The notes below the pieces were generated by a model that saw nothing but the letters and a program-made list of their open reading frames with translations, had not been told where the DNA came from and did not search any database. A stretch of DNA of 38,264 bases from Clostridia bacterium. Lineage in GTDB: Bacteria > Bacillota > Clostridia > UMGS1883. Location: positions 1 to 38,264 of the forward strand of contig JAXJXW010000034.1 in assembly GCA_036307325.1 (NCBI GenBank). The letters are read 5' to 3'. Of the stretch, positions 1 through 38,264 are shown piece after piece. Made by a program: the position numbers and the translations under genes. The first letter of the stretch is position 1, and each line of letters starts with the position of its first letter.

Positions 1-56
1 GATAGATCGGAAATTTACCTTTCAAAATCGGTGTTCAAACTGGAATCGTCAGGCTA

Positions 57-83
57 GGCGGTGTAAAAAACTTTTACACCGCC
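57..83. terminator. Perfect hairpin downstream of recG, possibly a bidirectional intrinsic terminator
   Basis: GGCGGTGTAAAA-aac-TTTTACACCGCC forms a 12-bp perfect stem. A T-rich stretch follows on the + strand only (tctatctattatttt), so it may mainly terminate an upstream + strand gene outside the window. Confidence 0.4.
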
Positions 84-152
84 TCTATCTATTATTTTAC
101 CATTATTTTTCATTAGGGTCAAGCAAATAATTGTGAACTTTCTGTAACTGTA

Positions 153-2195
153 CTATACGCTTTTATAAATTTCCAGCATAGCTTCACAACGCCTTTTTAT
201 ATAAAAATTTTCATCTTTTTCCAGTAATGGGTCTTTTGCAAGAAGCTTTTGCGCTGCAATTCCGCTTTCCTTAAGCACGGAAATGTCACGGGTTAAATCT
301 GCAATTTTAAGCCGTATCATGCCGTGCTGGCGTGTTCCGAAAAAGTCTCCCGGTCCTCGAAGGGCAAGGTCTTTTTCGGAAATTTCAAAACCGTTATTGC
401 TTTTTACCATGATTTCCATTCGGCTTTTAATTTCTTCACTTCCGGAAAGGCAAAAAAGAATGCAGTAGCTTTTTGTGTCACCCCTGCCGACTCTGCCCCT
501 GAGCTGATGAAGCTGACTTAAGCCGAATCTTTCCGCATTTTCAATTACCATAACCGTTGCAGAAGGAACATTCACGCCCACTTCAATAACGGTTGTGGAG
601 ACCAAAAGCATTGTATCACCGTTTGCAAAGCCGTTCATAACCCTTTCTTTATCGGCATTTTTCATTTTGCCATGGAGAAGGTCGCATTTTATATCAGGGA
701 AAACCTTACGGGAAAGCTCCTCAAAAACCTCAGTTGCGGATTTAACGGGAAGCTCTTCGTTTTCCTCAACAGAGGGACAAACAACATAAACACGGTGATT
801 TGCCGCAATTTCCTTTCGCATAAAATTATATATCCGCCCGCGCATGCTTTCACCCACGCAGAAGGTGTCCACCTTTTGCCTTCCGGGAGGCATTTCATCA
901 ATTACCGATATGTCCATATCGCCGTACACAATAAGCGCAAGGGTACGGGGAATAGGCGTTGCCGTCATAACCAGAGTGTGGGTATGCTCACCCTTTTGTG
1001 AAAGCCTCAGCCTTTGCCTTACGCCGAAGCGGTGCTGCTCGTCAGTTATGGCAAGGGCAAGGTTTTTAAATTTTACCTTGTCCGTTATAAGCGCATGTGT
1101 TCCGAAAACAACATCTATATCTCCCTTTTCAAGTGCTTCATAAATGCGCTTTTTTTCTGATTGAGAAGTACTTCCCGTAAGAAGTGCGCCTGTGATGCCG
1201 AATTTACTTAAAAGGGGAGAAAGGTCACTGTAATGCTGGCGTGCCAGTACTTCGGTAGGAGCCATCATGGCGGCTTGGAAGCCGTTTAATCGGCACAGAT
1301 AAACGGCATATGCCGCAACAATGGTTTTGCCGCTTCCCACATCACCCTGAACCAGCCTGTTCATCACGAAGCCCCTTGACATATCGGAGGAAATTTCCTC
1401 CATAACACGCCTTTGGGCGTTTGTAGGTAAAAACGGCAGAGAGCTTAAAAAATCAGACCCATCGGTATTTTTAAACGCAAACCCCTTTTCCTTAACCGAC
1501 TCAAGCTTTGTTTTTCTGAGCGAGGTCTGAAGAATGAAAAACTCCTCAAAAATCAGCCGTTTTTTTGCGATTTCCAGGGAATTTTCATCATTTGGGAAAT
1601 GAATGTTTTTTATTGCAAAATCAAGAGGGCAAAGGGAATATTCCCTCAGTATGTCAGCGGGAATAGGGTCAGTTATATACTCATGGCAGGAGTCATATGC
1701 ACTGCGGATGACGGTGCGTAAAAACTTCTGGGTAATTCCGCTTGTAAGTGAATATATGGGAACAATAGCCTTGCTTGAAGCGTATTTTCCCGATGGCTCA
1801 AATTCGGGCGATGTCATACTCTTCTTATTTCCCATAATGCTCACTTTGCCGAAAAATGTGTATTCACAGCCTGTGCGGAACGCAGATTTTATGTATTTGT
1901 TATTAAAAAAGGTAACGCTCATAATCCCGCTGTCGTCACGGACATTCATTTTATAATATGTCATACCCTTGCGTACAAAATGCTCCTGAGGGGGCGCAAT
2001 TACCGTTGCATTCACACATGCGGTTTCGCCGTTTTCAAGGTCAAATATTTTTTTGACAACGCTTCTGTCCTCAAAACGGGCAGGGAAGTATGTAAGTAAA
2101 TCCCACACAGTAGAAACGCCAAGACGAAGCAGCAGCTTCGCCTTGGCATCGCCTATTCCTTTTATAATGCTTACTTTTGTTAATTCAAGCCTCAT
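153..2195 (-). CDS. recG: ATP-dependent DNA helicase RecG
   Basis: 680-aa ORF with Walker A GDVGSGKT, DEQH box (ITDEQHRFG), TATPIPRT and QLRGRVGRG helicase motifs, plus an N-terminal wedge/OB region. Sits in the conserved asp23-fakA-recG order. Confidence 0.95.
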   Translation of the reverse strand: MRLELTKVSIIKGIGDAKAKLLLRLGVSTVWDLLTYFPARFEDRSVVKKIFDLENGETACVNATVIAPPQEHFVRKGMTYYKMNVRDDSGIMSVTFFNNKYIKSAFRTGCEYTFFGKVSIMGNKKSMTSPEFEPSGKYASSKAIVPIYSLTSGITQKFLRTVIRSAYDSCHEYITDPIPADILREYSLCPLDFAIKNIHFPNDENSLEIAKKRLIFEEFFILQTSLRKTKLESVKEKGFAFKNTDGSDFLSSLPFLPTNAQRRVMEEISSDMSRGFVMNRLVQGDVGSGKTIVAAYAVYLCRLNGFQAAMMAPTEVLARQHYSDLSPLLSKFGITGALLTGSTSQSEKKRIYEALEKGDIDVVFGTHALITDKVKFKNLALAITDEQHRFGVRQRLRLSQKGEHTHTLVMTATPIPRTLALIVYGDMDISVIDEMPPGRQKVDTFCVGESMRGRIYNFMRKEIAANHRVYVVCPSVEENEELPVKSATEVFEELSRKVFPDIKCDLLHGKMKNADKERVMNGFANGDTMLLVSTTVIEVGVNVPSATVMVIENAERFGLSQLHQLRGRVGRGDTKSYCILFCLSGSEEIKSRMEIMVKSNNGFEISEKDLALRGPGDFFGTRQHGMIRLKIADLTRDISVLKESGIAAQKLLAKDPLLEKDENFYIKRRCEAMLEIYKSV

Positions 2196-2205
2196 AATTA
2201 TAACC

Positions 2206-3825
2206 TTATTCTATGGAAATAATGTAATAATAAACGCTTTGACCGCCGTTTGAAACATATACCTCGGCATCAGGGTATTTTTCCTCAACAATGGCTGAAA
2301 GATGGGAGGCATCCTCCTGTGTTATATCACTTCCGAAATAGATTGTGATAATTTCACTGTCTTCGTCAGCCATTTCGTCAATAAGGGAAACTGCCGCACT
2401 GTTTATTTGTGTATCAACGGAAACAATGCTTCCGGAGTAAACGCCGATAATGTCACCCTCGTGAATTTCCTTTCCGTCAATCTCGGTGTCCTTAACGGCA
2501 TGGGTTATACTGCCGCTTTTTATATTTTCTATGGCACGCTGCATTTTGTTAAAGTTAGCGTCAATATCGTTTTGTGCGCTGAAAGCCATCATAGCCGCAA
2601 TGCCCTGAGGTATTGACTTTGTTTCAAGCACCTTAACCTGAGATTGGGAGATGTCGCACACCTGCTGTGCGGCAAGGATAATATTTTTGTTGTTGGGAAG
2701 AACAATTACGCTTTCGGCGCATGCTTCTTCAACGGCATTTAAAATATCGTCAGTGCTGGGGTTCATGGTTTGCCCGCCGCGAATAATAACATCAACGCCA
2801 AGCTCACGGAAGGTTTTTTCAAGACCTTCGCCGTTTGCCACTGCAACAACGCCAAGAGGCTTTTTCTCTTTTTTTACCTTGGAGGCCTCACTTGCACCGC
2901 CTACAATATCGGTATGCTGCTCCTTCATATTTTCAATTTTAATATTTACAAGCTCCCCGATTTTTACCGCCTGCTCAAGCACAAAGCCCGGATGGTTTGT
3001 GTGAATATGAACCTTTACGATGTCATCCTCGTCAATAACAAGCATACAATCGCCCTTTGGCTCAATGGCACTGCGCATTTTTGCCGAGGAGGTTTTTGCG
3101 TTGTATTTATTTATAATAAACTCAGTGCAGTAAGCGAATTTTATATCTTCGGTTTTTATTGTGCTTTGTGCCGTACGCCCCGGTGCCGCAGGTGCATCGC
3201 CTGTAAGTACAACCTCTTCCCCGCACAGAGCCTTGTAAAAGCCTTCCAATATAAATATCAAGCCCTGACCGCCCGCATCTACAACGCCTGCCTGCTGAAG
3301 CTGGGGAAGCATTTGCTGAGTCATTTTAAGGGCTTCGTTTCCGCCTGAAAGTGTAATCTCAAACAAACGGAAAATGTCCGTTTCAAGAGAGGCTTCAGCC
3401 GTTTCGGCAAGTGAACGGATAACTGTGAGAATAGTACCCTCCGTAGGTTTCATAACCGCACTGTAAGCAGTATCGCTTCCGCCGCGGAGAGCCTCACGGA
3501 GCATAAGGTCATTTATATCCTTACATCCCTTAAGCTTTTTGGAAACACCGCGGAAAATCTGAGAGAGTATAACGCCGGAGTTTCCTCTGGCCCCTCTGAG
3601 TGTGGCTTTGGCAACAACATCTGCAACCTCGGTTACCGAATTAAAATCACAGCCTTCAATTGCCCGTGCGGCACTGATGAAGGTCAGTGACATGTTAGTG
3701 CCCGTATCGCCGTCGGGAACGGGGAACACATTGAGAGAATCCACAAGCTCTCTGTTATTGCTGAGATTGTTTGCACCGGAAATTATCATTTTTGCGAAAA
3801 GCGGCGCATCTATAACTTTAGTCAT
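2206..3825 (-). CDS. fakA: DAK2-domain fatty acid kinase subunit (FakA / YloV family)
   Basis: 539 aa with the N-terminal Dak2 signature LNVFPVPDGDTGTNM. Length and position between an Asp23-family gene and recG match B. subtilis yloV and S. aureus fakA. Confidence 0.8.
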   Translation of the reverse strand: MTKVIDAPLFAKMIISGANNLSNNRELVDSLNVFPVPDGDTGTNMSLTFISAARAIEGCDFNSVTEVADVVAKATLRGARGNSGVILSQIFRGVSKKLKGCKDINDLMLREALRGGSDTAYSAVMKPTEGTILTVIRSLAETAEASLETDIFRLFEITLSGGNEALKMTQQMLPQLQQAGVVDAGGQGLIFILEGFYKALCGEEVVLTGDAPAAPGRTAQSTIKTEDIKFAYCTEFIINKYNAKTSSAKMRSAIEPKGDCMLVIDEDDIVKVHIHTNHPGFVLEQAVKIGELVNIKIENMKEQHTDIVGGASEASKVKKEKKPLGVVAVANGEGLEKTFRELGVDVIIRGGQTMNPSTDDILNAVEEACAESVIVLPNNKNIILAAQQVCDISQSQVKVLETKSIPQGIAAMMAFSAQNDIDANFNKMQRAIENIKSGSITHAVKDTEIDGKEIHEGDIIGVYSGSIVSVDTQINSAAVSLIDEMADEDSEIITIYFGSDITQEDASHLSAIVEEKYPDAEVYVSNGGQSVYYYIISIE

Positions 3826-3842
3826 AATAAGCCTCCAATATG

Positions 3843-4202
3843 TTATGCATTAGTAACTCTTATGCTTTCAACGAAAACATTGACCTCTTTAACTTCCATT
3901 CCGATAAGCTCGGACAGGTCATATTTTACACGATGCATAATACTTTCGCAAACGGAATTGATATTAACGCCGTATTGCACTACTATATACATATCAACGA
4001 CTACATCGTTTTCATTTACGCTTACCTTAATTCCTTTAGAAAGATTTGAAGGTTTAAGCAAGCTTACTATACCGTCTTTTGTACTGCGGGTAGCCATTCC
4101 CACAACCCCGTAGCAGCTTGTAGCAATAAGTCCTGCCGCATTGGCAATTACATTATTTGATATAACAATGTCACCATTTATGTTTTCACTTTTTATTGCC
4201 AT
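3843..4202 (-). CDS. Asp23/Gls24 family envelope stress protein (YloU-like)
   Basis: 119 aa with the typical family N-terminus (ISNNVIANAAGLIATSCYGVVGM). RBS GGGAGG lies upstream. First gene of the asp23-fakA-recG cluster. Confidence 0.85.
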   Translation of the reverse strand: MAIKSENINGDIVISNNVIANAAGLIATSCYGVVGMATRSTKDGIVSLLKPSNLSKGIKVSVNENDVVVDMYIVVQYGVNINSVCESIMHRVKYDLSELIGMEVKEVNVFVESIRVTNA

Positions 4203-4235
4203 ATATTTAACCTCCCTTTATTTGAATACGATTGT

Positions 4236-4265
4236 ATTATACCCCAAAAAATGCATATCTGTCAA
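4236..4265 (-). promoter_or_regulatory. Consensus sigmaA-type promoter for the asp23-fakA-recG operon
   Basis: On the minus strand: TTGACA (4265-4260), an 18-nt spacer, then TATAAT (4241-4236), about 35 nt upstream of the ATG at 4202. Confidence 0.65.
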
Positions 4266-4356
4266 TATAGAGTAAAATAATTTATAGTCTTTTTCCGTAA
4301 AATACGGTTGAAAAAAAGAGCTGATTATGCTATAGTCATAGACAGGAAAACAGCCC

Positions 4357-4989
4357 TCAGGGCAGCAGCTTTTTTGCCACAAGGCGGCAAATGGGTACAC
4401 CCTGGGCACTGAAGCGTTCCTCATATTCCGTGCATATGTTGTCCTCGCAGCCTTCAGCGTGCAGGTCAAAGGTTACACAGGAAAGGGAGAACCCGTTTTC
4501 AGGGAAGGATTCCAGAGAAAAATCAAAAAGCGCTCTGTTATCCGTTTTAAAGAAAATTTCCCCGTCATCCTTGAGTATTCTTTTGTATATTTCAAGAAAC
4601 CCCCCGTGGGTGAGCCTTCTTTTGGCATTTCCCTTTTTGGGCCACGGGTCGCTGAAGTTAAGGTAGATTCTGTCAACGGACTTATCGGGGAAGCTTTCGC
4701 TTAAAACGGAAAAATCCCCGCGCATAAAACGAACATTTGAAAGGTTGAGATTTTTCACCTTTTCCATTGCCAGAACAAGTACATTCTGCACCTTTTCAAC
4801 GGCAATGTAGCGGACAGAAGGGTTAAGCGCAGCCGTCTGTGCGATAAATTTGCCCTTTCCGCAGCCGATTTCAATATGTAAAGGGGAAGAGGTGCTCCCC
4901 ATACCGGCTTCTTCATCAAAGCTTTCAATCATCATGTGTCGGCACGCCTCGGTTCTTTCCGCAAGGTGGCTTCTGGTTCTCATTCTCAT
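4357..4989 (-). CDS. trmB: tRNA (guanine46-N7)-methyltransferase
   Basis: 210 aa with the SAM-binding motif EIGCGKGKF and the conserved NFSDPWPKK and FKTDN motifs. Confidence 0.9.
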   Translation of the reverse strand: MRMRTRSHLAERTEACRHMMIESFDEEAGMGSTSSPLHIEIGCGKGKFIAQTAALNPSVRYIAVEKVQNVLVLAMEKVKNLNLSNVRFMRGDFSVLSESFPDKSVDRIYLNFSDPWPKKGNAKRRLTHGGFLEIYKRILKDDGEIFFKTDNRALFDFSLESFPENGFSLSCVTFDLHAEGCEDNICTEYEERFSAQGVPICRLVAKKLLP

Positions 4990-5019
4990 AGTTTTTATCC
5001 TTTCGTAAATGGGGTTTTG

Positions 5020-5652
5020 TTAAAAGCTCTTCCCCTCCGCCTTGGCGTAAACCTTATCCCGGCCGCTGAGCTTTCCGTAAACCTCGACTATTTTAAATTT
5101 GATGTTGACAGGCACACTGCCGTCTTTACTTTTGGCGGTTATTATATCATATTCGGAATTACTGAGCATCGACCGCATTTTTTTTGCGGCGTCGGAATCA
5201 TCTGTGGTTCCGTCTACAAAGCATAGTGGCGGAAACAGAACGCACCACCAGTTTTGCCCCTTTCCGTCGCCGATTATAACACGGACTGCGTCATAATTTC
5301 CCGCAGGAAGGGAAATGTTGTCATAGTGCTTGGTAGGGAATTTGAAATTGCCGTACTGAACATCTACGGCATAATCACAGCCGCATTCACGGATGACGCT
5401 TTCGGCAATTTGCTTATATGAATCAAGCTGCGTTGCCACTTCACTCTTTTTGGTGAATTCGGCATTTGCCTGCTTTAAAATGGCATCACGAACCTTGAGC
5501 TTGATTAACTGGTCACCGTCACTGTCACTGTTTGCAATAACATGGAGGCGCACAATGCCCTGTGAAAGTGATGAGTTTACATCCATGGAAAAATTAAGAA
5601 GCAGCAGTGCTGCAATAACTGTTATAACTGCTAAAGATATAAATTTTTTCAT
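5020..5652 (-). CDS. spoIIR: Stage II sporulation protein R
   Basis: 210 aa with an N-terminal signal/anchor helix. Carries the SpoIIR hallmarks RLHVIANSDSDGDQ..KLKVRD and NWWCVLFPPLCF. Confidence 0.9.
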   Translation of the reverse strand: MKKFISLAVITVIAALLLLNFSMDVNSSLSQGIVRLHVIANSDSDGDQLIKLKVRDAILKQANAEFTKKSEVATQLDSYKQIAESVIRECGCDYAVDVQYGNFKFPTKHYDNISLPAGNYDAVRVIIGDGKGQNWWCVLFPPLCFVDGTTDDSDAAKKMRSMLSNSEYDIITAKSKDGSVPVNIKFKIVEVYGKLSGRDKVYAKAEGKSF

Positions 5653-5696
5653 AAGTCAACACCTCTGTATGAAAGTATTGGCTTAAAATAAAAAAA

Positions 5697-6548
5697 TTAT
5701 ACAGGGGAACAAATATATACGGTTTTGTATTTTCCCCACAATTCATTTTTTGCTTTTCTTGCATCGTCAATATTTGTAAAAATACCGAAAACCGTGGGTC
5801 CGCTTCCACTCATTTGAGCGTTCAGCGCACCAAAATTCACAAGGTCTCTTTTGGCTTCTGAAATAATGGCATGCTCTGTGACGCTCACTTCCTCCAGAAC
5901 ATTTCCCATTGCACCGCATATTTTTGTAAGGCTTTGTTCTTCAAGCCCTTTAATAAGTGCGGCAGTATCGGGATGCTTTATATTTGTGCAGCCGTCTATT
6001 TTTTCATAAACGGATTTTGTGGATATTGAAAATGCGGGCTTAACCAGAACAATGCTGCATTTGGGCATTTTCGGAAGGGGAGACAACTTTTCGCCAATCC
6101 CTTCGGCAAGGCGTGTTCCGCCTAAAATACAGTAGGGAACATCAGCACCGATTTTTAAGCCTATTTTGCAAAGCTCCTTAAGAGAAAGCTTTGCACCGAA
6201 AAGGGTATTAAGTGCCTTAAGGGTTGCCGAAGCGTTACTGCTTCCCCCTGCAAGCCCTGCGCCCACGGGGATGCGCTTTGAAATATCAATTTTGACGCCG
6301 CCCTTTATGCCCGTATATTTAAAAAATTCCTCCGCCGCCTTATAGGCGTGGTTGTTTGAATCCAGAGGAAGATACGGCAGATTTGTGGAAAGCTCTATAT
6401 TGTGGCTTGTTTCACTTACCGTGACAATATCAAAAACAGAAACGCTTTGCATTACCATGCAAACATCATGATAACCGTTTTCGCGCTTGCCGAGAACATC
6501 CAATGAAAGATTTATTTTTGCAAAAGCCTTTGCGGAAACTTTCTTCAT
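5697..6548 (-). CDS. ispE: 4-diphosphocytidyl-2-C-methyl-D-erythritol kinase
   Basis: 283 aa with KINLSLDV at the N-terminus and the GHMP kinase motif PVGAGLAGGSSNASA. Confidence 0.9.
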   Translation of the reverse strand: MKKVSAKAFAKINLSLDVLGKRENGYHDVCMVMQSVSVFDIVTVSETSHNIELSTNLPYLPLDSNNHAYKAAEEFFKYTGIKGGVKIDISKRIPVGAGLAGGSSNASATLKALNTLFGAKLSLKELCKIGLKIGADVPYCILGGTRLAEGIGEKLSPLPKMPKCSIVLVKPAFSISTKSVYEKIDGCTNIKHPDTAALIKGLEEQSLTKICGAMGNVLEEVSVTEHAIISEAKRDLVNFGALNAQMSGSGPTVFGIFTNIDDARKAKNELWGKYKTVYICSPV

Positions 6549-6633
6549 GGGAACACCTCTTTTGTTTTGTGTTGGTTAATATTATACTGCCCGAAGGAGA
6601 AAAAATCAATAAATTTTTAAAGGAGAAATGACT

Positions 6634-7464
6634 ATGCTAAAAATCGGATGTCACCTTTCAGCCTCAAAAGGCTTCAACCATATGGCGAAGGAAGCCTTGA
6701 AAATAGGCGCAAACACATTTCAGTTTTTCACACGCAACCCAAGGGGGTTCGGTGCGAAGGATATTGATGAAGCCGACATTAAAAAATTTCACGAAACCGC
6801 AAAGGAGAACGGCTTTGCACCTATTGTTGCCCATGCACCGTATACGCTGAATCCGTCGTCAGCTGACGAAAAGGTGCGTGACCTTGCACTGCGTATTTTC
6901 AAGGAGGATATGGAGCGCATGGAGTATGTTCCGGGGAATTTGTATAATTTTCATCCGGGAAGCCATGTGGGGCAGGGTGCACAGGTGGGAATAGAGCTTA
7001 CAAGCACCTTGTTAAACATTGTGCTTACAGAGAATATGCACACAACGGTGCTTCTTGAAACAATGTCAGGGAAGGGCAGTGAAATAGGCAGAAGCTTTGA
7101 GGAGCTTCGCCAAATAATTGACCGTGTAAGGCTGAGTGATAAAATCGGCGTATGCCTTGACACCTGCCATGTTTATGACGGAGGCTATGACATTGTAAAT
7201 AATCTTGATGATGTGCTGGAAAGCTTTGATAAAACGGTGGGGCTTGAAAGGCTTAAGGCAATACATCTTAACGATTCCAAAAATCCCTTTGAAAGCCATA
7301 AGGACAGGCATGAAAAAATAGGCGAAGGCTCAATAGGCACGGAAGCCTTCGGAAAAATAATCAATCACCCCAGTCTCAGAAATCTGCCGTTTATTCTGGA
7401 AACACCCAATGAGCTTGACGGCTACGAGAAGGAAATACAGCTTCTTAAACAACTTTATATTTAA
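6634..7464 (+). CDS. nfo: Deoxyribonuclease IV (endonuclease IV, AP endonuclease family 2)
   Basis: Family motifs [16 protein letters not shown] and HLNDSK. The ORF track starts at 6628, but the AGGAG RBS (6621-6625) is spaced 8 nt from the ATG at 6634, so that start is preferred. Confidence 0.9.
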
Positions 7465-7497
7465 TTTCAAAAAAGTATTTCCATTTGCTTAAATATA

Positions 7498-7506
7498 TGC
7501 TATAAT
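7498..7506 (+). promoter_or_regulatory. Extended -10 element (TGCTATAAT) upstream of lepA
   Basis: TGnTATAAT lies 52 nt upstream of the lepA ATG. No good -35 hexamer at canonical spacing. Confidence 0.35.
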
Positions 7507-7557
7507 AAGCCTTAATAAAATCAGGACATTTCAGATGAGGAGCAGAGTTTTAGTTTT

Positions 7558-9354
7558 ATGCAGAAAAATATAAGAAATTTTTGTATTATTGCACATATAG
7601 ACCACGGTAAAAGCACTCTTGCCGACAGACTGCTTGAAATGACAGGCTCGGTGGAGAACCGTGAAATCCAGCAGCAAATGCTTGATAACATGGAGCTTGA
7701 GCGTGAGAGGGGAATAACCATAAAGGCCCGTGCCGTAAGGCTCAATTATAAGGCAAATGACGGGGAGGATTATGTCCTTAACCTGATTGACACGCCGGGG
7801 CATGTTGACTTTAACTATGAGGTTTCCCGTTCTCTTGCCGCCTGCGAGGGTGCTCTTTTGGTTGTTGACGCATCTCAGGGGATTGAGGCGCAAACCCTTG
7901 CCAACACATATCTTGCCCTTGACCATGATTTGGAGATACTTCCCGTTATCAATAAAATTGATTTACCCAGTGCCCGCCCTGACGAGGTTGCAAAGGAAAT
8001 AGAAGATGTTATAGGCATTCCTGCGGAGGATGCGCCAAGAATAAGTGCGAAAAACGGGCTTAATATTGAGGAGATTCCCGAATATATTGTAAAGAACATC
8101 CCCGCACCTGAAGGGGACATAGCTTTGCCTCCCCGTGCGTTGATATTTGATTCATATTATGATTCCTATAAGGGCGTTATCGTATATGTGAGAATGAAGG
8201 AGGGAGAAATCCGCCCCGGTATGCGTATTCGCTTTATGGCAACGGGCGGTGAGTTTGATGTGGTTGAAACGGGGTACCTGTCGGCAAAGGAAATGGTCCC
8301 CTCAAAGTCAATCCGTGCAGGTGAGGTTGGATATATTGCGGCAAGTATAAAAACGGTGCGTGACACGCAGGTGGGCGACACGGTAACTGACGCTGCAAAT
8401 CCTGCCAAAGAGCCTCTTGCAGGCTACCGCAAGGTTAATCCAATGGTTTACTGCGGTATATACCCTGCCGACGGGGCAAAATACGGTGACCTTCGTGATG
8501 CCCTTGAAAAGCTTCAGCTTAATGATGCATCCCTTTCCTTTGAGGCAGAAACAAGTGCCGCACTGGGCTTTGGCTTCAGATGCGGGTTTCTGGGGCTTCT
8601 TCATATGGAAATTATCCAGGAAAGGCTGGAAAGAGAATTTAATATTGACCTTGTTACAACTGCTCCCAGCGTTGTATATAAGGTGCACAAAACATCGGGC
8701 GAGGTTGTGGAGGTTGCAAATCCCACAAACCTTCCGCCTCTCTCTGAAATTGACTATATGGAGGAACCATTTGTCAAGGCAAATATTTTTGTTCCGGGGG
8801 AATATGTGGGTGCTATTATGGAGCTTTGCCAGGACAGGAGAGGTGTGTATAACGGAATGACATATCTTGATTCCGAAAGAACAAATCTTCATTATGAGCT
8901 TCCCCTTAATGAAATTATATACGATTTCTTTGATGCTATAAAGAGCAGAAGCCGCGGCTATGCGTCTTTTGACTATGAAATGTCGGACTATGTTAAAAGT
9001 GACCTTGTAAAGCTTGATATACTTCTTAACGGCGATGTGGTTGATGCGCTGAGCTTTATTGTCCATTCCTCAAAAAGCTATGCCCGTGGCAGAAGAATTG
9101 CCGAAAAGCTTAAGGAAACAATTCCCCGCCAGCTTTTTGAAATTCCCATTCAGGCGGCTATCGGGGGAAAGGTTATTGCCCGTGAAACCGTAAAAGCACT
9201 TCGCAAGGATGTGCTTGCAAAGTGCTACGGCGGCGATATAACAAGAAAGAAAAAGCTGCTTGAAAAGCAGAAGGAAGGCAAAAAGCGTATGAGGCAGGTA
9301 GGCAGTGTTGAGCTTCCCCAGGAGGCGTTCATGTCTGTCCTGAAGCTTGATTGA
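7558..9354 (+). CDS. lepA: Translation elongation factor 4
   Basis: 598 aa with GTPase motifs [17 protein letters not shown] and NKID, and a LepA-specific C-terminal domain. Confidence 0.97.
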
Positions 9355-9355
9355 T

Positions 9356-10408
9356 ATGATTTATGTGCACATTCCCTTTTGCAAAAGAAAGTGCCTTTAC
9401 TGTGACTTTTTCTCAGTTTGCAACCTTTCTCTTGCAGATGATTATACACGGGCAGTGATAAATGAAATAAACAAAACTGCGCCCCATGAGGTTGAAACAA
9501 TTTATATCGGCGGCGGTACGCCTACTGCTTTAGGGGATAATCTGCTAAGAATAGTTGATGCACTCAGGGAAAGATTTTCTCTTAAAAATAATTACGAATT
9601 TACCGTTGAGGCAAATCCCGGTGCCGTCGGCGGCGATTTGCTCAAAAGGCTTTACGCTTCGGGCGTTAACAGAATAAGCCTGGGGGTTCAGTCCTTTAAT
9701 GATGATGAGCTTAAAGCTCTTGGGAGAATTCACAATTCAGCCGATGCACGCAGGGCAGCTTATGATATTCAAAATGCAGGCTTTTCAAATTTCAGCCTTG
9801 ACCTTATGCTGGCAATTCCAAAGCAAACGAAAAAAAGCCTGGGGCACTCTCTTGACGAAATTGAAAGGATAAATCCGCCCCATGTTTCATCTTATTCACT
9901 GATTGTGGAGGAAAACACACCCTTTTATAATATGGAGCTTGATTTGTGTGACGAGGACAGTGAGAGAGAGCTTTACTATTATGCAGGGGAAAGGCTTGGC
10001 AGTATGGGGCTTAACCGCTATGAGATTTCAAACTTTGCCAAAAAGGGCTTTGAAAGCGTGCATAATCTTCATTATTGGCAGGATTATGAATATACGGGAA
10101 TCGGCGCAGGGGCCCATTCCTTTAAAAACCTGAAAAGGTTTAATAATGTGTGCGATATAGAAAAATATATACAAAATCAGCCGTGCTATGAAAATATAAC
10201 GGAAATATCTCCTCGTGAAAGGCAGCTTGAGCTTTTTATGCTGGGGCTGAGAATGACAGAGGGGATAAGGTATAACGGTGAGTTTGAAGACAGAGTACAG
10301 CCCCTTATAAAAAAAGGCCTTCTTGAAATATCCGACGGATATTTGCGCCTTACTCTTCGGGGAACAGACCTTGCAAATCTTGTGTTTATGGAGTTTTTAG
10401 ATGATTAA
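9356..10408 (+). CDS. hemW: Radical SAM family heme chaperone HemW (oxygen-independent coproporphyrinogen oxidase-like)
   Basis: Radical SAM CxxxCxxC motif (CKRKCLYCDF), a HemN_C-type C-terminus (HNLHYW), and the conserved lepA-hemW adjacency. The ATG at 9356 is preferred over the TTG at 9347. Confidence 0.88.
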   Translation: MIYVHIPFCKRKCLYCDFFSVCNLSLADDYTRAVINEINKTAPHEVETIYIGGGTPTALGDNLLRIVDALRERFSLKNNYEFTVEANPGAVGGDLLKRLYASGVNRISLGVQSFNDDELKALGRIHNSADARRAAYDIQNAGFSNFSLDLMLAIPKQTKKSLGHSLDEIERINPPHVSSYSLIVEENTPFYNMELDLCDEDSERELYYYAGERLGSMGLNRYEISNFAKKGFESVHNLHYWQDYEYTGIGAGAHSFKNLKRFNNVCDIEKYIQNQPCYENITEISPRERQLELFMLGLRMTEGIRYNGEFEDRVQPLIKKGLLEISDGYLRLTLRGTDLANLVFMEFLDD

Positions 10409-10874
10409 CTGTAAAGACAGTGCCCTTAAGCTCATATCCTTTAAGGACAGAACGGAAAAGGAACTGAGAGACAGGCTTTCGGAAAAGGGCTATGAAGAAA
10501 CGGAAATTGAAGAAACTGTTGAATTTTTGAAGGAATATAAATATATTGATGATGAAAAATATGCAAAAAGCTTTTGCACAGACTGCGTCAATATAAAAAA
10601 ATGGGGAAAGAGCAGGATTTTTTCAGAGCTTATGCGCCGTGGCATTCCCCGTGAAATTGCAGACGCCGCAATTGAGGAAAACATTTGCGAGGAAGGAAGC
10701 GTTATCGCAGAGGAAATTAAGAAAAGATTTAAAAATTCCGACCTTGGCAATTTAAAGGAACGCTCCCGCATTTTTTCATATTTTGCAAGGCGCGGGTTTT
10801 CCCCGTCACAAATTCGGGGCGCAATAAACGAAGTGTGTTCCTTTGAAGATATAATACCAGATGACGAATTTTGA
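10401..10874 (+). CDS. recX: RecA regulator RecX
   Basis: 157 aa made of repeated three-helix RecX modules (..RTEKELRDRLSEKGY.., ..YIDDEKYAKSF.., ..KWGKSRI..EL..RGI). Its ATG overlaps the hemW stop. Confidence 0.8.
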   Translation: MINCKDSALKLISFKDRTEKELRDRLSEKGYEETEIEETVEFLKEYKYIDDEKYAKSFCTDCVNIKKWGKSRIFSELMRRGIPREIADAAIEENICEEGSVIAEEIKKRFKNSDLGNLKERSRIFSYFARRGFSPSQIRGAINEVCSFEDIIPDDEF

Positions 10875-10877
10875 GGA

Positions 10878-12230
10878 GTGAACGATTTGGCAATAACGGT
10901 TGGGTTTGTGTCCCTTGGCTGCAACAAAAACCTTTGTGATACTGAAAATATGATGGGCATTCTTGCTTTAAATGGGTTTGAGCTTGTAAATGACCCTTCA
11001 AAAGCAAGTGTAATTATAATAAATACCTGCGGCTTTATTGAAAGTGCAAAGCAGGAGTCAATTGATACAATATTGGAAATGGCAGATTATAAGAAACAAA
11101 GCTGCAAGCTGCTTGTGGCCTGCGGATGCCTTGTCCAAAGATATTACAACGAAATGCGTGACGAGCTGCCTGAGGTTGACATAATGGTGGGTACAACTGC
11201 AATTGATGAAATTCTGACGGCGGTGAAGGAAGGCTTGCAGGGCAAAAAAATATCCCTTATAAAAGGAATAGATGACTCTGTAGAGGAGCATTTGCCCAGA
11301 ATAAGAACAACGCAAAGCCATGTTGCATATTTAAAAATAGCCGAGGGCTGTGACAACAGATGCACATATTGTGCAATACCCTATATAAGGGGAAGATACA
11401 GAAGCAGAAAAATAGAGGATATATTGGAGGAAGCACGCTCCCTTGCAGCTGACGAGGTGAAGGAAATAATTGTTGTGGCGCAGGATACCACACGCTACGG
11501 AATTGATTTATACGGCGAAAAAAAGCTTTCCGAGCTTCTTAAAAGTCTTTGTGCCATAGAAGGCGTTAAATGGGTTCGTGTCCATTACTGTTATCCCGAA
11601 GAAATAGATGATAAGCTCATAGAAACAATTAAAAACGAAGAAAAAATCGTTAAATATCTTGATATACCCGTTCAGCACGGAAGTGACAGTGTTTTAAAAA
11701 GAATGGGAAGACGCACCGACAGAAAAAGCATTGAAGAACTCATAAAAAAGCTCAGGGAAAATATTCCCGGAATCACACTGCGAACCAGTATAATTGCAGG
11801 GTTTCCCGGTGAAACTCAGGAAGAATTTGATGAGCTTCTTGAGTTTTTGCAAGAGGTAAGGTTTGACAGAGTGGGCGCATTTGCCTATTCCTGTGAGGAG
11901 GGTACTCCGGCTGCAAAGCTGGATGGTCAGCTTGAGGAAAATGTAAAGGAAGCACGCCGTGATGCAGTGTTGGAGCTGTCTCAAAAAATATCTCTCAAGC
12001 GAAATCAAGCCATGATTGGTAAAACCATTGAAGTTGTGGCAGAGGGCTTTGAAGATAACTTCTATTTTGGAAGAAGTGGCGGCGAAAGCATTGAAATTGA
12101 CCCAAAGGTGTATTTTGCGGCGCATCGCGATTTAGAAATCGGTGATTTTGCGCTTGTTGAAATAAAAGACGCAGATGAATATGATCTTTATGGAGAGGAA
12201 AGGTTGGATGAAAATGAATTTACCAAATAA
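10878..12230 (+). CDS. rimO: Ribosomal protein S12 methylthiotransferase
   Basis: Has the N-terminal MTTase domain (FVSLGCNKN), the radical SAM motif CDNRCTYC and a C-terminal TRAM domain. The start is either the GTG at 10878 or the TTG at 10887 (GAGGAG RBS at 10873-10878, 8-nt spacing). Confidence 0.9.
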   Translation: MNDLAITVGFVSLGCNKNLCDTENMMGILALNGFELVNDPSKASVIIINTCGFIESAKQESIDTILEMADYKKQSCKLLVACGCLVQRYYNEMRDELPEVDIMVGTTAIDEILTAVKEGLQGKKISLIKGIDDSVEEHLPRIRTTQSHVAYLKIAEGCDNRCTYCAIPYIRGRYRSRKIEDILEEARSLAADEVKEIIVVAQDTTRYGIDLYGEKKLSELLKSLCAIEGVKWVRVHYCYPEEIDDKLIETIKNEEKIVKYLDIPVQHGSDSVLKRMGRRTDRKSIEELIKKLRENIPGITLRTSIIAGFPGETQEEFDELLEFLQEVRFDRVGAFAYSCEEGTPAAKLDGQLEENVKEARRDAVLELSQKISLKRNQAMIGKTIEVVAEGFEDNFYFGRSGGESIEIDPKVYFAAHRDLEIGDFALVEIKDADEYDLYGEERLDENEFTK

Positions 12231-12717
12231 GCTTACTGTTGCAAGGATTATAATGGTGCCCATTACAATGGCTCTTTTAATGATGGGTTATAATATTTGG
12301 GCGCTTGTGGTTTTTGCAATAGCCTCATTTACCGATTTTCTTGACGGATATATTGCAAGAAAGTATAATCTTGTGTCCGCCTTCGGAAAAATCATGGACC
12401 CACTGGCTGACAAGCTCCTTGTATTCGGTGCGCTTTTGGCTTTTATTGCTCTTGGCAAGGTTTCCCTATGGGCACCCATGATTATTATATCCCGTGAATT
12501 TTTCGTCACCTGTATGCGTGTTGTTGCAGTGGCGGAAGGAAAGGTTATTGCGGCTTCAATGTGGGGAAAAATAAAGACAAATGTGCAGCTTTTTGCACTT
12601 ATCTTCTCCATGCTCTTCATAGAGCAGGCGGCAATTTTCATATGGATAAGTGCATTGTTTACACTTGCAAGCTGGGTTGCATATATTGTGGAGAATAAAG
12701 AGGTTTTCAGGGGGTAG
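12208..12717 (+). CDS. pgsA: CDP-diacylglycerol--glycerol-3-phosphate 3-phosphatidyltransferase
   Basis: CDP-alcohol phosphatidyltransferase motif DGYIARK..G...DPLADK within a multi-TM protein. The ATG at 12208 follows GGAGAGGAAAGG and overlaps the rimO 3' end. The longer track ORF start (12175) is unlikely. Confidence 0.9.
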   Translation: MKMNLPNKLTVARIIMVPITMALLMMGYNIWALVVFAIASFTDFLDGYIARKYNLVSAFGKIMDPLADKLLVFGALLAFIALGKVSLWAPMIIISREFFVTCMRVVAVAEGKVIAASMWGKIKTNVQLFALIFSMLFIEQAAIFIWISALFTLASWVAYIVENKEVFRG

Positions 12718-12721
12718 TATT

Positions 12722-13552
12722 ATGACGGCAATCAGATTTCCGCAAGGAAAAACAAAGGCTGTTACACTCAGCTATGATGACGCTGTTGAAGCGGACATCA
12801 CACTTGTATCTATTCTAAAAAAATATGGGCTGAAGTGTACATTTAATATAAATTCAGGGCTTTTGCTTGAAGAAACAAGGGCAGACCGTGACCCTTTCCG
12901 CAGAATGTCGGTTGAGCAGGCAAAGGAGCTTTATATAGGTTCAGGGCATGAGCTTGCGGTACATACGCTCACCCATTGTTTCCCTGAACAGCTTACACCC
13001 GTTCAGCTTACCCATGAGGTAATGAAGGATAGAGAAAATATTGAAAAATATTTCGGGAACATAGCCGTAGGCATGGCATATCCCTGCGGAATATATAATG
13101 ATTCCATTGTAGATATTCTCAAAAGCTGCGGAATTTGTTATGCAAGAACCACTGAGTGTGATGAAAGCTTTAATCTTCCTCAGGACTGGCTTCGCCTTAA
13201 AGGAACGGCACGCCATATAAATCCGAGGCTTATGGAGCTTTGCGACAGGTTTTTAAACACAACAATTGCCACATACACCCCTGCAAAGCTTTTTTATCTT
13301 TGGGGTCACAGCTATGAATTTGTAAGCGACAATAACTGGGAGGTTATTGAACAGTTCGGAAAGAAAATGGGCGGCCATGATGATATTTGGTACGCAACAA
13401 ATGTTGAAATTTATGACTATTGTGAGGCATATAAAAAGCTTAGATTCAATGCAGAGGGTGATGCTTGTATGAATTTAAGCTCAATGGATTTATACTTCCA
13501 GAATAAAGATAAGATTTACTGCGTAAAAAGCGGCGAAACCCTGCATCTGTAA
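12722..13552 (+). CDS. Polysaccharide deacetylase (NodB homology) family protein
   Basis: LSYDD motif near the N-terminus and H..H-type metal ligands (AVHTLTH). The ATG at 12722 has a GGGGG RBS. The track ORF N-terminal extension overlaps pgsA and is rejected. Confidence 0.65.
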   Translation: MTAIRFPQGKTKAVTLSYDDAVEADITLVSILKKYGLKCTFNINSGLLLEETRADRDPFRRMSVEQAKELYIGSGHELAVHTLTHCFPEQLTPVQLTHEVMKDRENIEKYFGNIAVGMAYPCGIYNDSIVDILKSCGICYARTTECDESFNLPQDWLRLKGTARHINPRLMELCDRFLNTTIATYTPAKLFYLWGHSYEFVSDNNWEVIEQFGKKMGGHDDIWYATNVEIYDYCEAYKKLRFNAEGDACMNLSSMDLYFQNKDKIYCVKSGETLHL

Positions 13553-13588
13553 AAAGCAGTTTTTTGAGGCATTAGGCGGAGGTAAGCT

Positions 13589-14710
13589 ATGGACAGTGCT
13601 ATGCGTATGTGCGCGCAGATTGATACATCTGCGCTGAAGCAAAATATTATAAATATAAAAAAGATGATTCCAGAGGGCGTTAAGGTAATGCCCGTAATAA
13701 AGGCAGATGCCTACGGCCATGGTGCGGCGGAGGTTGCGGCGGTTTTAGAGCCATATGCCGATTATTTTGCCGTTGCAATAATTGAGGAGGCGGAGGCTCT
13801 GCGTAAAAACGGCGTAAAAAAGCCAATAATGATGCTGGGCTACTGCTCTCCGGAGTGCTTTGAGAGAGCACTTAAAAATAATATAACACTGACTGTGTTT
13901 ACCTATGAAGATGCGAGAGAGCTTTCCGAAAAAGCACGGAAAATGGGAAAAACGGCAACTGTTCACATTGCTGTAGATACGGGAATGTGCCGTATAGGCT
14001 TTGGGTGCAATGAAGAAAATGCAGAGGTAATCAAACGCATTTCAAAGCTGGAAAATATTGATTTGGAGGGTGTTTTCACCCATTTTGCAACTGCTGATGA
14101 AGCAGACAGGAGTTTTACAAATCTTCAGGCGAAGCGGTTTTCGGATTTTCTTGATGCTCTTGAGAAAAAAGGCGTAAATATCAGAATAAGGCACGCCTCA
14201 AACAGTGCCGCAATAATGGATTACCCCGATTTAAGACTTGATATGGTGCGTGCGGGAATTATTGTGTACGGGCTTTATCCTTCAGATGAAGTAAAGAAGG
14301 AAAGCCTTTGCCTGAAGCCTGCAATGCAGCTTATTTCAAAGGTTATCTATGTTAAGGAAATTCACAAGGGCGATACGGTAAGCTACGGAAGAACCTTTAC
14401 CGCAAAGGGTACAATCCGTGTTGCAACAGTGCCCGTAGGCTATGCCGACGGTTATCCGAGGCTTCTTTCAAACAAGGGCAGGGTTTTGATAAACGGGGCA
14501 TATGCGCCTATAATAGGCCGTGTTTGCATGGATCAGCTTATGGTAGATGTTACGGATATTGATAATGTAAAAACAGGAGATACCATCATCCTTTTCGGAA
14601 AGCAGGGCGAAGGTGAAATCACTGTTGATGAGGTTGCAAAGCACGCCCAAACGATAAATTATGAAATCATTTGCACAATAGGAAAGCGAGTGCCCAGAGT
14701 TTATACCTAA
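13589..14710 (+). CDS. alr: Alanine racemase
   Basis: 373 aa with the PLP-lysine motif VIKADAYGHG and the C-terminal motifs VGYADGY and GRVCMD. Confidence 0.93.
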   Translation: MDSAMRMCAQIDTSALKQNIINIKKMIPEGVKVMPVIKADAYGHGAAEVAAVLEPYADYFAVAIIEEAEALRKNGVKKPIMMLGYCSPECFERALKNNITLTVFTYEDARELSEKARKMGKTATVHIAVDTGMCRIGFGCNEENAEVIKRISKLENIDLEGVFTHFATADEADRSFTNLQAKRFSDFLDALEKKGVNIRIRHASNSAAIMDYPDLRLDMVRAGIIVYGLYPSDEVKKESLCLKPAMQLISKVIYVKEIHKGDTVSYGRTFTAKGTIRVATVPVGYADGYPRLLSNKGRVLINGAYAPIIGRVCMDQLMVDVTDIDNVKTGDTIILFGKQGEGEITVDEVAKHAQTINYEIICTIGKRVPRVYT

Positions 14711-14716
14711 AGAGGG

Positions 14717-16075
14717 ATGAAAAAATTGAAGAACAAAACAATTTTTGTTTGCCGCGAATGCGGAAATGAATCTGCAAAATGGATGGGCAAATGCCCCATG
14801 TGCGGAACATGGAATTCCATGGTGGAAGAGAATATAGTGAAAACAAGTGCGGCACCCAAGGTATCAAAACAGGCGGCTCCCGTTTTGATTACGGAAATTT
14901 CAACCTCTGAGGGTGAAAGGGAAAGCAGCGGTTCACAAGAGCTGAACAGGGTTTTCGGCGGCGGAATTGTAAAAGGCTCCCTTATACTGTGCGGCGGCGA
15001 ACCGGGAATAGGTAAATCAACGCTTCTTTTGCAAGTGGCAAAAAATGTTTCTGCCAACAAGAAGGTTCTTTATGTTTCCGGGGAAGAATCGGATAAACAG
15101 ATAAAGCTTCGTGCCGACAGATTGGGAGCTTTATCAAATAATCTTCTTGTTTTAAATGAAACTGACCTTGGCACCATACTTTCCGTAATAGAAAAGATAA
15201 AGCCCGATTATGTTATTGCCGATTCAATCCAGACCTTCTATTCCGAAGAGCTTACTTCATCACCGGGAAGCGTAGGGCAGGTAAGAGAATGCACCATGAA
15301 ATTTATGGAAATAGCAAAAGGCAATGGGATTACCTTCTTTATTGTGGGTCATGTTACCAAGGAAGGCTCTATTGCCGGACCCAGGGTGCTTGAGCATATG
15401 GTTGACTGCGTGCTTTATTTTGAAGGTGAACGCCACCAAAGCTATCGTATAGTCCGTGCCGTAAAAAACAGGTTCGGATCCACAAATGAAATAGGTGTTT
15501 TTGAAATGACGGACAAGGGGCTGATAGATGTAAAAAATCCATCACTCATGCTCCTTTCAGGCCGCCCCACAAAGGCACCGGGAAGTGCCGTAGTCTGCTC
15601 TGTTGAGGGAACACGCCCCATTCTTGCGGAAATACAGGCACTTGTTTCATCAAGCAGCTTTTCAATGCCCCGCAGAATGGCGTCGGGTGTGGACTATAAC
15701 AGGGTAACACTTCTTATGACGGTGCTTGAAAAGCGTGTGGGTTTAAATATCGGCACCCATGACGCCTATGTAAATGTAACGGGAGGAATTCGCCTTGACG
15801 AAACGGCTGCAGACCTTGCCATAGTCTGTGCAATAGCGTCAAGTTTCAGAAATCAGCCCCTGCCTGAGGACATGGCTTTTTTCGGAGAAGTGGGATTAAC
15901 AGGTGAAATAAGAACCGTAACACAGGCGGCACGGAGAGTTGCAGAAATTAAGAAAATGGGATTTAAAAGGTGTATGCTGCCCTTTGACTGCCTCGGCTCA
16001 TTAGATAAATGTGACGGAATACAGCTTGTGGCAGTAAAAACCTTGGGCGATGCCCTTGAATATATAAAAGAGTAG
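14717..16075 (+). CDS. radA: DNA repair protein RadA (Sms)
   Basis: N-terminal zinc finger CRECG..CPMCG, Walker A GEPGIGKST, the KNRFG motif and a Lon-protease-like C-terminal domain. Confidence 0.95.
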   Translation: MKKLKNKTIFVCRECGNESAKWMGKCPMCGTWNSMVEENIVKTSAAPKVSKQAAPVLITEISTSEGERESSGSQELNRVFGGGIVKGSLILCGGEPGIGKSTLLLQVAKNVSANKKVLYVSGEESDKQIKLRADRLGALSNNLLVLNETDLGTILSVIEKIKPDYVIADSIQTFYSEELTSSPGSVGQVRECTMKFMEIAKGNGITFFIVGHVTKEGSIAGPRVLEHMVDCVLYFEGERHQSYRIVRAVKNRFGSTNEIGVFEMTDKGLIDVKNPSLMLLSGRPTKAPGSAVVCSVEGTRPILAEIQALVSSSSFSMPRRMASGVDYNRVTLLMTVLEKRVGLNIGTHDAYVNVTGGIRLDETAADLAIVCAIASSFRNQPLPEDMAFFGEVGLTGEIRTVTQAARRVAEIKKMGFKRCMLPFDCLGSLDKCDGIQLVAVKTLGDALEYIKE

Positions 16076-16083
16076 GAATTACA

Positions 16084-16806
16084 ATGAATAAAACTGTTTT
16101 GATAACGGGTGCGTCACGGGGTATCGGGTGTGAAATTGCAAGAAAATTTTATCATGCAGGATATAATGTGGCAATAAACTATAATAAAAGCGAAAAGGAA
16201 GCACTGGAGCTTGCAAAGGAGCTTAAGGGCAGTGTTTTGGTTCAAGGCGATGTATCAATAGAAGCTGAAGCCGAAAGGGCAATACGCCAAACCGTTGAAG
16301 CCTTTGGGAAAATTGATGTTGTGGTAAACAATGCGGGAATAAGCCGCTTTAACCTTGTTACGGATATATCTCTTGAAGAGTGGAACGAGGTGTTTTCCAC
16401 AAATGTCACAGGCACCTTTCTCATGTGTAAATACGCACTTAAGGAAATGATTGGTAAAAAAAGCGGAAGTATTATAAATATTTCCTCTGTTTGGGGCGTG
16501 TCCGGAGCTTCCTGCGAAAGCTGCTACAGTGCATCAAAGGGTGCGGTAATTGCTTTTACAAAAGCTCTTGCAAAGGAGCTTGGCCCATCGGGAATAAGAG
16601 TCAATGCCATAGCTCCGGGCTTTATTGATACGGATATGAATAAAAATATTTCCGAGGAGGATGCAAGGGCATTTTTTGAAGAAACACCTCTGGGTCGTGC
16701 AGGGAAGCCTCAGGAGGTTGCCTCAGCGGCACTGTTTCTTGCGTCAGAGGAAGCCTCATTTATAACAGGGCAGATTTTGGAAGTTGACGGTGGAGTAATA
16801 ATATAA
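16084..16806 (+). CDS. SDR family oxidoreductase (3-oxoacyl-ACP reductase-like)
   Basis: 240 aa with TGASRGIG, NNAG and the YSASK catalytic motif. Substrate cannot be assigned from sequence. Confidence 0.85.
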   Translation: MNKTVLITGASRGIGCEIARKFYHAGYNVAINYNKSEKEALELAKELKGSVLVQGDVSIEAEAERAIRQTVEAFGKIDVVVNNAGISRFNLVTDISLEEWNEVFSTNVTGTFLMCKYALKEMIGKKSGSIINISSVWGVSGASCESCYSASKGAVIAFTKALAKELGPSGIRVNAIAPGFIDTDMNKNISEEDARAFFEETPLGRAGKPQEVASAALFLASEEASFITGQILEVDGGVII

Positions 16807-16952
16807 AAAACAGAAGAAATGGGATGTAAATTAAAAAATTTATTTATTTAATATTTTCTTGCTATGAAAAAACTTCGCCTTCGGGTAACCCAAAGCCTTT
16901 GGCTTTGGCTCAGTTTTTCCATTCTGAACAATTTTTCCTATCCCATTAAAAC

Positions 16953-16990
16953 GGGCTGTTTAAAAACTTTAGTTTGTTTTTAAACAGCCC
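16953..16990. terminator. Bidirectional intrinsic terminator between convergent genes
   Basis: GGGCTGTTTAAAAAC-(8 nt)-GTTTTTAAACAGCCC forms a 15-bp perfect stem, with A/T-rich tracts on both sides. Confidence 0.7.
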
Positions 16991-16997
16991 ATTTGAT

Positions 16998-17840
16998 TTA
17001 ATCTAAATCATTGTCCTCTTCGCTGCAGCAGCCGTTCATTTTGTCTGTCATGCAGTCCTCAACAGGTGGGAAAAATTCATCAACGGGGAAGTTGATATTT
17101 GCAAACATTTCACAGGGGTCGTCAGGGGTGCTTGCAACACATTCTTTTTCTGGAATACAAAAATCGTACGCAGGAATAAGAAGCTGAACATTTCTTTGAA
17201 GCTTGATTATTGTGAACAAGCCTATTGAAACATATACTCTGTGTTGTGTTTCGGGGCAATTTACAAATCTGTCCTCAAACACACGGCGTACGCAATCGGG
17301 AATGTTGCTCACATCCATATCGTCATCACTGAACTTGCAGCAGTTATCTCCGGGATCTGCAACCTTTACCCCCAAACATATTGGGTCAACAACTTCCACC
17401 ACCGCTTTTGGCATGTTTGTTTTTTGCCAAAGCTGGGGGTCAAAGCTATCCTCCTTGTATTTAGAGGTGAATATTTTTGCACTGCCTTCGCTTCCGAATA
17501 AAACAACCTTCTTGTTGAAGCTAGCAACGCCCTCAACCTGTGTGGGGCGTGAAATGCCCGTGTAAACATCAAGGGTAATGCGGAAGAAGAAGTTAAGGTC
17601 AACAGTGTAATAGCCGCGGTTGAAGGGCATTTTTTCCACATCGCTGAATACCCATATCACTTCTGATTTGCGGCATTTAACATCAATCGCTCTGTCAACG
17701 ATTTCCTGTCCTGTTTCCGTTAAGTACACTCTCATACATTCTATGCATTCCTTGCTTCTGCATGAATCATATATTTTATCTGTTTGAATGCAGACTTTTT
17801 CTTTACAACCGAAAGAACCTGTAAGCTTTTCCTCAGCCAT
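16998..17840 (-). CDS. Hypothetical Cys-rich protein with an acidic C-terminus (family not recognised)
   Basis: 280-aa ORF with a strong RBS (AAGGAGGA) and its own terminator. Many Cys residues occur in CxxC-like clusters (CRSKECIECM, NCCKF, GCCSEED). Confidence 0.6.
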   Translation of the reverse strand: MAEEKLTGSFGCKEKVCIQTDKIYDSCRSKECIECMRVYLTETGQEIVDRAIDVKCRKSEVIWVFSDVEKMPFNRGYYTVDLNFFFRITLDVYTGISRPTQVEGVASFNKKVVLFGSEGSAKIFTSKYKEDSFDPQLWQKTNMPKAVVEVVDPICLGVKVADPGDNCCKFSDDDMDVSNIPDCVRRVFEDRFVNCPETQHRVYVSIGLFTIIKLQRNVQLLIPAYDFCIPEKECVASTPDDPCEMFANINFPVDEFFPPVEDCMTDKMNGCCSEEDNDLD

Positions 17841-17883
17841 AAAAAATCCTCCTTAAAAATGATTTAGGTCTTTGCCTATTACC

Positions 17884-17910
17884 ATTGTATGTGTATAAAA
17901 ATTTTTTTGT
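17884..17910 (-). promoter_or_regulatory. Possible mother-cell sporulation (sigmaE/sigmaK-type) promoter for the Cys-rich ORF
   Basis: The minus strand reads AC-(17 nt)-CATACAAT. CATACAAT resembles the Bacillus sigmaE/sigmaK -10 consensus (CATACA-T / CATA---TA). It lies 44 nt upstream of the ATG. Confidence 0.3.
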
Positions 17911-17963
17911 TCCACATTTGATAAAGCCAAATTTTGTCTTGAAGGAAAATTTTTTATTGCTGC

Positions 17964-17992
17964 TTGCATTTTATAATAAAATGGTATATAAT
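17964..17992 (+). promoter_or_regulatory. SigmaA-type promoter of the MarR-MarR-citrate synthase operon
   Basis: TTGCAT (17964-17969), a 17-nt spacer, then TATAAT (17987-17992). Confidence 0.6.
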
Positions 17993-18016
17993 TGAACTGT
18001 TCAGTTTTGAACAATT
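17990..18016 (+). promoter_or_regulatory. Putative MarR operator (TGAAC/GTTCA half-sites) overlapping the -10 and transcription start
   Basis: The sequence is AATTGAACTGTTCAGTTTTGAACAATT. It contains the palindrome TGAACTGTTCA (17993-18003) and a third TGAAC at 18008-18012. Confidence 0.45.
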
Positions 18017-18042
18017 TAATTTGCATAATTCAAGGAGTTCTT

Positions 18043-18477
18043 ATGTATAATTTATTGGAAAATGTTTTTATCAGCAAAGAGCTGTACCAGACAATGATTG
18101 AACCGCTGTGCGATAAATATGATATGACTCAGGCAGAAATGGTTGTGCTTTTGTTTTTAGCCAACAATCCGCAAAAGGATACGGCTACAGATATTGTTGA
18201 AAAACGCCGTATGACAAAATCTTCTGTATCTATGGCTGCAAGAGCGCTTCAGGAAAGAGGGCTGATTATCGGGCAGCATGTTGACGGCAACCATCGTTCC
18301 GTTCATTTGAGAGTTTGCGACAGTGCGTTAAAAATCATTGAAGACGGGAGAAAGGCTCAGAGCAAATTCTTTGAAATTCTGACCGGAAATTTTACTGAAG
18401 CTGAACGAACTGCATTTAACTATTACATCAAGCGTGTTACAAACAACATAAGAAACTATAATAATTCGGCTGAATGA
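18043..18477 (+). CDS. MarR family transcriptional regulator
   Basis: Winged-helix region (..TATDIVEKRRMTKSSVSMAARALQERGLI..). The ATG at 18043 follows the AAGGAG RBS (18032-18037). The track ORF's TTG-initiated extension is rejected. Confidence 0.85.
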   Translation: MYNLLENVFISKELYQTMIEPLCDKYDMTQAEMVVLLFLANNPQKDTATDIVEKRRMTKSSVSMAARALQERGLIIGQHVDGNHRSVHLRVCDSALKIIEDGRKAQSKFFEILTGNFTEAERTAFNYYIKRVTNNIRNYNNSAE

Positions 18478-18506
18478 CAAAGGCTTTTCATTGAACGGAG
18501 GTATAC

Positions 18507-19004
18507 ATGAATAAATTTAAAGATAAAAATGAAGTGGCGAAGCTGGCCTATGAATTGACCTACCACAAATACTTAATAAATAAAGATAAAGCTCATGCTT
18601 TATTTACAGATTTATCCGTTTCTGAATATATAGCGCTTCACAGTATTTCCAGAGCAACAACTAATATTGCCAATGGGGATAACAAGGCTTACTTAAAGGA
18701 TTTGGCAGATTATCTTGAAGTTCCTCTTCACAGCATGTCCAAAATGGCAGGCGACCTTAAAAACAGAGGTCTTGTATCTTGGTCTCACGACGGTGACGGG
18801 AGCAACGGAACATATATTGCACTTACAGACCTTGGTGTTAAATGTATGAGCCGTCAGGAAGAAAAGCTGAAAGAGTATTACAGTAAAGTAATAGAAAGGT
18901 TTGGTCATGATAATCTGATAAATTTGCTCCATCAAATAGAAAAGCTGGAAGAAATTATGGATATTGAATTTAAAGGGGAAACAGCAAATGACAAAGCAAG
19001 ATAA
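18507..19004 (+). CDS. MarR-like winged-helix regulator (divergent paralogue)
   Basis: 165 aa with the wHTH segment YLKDLADYLEVPLHSMSKMAGDLKNRGLV and a GGAGG RBS upstream. Its 3' end overlaps the citrate synthase start by 17 nt. Confidence 0.65.
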   Translation: MNKFKDKNEVAKLAYELTYHKYLINKDKAHALFTDLSVSEYIALHSISRATTNIANGDNKAYLKDLADYLEVPLHSMSKMAGDLKNRGLVSWSHDGDGSNGTYIALTDLGVKCMSRQEEKLKEYYSKVIERFGHDNLINLLHQIEKLEEIMDIEFKGETANDKAR

Positions 19005-20313
19005 TACTTATTTTATTCAAAAAGAAGAACTGTGCCGCAAAAATGACGCAATTGCCCCTCGTTTGTATGCCGAATACGGAGTGAAAAAGGGGCTTCGAGA
19101 TGAAAACGGAAACGGTGTGCTTGCGGGGCTTACAAATATATCCAAGATTATTTCCTCGGAGATTATCGGCGGCAAAAAAACCTCCTGCGACGGCAAGCTT
19201 TGGTATCGTGGGTATCGTGTTGAGGAACTGCTGAATAGCCTTGATGAAAAGGAATTGGGATACGAAAAAATTGCATACCTTTTGCTTATGGGAGAATTAC
19301 CCGACAATAAAGAAAATGCTGATTTTTTCAAATTGATTGGCGAAAACCGAACCCTTCCCTCAAACTTTACCCGTGATGTAATTATGAAAGCGCCCAGCCG
19401 TGATATTATGAACTCAATGACCCGCAGTATACTGACTCTTGCATCGTATGATGATAAAACCTTGGATAACAGTGTAAGCAATTCGCTGCGCCAGTGCATT
19501 CAGCTTATAAGTGTTTTTCCCCAGCTTGCAGTTTACGGCTATCATGCGTATAACTATTACGATAATTTAGACAGTATGTTTATTCATCGGCCTGACCCAA
19601 AGCTTTCAACAGCGGAAAACATTCTCTTGATGTTAAGACCTGATAAGAAATATACCGTAACCGAGGCAAAAGTATTAGATACCGCCTTAATTTTACATAT
19701 GGAACATGGCGGCGGCAATAACTCTACATTTGCTACAAGAGTAATAACATCGTCAGGTTCAGATACTTATTCAACAATCGCCGGAGCCATGTCCTCTCTC
19801 AAGGGGCCAAAGCACGGCGGTGCAAATATTAAGGTTATGGAAATGATGGAGGATATTCGCAGCAATGTTTCCGATTATTCGGATAAAGAAGAGGTAGGAG
19901 CTTATCTGACGAAGATAATCAATAAAGAAGCCTTTGACAAAAAAGGCTTGGTTTACGGAATGGGACACGCTGTGTATTCACTGTCTGACCCAAGGGAGAG
20001 GGTTTTTAAAAGCTATGTTGAAAAGCTTGCCCATGAAAAAGGACGAAACGAGGATCTGCAATTATACCAAAATGTGGAGGATCTTGCGCCTGAGCTTATT
20101 GCGAAATACAGGCATATTTATAAGGGCGTAAGCCCGAATGTGGATTTTTACAGTGGGTTCGTATACGATATGTTGGGAATTCCACGGGAGCTGTATACAG
20201 CCATGTTCGCTGTTGCAAGAATTGTCGGTTGGAGCGCACATCGCATTGAGGAATTGATTTGCACCGATAAGATTATCCGACCGGCATATATGAGCGTTAT
20301 GGAAGAAAAATGA
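18988..20313 (+). CDS. Citrate synthase (citrate/2-methylcitrate synthase family)
   Basis: Family motifs HGGGNNST, GPKHGGAN, GMGHAVY and NVDFYSG. The ATG at 18988 is preferred over the track start at 18964. Confidence 0.88.
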   Translation: MTKQDNTYFIQKEELCRKNDAIAPRLYAEYGVKKGLRDENGNGVLAGLTNISKIISSEIIGGKKTSCDGKLWYRGYRVEELLNSLDEKELGYEKIAYLLLMGELPDNKENADFFKLIGENRTLPSNFTRDVIMKAPSRDIMNSMTRSILTLASYDDKTLDNSVSNSLRQCIQLISVFPQLAVYGYHAYNYYDNLDSMFIHRPDPKLSTAENILLMLRPDKKYTVTEAKVLDTALILHMEHGGGNNSTFATRVITSSGSDTYSTIAGAMSSLKGPKHGGANIKVMEMMEDIRSNVSDYSDKEEVGAYLTKIINKEAFDKKGLVYGMGHAVYSLSDPRERVFKSYVEKLAHEKGRNEDLQLYQNVEDLAPELIAKYRHIYKGVSPNVDFYSGFVYDMLGIPRELYTAMFAVARIVGWSAHRIEELICTDKIIRPAYMSVMEEK

Positions 20314-20456
20314 ATTATAAAGAAACCGGTACGCTGATAGCCTGAAAATTGCAATATGCTTTATGCTATGAATCCAAGCTTAGCAATGCAAGTAAAATTG
20401 TTCACGCTTATGAGAGTGGCAGTCTTTGCGTGCAACAAAGGGTGTGCAAATTTTTA

Positions 20457-20500
20457 GGGCTATCTCACTTTGTTAGTGAGACAGCCCCTTTCATATTTTT
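20457..20500 (+). terminator. Intrinsic terminator after citrate synthase
   Basis: GGGCTATCTCAC-tttgtta-GTGAGACAGCCC (12-bp stem with one mismatch), followed by CCTTTCATATTTTT. Confidence 0.6.
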
Positions 20501-20602
20501 AAAAACGGTCCTTTATTCCTATTGTTAAAAAGGACAGTGATATTTTATTTATCAATTTATAATTTTGGGAATGATACATTATAATTTGATTTCTAATATC
20601 TA

Positions 20603-20631
20603 TTGATTTTATTCCTTAAATTTGTTATAAT
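20603..20631 (+). promoter_or_regulatory. SigmaA-type promoter upstream of the fic gene
   Basis: TTGATT (20603-20608), a 17-nt spacer, then TATAAT (20626-20631). Confidence 0.6.
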
Positions 20632-20661
20632 ACATATAACCAACTAAAAAGAGGTATGATT

Positions 20662-21579
20662 ATGAATTATATCAAAGCTTCACAAGCAGCAGAAAAGTGG
20701 GGATTATCTCCTCGAAGAGTCAGACTTTTGTGTGCTCAAAACAGAATAGATGGTGTAATCAAAAAGGGCAAATTATATATGATACCTGAAAATGCACCAA
20801 AGCCAATTGATGCAAGAACACTAAAAGGAATTACAATTGCGGAGGAATTATCTCCTCTCCTTTTGAAAATTGATGCATTAAAGGCGGAGCTTGATTCTTT
20901 AAGGCCATTAACAACGGGGGAAGCAGAGAGACTCCGTGAACAGTTTATGGTTGACTTTACCTATAATTCTAATGCAATTGAGGGGAACACTCTTACATTA
21001 AAAGAAACCGCAATGGTGCTTGAGGGTATGACAATTGACCAAAAGCCTTTGAAAGACCACCTAGAAGCGGTTGGACACAGAGATGCATTTCTTTATGTTG
21101 AGGATATTGCAAAGGATACAAAAATCAGCGAATCGGTTATTAAAAATATTCACTCTCTTGTGCTTATTGATAGACCTGATGACAAAGGAACATATCGCAA
21201 AATTCCCGTAACCATTATGGGTGCATATACAGAGCCGGTTCAGCCGTATATGATTGAACCGAAAATGACAGAACTTCTTGCTGAAAACGAAAAACGCAAA
21301 AAGAAAATGCACACAATTGAGAGAATTGCAAGATTTCATCTTGAGTTTGAGGGTATTCACCCATTCATTGACGGTAACGGCAGATGTGGAAGACTTATCT
21401 TAAACCTTGATCTTATCCAAAACGGATACCCTGCAATCAATGTGAAATTCGCAGACAGAAAAAAATACTACGAAGCATTTGATGAGTTTTATAAGAACAA
21501 CTCTGCACAACTAATGATAGAATTGATTGGGGAATATGTGATTGAGAGAATAAAGCAGTATTTAGAAATAACGGATTGA
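20662..21579 (+). CDS. Fic family protein (probable AMP transferase) with an N-terminal excisionase-type HTH
   Basis: Canonical Fic motif [12 protein letters not shown]. An inhibitory-helix motif SNAIEG ([ST]xxxE[GN]) lies N-terminal to the core, indicating class II. The N-terminal ~45 aa resemble an HTH_17/Xis-type DNA-binding domain. The ATG at 20662 is 7 nt after the AAGAGG RBS. Confidence 0.88.
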
Positions 21580-21595
21580 TGAAAGTTTTACACAA

Positions 21596-21916
21596 ATGCT
21601 TCTTAGAAAGATTGATGAAAAAGGAATGAAGGACAGCGAGTGCTATAAAAAAGCAAATATAGACCGTAAGTTGTTTTCAAAAATACGAAGTGATATGAAT
21701 TATAAACCGAGCAAACCAACTGCCCTTGCTTTTGCAATTGCCTTGGAACTTTCTCTGGAGGAAACAAAGGATATGCTTATGAAAGCAGGTTTTGCGCTTT
21801 CACATAGCAATAAATTTGATTTGATAATTGAGTACTTTATATCAAACGGCAACTATAATATCTTTGAAATTAACGAGGCACTGTTTGCATTTGATCAGAA
21901 TTTGTTGGGATGCTAA
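21596..21916 (+). CDS. Small conserved hypothetical protein (helical, HTH-like)
   Basis: 106 aa (..[53 protein letters not shown]..). I recognise this sequence type as a recurrent Firmicute small protein, but its function is unknown. It starts 17 nt after fic. Confidence 0.55.
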
Positions 21917-21965
21917 GTAAGTTTTAATTTAACAGTGAAAAAATCTAAATCACGGAGGTAATCTT

Positions 21966-22412
21966 ATGAAGAAAATAGTATGTATTATATCGGTATTTTT
22001 TTGCATTTTCCTTACCGGATGCGGAAATGATAGCAGTATAGGAATTATCGGCGGTGCGGATGGACCAACCTCCATAATAGTAACAGATAAAGGGGAAAAA
22101 GCGATGTATCAGCAGATTACGGCAGAGGAAGCCAAAAAGATAATGGACTCCGGGGAAGAATATATCATTTTAGATGCAAGAGAGCAGAAGGAATTTGATT
22201 CGGGGCATATTCCCGGCGCAATCCTCATTCCGTACACTGAAATTGAAAATAAAGCAGACGAGATGCTGCCCGACAAGGATATGCAGATACTTGTATATTG
22301 CAGATCGGGCAGACGAAGCAAAATTGCAGCTGAAGCTCTTTCAAAACTCGGTTATACCAATATAAAAGAGTTCGGCGGCATTATTGACTGGCCTTATGAG
22401 GTAGAAAAATGA
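21966..22412 (+). CDS. Rhodanese-domain lipoprotein (sulfurtransferase-like)
   Basis: Signal peptide with a lipobox (FLTGC), a rhodanese fold segment and the active-site loop YCRSGRRS. GGAGG RBS upstream. Confidence 0.85.
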   Translation: MKKIVCIISVFFCIFLTGCGNDSSIGIIGGADGPTSIIVTDKGEKAMYQQITAEEAKKIMDSGEEYIILDAREQKEFDSGHIPGAILIPYTEIENKADEMLPDKDMQILVYCRSGRRSKIAAEALSKLGYTNIKEFGGIIDWPYEVEK

Positions 22413-22712
22413 CAATAGTTGAAAAAGCTTATGAAGAGTGGCAGCATAGCGACAAGCAAACCATGCAAATTGGAAATGATAAATATTATCGCATTGTGTA
22501 TAGTGAGTTGTTTAAATTGAGCACTATGGATAGAGAGCTTTTATGTGTTCTTACCCAGCGGAAAGAACTTTGAGGATGAAAACGGCAATCACTTTACTTT
22601 TGATGGTTTTCATTTTGTAAAGTTTATAGGCGAAGTCCCTGAATGGTACTTAAAGTCCGGGCTATGCAGTTTGAAGTGGGTTGAAACGAAAGAAATCGGA
22701 GAATATCTATGA
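22409..22712 (+). pseudogene. Two short ORFs in overlapping frames: either a frameshifted ~100-aa gene or two micro-ORFs
   Basis: Frame A (22409-22573, 54 aa) starts with an ATGA overlap on the rhodanese stop. Frame B is open from 22521 to 22712 and ends with an ATGA overlap on the next gene's start. The frames overlap at 22521-22573. Confidence 0.35.
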
Positions 22713-23059
22713 TTAAATTTATTTGTTACCCAAAATGTACAACTTGTCAGAAGGCAAAGAAGTGGCTTGATGACAACAAAATTGAATATGAAATTCGTGA
22801 TATAAAAGAGGACAATCCTACTTTTGATGAATTGACCGAATGGTACAAAATGAGTGGAATTCCACTCAAAAAATTCTTTAATACATCCGGACTTTTATAC
22901 AAGTCAATGGAGCTTAAGGACAAGCTTCCTACTATGTCTGAAGAAGACCGGTTAAAATTACTTGCTACAGACGGAATGCTTGTAAAACGACCTCTTGTTA
23001 TTGGAAAAGATTTCGTTTTGATTGGGTTCAAAGAAAGCGAATGGGAAGAAAAGTTATGA
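22709..23059 (+). CDS. ArsC/Spx/MgsR family protein (thioredoxin-fold, CxxC)
   Basis: 116 aa with the N-terminal KCTTCQKAKKWL, comparable to the Spx/ArsC-family CxxC region. The downstream pattern is typical of the family (FNTSGLLYK.., LVKRPLVI). Confidence 0.8.
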   Translation: MIKFICYPKCTTCQKAKKWLDDNKIEYEIRDIKEDNPTFDELTEWYKMSGIPLKKFFNTSGLLYKSMELKDKLPTMSEEDRLKLLATDGMLVKRPLVIGKDFVLIGFKESEWEEKL

Positions 23060-23279
23060 AAAATTTTGGTGCAAAAGCTATTTTACATTGACATCCGGGT
23101 TTATATCGCCGTCAATTGAACCGTGTTCTTCTTCAAACTTTTTGATGTTTTCGCGAATCAGAACTAAAACATGGCTGTTCACGCTGCGGCAAAAACGATG
23201 TCAATGAAACAGCTAATCCGGCTTCAGCAGGCTTAAAATACTTATTTCTCCCAATTTTTTAAAAATGTATATTTTCTTC

Positions 23280-23308
23280 TTGACTTTTGTGACGCCTCTT
23301 GTTATACT
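23280..23308 (+). promoter_or_regulatory. SigmaA-type promoter of the metal-efflux operon
   Basis: TTGACT (23280-23285), a 17-nt spacer, then TATACT (23303-23308). Confidence 0.7.
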
Positions 23309-23316
23309 GTAATCAA

Positions 23317-23340
23317 ACAATTAAACAATTGTTTAATTGT
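23317..23340 (+). promoter_or_regulatory. Perfect 24-bp palindromic operator, a candidate ArsR/SmtB binding site
   Basis: ACAATTAAACAA|TTGTTTAATTGT is a perfect 12+12 inverted repeat. It starts 9 nt after the -10 element and so covers the predicted transcription start region. Confidence 0.65.
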
Positions 23341-23361
23341 GAAATCGAAAGGAGCATAACA

Positions 23362-23580
23362 ATGAAAAAGACTTATAAAATTGAGGTGGACTGTGCCAAC
23401 TGTGCAAACAAAATGGAAGAAGCGGCAAGGAAAACACCGGGAGTGGAAAATGCAACCGTAAACTTTATGCTTCAGAAGATGATTGTGGATTTTGTAGATG
23501 GTGCAGAGCCTGCAGCCGTTATGCAATCCGTTCTTAAAAACTGCAAGAAGGTTGAGGATGACTGCGAAATCTTCCTGTAA
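23362..23580 (+). CDS. Stand-alone heavy-metal-associated (HMA) domain protein
   Basis: 72 aa with a ferredoxin-like HMA pattern and the metal motif DCANCANK. AAAGGAG RBS upstream. The track ORF extension (23299) runs through the promoter and operator and is rejected. Confidence 0.8.
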   Translation: MKKTYKIEVDCANCANKMEEAARKTPGVENATVNFMLQKMIVDFVDGAEPAAVMQSVLKNCKKVEDDCEIFL

Positions 23581-23626
23581 TTTGTAAATCGTACATGAAT
23601 TAAACATACATGGTTGAGGTTTGAAT

Positions 23627-25510
23627 ATGAATAAAAAACAAAAAAAGATGCTTTCGAGAATTGTTCTTGCAGCAGTATTGATGATTGTTTTTGCGCTACT
23701 TCCCATTTGCGGAATACTTCGCTTTATGTTATATCTGATTCCCTATCTGGTGATTGGCCATGACATTCTATTAAAAGCGTGGAAGGGTATTCGGAACAAA
23801 CAAGTATTTGACGAGAATTTTCTTATGGCAGTGGCAACCATCGGTGCTATGATTATTGCAGTCGTGCAAAGCGGAGATTATGTTGAGGCCATTGCCGTTA
23901 TGCTTTTTTACCAAATAGGTGAGTTGTTCCAGAGCTATGCGGTAGGAAAGAGCCGAAAAAATATCAGTGAGCTGATGGATATTCGCCCTGATTATGCAAA
24001 TGTGGAGCAAGGCGGCAAGTTAATCAGATTAGACCCTGATGAGGTTTGCGTGGGAACAACTATCATTGTTCAGCCCGGTGAAAAAATCCCCATTGACGGC
24101 ATAGTTACAGAGGGTACATCAACTCTTAACACAAGTGCCCTCACGGGAGAAAGCCTGCCCCGTGATGTTAAAATCGGAGATGAAATTATCAGCGGCTGTA
24201 TAAATATGACAGGTGTCTTGAAAATGCAGACAACAAAGGAGTTTGGTGAGTCTACGGTTTCTAAGATTTTAGATCTTGTGGAGAATGCAAGCTCCAGAAA
24301 ATCCAAATCCGAAGATTTTATTTCTAAATTTGCTAAGGTGTATACCCCTGCCGTTTGTTACAGTGCCTTGGCTCTGGCAGTCCTTCCGCCGTTATTTAGT
24401 ATGCTTATTTTAAAAGTTCCTGCAAATGCAGGGCAGTGGCTGTATCGTGCTTTGTCATTCCTTGTTGCAAGCTGCCCTTGTGCTTTGGTGGTAAGTATTC
24501 CGCTAAGCTTTTTTGCAGGTATCGGCGGTGCAAGCAAGGAGGGAATACTTGTAAAAGGCTCAAACTATCTTGAAGCTCTTTCCAAAACGGGGTGCGTGGT
24601 GTTTGACAAAACAGGAACCTTGACTAAAGGCGTTTTTGAAGTCAGTGCCATACACCACAATGTGCTTTCGGAAGAAGCCTTGATTGAGTATGCCGCACTT
24701 GCCGAGAGTTCCTCCTCGCACCCCATAAGCAAAAGCCTTAAACGGGCATACGGAAAGGAAATTGAACGCAGCCGTGTAACCGATATTGAAGAAATCAGCG
24801 GTAATGGAATTATTGCCAAGGTTGACGGAAAAGCGGTTGCAGTAGGAAACAACAAGCTGATGAATAGGCTTGATATTCCCTTTACAGAGTGTCACAGTAT
24901 TGGAACTATTATTCATGTTGCAGTGGAGGGTAAATATGTAGGACATATTGTAATTTCCGATGTTTTAAAGCCCACCTCTCAAAAAGCTATTTCCGACTTG
25001 AAATCTGTCGGTGTGAAAAAAACAGTTATGCTGACAGGAGATGCCTCACAGGTGGCACAACAGGTGGCATCCTCCCTTGGAATTGATACTGTCTGCAGTG
25101 AGCTTCTGCCGGGGGATAAGGTTTCCAAGGTGGAAGAGCTGCTGGTTGAAAAACCGCCAAAATCAAAGCTTGCTTTTGTGGGTGACGGCATAAACGATGC
25201 CCCCGTTCTCTCAAGAGCCGATATTGGAATTGCAATGGGTGCTATGGGTTCAGATGCGGCCATTGAGGCGGCAGATATTGTCCTGATGGATGATGACCCT
25301 ATGAAAATTACAAAAGCTATTAAAATTTCCCGCAAATGCCTGGGAATTGTTCGCCAGAATATTATTTTTGCAATTTCCATTAAGGTAATGGCACTTATCC
25401 TTGTTGCTTTCGGTGTTGCAAATATGTGGATAGCTATTTTTGCAGATGTGGGAGTAATGGTTCTTGCCGTTTTGAATGCCATCCGTGCATTATTTGTCAA
25501 AAAACTATAA
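23627..25510 (+). CDS. Heavy-metal translocating P1B-type ATPase, Zn/Cd/Pb (P1B-2)-like
   Basis: Motifs TGES, TM6 SCPCAL, DKTGTLT, SSHPIS and GDGINDAP. TM8 carries a D-x-G (ADVGV) and TM7 a Lys, as in Zn/Cd-type pumps. There is no fused N-terminal HMA domain, which is encoded separately upstream. Confidence 0.88.
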   Translation: MNKKQKKMLSRIVLAAVLMIVFALLPICGILRFMLYLIPYLVIGHDILLKAWKGIRNKQVFDENFLMAVATIGAMIIAVVQSGDYVEAIAVMLFYQIGELFQSYAVGKSRKNISELMDIRPDYANVEQGGKLIRLDPDEVCVGTTIIVQPGEKIPIDGIVTEGTSTLNTSALTGESLPRDVKIGDEIISGCINMTGVLKMQTTKEFGESTVSKILDLVENASSRKSKSEDFISKFAKVYTPAVCYSALALAVLPPLFSMLILKVPANAGQWLYRALSFLVASCPCALVVSIPLSFFAGIGGASKEGILVKGSNYLEALSKTGCVVFDKTGTLTKGVFEVSAIHHNVLSEEALIEYAALAESSSSHPISKSLKRAYGKEIERSRVTDIEEISGNGIIAKVDGKAVAVGNNKLMNRLDIPFTECHSIGTIIHVAVEGKYVGHIVISDVLKPTSQKAISDLKSVGVKKTVMLTGDASQVAQQVASSLGIDTVCSELLPGDKVSKVEELLVEKPPKSKLAFVGDGINDAPVLSRADIGIAMGAMGSDAAIEAADIVLMDDDPMKITKAIKISRKCLGIVRQNIIFAISIKVMALILVAFGVANMWIAIFADVGVMVLAVLNAIRALFVKKL

Positions 25511-25531
25511 CATTAAGAAGGAGAATTTTCT

Positions 25532-25897
25532 ATGTCTGAAATAGAGCTTCCTCACAACCACGGGCAAGCCATGGAGCATAACTTTGACCACATGCCGAAA
25601 ACAGAGGAATTCAGCGTGATTGCCGATATATTTAAGCTTTTGGGTGATAGCAGCAGAATTAAAATTTTCTGGCTAATGTGCCATTGTGAAGAGTGCGTTA
25701 CGAACATTTCTGTCATGATGAATATGACAAGCCCTGCCGTATCACATCATCTGAAGCTGCTCCGAGGGAGCAAGCTGATTACAAGCCGAAGAGAAGGCAA
25801 AGAAGTGTACTATAAAGCGGCAAGCACCGAACAGGTACAGATGCTTCACCACGCAATTGAAAAACTGGTAAAAATCAGCTGCCCCGATAAACAGTAA
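25532..25897 (+). CDS. ArsR/SmtB family metalloregulator (CadC/CzrA-like)
   Basis: 121 aa with the wHTH signatures FKLLGDSSRIKIF and PAVSHHLKLL. It has a Cys cluster, CHCEEC, at the alpha3 position and a His-rich N-terminal tail (HNHGQAMEHNFDH). Confidence 0.88.
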   Translation: MSEIELPHNHGQAMEHNFDHMPKTEEFSVIADIFKLLGDSSRIKIFWLMCHCEECVTNISVMMNMTSPAVSHHLKLLRGSKLITSRREGKEVYYKAASTEQVQMLHHAIEKLVKISCPDKQ

Positions 25898-25942
25898 AGA
25901 GGAAACAAATTTGTTTTTGTAATTTTTTATTTGTTTTGTGAA

Positions 25943-25971
25943 TTGATTTTTGGTGAAAAATGTAGTACAAT
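25943..25971 (+). promoter_or_regulatory. SigmaA-type promoter driving the riboswitch leader
   Basis: TTGATT (25943-25948), a 17-nt spacer, then TACAAT (25966-25971). Confidence 0.6.
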
Positions 25972-26004
25972 GTAATAAATAAATTAAATATCATCACACA
26001 GAGT

Positions 26005-26216
26005 GTCGATTATGCCCCATGTGGCAAGGCTTGCCAAGGCACAATCGGTGAAAAGGGAATGGGGTGAGAATCCCCTGCGATAACTGTCGGTGTATGCTCC
26101 GAAGTTTTTATACTCGTCGGTGAAAACCGGTCATTGGGAAACTGAGAAGGCAGAGTATGAAAATGTCAGATTATCATATAATCTTATATGGAGCGAGTCA
26201 CAAGACCTGCTTTGAT
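26005..26216 (+). promoter_or_regulatory. Cobalamin (B12) riboswitch aptamer
   Basis: Conserved core elements appear in the correct order. These are GGTGAAAAGGGAAT-GGGGTGAGAATCCCC-TGCG..ACTGT (26047-26087), GTCATTGGGAAACTGAGAAGGC (26130-26151; consensus CCACTG..GGGAAGGC) and a B12-box-like GAGTCACAAGACCTGC (26195-26210). Boundaries are approximate. Confidence 0.8.
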
Positions 26217-26313
26217 ATTATCTCGTAATTGCGGCACCCGCATAGGGGTAATGTTTTTGTTTGCCTGAAAAAATTTACGGCATTCAGATTGTGATTCATC
26301 ACAGGAAAACTCA

Positions 26314-26348
26314 GCTGTGGTAATTTTTGAAATTACCGCGGCTTTTTT
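26314..26348 (+). terminator. Intrinsic terminator forming the riboswitch expression platform
   Basis: GCTGTGGTAATTT-(3-4 nt loop)-AAATTACCGCGGC gives a 13-bp stem including two G-U pairs, followed by TTTTTT. It lies about 70 nt upstream of the first ORF. Confidence 0.75.
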
Positions 26349-26419
26349 ATTTGCCTCGGTATATATGGGGGTGTAAAATAACATCAAAAAAATATATACA
26401 AAGAAAGGATTGAATTAAA

Positions 26420-29400
26420 ATGAAAACAAAACGAATTTTGAGCCTCTTGCTTGTGCTGTGTATGTTGCTTTCAACAGCACCCATTTCAGCATTTGCAGAG
26501 GAAATAACTGCTGCCGAAGCTGCAGTAATCTACCTCACCGTAAACAACAAAGGTGTAATTGCTACAGACACCGAAGGCGGCATAATGGCAAATCGTGAAG
26601 TAACCGTGACAGACAGAGATTCTAACGGGTATCTTACTTATGATGAGGCACTTAAAGCAGCACACGAGGCGTTTAACAACGAAGACGGATATATAGGTGG
26701 GGATTATGTAACAAAACTTTGGGGAGAACAAACATCTAATATATTATTTTTCATCAATAATACAGGTCTTACAGAAGGTGTTGGAACATCCATAATTTCA
26801 GCCGGAGACAGATTGACCGCATCTTTAAACAAAGATGATAAAACTTACGCAGATTGGTACACATTCTTTGATAAATCAGAAGAAACTATAGAACCAAACG
26901 AAGAAATTACCCTTACACTCAAAGGGCATCCCGGAATGACCGGAGGTGATGATACAACATTGCAGGGAATAGAAATTGGTATATGGAATGAAGGCGAATT
27001 TTCACCTATCGAAAATGCAGAAACAGACGAAGGCGGAAATATAACTATATCGTTTCCTGATACAGGCATATACTACATAACTGCGGATGGAACTGTTGAA
27101 GCAGAGGTAACTGATTATAATTTATATGATATGTCATCTATGCTGGAATCGGAAAATTCTGTACCTGTATATGGTGTAATGGATTATACAACCGGTGCAG
27201 TACAAATGGCTTATACTGCCGTAGACTATGGTGAAGGCCCATATCCTGCCGGAGAGATAAAGTATGTTGATTTCAATGAATGGGAGAATAATCAAGACGG
27301 GTATAATACATTACAGAGCAATACGCTGATTTCAAATTGCCCCATTATTGCCCCTGTTTGTATTTTAACTGTGGAAGAAAATAGCGCTGCAGGGGAAGAT
27401 ACACCGCCAACTACTGACGATGAAGATACAGGAAAACCTGACGCACCGACAGACAATGAGAAAAAAGACTATGATATTGTAATTCCCGGAGCTTTAGAAA
27501 AAATAGCAGCTAAATATATAAATAACACAGATGAATGGACAGTTATGGATATGGGGGCTTACGAAATTTATGCACCCCAAACGGAATATGCATTGACAGA
27601 TGAAGCAAGACAAGCATTCATCAATTCAGCAATCAGCACAATAAAGGACCCCTCCTGGGCTTTTTCGCCCGATACAGCTATTGATAAGGCTATTTTAGGT
27701 CTTGCTGCAATAGGAAAAAATCCCGAATTGATTTATTTGGTAAATAGCAATACAGCAATATCGGCAATAGAAAAGCTAAACGGCGTTGACAAGTCATCAA
27801 GTGCATGGAATGCTCCTTACACATTGGCAGCGTATAATCAAGGTGACTATGATACCGATAGCTATGAAAAGCAATTGGTAGATGATTTGCTTGCCGGGCA
27901 AAAAGACGACGGCAGTTGGGATGAATGGGGTACAATTGACACAACTGCCAATGTTATTGCAGGATTGTCGTTTTATAAAGACAGAGAAGATGTCAGCACC
28001 GCTATCGAAAAAGCTATAAATTATCTTTCTACACAGCAAACTGCAGAGGGAACATTCTCTGATGGTTACAACGGTTCAAACTCAAATTCGACCGCAATGG
28101 TTGTAATTGGACTTTGTGCTGCAGGCGTTGATTTGATAAATGATGACCGATTTATAAAAGGCGAAAACAACATTATTGACGGATTGCTGTCATTTTTGGT
28201 TGAAAATAAAAATGACTTTGGATTTAGTTATACGGATAAAGAAGCTGTAAACAACGGAGCTACCGAACAAAGCTTCCGCGCCTTAATCGCCTTTATGCAG
28301 ACCATCAAAACAGGTGGAGCTTACAATGTGTACGATTTCAGCGGCAGCGAGTTCACTCCTGCCCGTGAGAAAAGTAATGGCTCATCATCTTCTGCACCCT
28401 CTGAGCCAAGTGGTGATAATATTACTGTTACAATGACAATAAAGGCAGACACAGGCTATTGGCTTAAAAATTACACTACAACCATTCCAAAGGAAGGCGC
28501 AACTGTTTATCACGCATTTGTAAAGGTGTGCAGTGCAAACTCCATAACACATCAGGGTGCTGCACAGGGATATGTTTCATCAATAACTAAGGGCAACAAA
28601 ACTCTTGCCGAATTTGACAAGGGCGACAATTCAGGCTGGCTTTATAAAGTAAACGGCAAATTGCCCACGGTAGGACTTACCGAATTTCCTATAAAAGACA
28701 AAGATACCATTGTTTGGTATTATGCGGAGGATTGGACAAAGGATCCGTCAGCAGGGCATTATGGCGGTTCATCAAGTGTCAGCCAAAAGACAGAAAATAA
28801 TTCTGTTGTAACAACAACAAAGGTTTCAGGGGAAAAGGCAACTGTAACCGCAACGGAAAGCAGTATTAAAGATGCAATTTCAAATGCTGAAAAGAACAAT
28901 ACCGCATCTATTGTTATAGCTCCCACTGACACAAAAAATGCAACTGATATTACACTTGATATTCCTGCAAATTCAGTAAAAGAAATTGCTGAAAGTAAAG
29001 GCTTAACACTTTCTGTTGAAACAACTGCAGGTAATGTGGCTATTTCAAACGAAGCATTAAATGCCATTGCAGAGCAAATCGGAGATAAGGCATTAAATGT
29101 TGTGATTAAAACAAAGCTTGCTGATGAAGCTTCTGTCAGTGAAAAAATAATTTCAAAGGAAGAACTTAAAAATGCATCAATCGTAGAGATTACAATTACT
29201 TCAGGGGACACAAGTATTCACACATTTGGCGGAAATAGCTTGAGTGTTAATGTTCCCGTAAATGAAAGCACTCACAAAACCGGTAAAACCTATAAGGTGC
29301 ACATTATTTCAGCAGACGGAAGTGTTGAAACAGCTTATGGCAAATGCACAGAAAAAGACGGAAAATTATCTGTAGAAGTGCAAACTAATCATTTGTCCAC

Positions 29401-29971
29401 CTTTTTTGTTACAGACGAAGAAAAATCTGCATTTACTGATATTTTAAATCATTGGGCATCTGATGCTATAGAATATGTTTACAATCATTCTATTATGCGG
29501 GGCGTAAGTGAAACTGCGTTTGCTCCTGATGATACTATGACAAGAGCAATGCTTGTAACCGTGCTTTACAGATTGGAAAACCCCACGGAAAAAGCAAAAG
29601 CACATAGCTTTACAGATGTTGAAGATGGAGCTTGGTATGCAGATGCGGTTAGCTGGGCTTTTGAAAACGCAATGGTAAGTGGCGTAACCGAAACGGAATT
29701 TGCCCCGAATGCAGATATTACCCGTGAGCAAATGGCAGCAGTAATGCACCGCTATGCACAGTATAAAAAGCAAGATACATCTATCGGGGAGGACACAAAT
29801 ATCCTCTCATATACAGATGCGGAGGAAATCTCTGAATATGCAATACCTGCTATGCAGTGGATAGTAGGCGCAGGGCTTATGAAGGGCGAAACAGAAGCTA
29901 CCATCAATCCCAAAAACAATTCTACACGCGCACAAGTATCTGCAATCCTTATGCGTTATTTAGAACAGTAA
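26420..29971 (+). CDS. SLH-anchored surface protein with an alpha/alpha-toroid (prenyltransferase/terpene-cyclase-like) domain, a DUF4430 (transcobalamin beta-like) domain and 3 SLH repeats
   Basis: 1183 aa with a signal peptide (..APISAFA|EE). Toroid repeats include ILGLAAIGKNPE, QKDDGSWDEWG, QQTAEGTFSDG and ATEQSFRALIAF. The DUF4430 signature is ..GDNSGWLYKVNGKLPTVG..IKDKDTIVWYY. Three C-terminal SLH repeats begin FTDILNHWASDAIEY.., FTDVEDGAWYADAV.. and YTDAEEISEYAIPAMQW... Confidence 0.85.
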   Translation: MKTKRILSLLLVLCMLLSTAPISAFAEEITAAEAAVIYLTVNNKGVIATDTEGGIMANREVTVTDRDSNGYLTYDEALKAAHEAFNNEDGYIGGDYVTKLWGEQTSNILFFINNTGLTEGVGTSIISAGDRLTASLNKDDKTYADWYTFFDKSEETIEPNEEITLTLKGHPGMTGGDDTTLQGIEIGIWNEGEFSPIENAETDEGGNITISFPDTGIYYITADGTVEAEVTDYNLYDMSSMLESENSVPVYGVMDYTTGAVQMAYTAVDYGEGPYPAGEIKYVDFNEWENNQDGYNTLQSNTLISNCPIIAPVCILTVEENSAAGEDTPPTTDDEDTGKPDAPTDNEKKDYDIVIPGALEKIAAKYINNTDEWTVMDMGAYEIYAPQTEYALTDEARQAFINSAISTIKDPSWAFSPDTAIDKAILGLAAIGKNPELIYLVNSNTAISAIEKLNGVDKSSSAWNAPYTLAAYNQGDYDTDSYEKQLVDDLLAGQKDDGSWDEWGTIDTTANVIAGLSFYKDREDVSTAIEKAINYLSTQQTAEGTFSDGYNGSNSNSTAMVVIGLCAAGVDLINDDRFIKGENNIIDGLLSFLVENKNDFGFSYTDKEAVNNGATEQSFRALIAFMQTIKTGGAYNVYDFSGSEFTPAREKSNGSSSSAPSEPSGDNITVTMTIKADTGYWLKNYTTTIPKEGATVYHAFVKVCSANSITHQGAAQGYVSSITKGNKTLAEFDKGDNSGWLYKVNGKLPTVGLTEFPIKDKDTIVWYYAEDWTKDPSAGHYGGSSSVSQKTENNSVVTTTKVSGEKATVTATESSIKDAISNAEKNNTASIVIAPTDTKNATDITLDIPANSVKEIAESKGLTLSVETTAGNVAISNEALNAIAEQIGDKALNVVIKTKLADEASVSEKIISKEELKNASIVEITITSGDTSIHTFGGNSLSVNVPVNESTHKTGKTYKVHIISADGSVETAYGKCTEKDGKLSVEVQTNHLSTFFVTDEEKSAFTDILNHWASDAIEYVYNHSIMRGVSETAFAPDDTMTRAMLVTVLYRLENPTEKAKAHSFTDVEDGAWYADAVSWAFENAMVSGVTETEFAPNADITREQMAAVMHRYAQYKKQDTSIGEDTNILSYTDAEEISEYAIPAMQWIVGAGLMKGETEATINPKNNSTRAQVSAILMRYLEQ
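27466..28340 (+). other. Alpha/alpha-toroid domain segment of the 1183-aa protein (approximate)
   Basis: Repeated helical-hairpin motifs with D/N-G-(G/S)-W/F turns (DDGSWDEWG, AEGTFSDG). Paralogous to residues ~30-300 of the next ORF. Confidence 0.6.
28421..28735 (+). other. DUF4430-type domain segment (approximate)
   Basis: The segment runs ITVTMTIKADTG...SGWLYKVNGKLPTVGLTEFPIKDKDTIVWYYAEDW. It aligns by eye with the C-terminal domain of ORF 31647-32405 (SGWMYKVNGWFPNYGCSRYQLKEGDKVEWVY). Confidence 0.7.
29432..29968 (+). other. Three tandem S-layer homology (SLH) repeats
   Basis: Each repeat is ~55-60 aa and begins F/Y-TD, with the conserved G...G....F.P....TR(A/E)(Q/M) pattern. Confidence 0.85.
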
Positions 29972-29986
29972 AATTTTAGGCACTAT

Positions 29987-30027
29987 GCGAACAGTCAAAA
30001 AACTACTGCTCGCTTTTGCCCTTTTTT
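29987..30027 (+). terminator. Possible partial (attenuating) terminator between operon genes 1 and 2
   Basis: GCGAACAGT-(9 nt)-ACTGCTCGC pairs at 8 of 9 positions and is followed by TTTTGCCCTTTTTT. It sits in the 71-nt gap before the AAGGAG RBS of the next gene. Confidence 0.35.
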
Positions 30028-30042
30028 AAGGAGTTATAAAAA

Positions 30043-31632
30043 ATGAAGAAATCACTGTCATTTTTAATGTGCTTGATAATAATTTTCAGTCTGTCATCAC
30101 ATATCTTTGCGGCGGATATTGACGCAGTAAACAGTGCAGTGAATGACACTGCAAAATATCTGTATGAATCCGTGCCGGATCCTCAGGTCGGCTCCATAGG
30201 CGGAGAATGGGTAGTTTTGGGCCTTGCAAGAAGCGGAGCGGATATTCCTGATGAATATTTTGAAAATTATTATCAGACAGCAGAAAAATATATTAAGGAC
30301 TGCGGCGGAGTACTCCATGAAAAGAAATACACGGAATATTCAAGGGTTATACTTGCCTTAACTGCCATTGGGAAAAATCCTGCTGAGGTGGCGGGCTATA
30401 ACCTTATAGCACACCTTGAAGATTATGATAAAACAGTATGGCAAGGGATAAACGGTGCCATATTTGCTTTAATCGCTTTAGATAGCGGAGGCTTTATTCC
30501 TCAAAGCACAGTCAGAGAAAAATATGTCAATTATATTTTGGAAAAGCAAAATGATGATGGTGGTTGGGCTATGTCAGGAGATACTGCAGATGCTGATGTA
30601 ACGGCAATGGCATTGCAGGCACTCGCTAAGTATCAAGAAAATGAAAGGGTAAAAACTGCAATAGAAAAAGCACTTTTGCTTATGTCTCGCAGTCAGAACG
30701 AAAACGGGGGCTTTTCAAGTCAGGAAGCTGAATACTCCGAAAGCTGTGCACAAATGATTGTTGCCCTTTGCGAACTGGGAATATCCCCGGAGGATTCTCG
30801 CTTTATCAAAAACGGGAATACAATACTTGATTGTATGCTTACATACTATGAAAAAGGCAATGGATTTAAGCATACAAAAGACGGTACGGCAAATCAAATG
30901 GCGACTGAGCAATGCTTTTATTCACTTGCGGCGATAAAACGCTTCAATGAAGGGAAAAACAGTCTTTACAGTATGAGTGATGCAATTTCTGTTTCAGATA
31001 GCGGCATGGCAGAATACGGTCTTTACGGGAAAAACCCCGATGTTCAGAAAATGAATGTAGTACATGCGGGAAAAACCTTTGAAGATATAAGAGAACATAG
31101 TAACAAATCAGCAATTGAAGCACTTGCAGAGAAAAACATAATCAATGGCAAAACAGAAAACCTGTTTGACCCTCAAAGCACAATGACAAGGGCAGAGTTT
31201 GCCACAATAGTTGTGAGAGGGCTTGGTTTGCCTGTAAAAGGGGAATCCTTCTTTGCAGATGTGGCGGAGAATGATTGGTTTTTTGATTATGTAAATACTG
31301 CGTACTCCTATGGCATAATAAAGGGAGTATCGGATACCGAATTTAATCCCAACGGAACAATTACCCGTGAGGAAGCCGCCGTAATGGCTGCAAGGGCGGC
31401 AACGCTCTGTGGCATGAATACAGAGGTTGAAGTATTTGAGGCACGGGATATTTTAGCGGGCTTTTTGGATTATGTAAAGGCTTCTGATTGGGCGATAGGT
31501 GCTCTTGCCTTCTGTTATGATAAGGGAATACTTTCCGATGATACAATGGAAATAAAGCCGAAGGAAGCTGTTTCAAGAGCAGAAATTGCACAGATGCTTT
31601 ACAATATGCTTTCGCTGTCAAGACTCATTTAG
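30043..31632 (+). CDS. SLH-anchored alpha/alpha-toroid protein (toroid-only paralogue of the upstream gene)
   Basis: 529 aa with a signal peptide (..SSHIFA|AD). Toroid motifs include GGEWVVLGLARSG, ILALTAIGKNPAE, QNDDGGWAMSG, QNENGGFSS and ATEQCFYSLAAI. SLH repeats run from about nt 31078 (FEDIREHSNKSAIEALAE.., FADVAENDWFFDYV.., FLDYVKASDWAIGAL..). Confidence 0.85.
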   Translation: MKKSLSFLMCLIIIFSLSSHIFAADIDAVNSAVNDTAKYLYESVPDPQVGSIGGEWVVLGLARSGADIPDEYFENYYQTAEKYIKDCGGVLHEKKYTEYSRVILALTAIGKNPAEVAGYNLIAHLEDYDKTVWQGINGAIFALIALDSGGFIPQSTVREKYVNYILEKQNDDGGWAMSGDTADADVTAMALQALAKYQENERVKTAIEKALLLMSRSQNENGGFSSQEAEYSESCAQMIVALCELGISPEDSRFIKNGNTILDCMLTYYEKGNGFKHTKDGTANQMATEQCFYSLAAIKRFNEGKNSLYSMSDAISVSDSGMAEYGLYGKNPDVQKMNVVHAGKTFEDIREHSNKSAIEALAEKNIINGKTENLFDPQSTMTRAEFATIVVRGLGLPVKGESFFADVAENDWFFDYVNTAYSYGIIKGVSDTEFNPNGTITREEAAVMAARAATLCGMNTEVEVFEARDILAGFLDYVKASDWAIGALAFCYDKGILSDDTMEIKPKEAVSRAEIAQMLYNMLSLSRLI

Positions 31633-31646
31633 GAAGTGATTTTAAA

Positions 31647-32405
31647 ATGGCAAAACACAAAAACAAAATTATTGCAGGCTTAATTATTGCAGCAGCTTTG
31701 GCATTTGCATTTTTGTGGGGCGGCAATTCTCCCGCCATCAAAAATGAGAATCTGCCGGAAAAGGAAAGCGCAAATATAACCGAGACCCAGGCAGAGCCTT
31801 CCTCAGAATTGCCTGAAAAGGAGGAAGAAAAAAATGATGATTTGCAAGCCTTTGTCAATGAACCCTCCCACACTCAGGACAGTATTGAGGAAAGCGAAGC
31901 AGCTGTAAAAGATGCCCCGCAAAAAGATGAATATCAAACCGAGCCTATACCTGAGGGGAAACCTGTACCTATTGAGCCTGAAAATACAGTTATTTCTCAT
32001 AAGGAACTAACCTGTACAATGTCAGTCAGATGTGATGCAATACTTAAGAATATTGCTTTGCTTGATAAGGCAAAGGTGGAGCTTGTGCCGAAAGACGGCA
32101 TAATCTATGGGGAACAATCGGTTACCTTCTATGAGGGAGAAAGTGTTTTTAATGTGCTTGTGCGTGAAATGAAGCGTAACAAAATACACATGAAATTTGA
32201 AAACACACCCGTTTATAACAGTGCATATATAGAAGGCATTGGTAATTTGTATGAGTTTGACTGCGGCGAGCTTTCCGGCTGGATGTATAAGGTTAACGGT
32301 TGGTTCCCCAATTACGGCTGCTCCCGCTATCAGCTCAAAGAGGGCGACAAGGTTGAGTGGGTATATACCTGCGATTTGGGAGCAGATGTAGGCAAGGAAC
32401 GGTAA
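31647..32405 (+). CDS. Membrane-anchored DUF4430 (transcobalamin beta-like) domain protein
   Basis: 252 aa with an N-terminal TM anchor (IIAGLIIAAALAFAFLWGG) and an acidic, Pro/Glu-rich linker. The C-terminal DUF4430 domain starts at about nt 32007 (..ELSGWMYKVNGWFPNYGCSRYQLKEGDKVEWVYTCDLG). Confidence 0.8.
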   Translation: MAKHKNKIIAGLIIAAALAFAFLWGGNSPAIKNENLPEKESANITETQAEPSSELPEKEEEKNDDLQAFVNEPSHTQDSIEESEAAVKDAPQKDEYQTEPIPEGKPVPIEPENTVISHKELTCTMSVRCDAILKNIALLDKAKVELVPKDGIIYGEQSVTFYEGESVFNVLVREMKRNKIHMKFENTPVYNSAYIEGIGNLYEFDCGELSGWMYKVNGWFPNYGCSRYQLKEGDKVEWVYTCDLGADVGKER

Positions 32406-32413
32406 ATGATCAA

Positions 32414-33301
32414 ATGAATGAGTTTAAAACATATCACCCTATTGTTAATTTTGTGTATTTCATATTTGTAATTGGATTTTCATGTGTTTTTATGCACCCT
32501 ATATGCCTTTTGATTTCTCTTTTATCGGGATTCACATATTCTGTAATGCTCAGTGGAAAAGGGTCAGTCAAGAAAAAACTTATTTACATGATACCAATAC
32601 TGCTTTTTGCGGCACTTATAAATCCCGCATTTAACCACGAGGGTGTAACAATTATCAAATATCTGCCAAACGGCAATCCGCTGACTTTGGAATCTGTTGT
32701 ATACGGGCTTGCGGCGGCAACAATGATTGTGAGCGTCATATGCTGGTTTAGTTGCTATACGAATGTTATGACAAGTGATAAATTTATTTACTTGTTTGGG
32801 AAGGTTATTCCGTCAATGTCACTTATTATATCTATGACACTTCGGTTTGTACCAAGATTTTCCTCGCAGCTTAAGGTAGTAACAAATGCTCAGCGGTGTC
32901 TGGGGCGGGATGTGTCCGGCGGCAGTATAGTGCAGAGGGCAAAACACGGACTTACCATTCTTTCCATAATGACAACATGGGCACTGGAGAACGCAATAGA
33001 AACTGCGGACAGTATGAAATCCCGTGGATACGGTCACCCGGGAAGAACGGCGTTCTCAATCTTTACCTTTGATAAAAGAGATAAAAAAGCTCTTTTATGT
33101 ATTGTGATATTGGGAATATATACACTTGCAGGCAGCTTCTCTGGAGAAATGCACTTCAGATATTTTCCTTCACTGCAAGTAAGCGGTTTTTCCATATTTG
33201 GGATTAGTGTATTTGTTGCATATCTTGCACTTTGTATATGCCCCATAATAATTGAAGCTTGGGAGGTGATAAAATGGAAAGCTATAAAATCGAAAACTTA
33301 A
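32414..33301 (+). CDS. ecfT: ECF transporter transmembrane (T) component, EcfT/CbiQ family
   Basis: Multi-TM protein whose coupling-helix motifs end in RG/LG (NAQRCLGRD and ENAIETADSMKSRGYG). The ATG at 32414 is 8 nt after the upstream stop. The track extension (32357) overlaps the previous gene. Confidence 0.8.
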   Translation: MNEFKTYHPIVNFVYFIFVIGFSCVFMHPICLLISLLSGFTYSVMLSGKGSVKKKLIYMIPILLFAALINPAFNHEGVTIIKYLPNGNPLTLESVVYGLAAATMIVSVICWFSCYTNVMTSDKFIYLFGKVIPSMSLIISMTLRFVPRFSSQLKVVTNAQRCLGRDVSGGSIVQRAKHGLTILSIMTTWALENAIETADSMKSRGYGHPGRTAFSIFTFDKRDKKALLCIVILGIYTLAGSFSGEMHFRYFPSLQVSGFSIFGISVFVAYLALCICPIIIEAWEVIKWKAIKSKT

Positions 33302-35925
33302 GCTTTGTATATCCCAACAGAGCTAATAAAGCACTTGATAATATTAGTATTACCGTCAATCAGGGTGAATTTATAACCTTATGCGGCAAATCAGGCTGCG
33401 GAAAGACAACACTTCTTCGGCTTCTCAAAAGCTCTCTTTCCCCATATGGAGCTTTAAGCGGAAGCATATATTTTGAAGGGAGTATTTTATCCGAAATAGA
33501 TTCAAAAGACCAAGCCGCAAAAATCGGCTTTGTAATGCAAGCGTGCGATAATCAGATTGTGACGGATAAGGTGTGGCATGAGCTTGCCTTCGGTTTGGAA
33601 AGCCTGGGATATTCCACGCCCGAAATCCGAACAAGAGTATCTGAAATGGCATCATTTTTCGGTATAGAGAATTGGTTTCATAAAAAAGTAACGGAGCTTT
33701 CAGGGGGTCAGAAGCAGCTTTTAAATCTTGCCTCGGTTATGGTTATGCAGCCAAGCGTGCTTATTCTGGATGAGCCTACAAGTCAGCTTGACCCTATTGC
33801 GGCACAGGAGTTTTTAAAAACACTGGAAAAGATAAATCATGAGCTTGGTACAACGGTGATTTTATCGGAACACCGCCTTGAGGAGGCTTTCCCAATCTCC
33901 CACAGGATAGTTGTTATGGATAAGGGCAAAATTATTGCAGATGGCACTGTGCAAAAGGTCGGCGAGATATTAAAATCACAAAATCACCATATGTATTTAG
34001 CGCTTCCTGCGCCAATGCGTGTTTACGGCGCATTGGAGAATGGCCATGAATATCCCATTACCGTTCGTGACGGAAGAGCATGGCTTGAAAACTATTCAGA
34101 AAGCCATATGCTGAACAGTGGGGCAATACCAAAAACAATCGGTGATACTTTTTCACCCACTGTTATTGAAGTGAAAGACGCCTTCTTCAGATATGAAAAA
34201 AATTCGCCTGATGTTATAAAAGGATTGAATGTGCAAATAAACAGGGGAGAGCTGTTTTCAATTGTCGGCGGAAACGGAACAGGCAAAACAACGGCACTGT
34301 CGCTTATAAGCGGGCTTAATGCACCCCAGCGGGGAGAAGTTTTAATAAACGGCGAAAGCATTTCTAAGGTGAAAAATTTATATAACGGTATTTTAGGAGT
34401 ACTGCCCCAAAATCCCCAGAGCGTGTTTGTTAAAAAAACAGTTTATCTTGATCTCTTAGAAATACTGTCGGATAAAAAAATATCAAAAGAAGAAAAAGAA
34501 AGCAGGATCAGGAATATATCTCAGCTTTGCAGAATAGAAAATTTGCTTGACTGCCACCCGTATGATTTGTCAGGCGGTGAGCAGCAGCGTGCGGCACTTG
34601 CAAAGGTGCTTCTGATGTCACCCGAAATTCTTTTGCTTGACGAGCCAACAAAGGGGCTTGACGCACATTTTAAACAGATTTTTGCCGATATTTTAGCCGA
34701 TTTAAAATCTAATGGTGTCACCATTGTGGCGGTGTCCCACGATATAGAATTTTGTGCGGAATTTTCTGACAGATGTGCTATGTTTTTTGATGGGAATATT
34801 ACATCTGTGGGTAAACCGAGAGAATTTTTTGCAGGGAAGAATTTTTATACCACCTCCGCAAACAGAATGGCAAGAACAATTCTTCCAAAGGCTGTGCTTG
34901 CAGAGGATATAATACTTGCCTGCGGCGGCAAAGTGCGGGATAGACAAAACAGAAAGGCTTTATCAATCACCTTGCCTGAAAATGATAAAACCGAAAAACA
35001 TAAGGTAAATAATAAAAAATTTCCCATGTCAAGAATTGTCATGGGAAGCATATTTGTTTTGTTATTTTTGATCATATCAGTTTTTCAGCTTTTAGCTAAA
35101 AAACCTTTATCCGCAGACATTTTTCAGTTGATTTCCATTGTGGAAATTGCGGGAGCTTTTATCTGCTTTTTCCCCCAAAGAGAATTTGGCACAGAGTTTA
35201 TCGGAAAGCCGCAAAATAAACAAAGCCTATCAAAACGAACAGCAGTGGCAGCACTTCTCATACTGCTTGCAATACCGCTTACTATCTACATTGGAATATT
35301 TTATTTAGGTGACAGAAAGTATTATTTTATCAGCCTTTTAATTATCATTGAAACTATGATACCCTTTTGTATGGTCTTTGAAAGCAGAAAACCTCAGGCG
35401 AGAGAGCTTGTTATTATAAGTGTTCTTTGTGCTATTGCAGTTGCGGGCAGGACGGCATTTTTTATGGTTCCGCAATTTAAGCCTGTTGTGGCACTTGTAA
35501 TAATTGCAGGAGTTTGTTTCGGCGGTGAAACGGGATTTTTGGTTGGTGCGGTAACGGGCTTTGTATCTAACTTCTTTTTCGGGCAAGGCCCTTGGACCCC
35601 ATGGCAAATGTTTGCTTTCGGTATAATAGGATTTATTGCGGGCATACTTTTCCGCAAAGGCTTTTTGCGAAAAACAAAACTGTCCTTGTGTATTTTCGGA
35701 GCATTTGCCACACTTGTTATATACGGAGGCATTATGACCCCAGCAACTGTAATTATGTCCCAGGATAAGCTGAATTTAGCAATGATTAAGGCGGCCTTTA
35801 TATCCGGCATACCCTTTGATTTAATTCATGCTGCATCAACAGCATTTTCCCTCTGGTTTATCTCTGAACCAATGATTGATAAATTGGATAGAATTAAAGT
35901 GAAGTATGGCTTGATTGAGAGATAA
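33274..35925 (+). CDS. Fusion of two ECF-type ABC ATPase domains (EcfA-EcfA') with a C-terminal polytopic membrane domain resembling an ECF S component
   Basis: The first ATPase domain has GKSGCGKTT, LSGGQKQ and LILDEPTSQLD. The second has GGNGTGKTT, LSGGEQQ and LLLDEPTKGLD. From nt 35026 there are ~9-10 predicted TM helices, including a Gly-rich S-component-like core (GVCFGGETGFLVGAVTGFVSNFFFGQGPWTPWQMFAFGIIGFIAG). The GGGAGGTG RBS lies before the ATG at 33274. The gene overlaps ecfT by 28 nt. Confidence 0.8.
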   Translation: MESYKIENLSFVYPNRANKALDNISITVNQGEFITLCGKSGCGKTTLLRLLKSSLSPYGALSGSIYFEGSILSEIDSKDQAAKIGFVMQACDNQIVTDKVWHELAFGLESLGYSTPEIRTRVSEMASFFGIENWFHKKVTELSGGQKQLLNLASVMVMQPSVLILDEPTSQLDPIAAQEFLKTLEKINHELGTTVILSEHRLEEAFPISHRIVVMDKGKIIADGTVQKVGEILKSQNHHMYLALPAPMRVYGALENGHEYPITVRDGRAWLENYSESHMLNSGAIPKTIGDTFSPTVIEVKDAFFRYEKNSPDVIKGLNVQINRGELFSIVGGNGTGKTTALSLISGLNAPQRGEVLINGESISKVKNLYNGILGVLPQNPQSVFVKKTVYLDLLEILSDKKISKEEKESRIRNISQLCRIENLLDCHPYDLSGGEQQRAALAKVLLMSPEILLLDEPTKGLDAHFKQIFADILADLKSNGVTIVAVSHDIEFCAEFSDRCAMFFDGNITSVGKPREFFAGKNFYTTSANRMARTILPKAVLAEDIILACGGKVRDRQNRKALSITLPENDKTEKHKVNNKKFPMSRIVMGSIFVLLFLIISVFQLLAKKPLSADIFQLISIVEIAGAFICFFPQREFGTEFIGKPQNKQSLSKRTAVAALLILLAIPLTIYIGIFYLGDRKYYFISLLIIIETMIPFCMVFESRKPQARELVIISVLCAIAVAGRTAFFMVPQFKPVVALVIIAGVCFGGETGFLVGAVTGFVSNFFFGQGPWTPWQMFAFGIIGFIAGILFRKGFLRKTKLSLCIFGAFATLVIYGGIMTPATVIMSQDKLNLAMIKAAFISGIPFDLIHAASTAFSLWFISEPMIDKLDRIKVKYGLIER

Positions 35926-35976
35926 ATGTGGCTCTTAAAAATTTTCAAAGCTGATTGTGACAATACCACCAATATA

Positions 35977-36004
35977 GTAGGGGCGATTCGTGAATCGCCC
36001 CTAC
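35977..36004. terminator. Hairpin between the convergent ECF operon and copA
   Basis: GTAGGGGCGATT-cgtg-AATCGCCCCTAC is a GC-rich 12-bp perfect stem. There is no clean U-tract on either strand. Confidence 0.5.
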
Positions 36005-36037
36005 AAGCGTTTGTGCATTTTCTGAAGCCCATGGTAG

Positions 36038-38264
36038 TTATTGGATATTGGTTACTTCATATCCTTGATCGGTAACCGCCTTTGATAAAACAACATCCGG
36101 AATATCTTTATCCATTGTAACTGTAGCGGTTCCCGTTTTGTGGCTGACATTGGCAGAAGTTACACCATCAAGTGCCTCTAAGGCCTTCTTTGTGTGCATT
36201 TCGCAATGCTCACACATCATACCTGTAATTGTCAGTGTTTTTTTCATTGCTTTTGTCTCCTTTCGGAATTTTAATTTGTTATTTATTTTGTGATCCCTAT
36301 TGGAATCATAAATTTTACAGAAATTTAAGCGAAGGGCGTTTGTAACAACACAAAAGCTTGACAAGCTCATTGCTGCCGCACCAAACATGGGACTTAATTG
36401 CCAGCCGAGAATGTTAATAAATACACCTGCCGCCAAAGGAATGCCTATGGTGTTATAAATAAATGCCCAGAACAGATTTTCGTGAATGCTTTTAAGTGTT
36501 GCGCGGCTTAATCGTATGGCGGCAGGAATGTCTGACAGATTGCTTTTCATCAACACAACATCCGCCGCATCTATTGCAATATCACTGCCTGCACCTATGG
36601 CAATACCTATATCGGCACTTGTAAGGGCAGGGGCGTCATTTATTCCGTCACCTACCATGATGACATTTCCCTTTTGTTTAAGAGAGCGAATTACGCTTTC
36701 CTTGCCATCGGGGAGAACATCGGCAATAACCTCGTTAACGCCGGCTCTTTCTCCTATGGCTTTTGCCGTGCGTTCATTGTCACCGGTAAGCATAACTACA
36801 TGAATACCCATGCTCTGAAGCTCTTTTATTGCTTTTGGACTATCTTCTTTTATTATATCTGCCACCGCAATAATTCCCAAAAGCTCATCTTTATATGCGA
36901 AAAATAGCGGGGTTTTGCCCTTCATAGAAAGCTCCTCGGATTTACTCTTTATTTCATCCGGAACTTTTATTTTTTCACTTATAAATTTATAATTCCCCCC
37001 AAGCAGAGCTTCGCCATTGAGTGTTGCGGTGAGGCCGTTTCCGGGAAAAATTTTAAATTCGTCAACCTCTTGCGGTGTAACACCGCATTCCTCTGCCTTT
37101 TTGGTGATTGCCTGTGCCAAGGGATGCTCGCTCTTTTTTTCAAGGGAGCAGGCGAGGGATAAAAGCTCTGTTTCGCTTTTGCCGCCTATTGTTATTATGT
37201 CTGTAACCTGAGGCTTACCCACGGTTATTGTTCCTGTTTTATCAAGTGCTGCAATTTGTGCCTTGCCCGTTTTTTCTAAAGATACTGCCGTTTTGAAAAG
37301 TATTCCGTTTTTTGCACCCACTCCGTTTCCAACCATGATTGCAACGGGAGTTGCAAGACCCAGTGCACAGGGACAAGAGATTACAAGTACAGAAATTGCA
37401 TTGGTCAATGCAAAATCAAACGGCTTCCCCACTAGCAGCCACACTACCAGAGTAATCAAGGAAATACCCATAACAGCCGGTACAAAGATACCGGCAATTT
37501 TATCCGCAAGACGGGCAATCGGAGCTTTGGAACCACCGGCTTCCTCTACCAACCGAATTACTTGAGACAGTGTTGTATCCTCGCCGGTTTTCTCCACACG
37601 GATCTCCAAATAACCTTCCAGATTGATGGTAGCTGCAGCGACTGTGTCATCCGGGATCTTTTCAATAGGAACACTTTCACCGGTCAAGGCACTCTGATCC
37701 ACTGAGCCACGACCGGATATAACTGTACCATCCACAGGAATGTTCTCACCGGATCGAACTACAACAATTTCTCCAAGTCTTACATCCTCAATTGGAACCG
37801 TTACTTCATTACCATTTCTGCGCACACATGCCGTTTTCGGACTCAGATCCATCAATTTCCGTATTGCATCACCGGTCTTTCCCTTCGCCCTGGCCTCTAA
37901 AAACTTACCAATGGTTATTAATGTAAGAATCATCGCTGCAGATTCGAAATACAGATTCTTGCGATATAACTCCACGGTGTTCCAATCACCGTGCCCCATT
38001 GCATAACCGATTGAAAACAGCGCAAAAACACCATAGACAATTGATGCGCCAGAACCAACTGCAATCAACGAATCCATATTAGGCGCTTTATGATAGAGGG
38101 ATTTAAATCCTCTGGAGAAATAAGCGCGATTCAGAAATACCGGAGGAAGTGTGAGAAGGAACTGCAGTAGTGTTGCAACTAAAGCATTCTCTTTTCCCAT
38201 ATACCATCCGGGCATAGGAAGACCAATCATATGGCCCATAGTAAAATACATCAAAATCACAAGA
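36038..38264 (-). CDS. copA: Copper-translocating P1B-1-type ATPase, 5'-truncated by the window edge, with an in-frame C-terminal HMA (CopZ-like) domain
   Basis: Motifs TGES, TM6 SCPCALGLATP, DKTGTIT, SEHPLA and GDGINDAP, plus the TM7 YN and TM8 MSLSS Cu(I) signatures. The C-terminal 69 aa (36038-36247) form an HMA domain with GMMCEHC. The ORF is open to the window end, so the N-terminus is missing. Confidence 0.9.
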   Translation of the reverse strand, partial: LVILMYFTMGHMIGLPMPGWYMGKENALVATLLQFLLTLPPVFLNRAYFSRGFKSLYHKAPNMDSLIAVGSGASIVYGVFALFSIGYAMGHGDWNTVELYRKNLYFESAAMILTLITIGKFLEARAKGKTGDAIRKLMDLSPKTACVRRNGNEVTVPIEDVRLGEIVVVRSGENIPVDGTVISGRGSVDQSALTGESVPIEKIPDDTVAAATINLEGYLEIRVEKTGEDTTLSQVIRLVEEAGGSKAPIARLADKIAGIFVPAVMGISLITLVVWLLVGKPFDFALTNAISVLVISCPCALGLATPVAIMVGNGVGAKNGILFKTAVSLEKTGKAQIAALDKTGTITVGKPQVTDIITIGGKSETELLSLACSLEKKSEHPLAQAITKKAEECGVTPQEVDEFKIFPGNGLTATLNGEALLGGNYKFISEKIKVPDEIKSKSEELSMKGKTPLFFAYKDELLGIIAVADIIKEDSPKAIKELQSMGIHVVMLTGDNERTAKAIGERAGVNEVIADVLPDGKESVIRSLKQKGNVIMVGDGINDAPALTSADIGIAIGAGSDIAIDAADVVLMKSNLSDIPAAIRLSRATLKSIHENLFWAFIYNTIGIPLAAGVFINILGWQLSPMFGAAAMSLSSFCVVTNALRLNFCKIYDSNRDHKINNKLKFRKETKAMKKTLTITGMMCEHCEMHTKKALEALDGVTSANVSHKTGTATVTMDKDIPDVVLSKAVTDQGYEVTNIQ

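Follow-up and report, generated by a model that had tools for sequence, protein, structure and literature searches.

A five-gene operon of an uncultured gut or rumen Clostridium sets wall-anchored proteins beside an ECF transporter, downstream of a cobalamin riboswitch. What would such proteins do next to an importer, and is the cargo a corrinoid? An initial annotation of the 38,264-nt stretch of DNA analysed here (hereafter the window) had proposed corrinoid capture on the cell wall followed by import. Every sequence feature that it named is present, and all four computational checks that it had proposed, namely an Rfam search, a Pfam domain search on the five proteins, a structural comparison and a search for co-occurrence in other Clostridia, gave positive results.

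Operon layout and leader RNA

The ORF listing contains five co-directional ORFs, whose products are identical to the NCBI proteins MEE0867020-24 and follow one another as a toroid+DUF4430+SLH protein, a toroid+SLH protein, a DUF4430 protein tethered to the membrane, EcfT and a fused EcfA-EcfA'-S protein encoded by 33274-35925. The first four ORFs lie 71, 14 and 8 nt apart, and the last two overlap by 28 nt, exactly as annotated. A purine-rich, Shine-Dalgarno-like stretch precedes all five starts and is clearest in genes 1, 2 and 5. The features are as follows.

25943..25971, + strand: promoter-like TTGATT-17-TACAAT, 9/12 consensus matches
26010..26228, + strand: cobalamin riboswitch aptamer RF00174, 44.6 bits, E 3.6e-8
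26313..26349, + strand: intrinsic terminator (expression platform), 14-bp stem, 3-nt loop, T-run
26420..29971, + strand: Protein 1, 1183 aa, MEE0867020; signal peptide, N-terminal module, toroid, DUF4430, spacer, three SLH repeats
26501..27439, + strand: Protein 1 N-terminal recurrent module, aa 28-340; AF2 pLDDT 90.9, Foldseek
27440..28369, + strand: Protein 1 alpha/alpha toroid, transcobalamin alpha-domain-like, aa 341-650; AF2, Foldseek
28496..28726, + strand: Protein 1 DUF4430 / SLBB beta-grasp, transcobalamin beta-domain-like, aa 693-769; PF14478 E 7.8e-17
28760..29419, + strand: Protein 1 Ser/Thr-rich spacer, aa 781-1000; no Pfam match, conserved in 25 homologues
29429..29968, + strand: Protein 1 wall anchor, three SLH stretches; PF00395 E 5e-28
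30043..31632, + strand: Protein 2, 529 aa, MEE0867021; signal peptide, toroid aa ~25-335, three SLH repeats aa ~341-529
31647..32405, + strand: Protein 3, 252 aa, MEE0867022; hydrophobic N-terminal membrane anchor, tether, DUF4430 aa 164-241
32414..33301, + strand: Protein 4, EcfT / CbiQ transmembrane component, 295 aa, MEE0867023; PF02361 31.5 bits (cutoff 25), NCBI name
33274..35025, + strand: Protein 5 N-terminal part, fused EcfA-EcfA' ATPases; two ABC_tran domains
35026..35385, + strand: Protein 5 aa ~585-704, four additional TM-like hydrophobic segments before the S core; hydropathy scan
35392..35925, + strand: Protein 5 C-terminal part, CbrT-like ECF S component; PF12822 45.3 bits (cutoff 30.7)
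35977..36004, unstranded: closing GC-rich hairpin with a 12-bp stem, flanked by convergent genes, z -3.85

The aptamer, annotated earlier as a cobalamin-riboswitch-like leader, exceeds the RF00174 gathering score of 31.5, covers the full model (1-189), contains a B12-box-like AGUCACAAGACCUGCU and is the sole Rfam match in the window. Downstream of it, the terminator scan ranks first a 14-bp hairpin at 26313-26343 that runs into TTTTTT; its folding energy is about -17.7 kcal/mol and the leader z-score is -3.6, in agreement with the strong intrinsic terminator claimed for this leader. Class I B12 riboswitches have an established ligand-off behaviour. Judged from this behaviour, ligand bound to the aptamer would favour the terminator and abort transcription, and the operon products would be made when B12 is scarce.

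The proposed TTGATT-17-TACAAT promoter exists at its position, but matches of this quality are no more frequent than in shuffled sequences (30 found, 32.3 expected); what makes it plausible is solely its location, 39 nt ahead of the aptamer. The GC-rich hairpin said to close the operon was also found (GTAGGGGCGATT-CGTG-AATCGCCCCTAC). It is absent from the output of the terminator scan because no T-run directly follows it, and it is a candidate bidirectional terminator. No B12-dependent enzyme or cob gene was found within the window.

Transcobalamin-like domains of the surface proteins

Pfam recovered SLH, DUF4430, CbiQ/EcfT, ABC_tran and ECF S component domains, in line with the earlier annotation. 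DUF4430 is the C-terminal domain of vertebrate transcobalamins (PMC4350170; PMC1796856). The AF2 model of the toroid and DUF4430 domains of Protein 1 (aa 340-780; pLDDT 92.2, pTM 0.88) has transcobalamin (TC), haptocorrin (HC) and intrinsic factor (IF) as all of its 15 best PDB matches in Foldseek, with E-values of 1e-9 to 9e-8, as expected from the transcobalamin-like architecture assigned earlier. These matches span both domains and outrank all terpene cyclases (about 1e-5), which are also found in the Foldseek listing together with unsaturated glucuronyl hydrolases and complement TED domains. The isolated beta domain of human TC (5no0) aligns with the Protein 1 model at a TMt of 0.74 and an rmsd of 2.5 A. 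The whole model superposes poorly on holo-transcobalamin (TM 0.31-0.42, rmsd about 21 A), indicating that the modelled domain arrangement is unlike the ligand-bound clamp.

At the sequence level, the toroid of Protein 1 scores below the SQHop_cyclase threshold and that of Protein 2 falls just under the Prenyltrans and SQHop cutoffs. PF01122 has no match in Proteins 1 and 2 themselves, and a family profile searched against PDB sequences did not reach TC, IF or HC. The two toroids share 31% identity with each other (E 3e-24). The toroid of Protein 1 also shares 27% identity (E 9e-25) with that of P0070, one of the homologues with the same architecture as Protein 1 whose toroids pass the PF01122 cutoff.

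The N-terminal module of Protein 1 probably begins with a divergent SLBB/DUF4430-like domain and continues with Ig-like beta-sandwiches. Its Pfam DUF4430 E-value is 0.035, and its top Foldseek match is haptocorrin 4kki (E 2.4e-3, prob 1.0, 121 columns), followed by 3u7z (TMt 0.60) and then by Ig folds. The module is present in 73 of 119 homologues, in tandem in some. One relative of it (P0112) is joined to domains that resemble the chelatases CbiX/CbiK, folds that handle tetrapyrroles.

The SLH region of Protein 1 matches the SLH domain of B. anthracis Sap (E 1.2e-9), and the three SLH repeats of Protein 2 are detected at E 1e-34. The DUF4430 domain of Protein 3 (PF14478 E 1.5e-18) is 30% identical to that of Protein 1 (E 5e-15) and is carried on an acidic, Pro-rich tether with 24 D+E and 11 P among 88 residues.

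The ECF transporter and related loci

The ATPases of Protein 5 pass the ECF_ATPase_1 and ECF_ATPase_2 models (TIGR04520, 353.6 with a cutoff of 315; TIGR04521, 336 with a cutoff of 330). By sequence, the S component of Protein 5 is a relative of CbrT, its top PDB match being 6FNP_A, CbrT of ECF-CbrT (E 4.8e-9, residues 7-177 of 182). The unit of four extra segments also occurs within a standalone 302-aa S protein (P0184), and two of the four are present in a 242-aa S protein of Hathewaya histolytica. In the SEED annotation, CbrU is a duplicated ATPase and CbrV the T component, matching Proteins 5 and 4, respectively.

In other Clostridia, too, B12 riboswitches precede this set of genes, a recurrence that the initial annotation had suggested looking for. 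RF00174 is found in all eight loci in which an ECF module lies alongside and the upstream DNA can be read, including that of the cultured H. histolytica, in which a sortase signal takes the place of SLH. The aptamer is followed by a hairpin and T-run in L001, L003, L005, L006 and L012, and the terminator stems of L005, L006 and L012 have unrelated (non-homologous) sequences. The aptamer is also present in L014, L016 and L017. The gene order of the operon is kept in L003, L005, L006, L008, L010, L016 and L017. In most loci, one transcription unit holds the binder genes and the ECF genes in a constant order, and in every complete locus the gene for the membrane-tethered DUF4430 protein directly precedes EcfT. 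L001 has a riboswitch ahead of the three surface-protein (binder) genes alone, with no ECF genes attached, and L007 and L015 encode giant binder proteins without an ECF module. A toroid is fused or adjacent to DUF4430 in hundreds of family representatives, and the fused family comprises more than 400 representative clusters.

Proposed function and known systems

The locus most probably (probability about 0.8) is an operon for scavenging and importing corrinoids (the vitamin B12 family) that is off when the cell has enough B12. This B12-repressed capture and import is well supported computationally by the riboswitch, the domain identities, the fold similarity, the relation to CbrT, and the synteny and its recurrence with riboswitches; the CbrT-related S component and the binder-only riboswitch locus L001 give further backing to the earlier corrinoid reading. 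Protein 1 would be secreted and held on the wall by SLH as a complete transcobalamin-like unit, with a probable second, divergent SLBB-like domain at its N-terminus. Proteins 2 and 3 may form a split unit, an SLH-anchored toroid and a DUF4430 domain tethered to the membrane via the acidic linker. Proteins 4 and 5 would form a dedicated ECF transporter, EcfT plus a single chain that combines EcfA and EcfA' with an extended S component of the CbrT type. The wall-anchored binders would catch corrinoids at the wall or outside it and enrich them close to the membrane, and the split pair or the tethered DUF4430 protein would pass them to the S component, which would topple in the membrane and free its cargo inside, driven by ATP hydrolysis. 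Wall display, the ligands of the individual binders, the sequence of transfer steps and physical contact of any of the proteins with the transporter are inferences from these features. ECF transporters normally work without an extracytoplasmic binding protein, so the hand-off step is not demanded by the transporter mechanism.

Because S components bind their substrates directly and with high affinity, and because ECF-CbrT functions without such partners, the importer could take up free corrinoid alone, and the surface proteins could sequester or store corrinoids, thereby withholding a scarce public good from competitors or buffering the supply. The binder genes of L001 and the giant binders of L007 and L015, which lack an adjacent transporter, are consistent with this. 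However, co-transcription in a fixed order argues for delivery, and the position of the tethered DUF4430 gene directly before EcfT suggests a role at the transporter. Moreover, the S component carries two to four extra TM segments that are absent from the binder-free CbrT of Lactobacillus delbrueckii and could serve as a docking surface. Storage instead of delivery is therefore rather unlikely. That the toroid proteins are wall enzymes or glycan binders (alpha/alpha toroids of terpene-cyclase-like, glycoside-hydrolase-like or thioester-domain-like type) that have nothing to do with B12 and only share a transcript with a B12 importer is very improbable. In favour of this reading, Proteins 1 and 2 match only SQHop_cyclase and Prenyltrans by sequence, below threshold, and Foldseek also retrieves the terpene cyclases, glucuronyl hydrolases and TED domains named above. 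However, transcobalamin-family structures rank ahead of these with E-values better by about four orders of magnitude and with both domains aligned, homologues pass the PF01122 cutoff, the association of toroid with DUF4430 spans hundreds of representatives, and the L001 riboswitch controls binder genes alone.

The remaining alternative is import of heme or another non-corrin tetrapyrrole. The L. sakei Lsa1836-1840 ECF system has been studied experimentally and linked to heme uptake, and its split alpha-like and beta-like transcobalamin proteins are proposed heme scavengers (bioRxiv 10.1101/864751). It is the only system of this kind with genetic data, and as the sole experimentally tested homologous system it counts against the B12 reading; it also weighs against the novelty implied earlier. 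By description, it shares with the operon an S component, a fused AA' ATPase, a T component and secreted beta-like and alpha-like proteins, and the P0112 fusion likewise speaks for this alternative. However, the operon and the eight related loci are under a cobalamin riboswitch and not under a regulator that responds to iron or heme, the S domain is closest among solved structures to the B12 transporter CbrT, and no heme-utilisation genes lie within the window. In addition, the L. sakei S component lacks the residues expected for cobalamin, according to its authors, so that system may be a diverged branch. It also has a heme assignment, no reported B12 riboswitch and binders only as a split pair, and it lacks the SLH anchoring and the A-A'-S fusion of the operon. 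Import of heme or another non-corrin tetrapyrrole is thus improbable here.

Among the known systems, ECF-CbrT of L. delbrueckii (PDB 6FNP; Santos et al. 2018, PMC5997447) is an experimentally proven importer of cobalamin and cobinamide. It is likewise of ECF type, but its CbrT, a group II S component of 182 aa, uses a shared general ECF module and has no transcobalamin-like partners, whereas here the module is dedicated and both ATPases are joined in one chain to an S core with four extra TM segments. The eukaryotic carriers (transcobalamin, intrinsic factor and haptocorrin; PF01122 + DUF4430) share the toroid-then-beta-grasp order and DUF4430 and are the top structural matches, but sequence identity is only 11-15%. 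[quoted passage not shown] Bacteroides BtuG and BtuH, accessory surface lipoproteins that capture B12 ahead of the transporter in B12-riboswitch-controlled loci (PMC6977713), are functional analogues of the binders. However, their fold is unrelated (BtuG is a beta-propeller), and they are lipid-anchored to the outer membrane and deliver to TonB-dependent BtuB, not to an ECF transporter.

The novelty implied by the initial annotation was overstated. Burroughs, Balaji, Iyer and Aravind (2007) predicted that toroid+SLBB surface proteins in CbiO/CbiQ operons are B12 scavengers (PMC1796856), cbrTUV (Rodionov et al.; cited as cbrUVT in PMC8123684) is an established B12-uptake signature, and the family is large. 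As in the 2007 class, a secreted Gram-positive protein fuses toroid and SLBB, the operon encodes another, paralogous SLBB protein, both are linked to an ATPase resembling CbiO and a membrane protein resembling CbiQ, and the proposed role is scavenging of B12 or its precursors. In contrast, the tethers of that class are LPXTG, Ig, FIVAR, fasciclin and beta-propeller instead of SLH repeats, and the 2007 work, a prediction without experiment, does not mention the riboswitch, S component and A-A'-S fusion present here. No report of B12 binding by any bacterial toroid/DUF4430 protein was found in the searchable literature. Because such systems were predicted in 2007 and are common, the operon is not a discovery but a good candidate for testing.

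A riboswitch-headed operon of five genes

The locus is best read as a B12-repressed system for the capture and import of corrinoids, a reading to which we assign a probability of roughly 0.8. The region from 25943 to 36004 (+) is one transcription unit, and its five products are exact matches to NCBI MEE0867020-24. Its features are as follows.

25943-25971 (+), promoter-like site
26010-26228, cobalamin riboswitch aptamer (RF00174)
26313-26349 (+), intrinsic terminator with a 14-bp hairpin and a T-run, 85 nt 3' of the aptamer
26420-29971 (+), protein 1, toroid and DUF4430 surface protein
30043-31632 (+), protein 2, toroid surface protein
31647-32405 (+), protein 3, membrane-tethered DUF4430 protein
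32414-33301 (+), protein 4, EcfT
33274-35925 (+), protein 5, EcfA-EcfA'-S fusion
35026-35385, four extra hydrophobic segments of protein 5 (aa ~585-704), between the ATPases and the CbrT-like core
35977-36004, GC-rich 12-bp hairpin, between the operon and a convergent CopA-like gene

The covariance model of RF00174, the sole Rfam family detected in the window, scores the aptamer at 44.6 bits (E 3.6e-8), above the gathering score of 31.5, and covers model positions 1-189, so that the cobalamin-riboswitch-like leader of the initial annotation is confirmed as a full aptamer. The strong intrinsic terminator described there is also present. A terminator hairpin with a T-run occurs in 6/6 leaders checked, namely that of the window and five related ones, and the stems are unrelated in three. 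Class I B12 riboswitches are OFF switches. The gene spacings, three gaps (71, 14 and 8 nt) followed by a 28-nt overlap, reproduce the five-ORF layout as originally drawn, and a purine-rich Shine-Dalgarno-like stretch lies 5' of each of the five starts, most clearly at genes 1, 2 and 5. The proposed promoter fared less well: the site exists, but it matches 9/12 consensus positions, a degree of match no commoner than in shuffled sequence, and its position is its sole support.

The window is an entire contig (38,264 bp) from a MAG of an uncultured Clostridia bacterium. Outside the operon it consists of housekeeping and metal-resistance genes, and neither B12-dependent enzymes nor cob/cbi genes were found there. 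A mobile-element origin of the operon was considered and rejected, as GC content hardly varies (0.403 across the operon, 0.415 across the window) and no integrase or transposase lies nearby. Metal and redox stress genes flank the operon. Those upstream (21966-25897) encode a rhodanese, an ArsC/Spx-like protein, a Cd/Zn-type P-type ATPase and an ArsR regulator, and downstream (36038-38260) lies the convergent CopA-like ATPase with a CopZ-like domain. Three ORFs have no Pfam match, at 16998-17840 (-, 280 aa), 21596-21916 (+, 106 aa) and 23302-23706 (-, 134 aa); the last runs into the start of the P-type ATPase ORF and is perhaps no real gene. A Fic-domain protein is encoded at 20656-21579. Terminator-like patterns number 26 in 25000-38264, compared with 11.9 expected from shuffles (sd 3.3), and are mostly intragenic.

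Surface proteins and their likeness to transcobalamin

Proteins 1 to 3 are the candidate binders of the system. Protein 1 (1183 aa) is composed, from its N- to its C-terminus, of a putative signal peptide, an N-terminal module of ~310 aa, an alpha/alpha toroid, DUF4430 (PF14478, E 7.8e-17), a spacer rich in Ser/Thr and three SLH repeats. In protein 2 (529 aa), a putative signal peptide precedes a toroid, which is 31% identical to the toroid of protein 1 (E 3e-24), and three SLH repeats. Protein 3 (252 aa) begins with a hydrophobic anchor, from which an acidic proline-rich linker of 88 residues leads to a DUF4430 domain (E 1.5e-18); this domain and its counterpart in protein 1 share 30% identity. 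The putative Sec signal peptides of proteins 1 and 2, read by eye, are MKTKRILSLLLVLCMLLSTAPISAFA/EE and MKKSLSFLMCLIIIFSLSSHIFA/AD. The SLH family (PF00395) matches three stretches in each of the two proteins (E 5e-28 and E 1e-34, respectively), where the Sap SLH domain is matched as well, and Pfam thereby bears out the SLH and DUF4430 domains originally assigned to proteins 1-3. SLH repeats bind pyruvylated cell-wall polymers, and such anchoring occurs in 68/119 homologues in a domain tally.

An AlphaFold2 model of residues 340-780 of protein 1, calculated with 31 homologues as input, has a pLDDT of 92.2 and a pTM of 0.88. Its 15 best PDB matches in Foldseek are transcobalamin (TC), haptocorrin (HC) and intrinsic factor (IF), with E values from 1e-9 to 9e-8, in agreement with the transcobalamin-like architecture proposed at the outset. 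The alignments span 454-482 columns, so both domains are covered, and terpene cyclases rank behind at ~1e-5. As in TC, HC and IF, the DUF4430 beta-grasp domain of protein 1 is preceded by a toroid, an order collinear with TC, and the beta domain of human TC (5no0) fits the model with an rmsd of 2.5 A and a TMt of 0.74. Global superposition of the ligand-free model on holo-TC gives a TM of 0.31-0.42 and an rmsd of ~21 A, so the placement of the domains in the model appears to differ from that in the holo clamp. Vertebrate transcobalamins carry DUF4430 as their C-terminal domain (PMC4350170), in line with the initial annotation.

Unlike the family of the eukaryotic carriers, proteins 1 and 2 have no match to PF01122 (Cobalamin_bind) at E <= 0.01. 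DUF4430, SLH, CbiQ and the ECF S component are all significant in Pfam. Six homologues of the same architecture do exceed the PF01122 cutoff in their toroids (27-34.7 bits versus 25), and the toroid of protein 1 matches that of one such homologue at E 9e-25. Protein 1 thus counts as a relative of this family rather than as a direct member of the Pfam model. Single-sequence PDB searches with proteins 1 and 2 reached SLH domains and squalene-hopene cyclase repeats only, and a 32-sequence family profile did not reach transcobalamin in the PDB at E <= 1. What ties the proteins to the eukaryotic carriers is the fold search, DUF4430 and the PF01122-positive homologues.

The N-terminal module of protein 1 (aa 28-340, 26501-27439) belongs to a module of ~200-290 aa that recurs in 73/119 homologues and stands in tandem, in two to three copies, in P0025, P0059, P0026 and P0038. 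Its first ~120 residues match DUF4430 of Pfam at E 0.035, and their best Foldseek matches are haptocorrin (4kki) and 3u7z from R. gnavus; the part beyond is Ig-like. The start of the module is probably a divergent SLBB/DUF4430 domain, and therefore the operon may contain three beta-grasp ligand domains, not two. In P0112, a homologue of 1136 aa, the module is joined to CbiX and CbiK chelatase domains, a composition that suggests an extracytoplasmic tetrapyrrole-handling protein.

The ECF module and its conserved partners

In ECF transporters, the S component binds the substrate, and the EcfAA'T module drives its toppling in the membrane. Protein 4 is an EcfT/CbiQ component (PF02361, 31.5 versus a cutoff of 25). 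In protein 5 (883 aa), two ECF-type ATPase domains (TIGR04520, 353.6 with cutoff 315; TIGR04521, 336 with cutoff 330) are followed by the four extra hydrophobic segments and then by an S component (PF12822, 45.3 versus 30.7). The EcfT and the EcfA-EcfA'-S fusion of the initial annotation thus score above cutoff throughout. An S component is thus encoded together with EcfT and a pair of EcfA-type ATPase domains, as in dedicated (group I) ECF transporters of the CbrTUV type, in which CbrU is a duplicated ATPase and CbrV the T component.

The gene signature cbrUVT is a standard one for B12 uptake (PMC8123684). The best PDB match of the S domain is 6FNP_A (E 4.8e-9, residues 7-177 of 182), followed by 4hzu_S at E 0.04. 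Chain A of 6FNP is the CbrT subunit of an ECF transporter of L. delbrueckii that imports cobalamin and cobinamide (PMC5997447), so that the CbrT-type import invoked earlier for Lactobacillus stands. The cbrT gene of L. delbrueckii sits in the cluster nrdJ-cbrS-cbrT-pduO. The kinship of the S domain to CbrT is remote and below orthology grade, within a very large family (4889 matches). The S unit is longer than the characterised CbrT (182 aa) by virtue of its four extra hydrophobic segments. The 303-aa C-terminal unit of protein 5 occurs elsewhere as a standalone protein of 302 aa (P0184); therefore the S component here is of an extended CbrT type that is incidentally fused to ATPases. A 242-aa form in Hathewaya histolytica, with 70% identity, has two of the four extra segments. 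One possibility is that these segments are a docking site for the surface binders.

Conservation was surveyed in ten genome loci and seven further contexts. The order of toroid-DUF4430 protein, toroid protein, tethered DUF4430 protein, EcfT and EcfAA'-S is kept in L003, L005, L006, L008, L010, L016 and L017. RF00174 lies directly 5' of L001, L003, L005, L006, L012, L014, L016 and L017, and the riboswitch is present in 8/8 loci, the window included, in which an ECF module is adjacent and upstream DNA is available; the upstream DNA of L004, L008, L009 and L010 is too short for this count. The gene set therefore recurs behind B12 riboswitches in other Clostridia, a recurrence that the initial annotation had suggested looking for. 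L007 and L015 lack both an adjacent ECF module and the riboswitch, which was searched for at E <= 0.1 in L007 and at gathering thresholds only in L015. In L001 (1969-7608), the riboswitch and terminator control three binder genes alone, followed by TetR and shikimate-pathway genes, and no ECF module lies within 7 kb; therefore B12 regulation belongs to the binders themselves. In the locus of the cultured H. histolytica (L012, 1367-10729), a riboswitch of 109.7 bits is followed by genes for a DUF4430 protein, a sortase, a toroid protein, a tethered DUF4430 protein, CbiQ, a duplicated ATPase and an S component. Compared with the window, the ATPase and S component genes are separate, and the sortase and a PKTGD sorting signal at the end of the toroid protein take the place of SLH repeats.

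The fused toroid and DUF4430 family is common: an exhaustive search gives 434 representative clusters at E <= 1e-30, a number that rises to 3013 when the limit is relaxed to E <= 1e-10. The representative search also lists members of more than 3000 aa. Giant surface proteins with DUF4430 and toroid domains are encoded in L007 (2336-12496), where a single protein of 3386 aa fuses both toroid units, and in L015 (1685-11865), where they measure 2439 aa and 954 aa.

Proposed corrinoid capture and the rival readings

The analysis shows a conserved linkage of a B12 aptamer and terminator, transcobalamin-like folds and a CbrT-like S component. In the capture and import reading, corrinoids would be captured by the wall-anchored proteins. 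Close to the membrane, the protein 2 toroid would pair with the tethered DUF4430 of protein 3 as a split transcobalamin, and the cargo would go to the S component, perhaps via its extra helices. One rival comes from L. sakei Lsa1836-1840, a homologous system reported to import heme. By its published description, it has the same five-part make-up as the window (S, AA', T, beta-like and alpha-like). Regulation unrelated to B12, as would be expected of such a heme system, is not what the window shows: a cobalamin riboswitch heads the operon here and in 8 related loci. Because of the riboswitch and the relationship of the S domain to CbrT, heme uptake is improbable for the window. That the surface proteins sequester corrinoids without delivering them is improbable too, to a lesser degree; an ECF module is encoded in the same transcription unit. 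That the toroids are enzymes unrelated to B12 is hardly credible, with cyclase folds outranked by the B12 carriers in the structure search.

A stronger form of the capture and import reading is an obligatory ordered relay of corrinoids by the three extracytoplasmic proteins across the Gram-positive envelope, which is tentative and in our judgement rather doubtful. In such a relay, an outer SLH-anchored protein with two ligand-binding beta-grasp domains would hand cargo to a split transcobalamin, reconstituted from the SLH-anchored toroid and the membrane-tethered DUF4430 and docking on the extra helices of the extended CbrT. If true, this would be the first ECF transporter to rely on binding proteins outside the cytoplasm. 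Such a relay would be the counterpart of BtuG in Gram-positives, perhaps with the ability to strip host intrinsic factor or haptocorrin of B12, and would stand as a living model for the bacterial forerunner of the animal B12 carriers.

Burroughs et al. (2007) described secreted bacterial toroid and SLBB proteins with paralogous SLBB partners in the same operon, noted linkage to CbiO/CbiQ, predicted a role in B12 scavenging and proposed that animal transcobalamin was acquired from low-GC Gram-positives (PMC1796856). The novelty implied in the initial annotation is thereby reduced, since the architecture and the B12 role were predicted in 2007 (PMC1796856). No paper in the searchable literature reports that a bacterial DUF4430 or toroid protein binds corrinoids. 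The particulars here, which are SLH anchoring, the A-A'-S fusion, the extended S component and the probable third SLBB-like domain, are modest variations shared by many relatives.

Corrinoid competition shapes gut and rumen communities. To our knowledge, surface capture of B12 has been demonstrated in Bacteroidetes only (BtuG, BtuH), and the passage of a cofactor of 1.3-1.6 kDa through the thick wall or S-layer of Gram-positive anaerobes is poorly documented. The window locus and its many relatives are obvious candidates for Gram-positive B12 surface capture, and H. histolytica, a cultured carrier of the riboswitch-controlled gene set, could serve as an experimental model. If binding is confirmed, it would help to decide whether the L. 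sakei relative is truly a heme system, an ECF transporter would be shown to work with extracytoplasmic partners, and the transcobalamin fold, together with the transfer to animals proposed for it, would gain a bacterial model.

Follow-up and report, generated by a model that had tools for sequence, protein, structure and literature searches.

The question raised by this locus is whether a single wall-anchored polypeptide, gene 1, which joins an alpha/alpha toroid to a DUF4430 domain, is a bacterial counterpart of the mammalian B12 carriers, and what it would do at the cell surface. The window, that is, the whole stretch of DNA analysed, consisted of 38,264 nt of a Clostridia bacterium contig. 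The gene occupied one uninterrupted frame, and its parts occurred in the following order.

26420..29971, + strand: gene 1, 1183-aa surface protein (ORF list, segmentation, Pfam)
26420..26494, + strand: signal peptide (aa 1-25; hydrophobic core aa 4-22; cleavage motif between AFA and EE; hydropathy scan, sequence)
26522..26830, + strand: N-region module 1 (aa ~35-137), probable divergent SLBB/DUF4430-like beta-grasp (AF2, Foldseek, Pfam)
26855..27112, + strand: N-region module 2 (aa ~146-231), all-beta Ig-like sandwich (AF2 strands, Foldseek)
27395..27466, + strand: acidic Pro/Thr linker EDTPPTTDDEDTGKPDAPTDNEKK (aa 326-349; sequence)
27467..28375, + strand: alpha/alpha toroid (aa 350-652), 12 helices, equivalent of the transcobalamin alpha-domain (AF2, Foldseek, profile)
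28376..28414, + strand: Ser-rich flexible interdomain linker NGSSSSAPSEPSG (aa 653-665; sequence, pLDDT)
28415..28750, + strand: DUF4430/SLBB beta-grasp (aa 666-777), equivalent of the transcobalamin beta-domain (Pfam, hhalign)
28751..29419, + strand: beta-rich spacer/stalk (aa 778-1000), without a Pfam match
29429..29968, + strand: three SLH repeats (aa 1004-1183), non-covalent cell-wall anchor (Pfam SLH, PDB Sap SLH)

This architecture had been read correctly in the original prediction, and segmentation and Pfam located each landmark that it quoted, including the three SLH repeats (Pfam E 5.1e-28; E 1e-9 against the Sap SLH structures 6BT4/3PYW). Pfam matched the DUF4430 domain at aa 693-769 (E 7.8e-17), with 61.9 bits where the cutoff is 23.8; in TCN proteins, this domain is the C-terminal one (PMC4350170). 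The ~230-aa beta-rich region was real, with no Pfam family found for aa 778-1000, and could be recognised in only 9 of 79 relatives. The ~300-aa N-terminal region was real as well, but a probable second SLBB-like module within it had been overlooked.

This N-region is probably an SLBB-like beta-grasp followed by an Ig-like module. Module 1 showed a beta-beta-alpha-beta-beta topology in AF2, and Foldseek matched it to haptocorrin 4KKI (rmsd 3.3 Å over 116 columns, prob 1.00), to intrinsic factor 3KQ4, and to the DUF4430 structure 3U7Z, all matches having E values of only 4e-3 to 2e-2. Its comparison with Pfam DUF4430 gave E 0.031, and the SLBB comparison by hhalign a probability of 1.4%; module 1 is thus probably, with moderate support, a divergent SLBB-like beta-grasp. 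The strands of module 2 were modelled at pLDDT 85-97 and matched the Ig-fold.

The likeness to the B12 carriers was evaluated using an AlphaFold model of residues 346-777 (pLDDT 91.8, pTM 0.78). The 12 toroid helices were modelled at pLDDT >90, and the sole stretch with pLDDT <50 (model residues 308-312) lay within the Ser linker. A Foldseek search of the PDB revealed that the best 15 matches were all transcobalamin (TC), haptocorrin (HC), or intrinsic factor (IF), at E 4e-10 to 9e-8, whereas terpene cyclases ranked below them at 1e-6. The carrier alignments extended over both the toroid and DUF4430, in agreement with the predicted alpha-then-beta order with a flexible linker as in TC and IF. 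Superposition on holo-transcobalamin, proposed earlier as a check, gave a divided result: the carriers were the best matches, but the global superposition of the apo model on the holo-carriers was poor (TMq 0.32-0.43, TM ~0.4, rmsd ~21 Å). With 305 + 112 residues, the pTM corresponds to an interdomain predicted error of ~7 Å, so the two domains appear to be placed non-randomly in the model.

At the sequence level, the bacterial DUF4430 profile could be aligned collinearly with human TC residues 309-409 using hhalign (probability 69.7%, E 4.2e-5). Y718, E731-F732, and W740 of gene 1 align with TC Y362, E375-F376, and W377; these invariant Y, EF, and W residues are presumably cobalamin contacts of the TC beta-domain. 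HMMER profiles of the toroid and of DUF4430 did not reach TC, IF, or HC in the PDB, and Pfam Cobalamin_bind (PF01122) had no match to gene 1. The toroid of the single gene-1 protein matched Pfam SQHop_cyclase_C weakly (E 6e-6, just under the cutoff), its family profile matched squalene-hopene cyclase 1GSZ (E 2e-10), and in the profile search of the PDB class II terpene cyclases were nearer to its sequence than the TC alpha-domain was. A search for a lower-axial His found none in the toroid; since intrinsic factor and haptocorrin also have no axial His (PMC11107200), its absence does not refute a carrier. The original prediction had named either a relative or a convergent analogue of the carriers. 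Foldseek and hhalign favoured the former, and the segment from toroid through linker to DUF4430 is homologous to the mammalian B12 carriers, not a convergent analogue of them.

Analysis of the region directly 5' of gene 1 revealed control elements that had been missed previously and that, together with the ECF importer and the conservation described below, form the strongest evidence.

25943..25971, + strand: sigma-70-like promoter candidate TTGATT-17-TACAAT (consensus scan, 9/12 matches, weak)
26010..26228, + strand: cobalamin riboswitch aptamer, RF00174 (Rfam)
26313..26353, + strand: intrinsic terminator, 14-bp stem then TTTTTTATTTG, the riboswitch expression platform (terminator scan, sequence read)

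The aptamer matched the full model 1-189 with a score of 44.6 bits (gathering score 31.5; E 3.6e-8) and was the sole Rfam match within the window. The family CM R1 found it again at 26010..26228, as its only match in the 38-kb window, R1 being derived from that same sequence. The terminator follows the aptamer, precedes the RBS/ATG at 26420, and was the only terminator-like site in 25850-26450. The Rfam score supports the control of gene 1 by a B12-sensing riboswitch, which ties the gene to corrinoids.

Downstream of gene 1, four further genes and a hairpin could be identified.

30043..31632, + strand: gene 2, 529-aa secreted toroid with three SLH repeats, paralogue of the gene-1 toroid (Pfam, BLASTP, signal peptide)
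31647..32405, + strand: gene 3, 252-aa membrane-tethered DUF4430 (Pfam, TM prediction, sequence)
32357..33301, + strand: gene 4, ECF transporter T component, probable true start ATG 32414 (Pfam CbiQ, start-codon inspection)
33259..35925, + strand: gene 5, fused EcfA-EcfA' ATPases, extra TM helices, and CbrT-like S component, probable true start ATG 33274
35977..36004, no strand assigned: GC-rich hairpin between the convergent operon end and a copA-like gene (sequence)

Gene 2 had weak Pfam Prenyltrans/SQHop matches and a clear SLH match (E 1e-34), and its toroid shared 31% identity with that of gene 1 (BLASTP, E 8e-26). Gene 3 consisted of a TM helix (aa 5-23), an acidic/Pro-rich tether of ~100 aa, and an SLBB domain (aa ~120-250; Pfam DUF4430 E 1.5e-18) with 30% identity to the gene-1 DUF4430 (E 9e-15). 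Genes 2 and 3 together are a second, split toroid/DUF4430 pair, paralogous to gene 1, which the original prediction, confined to the fused protein, had passed over. Gene 4 matched Pfam CbiQ (E 1.8e-7) and had six hydrophobic helices. Gene 5 scored 353.6 bits with the NCBIfam model ECF_ATPase_1, whose cutoff is 315, and also matched Pfam ECF_trnsprt; the best PDB match of its S region was 6FNP_A, the CbrT of the B12 transporter ECF-CbrT (E 3.3e-9). The five genes were packed with gaps of 71, 14, -49, and -43 nt, gene 1 being the first cistron; as judged from this layout, gene 1 is predicted to be co-transcribed with the B12 importer. The hairpin at 35977..36004 did not pass the T-run terminator scan.

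Comparison across Clostridia revealed that the toroid is followed by SLBB within one ORF in 78/79 genomes. A riboswitch was located ≤450 nt 5' of the gene in 58 of 66 testable genes (88%; median 165 nt), a rate that may be slightly inflated because the family CM was trained on members of the same family; Rfam detected a cobalamin riboswitch in 8/9 relatives tested independently. At least 6 kb of downstream sequence was available for 52 loci; the second pair and ECF genes lay 3' of the fused gene in 30-34 of these, while in 18-22 neither ECF genes nor a second pair could be recognised next to it. Many relatives were giant multi-domain surface proteins of 2,000-3,700 aa. The carrier-like fold, the riboswitch, the operon, and the conservation across Clostridia thus identify gene 1 as a carrier homologue within a B12 regulon.

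Capture of B12-type cofactors at the cell surface is the most likely role of gene 1. With a probability of roughly 70%, it is a secreted, SLH-anchored carrier homologue that captures corrinoids as the outermost receptor of an uptake operon repressed by B12. At low intracellular cobalamin, the riboswitch would permit read-through of the terminator and the five genes would be made. Three SLH repeats and the beta-rich stalk would keep the 1183-aa protein in the zone of the wall or S-layer, where the toroid and the C-terminal SLBB/DUF4430, linked by the flexible Ser linker, would sandwich one corrinoid. The ligand may then be handed inward, likely via the split pair, in which the SLH-anchored gene-2 toroid and the membrane-tethered gene-3 SLBB could assemble around it in trans. 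It would finally arrive at the CbrT-like S component and be imported with ATP by the ECF transporter of genes 4-5. TC-alpha and TC-beta expressed separately assemble only when cobalamin is present (PMC5599065), so a split pair is plausible, as is an open apo state. We infer the corrinoid binding with its one-ligand sandwich geometry, the relay from gene 1 through the split pair to the ECF transporter, and any role for the N-terminal SLBB-like module.

The 18-22 loci without a recognisable neighbouring importer, and the giant size of many relatives, would also fit a corrinoid sink for sequestration or storage, with no obligatory hand-off to an ECF transporter and with the N-terminal SLBB-like module adding a second site. 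Mammalian haptocorrin is largely a scavenger or store (PMC5599065), and BtuJ of Bacteroides has been proposed as an extracellular reservoir. However, gene 1 heads a compact operon with an importer, and a riboswitch that is OFF at high B12 is the signature of an acquisition gene. A pure sink is therefore unlikely here, although storage and delivery are not mutually exclusive.

The toroid/SLBB proteins might instead capture heme or another non-corrin tetrapyrrole and supply it to the ECF transporter, a role proposed for Lsa1840/Lsa1839 of Lactobacillus sakei. The lsa1836-1840 operon, with its matching alpha-like protein, beta-like protein, and ECF transporter, is the only bacterial toroid/SLBB and ECF system studied experimentally, and it was linked to heme, not B12: its deletion cut 57Fe-hemin uptake 5-8 fold at 5-40 µM, complementation restored uptake, and overexpression raised it (bioRxiv 10.1101/864751). 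That study never assayed B12 and saw the effect only at micromolar hemin, and its authors noted that their S component has no cobalamin-binding residues; the L. sakei system may thus be a diverged offshoot. Here, a riboswitch sensing cobalamins, not heme, lies directly 5' of the gene, as in the 58/66 relatives, and hemin did not compete with B12 for CbrT, the best structural relative of the S component (PMC5997447). A heme function is thus very unlikely.

There is only a slim chance that the domains pair differently, with either the N-terminal SLBB-like module or the gene-3 SLBB as partner of the gene-1 toroid, and the C-terminal DUF4430 binding a corrinoid alone. Isolated TC-beta binds CNCbl and cobinamide by itself (PMC5599065), the apo model is unlike holo-TC, and the passages of Burroughs et al. 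2007 on these proteins place the toroid on either side of SLBB in bacteria. An SLBB-like fold is also predicted at aa ~35-137, and standalone N-region homologues are encoded next to toroid-DUF4430 genes. Against this, the toroid precedes SLBB across a short linker in the 78/79 genomes, while the N-region could be recognised in only 11 of the 79, and its SLBB evidence is weak (E 4e-3 to 3e-2; hhalign 1.4%).

An envelope enzyme, terpene-cyclase/prenyltransferase-like or (alpha/alpha)6 glycoside-hydrolase-like with DUF4430 as an accessory binding module, is extremely improbable: the nearest solved sequence relatives of the toroid are squalene-hopene cyclase and drimenyl-diphosphate synthase (E ~1e-10 to 1e-8), and terpene cyclases as well as unsaturated glucuronyl hydrolases are among the Foldseek matches, but those sequence matches span only ~70-100 residues of helical-repeat signature, TC/HC/IF outrank every enzyme in the fold search, the catalytic Asp-rich motifs by which the original prediction would have recognised a cyclase (DxDD, DDxxD) were absent from the gene-1 protein and not conserved across 21 homologues, the toroid has one QW-like motif only and no His, isoprenoid diphosphate substrates are not present outside the cell where the protein is secreted, and B12-riboswitch control of such an enzyme would have no rationale.

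The surface receptor favoured here can be compared with several known systems. Transcobalamin, intrinsic factor, and haptocorrin (2BB5, 2V3N, 4ZRP, 2PMV, 3KQ4, 4KKI) share with gene 1 the order of 12-helix toroid, linker, and beta-grasp, are likewise secreted and tied to B12 acquisition, and have a beta-domain related at the profile level. They differ in that gene 1 has no Cobalamin_bind match, no disulfide pattern (one toroid Cys), no axial His, a 7-residue insertion, DKGDNSG, between the conserved EF and W, and a poor global superposition (TM ~0.4). The gene-1 module sits in an 1183-aa wall-anchored multidomain protein, whereas the carriers are soluble and ~400 aa long, and its proposed delivery is to an ECF transporter instead of an endocytic receptor.

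The BtuJ, BtuH, BtuK, and BtuG proteins of Bacteroides, which feed BtuB, are also riboswitch-controlled, high-affinity surface corrinoid binders that feed a transporter in gut bacteria, but they have unrelated folds (jellyroll, novel globular, beta-propeller) and are lipoproteins on the outer membrane. BtuH is not a DUF4430 protein. The L. sakei lsa1836-1840 operon resembles genes 2-5 in its alpha-like toroid, beta-like DUF4430, and ECF T/A/S set, but it contains only the split pair and lacks both a fused receptor and SLH; no B12 riboswitch is reported for it. ECF-CbrT of Lactobacillus delbrueckii (6FNP; Santos et al. 2018), the closest solved relative of the gene-5 S component (E 3.3e-9), has been shown to import both cobalamin and cobinamide without competition from hemin (PMC5997447). 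Each of its S, T, A, and A' components is a protein of its own, with a shared common module, whereas gene 5 is an operon-dedicated A-A'-S fusion with extra TM helices. In the usual description, ECF transporters work without an extracytoplasmic binding protein, whereas up to three such proteins are co-encoded here.

Gene 1 belongs to the bacterial transcobalamin-like SLBB clade (PF14478 DUF4430; Burroughs, Balaji, Iyer, and Aravind 2007, Biol Direct 2:4), which comprises thousands of such proteins. The passages of that paper on the clade describe signal peptides, surface anchoring, and SLBB fused to an alpha/alpha toroid, with an N-terminal toroid as in the Desulfotomaculum example, and propose the clade as the origin of the animal carriers (PMC1796856). 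Those passages do not include riboswitch control, SLH anchoring, a fused-plus-split pair, a CbrT-type ECF partner, or the N-region module, and contain the terms 'riboswitch', 'SLH', and 'S-layer' 0 times each. They do contain, made independently, the same functional prediction of cooperative B12 binding by toroid-SLBB fusions (PMC1796856). The concept is thus already published, and gene 1 is a further member of this previously predicted family.

Analysis of the forward strand revealed one uninterrupted open reading frame of 1183 codons at 26420–29971 (gene 1), encoding a surface protein in which a toroid is followed by a DUF4430 domain, the SLBB beta-grasp, and by SLH repeats. Segmentation of the translated sequence placed all landmarks of the layout described in the original prediction where it had located them. 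The residues of the gene 1 protein were assigned as follows.

Residues 1–25: signal peptide, with its end at AFA/EE
Residues 26–322: N-terminal region
Residues 326–349: acidic Pro/Thr linker, EDTPPTTDDEDTGKPDAPTDNEKK
Residues 350–652: helical segment, the toroid
Residues 653–665: Ser linker, NGSSSSAPSEPSG
Residues 666–777: DUF4430 segment
Residues 778–1000: beta-rich stretch, the stalk
Residues 1004–1183: three SLH repeats

The DUF4430 segment matched Pfam PF14478 with an E value of 7.8e-17 (61.9 bits against a cutoff of 23.8), and alignment of 14 members of the bacterial DUF4430 family (alignment A2) revealed invariant Y, EF, G, SGW, Y and D. The SLH repeats were detected as three tandem stretches (Pfam 97.2 bits, E 5.1e-28), and this region also matched the SLH structures of Bacillus anthracis Sap with an E value of 1e-9 over approximately 170 aa. 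A single-sequence search with the toroid gave a borderline match to SQHop_cyclase_C (25.9 bits against a cutoff of 26.1), and a 22-sequence profile of the toroid-DUF4430 family reached squalene-hopene cyclase with an E value of 2e-10. The 223-aa stalk (28751–29419, forward strand) gave no family match in Pfam. With DUF4430 above threshold, a signal peptide together with SLH repeats, and a toroid in the same polypeptide, gene 1 showed every tested feature of the bacterial transcobalamin-like SLBB clade (PF14478).

The Rfam search returned a single RNA match across the whole 38-kb window, a cobalamin riboswitch, and the leader of gene 1 consisted of the following elements.

25943–25971: promoter-like site, 5' of the riboswitch
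26010–26228, forward strand: cobalamin riboswitch (RF00174), 44.6 bits in Rfam against a gathering score of 31.5
26313–26343, followed by a T-run: intrinsic terminator, 3' of the aptamer and before the RBS and ATG, the sole one in the leader

From this order of promoter, aptamer, terminator and RBS, the leader is predicted to be a classical transcriptional OFF switch, in which low B12 would lead the riboswitch to allow read-through. This genomic context, the riboswitch together with the operon behind it, is the strongest evidence for a corrinoid role of gene 1, and none of it had entered the original prediction.

The structure of gene 1 residues 346–777 was modelled using AF2, which gave a mean pLDDT of 91.8 and a pTM of 0.78. 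The model consisted of twelve helices with pLDDT above 90 followed by the beta-grasp, and the sole stretch with pLDDT below 50 fell in the Ser linker. When the model was compared with 350,542 PDB chains using Foldseek, ranks 1–15 were occupied by bovine, human and rat transcobalamin (TC), haptocorrin (HC) and intrinsic factor (IF), the mammalian B12 carriers, with E values of 4e-10 to 8.6e-8 and a probability of 1.00. These alignments extended over approximately 470 columns and included both the toroid and the beta-grasp domains. Ranked below the carriers were drimenyl-diphosphate synthase, other class II terpene cyclases and unsaturated glucuronyl hydrolases, all of which matched the toroid only, with E values of 1e-6 or weaker. 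Further, hhalign comparison of the 14-member DUF4430 alignment (A2) against human TC residues 309–409, a reference sequence that matched 5NO0, 4ZRP and 2BB5 exactly, gave a collinear alignment of 75 columns with 69.7% probability and an E value of 4.2e-5. In this alignment the invariant Y718, E731-F732 and W740 of gene 1 paired with Y362, E375-F376 and W377 of TC, residues which we take to line the cobalamin pocket.

The kinship to the carriers could be seen by hhalign and Foldseek only. Among PDB sequences, TC, IF and HC were not reached by phmmer with the full gene 1 protein, by a profile of residues 346–777 (alignment A1, 21 of the 29 homologues collected) or by the DUF4430-only A2 profile, and Cobalamin_bind (PF01122) was absent from gene 1 in a Pfam search up to E 10. 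Because the sequence criterion fails, gene 1 was left outside the eukaryotic Cobalamin_bind family as a distant homologue only. Gene 1 is a homologue of the TC/IF/HC carriers and not a convergent analogue of them. The original prediction, which had read the protein as a bacterial relative or convergent analogue of the B12 carriers in the wall zone, was right in direction as to the carrier relationship, the corrinoid link and the location on the evidence of Foldseek, hhalign, the riboswitch and the SLH repeats, and its option of convergence falls. A His as lower axial ligand, which the prediction had proposed to look for, was absent from the gene 1 toroid (0 His). According to PMC11107200, this His is specific to TC and mostly missing in IF and HC, so its absence is no argument against a carrier.

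Global superposition of the apo AF2 model on the holo-carriers was poor (TMq 0.32–0.43, rmsd approximately 21 Å in Foldseek). The toroid alone (approximately 305 of the 432 residues) would account for an estimated pTM of about 0.64, and the value of 0.78 requires an interdomain predicted error of about 7 Å. The model thus suggests that the toroid and DUF4430 hold a defined, non-random placement, which differs from that in the holo-carriers. According to Bloch et al. (2017, PMC5599065), TC-alpha and TC-beta expressed apart assemble only with cobalamin; since this assembly needs the ligand, an apo model unlike the holo form is expected and does not refute the proposal. One corrinoid may be sandwiched between the gene 1 toroid and DUF4430, as the original prediction proposed.

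Four further genes follow gene 1 on the forward strand, with gaps of 71, 14, −49 and −43 nt. Genes 2 and 3 form a pair at 30043–32405.

30043–31632, forward strand: gene 2, a 529-aa secreted toroid protein with three SLH repeats, 31% identical to the gene 1 toroid (E 8e-26)
31647–32405, forward strand: gene 3, a 252-aa DUF4430 protein with an N-terminal TM helix and an acidic/Pro-rich tether of approximately 100 aa, 30% identical to the gene 1 DUF4430 (E 9e-15)
32357–33301, forward strand: gene 4, an ECF T component (Pfam CbiQ, E 1.8e-7)
33259–35925, forward strand: gene 5, an 888-aa fusion of EcfA, EcfA', four extra TM helices (aa 587–706) and a CbrT-like S component

The ATPases of gene 5 scored 353.6 bits against ECF_ATPase_1 (cutoff 315), and the top solved relative of its S region was 6FNP chain A, the CbrT of ECF-CbrT (E 3.3e-9). 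ECF-CbrT moves cobalamin and cobinamide in proteoliposomes, and hemin is no inhibitor (PMC5997447). A TC-like alpha/beta pair is therefore present twice, fused in gene 1 and split in genes 2 and 3, before a B12-type ECF importer, and the split proteins are paralogues of the fused modules. The mechanical starts of gene 4 (GTG, 32357) and gene 5 (TTG, 33259) lie 49 and 43 nt inside the genes before them, and the in-frame ATG codons at 32414 and 33274, respectively, are more likely to be the true starts judging from the sequence; gene 4 would then begin a few nt past the gene 3 stop, and a 28-nt overlap between genes 5 and 4 would be left. The gene 5 type of fusion recurs in most related loci. 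[quoted passage not shown]

Between the operon end and a convergent copA-like gene, a perfect GC-rich hairpin, GTAGGGGCGATTC-GTGA-ATCGCCCCTAC, was observed at 35977–36004; it has no T-run and fails the intrinsic-terminator scan. Metal-homeostasis genes lie on both sides of the B12 operon (23621–25897 and 36038–38260). One flank carries a 629-aa heavy-metal P-type ATPase lacking an N-terminal HMA domain together with an ArsR-family regulator, and the other carries the convergent P-type ATPase of CopA-like type, with its HMA domain at the C-terminus (aa 675–734), where it is unusual. Elsewhere in the window, a Fic-domain protein is encoded approximately 5 kb upstream of the B12 operon (20656–21579, forward strand), a 280-aa ORF without a Pfam match is present at 16998–17840 (reverse strand), and SpoIIR at 5020–5652 (reverse strand) marks the organism as an endospore-forming Firmicute.

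The conservation of the locus was assessed in other genomes. Two distant homologues (52% and 40% identity) belong to the same operon, again preceded by this riboswitch, and of 7 further loci 6 gave an Rfam match to it, making 8 of 9 tested relatives overall. A scan of one genome per species with two peptide patterns detected a relative in 199 species-level genomes. Seventy-nine loci were kept and were counted by ORF calls and BLASTP against the window modules; every one came from Clostridia/Bacillota living in the gut, the rumen or anaerobic habitats, and the closest was that of an uncultured Ruminococcus MAG (75% identity). The toroid and then SLBB occurred in one ORF in 78 of the 79 loci, and SLH repeats in 65. 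A covariance model made from nine Rfam-validated aptamers gave 64 matches over the 79 loci and the single, expected match in the window; among the 66 genes with their 5' region on the contig, 58 had the riboswitch no more than 450 nt before the ORF start, at a median distance of 165 nt. Where at least 6 kb of downstream sequence was available (52 loci), a second toroid was present in 33, a second SLBB in 34, EcfT in 30 and a CbrT-like S component in 31. Moreover, searching 1.84 billion representative proteins with a profile returned 13,476 clusters at E ≤1e-3 and 2,157 at E ≤1e-30; most of the best 150 of the 13,476 clusters covered both domains in the order toroid-then-DUF4430, in host proteins of up to approximately 3,400 aa. 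On these counts the toroid-DUF4430 architecture is common rather than exceptional, and membership in the B12 regulon is a trait of the whole family. The parts of the system, their homologies, the co-regulation signal and their conservation are thus matters of observation.

Several variants were seen among the relatives. In 13 of them the second toroid is not a separate protein but forms a C-terminal extension of the gene 1 homologue. Eight testable loci had no riboswitch detected within 450 nt upstream (L027, L042, L046, L048, L059, L060, L063 and L047); seven of the eight are variants with the C-terminally fused second toroid, several of them giants of more than 3,000 aa, and these loci may be under another form of control, or their leader may lie farther away or be more divergent. 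Another seven (L055, L057, L065, L067, L068, L069 and L077) encode proteins of 3,000–3,300 aa with the toroid-SLBB near the C-terminus after approximately 2,500 aa, each directly behind a cobalamin riboswitch. The locus of an Aminipila sp. MAG (L049, 849–20183) contains four cobalamin-riboswitch matches, two different TC-like surface genes and a split-pair/ECF operon, a dense B12-acquisition island of 21 kb.

In the mechanism that we propose as the likely one, the SLH-anchored TC-like receptor encoded by gene 1 would be displayed on the cell at low B12 with the corrinoid bound between its toroid and SLBB. The ligand would then go inward, plausibly via the SLH-anchored gene 2 toroid and the long-tethered gene 3 SLBB, which would assemble around it in trans, and would arrive at the CbrT-like S component for ATP-driven import. 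The corrinoid binding, its stoichiometry and geometry, and the direction of transfer in this scheme are what we infer. The operon may also tentatively be read as a corrinoid relay in two tiers through the Gram-positive wall, to which we assign a probability of approximately 0.3. An outer fused receptor, perhaps with a second, N-terminal SLBB site, would pass the ligand to a split pair assembling only around the corrinoid, and this pair would dock onto the fused EcfAA'-CbrT importer. If this relay is true, it would provide the first example of extracytoplasmic binding proteins that serve an ECF transporter, and would be a present-day bacterial prototype of the B12 carriers that animals acquired.

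Sequestration or storage of corrinoids in place of delivery is an unlikely explanation, for which the 18–22 of 52 testable loci without adjacent ECF genes or a second pair could be cited, as could the existence of giant relatives. It is quite improbable that the toroid/SLBB proteins capture heme or another tetrapyrrole for the ECF transporter. Deletion of lsa1836-1840 in L. sakei, the only experimentally studied bacterial operon with toroid/SLBB and ECF genes, cut 57Fe-hemin uptake 5–8 fold at 5–40 µM (bioRxiv 10.1101/864751), but that work did no B12 test and mentions no riboswitch, and at the window locus corrinoids are favoured both by the cobalamin riboswitch and by an S component that resembles CbrT.

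A different pairing of domains would involve the N-terminal region of gene 1 (26495–27385, approximately 300 aa), which recurs in 11 of the 79 relatives. Its homologues were also found as standalone secreted proteins of 225–258 aa (L082, 6001–6678; L084, 6001–6777), encoded immediately 5' of toroid-DUF4430 genes; in one locus ECF genes come next, and a riboswitch lies on the 5' side. Judged by this recurrence, the region appears to be a partner module that is either fused or adjacent. Its model (pLDDT 78.6, pTM 0.75) opened with a beta-beta-alpha-beta-beta unit, after which came an Ig-like sandwich. Foldseek matches with a probability of at least 0.99 and low rmsd were limited to the HC beta-domain (rmsd 3.3 Å over 116 columns), the IF beta-domain and the Ruminococcus gnavus DUF4430 structure 3U7Z, with weak E values of 4e-3 to 2e-2; by sequence, the comparison with DUF4430 gave a Pfam E value of 0.031 and an hhalign probability of 1.4%. 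A second, divergent SLBB-like module in this region is thus probable, not established. That this module, or gene 3, is the true partner of the gene 1 toroid in place of the gene 1 DUF4430 seems very improbable.

The toroid is most improbably a cell-envelope enzyme with DUF4430 as an accessory, given its missing catalytic motifs, the secretion signal of the protein and the cobalamin-riboswitch regulation. DxDD and DDxxD motifs were absent from the gene 1 toroid and none was conserved in 21 homologues, the toroid contained 0 His and 1 Cys against the Asp/Cys/His triad that binds Zn, and all cyclase and prenyltransferase models were sub-threshold in gene 1 (SQHop_cyclase_C 25.9/26.1, Prenyltrans 15.2/26.5 and TIGR01787 22/322.7 bits). 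For want of these motifs, of His and of more than one Cys, the objection that the original prediction had raised against itself, an active cyclase or prenyltransferase with Asp-rich motifs, does not apply.

The SLBB superfamily was defined by Burroughs, Balaji, Iyer and Aravind (2007, PMC1796856), who predicted cooperative B12 binding by bacterial toroid-SLBB fusions. As a prediction, the central idea of the original prediction thus dates back 19 years; gene 1 is of a bacterial TC-like kind already predicted computationally, and the concept is not new. BtuH, the B12-binding lipoprotein of Bacteroides, was first considered as a DUF4430 protein and was dropped as a lead, since the papers describe it as an unrelated, novel fold without predicted domains or any known structural homologue; BtuH2 (7BIZ) was absent among the Foldseek matches listed for the gene 1 model. 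In the literature searched, which included few subscription journals, no description could be found of the duplicated fused-plus-split pair, the SLH anchoring, the N-region partner module or the fused EcfAA'-CbrT partner. The same search, with subscription journals mostly outside it, returned only Burroughs 2007 and the work on L. sakei for this operon type, and no description of the riboswitch linkage; an earlier account of any of these features may exist elsewhere. According to a 2026 review (PMC13616437), what surface B12 binders do in Firmicutes is 'entirely uncharacterized'.

Corrinoid capture outside the membrane by Gram-positive gut and rumen bacteria is essentially unstudied, and the locus offers a concrete, expressible and riboswitch-controlled system with a bearing on gut competition for B12. 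It makes testable the cobamide binding and selectivity of bacterial TC-like proteins, the ligand-driven assembly of split alpha and beta modules, and the descent of the animal B12 carriers from such proteins, as proposed in 2007. To our knowledge, ECF transporters are generally thought to need no extracytoplasmic binding proteins. The ECF-CbrT of Lactobacillus is modular, whereas gene 5 encodes a dedicated polypeptide in which the energising and S parts of the ECF system are fully fused and extra helices are added, which is unusual by comparison.

Follow-up and report, generated by a model that had tools for sequence, protein, structure and literature searches.

In the present study, a window of 38,264 nt (the whole stretch of DNA analysed, from contig JAXJXW010000034.1 of a Clostridia bacterium) was found to hold an operon that we consider rather likely to be repressed by cobalamin and to encode a dedicated ECF importer of the CbrT kind for cobamides, equipped with its own extracytoplasmic capture proteins of transcobalamin architecture. 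Sequence comparison supports an architecture that is fused in gene 1 of this operon but divided between genes 2 and 3, gene 2 holding the alpha (toroid) half and gene 3 the beta (DUF4430) half. The operon runs in the order cobalamin riboswitch and terminator, gene 1, gene 2, gene 3, EcfT and a fused ATPase-ATPase-S gene (Table 1), and the cassette of genes 2-3-4-5 was found in at least 588 species representatives.

Table 1. Predicted features of the operon, numbered by position in the window
Feature	Position	Strand	Evidence
Cobalamin riboswitch aptamer	26010..26228	+	Rfam RF00174, 44.6 bits vs gathering score 31.5, E 3.6e-8, full-length model match
Terminator-like hairpin and T tract	26313..26353	+	14-bp stem then TTTTTATTT, between aptamer and gene 1 start
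Gene 1, putative wall-anchored fused binder	26420..29971	+	Pfam SLH E 5e-28, DUF4430 E 8e-17
Gene 2 signal peptide, aa 1-23	30043..30111	+	n-h-c regions, end IFA↓AD
Gene 2 alpha/alpha toroid, aa 24-310, transcobalamin alpha-like half	30112..30972	+	Pfam Prenyltrans, SQHop_cyclase; AF2
Gene 2 SLH triplet, aa 340-529, predicted cell-wall anchor	31060..31629	+	Pfam SLH x3, E 1e-34
Gene 3 N-terminal hydrophobic segment, aa 8-24, signal anchor or signal-peptide core	31668..31718	+	Kyte-Doolittle peak 2.3
Gene 3 acidic Pro/Ser/Thr-rich linker, aa 30-122	31734..32012	+	93 aa, net charge -17, 10 Pro
Gene 3 DUF4430 / SLBB beta-grasp domain, aa 123-247, transcobalamin beta-like half	32013..32387	+	Pfam PF14478, E 1.5e-18
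Gene 4, EcfT (CbiQ family) transmembrane component	32414..33301	+	Pfam CbiQ, E 1.8e-7
Gene 5, fused EcfA-EcfA'-S	33259..35925	+	ABC_tran x2 (E 2e-59), TIGR04520/04521, ECF_trnsprt E 1.3e-11
Gene 5 S domain, aa 715-863	35401-35847	+	PF12822 E 1.3e-11, PF07155 E 6e-11

Cobalamin control and the transport module

The hairpin that follows the riboswitch aptamer is the strongest terminator-like site within 25800-36200, and together with its T tract it probably forms the expression platform of the switch. Of the 14 related loci scanned, 10 likewise have a cobalamin riboswitch ahead of their homologous cassette. As to the transport module, gene 4, likely starting at an ATG 8 nt past the gene 3 stop, scores above the gathering score of CbiQ (31.5 bits vs 25), and no NCBIfam model matches gene 4 or gene 3. 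Both ECF ATPase models are exceeded in gene 5 (TIGR04520, 353.6 bits with a cut-off of 315; TIGR04521, 336 bits with a cut-off of 330), where about four extra transmembrane helices join the S domain to both ATPases. The best PDB chain for this S domain is 6FNP_A, the CbrT of ECF-CbrT (E 3.8e-9 over 173 residues). Taken together, the riboswitch with its terminator, the S domain closest to CbrT and the riboswitches of the related loci make the predicted link of this locus to B12 a strong one.

The same features bear on the identity of the substrate. Among operons with split alpha- and beta-like genes, experiments exist for one alone, lsa1836-1840 of Lactobacillus sakei; it has been linked to heme and not to B12, its deletion impairing heme accumulation (10.1101/864751), and heme or some other tetrapyrrole might by extension be imported here as well. 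We regard this as highly improbable, since it would have to accommodate the cobalamin riboswitches here and upstream of the related loci, an S domain with CbrT as its closest relative, and a DUF4430 domain shared with the eukaryotic cobalamin carriers (PMC4350170, PMC1796856).

The separated halves of a transcobalamin-like architecture

Gene 2 (30043-31632, 529 aa) and gene 3 (31647-32405, 252 aa, with the ribosome-binding site AGGAAG) are separate ORFs in different frames, the start of the second standing 14 nt past the stop of the first. Gene 2 proved to be what the earlier note had described, a signal peptide, a toroid and SLH repeats with no DUF4430. Its N-terminus, MKKSLSFLMCLIIIFSLSSHIFA↓AD, is a typical Sec signal that is weakly conserved across orthologues (mean column identity 0.43), its three tandem SLH repeats match the SLH domain of B. 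anthracis Sap (6BT4, E 2e-15), and Pfam detects no DUF4430 in it. The toroid region matches Prenyltrans and SQHop_cyclase in Pfam at E values of about 1e-5 to 1e-6, with scores for these cyclase/prenyltransferase repeats at or under the gathering thresholds, and its AF2 model is a helical toroid of 12 or more helices with pLDDT above 90.

Such matches could suggest that the toroid is a prenyltransferase, terpene-cyclase or glycoside-hydrolase-like enzyme, acting on a wall or extracellular substrate and unrelated to B12 capture; squalene-hopene cyclase and prenyltransferase repeats are what the Pfam and PDB sequence searches return, and Foldseek, run with the chimera of the two halves introduced below, lists terpene synthases and unsaturated glucuronyl hydrolases. 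We attach next to no probability to this reading, as the cyclase-type matches stand at or below the Pfam thresholds and behind the transcobalamin family by fold, and gene 2 is strictly coupled to a DUF4430 gene, an ECF-CbrT module and a B12 riboswitch. Furthermore, P0310, the protein at the gene 2 position of a homologous cassette (L088), passes the Pfam family Cobalamin_bind PF01122 with 29 bits vs a gathering score of 25; gene 2 itself falls below the PF01122 cut. The enzyme candidate was rejected on three grounds: neither gene 1 nor gene 2 contains a DxDD motif, the gene 2 protein is extracellular by its signal peptide and SLH repeats, and it is coupled to B12 uptake genes.

In gene 3, the Pfam match to DUF4430 spans residues 164-241 and no toroid is detected, while the linker preceding the domain, with 25 D+E vs 8 K+R over its length, is modelled by AF2 at pLDDT below 50. 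The family is large, counting more than 1500 clusters at 50% identity. The 14-nt gap, the acidic linker, the DUF4430 domain and the missing toroid were all as first described; the hydrophobic segment, noted there as a transmembrane anchor, may be a permanent anchor or a cleavable signal peptide, a cleavage site being plausible behind it.

The proposed paralogy with gene 1 was borne out. Gene 1 begins with a signal peptide and an N-terminal region of some 315 aa; toroid and DUF4430 follow in the one polypeptide, and a spacer of roughly 220 aa then leads to 3 SLH repeats. Gene 1 aligns to the toroid of gene 2 with 32% identity (E 2e-23), to the SLH region of gene 2 with 33% (E 2e-20) and to the DUF4430 domain of gene 3 with 30% (E 2e-13), and the motifs AIGKNP, ATEQ.F..L.A and SGW.YKVNG, from which the relationship had been proposed, are visible in these alignments.

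The models carry the comparison further. As a stand-in for a multimer, we used an AF2 linker-chimera of the gene 2 toroid and gene 3, with an alignment built from trimmed sequences. The 15 best PDB matches of this chimera (E 8e-8 to 8e-6) were all transcobalamin, haptocorrin or intrinsic factor, and so were the 15 best of the gene 1 fusion model (aa 340-790, pLDDT 90.3, pTM 0.78; E 2e-9 to 3e-7). In both cases the two domains aligned to the cobalamin carriers in the same order, and the carriers ranked above prenyltransferases and terpene cyclases. A transcobalamin-like architecture is in this way supported by modelling for the gene 2/gene 3 pair and for gene 1. When the PDB was searched by sequence, neither the proteins of genes 2 and 3 nor a profile of the gene 3 family retrieved a cobalamin carrier; what came back was only noise, SLH domains and cyclase repeats, and the transcobalamin link therefore rests on fold, Pfam and literature.

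Genes 2 and 3 had also been called a split version of gene 1. The separated halves are there; a derivation from gene 1 is not what conservation indicates, with the pair invariant in at least 588 species. Counted over 80 species-level loci, the gene immediately before the gene 3 homologue encodes a toroid in 74/74 (median gap 12 nt). EcfT comes after the gene 3 homologue in 56/58, an ABC gene after EcfT in 55/56, and this ABC gene is fused to S in 55/55. The split pair is invariant in the cassette, while a gene of the gene 1 type is present in only 42 of 58 loci, which makes the former the core and the latter an accessory. Some loci vary the theme: in L024 and others like it the toroid and beta genes overlap by 4 nt, the L024 toroid protein being without SLH, and natural fusions of toroid and beta domain occur in gene 1 and in a 2776-aa protein of L047. 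The cassette is very widespread in Clostridia, and its carriers include abundant gut Oscillospiraceae and Ruminococcaceae as well as the cultivable Flavonifractor (such as F. plautii), Sporobacter (such as S. termitidis) and Paenibacillus. The instance at this locus adds little beyond the family; the value lies in a defined conserved core and in the naming of tractable organisms.

The N-terminus of gene 3 and a possible two-chain clamp

The gene 3 protein opens with MAKHKNK, followed by a hydrophobic stretch at residues 8-24. This N-terminus fits the positive-inside rule, and the beta domain holds five cysteines kept in 66-73 of 73 orthologues, from which the domain is predicted to face outward and not the cytoplasm, in agreement with the orientation first assumed. 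Across the 73 species the mean column identity is 0.86 in the beta domain, 0.63 in the hydrophobic segment and 0.35 in the linker, whose length ranges from 20 to 165 aa (median 111). A variable linker in front of an unusually conserved beta domain is a pattern that suits a tether, and a membrane tether is probable for gene 3. An anchor is favoured by how well the segment is conserved as well as by the positive-inside rule; a signal-peptidase-like site, S-P-A↓I, nevertheless follows the segment, within a conserved motif of the form GG-x-(A/S)-P-(G/A)-L-R-G-W, and cleavage at this site would mean that the tether is lost.

It is a real possibility, if short of probable, that the N-terminus is indeed a cleavable Sec signal and that the mature protein is a soluble B12-binding subunit (a 'cobalaminophore'), released to the wall or medium and docking on the SLH-anchored toroid. 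An n-region MAKHKNK, an h-region of 17 aa and the end GGNSPA↓I, with helix breakers at -6/-5 and small residues at -3/-1, would all serve such a function. The -3/-1 rule is satisfied by S-P-A↓I in gene 3 and by the consensus A-P-G↓L in roughly 78% of orthologues (about 57/73 at -1 and about 58/73 at -3), and the alpha- and beta-like proteins of L. sakei have been described as soluble with export signals (10.1101/864751). However, around 20% of the orthologues carry non-permissive residues (Y/M at -3; R/N/E at -1), and both the +1 to +4 positions (L-R-G-W) and the h-region (L18 in 71/73) are over-conserved for signal peptides, the segment being well above the gene 2 signal peptide in identity (0.63 vs 0.43). 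Compared with the two clear signal peptides of the operon, the h-region is also extended by 3-4 residues, and only with one end fixed would a disordered linker of 20-165 aa have an obvious role.

Assuming that gene 3 stays in the membrane, we infer that the two proteins bind B12, assemble in trans and pass the ligand on to the S domain along the following lines. Gene 2 would be the alpha (toroid) half, fixed to the cell wall through its SLH repeats, and gene 3 the exported beta (DUF4430/SLBB) half, which a long, flexible and acidic tether would join to an N-terminus located at or in the membrane. Beta domain and toroid would clamp one cobamide only when ligand is present, in the manner of the separated human transcobalamin domains, and the clamp, being made of two chains, would be of lower affinity and able to come apart. 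Next, the tethered beta domain would bring the cobamide, or pass it on, to the CbrT-like S domain in gene 5, upon which EcfT and the two ATPase domains would power import. Gene 1, with alpha and beta fused on a longer stalk, might represent an optional outer capture layer.

The precedent comes from human transcobalamin, of which the separately expressed TC-alpha and TC-beta co-elute only with added cobalamin and splitting lowers the affinity (PMC5599065). Since the human domains behave in this way, B12-dependent assembly of gene 2 and gene 3 in trans is plausible by analogy. The complete cycle, in which the gene 3 beta domain acts as a tethered shuttle that forms a B12-dependent clamp with the gene 2 toroid, detaches and delivers its cobamide to the S domain, is offered tentatively and is somewhat unlikely to hold in every step. 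In the ligand-free AF2 chimera, the beta domain lies outside the holo-transcobalamin pose on the toroid (rmsd 10-13 A, TM about 0.5), with the beta hairpin region (gene 3 aa 181-211) at pLDDT below 50 and the toroid confident; this non-docking is uninformative either way, because the human transcobalamin domains associate only in the presence of cobalamin. The gene 1 model in turn is unusable as a template of the closed clamp, its domain orientation being unlike that of holo-transcobalamin (rmsd about 21 A).

Absent docking would also accord with genes 2 and 3 never assembling, each binding cobamide alone, gene 2 as a wall reservoir or capture protein like gene 1 and gene 3 as a membrane-proximal receptor feeding the S domain, in an affinity relay of the kind formed by BtuG/BtuH/BtuJ. 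The isolated human TC beta domain does bind cobalamin and cobinamide alone (PMC5599065), and multi-protein extracellular cobamide relays exist in Bacteroides (PMC13616437). We nonetheless think this arrangement rather unlikely, for toroid-only and beta-only genes are invariably adjacent at a short gap, or even overlap as in L024, natural fusions of the two exist, and the transcobalamin toroid alone was purified without bound cobalamin (PMC5599065).

Known systems and what the cassette may mean

In the literature on DUF4430, CbrT/riboswitch and SLH/ECF, we found no experimental work on the gene 2-3-4-5 cassette. ECF transporters are taught as needing no extracytoplasmic binding protein. Set against this general description, the locus co-encodes three exported proteins with ligand-binding folds, two of them strictly conserved with the module. 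The earlier note nevertheless overstated how unusual a binding domain beside an ECF module would be, and a split transcobalamin-like binder beside an ECF importer is not a new idea. Burroughs, Balaji, Iyer and Aravind predicted in 2007 that SLBB (DUF4430) proteins in CbiO/CbiQ operons scavenge B12 (PMC1796856), and Verplaetse et al. (2019) reported separate alpha/beta-like genes beside an ECF system in L. sakei, proposing that an Lsa1839/Lsa1840 heterodimer hands its ligand to the S component (bioRxiv 10.1101/864751).

Each of the known systems shares part of the present arrangement. The operons of 2007 have an extracellular multidomain SLBB protein (also with a toroid), a second SLBB paralogue and CbiO/CbiQ-like genes in low-GC Gram-positives; the available part of that paper does not describe a toroid-only SLH protein as an obligate partner, a solo SLBB protein with a hydrophobic N-terminus and a variable acidic linker, ATPases fused to a CbrT-like S, or riboswitch control (PMC1796856). 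In L. sakei, likened here by description, an exported beta-like Lsa1839 and an alpha-like Lsa1840 stand beside ECF S, AA' and T genes as in our locus, whereas heme is the claimed ligand, the proteins are described as soluble, an SLH anchor goes unmentioned, and gene order and fusion differ (10.1101/864751). ECF-CbrT of Lactobacillus delbrueckii (6FNP; PMC5997447) provides the closest solved S relative and likewise combines EcfT with two ATPases; it belongs to group II, with a solitary S, a shared ECF module and no extracytoplasmic partner described (PMC5997447), while here S is fused to the ATPases in what is predicted to be a single riboswitch-controlled operon with wall and membrane binding proteins.

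The DUF4430 family sits at the C-terminus of the vertebrate transcobalamins (PMC4350170; PMC1796856). Transcobalamin, intrinsic factor and haptocorrin (PF01122 + PF14478) resemble the locus in having an alpha/alpha toroid followed by a beta-grasp domain of the same Pfam family. They differ in that the halves at our locus are two polypeptides, one with an SLH anchor and the other with a hydrophobic N-terminus and an acidic linker; sequence identity amounts to 10-14%, the domain orientation in the model is unlike the holo pose, and delivery here would go to an ECF transporter, that of the animal carriers going to an endocytic receptor. Additionally, BtuG/BtuH/BtuJ of Bacteroides offer a parallel among gut bacteria, with several surface B12 binders encoded together with a transporter and B12 riboswitches, although these are outer-membrane lipoproteins of beta-propeller, DUF4465 and other folds that serve TonB-dependent BtuB and BtuFCD (PMC13616437, PMC10404256).

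For Gram-positive gut bacteria, extracellular cobamide capture was called 'entirely uncharacterized' in a 2026 review (PMC13616437). If the gene 2/gene 3 pair feeds the ECF-CbrT module, it would account for how these bacteria contend for B12 with both Bacteroides and the intrinsic factor of the host, would represent a natural two-chain, ligand-dependent transcobalamin clamp, and would support the 2007 proposal that the animal B12 carriers derived from Gram-positive bacteria. If the tethered shuttle itself were true, an ECF transporter would for the first time be shown to depend on an extracytoplasmic protein for substrate delivery. The cassette would then be the main machinery, unrecognised until now, by which gut and soil Clostridia and Paenibacillus capture cobamides, and a split prokaryotic counterpart of intrinsic factor that could compete with the carriers of the host.

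Operon layout and the conserved gene 2-3-4-5 core

The forward strand between 26010 and 35925 carries a single close-packed row of genes, and since a cobalamin riboswitch and a terminator-like hairpin precede gene 1 and no terminator comparable to that hairpin was found between genes 1 to 5, these five genes appear to form a single transcription unit repressed by B12. Gene 5 matched TIGR04520/04521 above cut-off and, for its S domain, PF12822/PF07155; the best solved relative of this S domain is 6FNP chain A (E 3.8e-9), which is CbrT from ECF-CbrT, a vitamin B12 transporter (PMC5997447). The extra helices of gene 5 are predicted at aa ~587-709 (window 35020-35400), between the second ATPase and the S domains.

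The remainder of the window holds chromosomal housekeeping genes (recG, lepA, alanine racemase, radA, citrate synthase). Direct reading also revealed metal-resistance genes on both sides of the B12 operon (23621-25897 and 36038-38260 (-)), namely a regulator resembling ArsR/SmtB and two P1B-type ATPases with CPC and DKTGT motifs, one of which also has an HMA domain (GMxCxxC). In the homologous locus L004, too, the cassette has an HMA/E1-E2 ATPase 3' of it; this adjacency may be coincidence.

Features of the B12 operon
Feature	Position	Strand	Description
Cobalamin riboswitch aptamer	26010-26228	+	RF00174, 44.6 bits
Terminator-like hairpin	26313-26343	+	directly 5' of gene 1; strongest such site of the region
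Gene 1	26420-29971	+	holds paralogous counterparts of the gene 2 and gene 3 parts
Gene 2	30043-31632	+	529 aa; Sec signal (…SSHIFA/AD), toroid, three SLH repeats
Gene 3	31647-32405	+	252 aa; start 14 nt past gene 2 stop; AGGAAG ribosome-binding site
Gene 4	probable ATG 32414	+	CbiQ/EcfT protein
Gene 5		+	two ECF-type ATPase domains, ~4 extra TM helices, ECF S domain

Among database clusters formed at 90% identity, at least 7997 matched gene 3, and the 120 listed (214-380 aa) consist nearly all of DUF4430 alone, covering 86-100% of the query; in an exhaustive search, the 50%-identity representatives numbered 7049 at E <= 1e-3 and 1521 at E <= 1e-30. For gene 2, at least 7437 clusters were matched, the sole annotation among the matches listed being "S-layer homology domain-containing protein". 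Scanning one genome per GTDB species for the motifs YNSAYIEG and PNYGCSRY detected at least 588 species, including Ruminococcus, Oscillospiraceae, Flavonifractor plautii, Sporobacter termitidis, Butyricicoccus, Vallitalea, Sedimentibacter, Pelotomaculum, Candidatus Formimonas and several Paenibacillus.

We then surveyed the best 80 loci, using the window's domains as queries; this survey is confined to the gene 3 orthologous group within the DUF4430 proteins. A toroid gene stands immediately 5' of the gene 3 homologue in all 74 loci with enough sequence (71 with SLH), EcfT lies 3' of it in 56 of 58, an ABC gene follows EcfT in 55 of 56, and the S domain is fused to that ABC gene in 55/55. The large gene 1-type DUF4430+SLH protein, on the other hand, occurs in only 42 of the 58 loci and is very variable in size and position. 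Therefore, the core that is conserved consists of genes 2-3-4-5, with gene 1 as an accessory, which reverses the earlier note, where genes 2 and 3 figure as a split form derived from gene 1. The cassette order is unchanged in three metagenomic loci with differing flanking genes, and of 14 loci scanned for cobalamin riboswitches, 10 have one 5' of the cassette.

Several variants of this layout were observed. In two Paenibacillus loci (L053 14323-20835, L055 14352-18263), the gene 1-type gene is divergent, lies 3' of the cassette and possesses its own cobalamin riboswitch, so that the outer binder would be B12-regulated independently of the core. One abundant lineage represented by many contigs (L001-L003, 10938-12263) carries a MatE-family efflux gene between the gene 3 and EcfT homologues, and a Pelotomaculum contig (L046, 1553-5770 and 8260-14528) harbors two tandem cassettes, the first with a separate 209-aa S gene in place of the ATPase-S fusion. 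The toroid protein of L024, L050 and L067 is only ~350 aa long and devoid of SLH, and its gene shares 4 nt with the gene 3 homologue (238 aa, short linker), giving a wall-anchor-free pair with apparent translational coupling. Additionally, a tandem pair of cobalamin riboswitch aptamers precedes a Butyricicoccus cassette (L080, 6075-6605).

Resemblance of the two halves to transcobalamin carriers

The domain content ascribed to gene 2 from the sequence alone was borne out by Pfam, which gave weak prenyltransferase/squalene-cyclase matches for the toroid, three SLH repeats (E 1e-34) and no DUF4430. An enzymatic reading of the toroid is unlikely, since the DxDD motif is absent. BLASTP also bore out the paralogy with gene 1, at 32% identity for the toroid (E 2e-23) and 33% for the SLH region (E 2e-20) against gene 2, and 30% for DUF4430 (E 2e-13) against gene 3, and the shared motifs picked out in the earlier note are visible in these alignments. 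In the N-terminal region of gene 1 (aa ~75-133, window 26492-26900), a sub-threshold DUF4430 match (E 0.036, 15 bits) together with a resemblance, by eye, to the pattern "...G.Y..VNG...GD.I.F" hints that a second, divergent beta-grasp domain may lie N-terminal to the toroid; P0310, a protein of locus L088, and several gene 1-like proteins from related loci have a similar N-terminal region.

Vertebrate transcobalamins carry DUF4430 as their C-terminal domain (PMC4350170); within the SLBB beta-grasp superfamily, this domain makes up the transcobalamin-like clade (Burroughs et al. 2007, PMC1796856). PDB sequence searches with the gene 3 protein, the gene 3 family profile and the gene 2 protein reached no carriers, and structure prediction was therefore used. 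The gene 2 toroid (aa 24-335) and gene 3 (aa 30-252) were joined into a chimera via gene 3's own linker; modelled with homologues from the block-diagonal alignment A3, it attained a mean pLDDT of 74 (toroid >90, part of the beta domain weak). Transcobalamin, haptocorrin and intrinsic factor account for all of the chimera's 15 best PDB matches (E 8e-8 to 8e-6, ~560 aligned columns); terpene cyclases and prenyltransferases rank below them and match the toroid alone. When the fusion that occurs naturally in gene 1 (aa 340-790) was modelled from 41 diverse homologues (pLDDT 90.3, pTM 0.78), it retrieved the same 15 carriers (E 2e-9 to 3e-7). The rmsd of both models to the carriers is large (10-21 A), and what the models match is the carrier folds and domain order, not the holo "closed sandwich" orientation. 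Furthermore, P0310 occupies the gene 2 position in the L088 cassette (riboswitch, P0310, 202-aa DUF4430 protein, T, AA'S), passes Pfam Cobalamin_bind (29 bits against a gathering score of 25) and is alignable over the toroid and SLH region of gene 2, providing a sequence-level bridge between gene 2 and cobalamin binders.

Anatomy of gene 3 and its N-terminus

The gene 3 protein, annotated as "DUF4430 domain-containing protein" in the identical database entry, begins with a basic segment (MAKHKNK) and a 17-residue hydrophobic stretch, continues with a 93-residue linker (25 D+E against 8 K+R, net charge -17; 10 Pro) and ends in DUF4430 (Pfam, E 1.5e-18). Over the 73 species compared, the domain has a mean column identity of 0.86, the 30 residues ahead of it 0.73, the linker 0.35 and the first 29 residues 0.63, compared with 0.43 for the signal peptide and 0.71 for the toroid of gene 2. 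The linker ranges from 20 to 165 residues (median 111) and remains acidic (median 19% D+E) and Pro-rich. Five cysteines (aa 123, 129, 206, 225, 242; window 32013-32387) are kept in 66-73 of the 73 sequences, and all five are substituted in the gene 1 DUF4430. They could form disulfides. BtuM ligates cobalt by a cysteine, and one of the five could, by analogy, do the same.

Right after the hydrophobic stretch stands the motif F-W-W-G-G-(D/N)-A-P-G-L-R-G-W (aa 22-34, window 31716-31750), kept from Paenibacillus to Oscillospiraceae. Signal-peptide c-regions are rarely so conserved, and the motif may serve in juxtamembrane contacts or be specifically processed. Under one reading it would be a c-region cleaved after S-P-A (window protein) or A-P-G (consensus), as the small residues at -1 in ~57 and at -3 in ~58 of the 73 orthologues would allow. 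Under the other it would be a conserved juxtamembrane segment of a signal anchor, given that residues +1 to +4 are conserved too, that ~20% of orthologues have residues not permissive for cleavage and that the h-regions of genes 1 and 2 are 3-4 residues shorter. We somewhat favor a signal anchor over a cleaved signal peptide. The close spacing, hydrophobic N-terminus, acidic linker and DUF4430 described in the earlier note stand, and its membrane anchor is only the likelier of two readings. Under anchor and signal peptide alike, the domain is predicted to be extracytoplasmic.

A possible route of cobamide capture

In human transcobalamin the protein-protein interface between the two domains is very small, separately expressed TC-alpha and TC-beta co-elute only upon cobalamin addition, TC-beta alone binds cobalamin and cobinamide, and affinity falls on splitting (PMC5599065). 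From this domain behavior we drew the best-supported model, which has four steps and in which the parts list, the regulation and the conservation are observed and cobamide binding, assembly, tethering and hand-off are inferred. The wall-fixed gene 2 toroid and the gene 3 beta domain would clamp a cobamide in a ligand-dependent complex, which would be reversible because it is split into two chains; the beta domain, whose flexible acidic tether is in principle of sufficient length to extend into the wall, would then hand the cobamide to the CbrT-like S domain for import by EcfT and the ATPases. Gene 1 would serve as an additional outer, fused capture layer, and under B12-replete conditions the riboswitch would turn the operon off. 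The gene 2 and gene 3 halves did not dock in ligand-free AF2 modelling, the outcome expected of a ligand-dependent clamp and thus no test of the model.

The earlier note overstated how unusual such a system is, since its kind was already predicted by Burroughs et al. (2007), who described transcobalamin-like SLBB proteins of bacteria, some with a toroid and some without, encoded in operons together with CbiO/CbiQ genes and a further SLBB paralogue in genomes that do not make B12, and who predicted B12 scavenging (PMC1796856). In L. sakei, separate exported alpha-like and beta-like proteins adjoin an ECF system, and Verplaetse et al. (2019) proposed a heterodimer feeding the S component (10.1101/864751); the split beside ECF is as here, yet that system is linked to heme and the present cassette to B12. 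The literature searched yielded no definition of the strictly conserved four-gene core, no SLH-anchored alpha paired with a hydrophobic-N-terminus beta, no CbrT-like fused S domain of this cassette and no biochemical test of it with cobamides, and a 2026 review of the Bacteroides relay calls extracellular cobamide capture in Gram-positive Firmicutes entirely uncharacterised (PMC13616437).

The split pair is real and the B12 interpretation of the locus is well supported. We consider the finding moderately interesting, as the family is very large, belongs to ecologically important gut bacteria, is directly testable in named cultivable hosts, and its cassette runs against the textbook description of ECF transporters.
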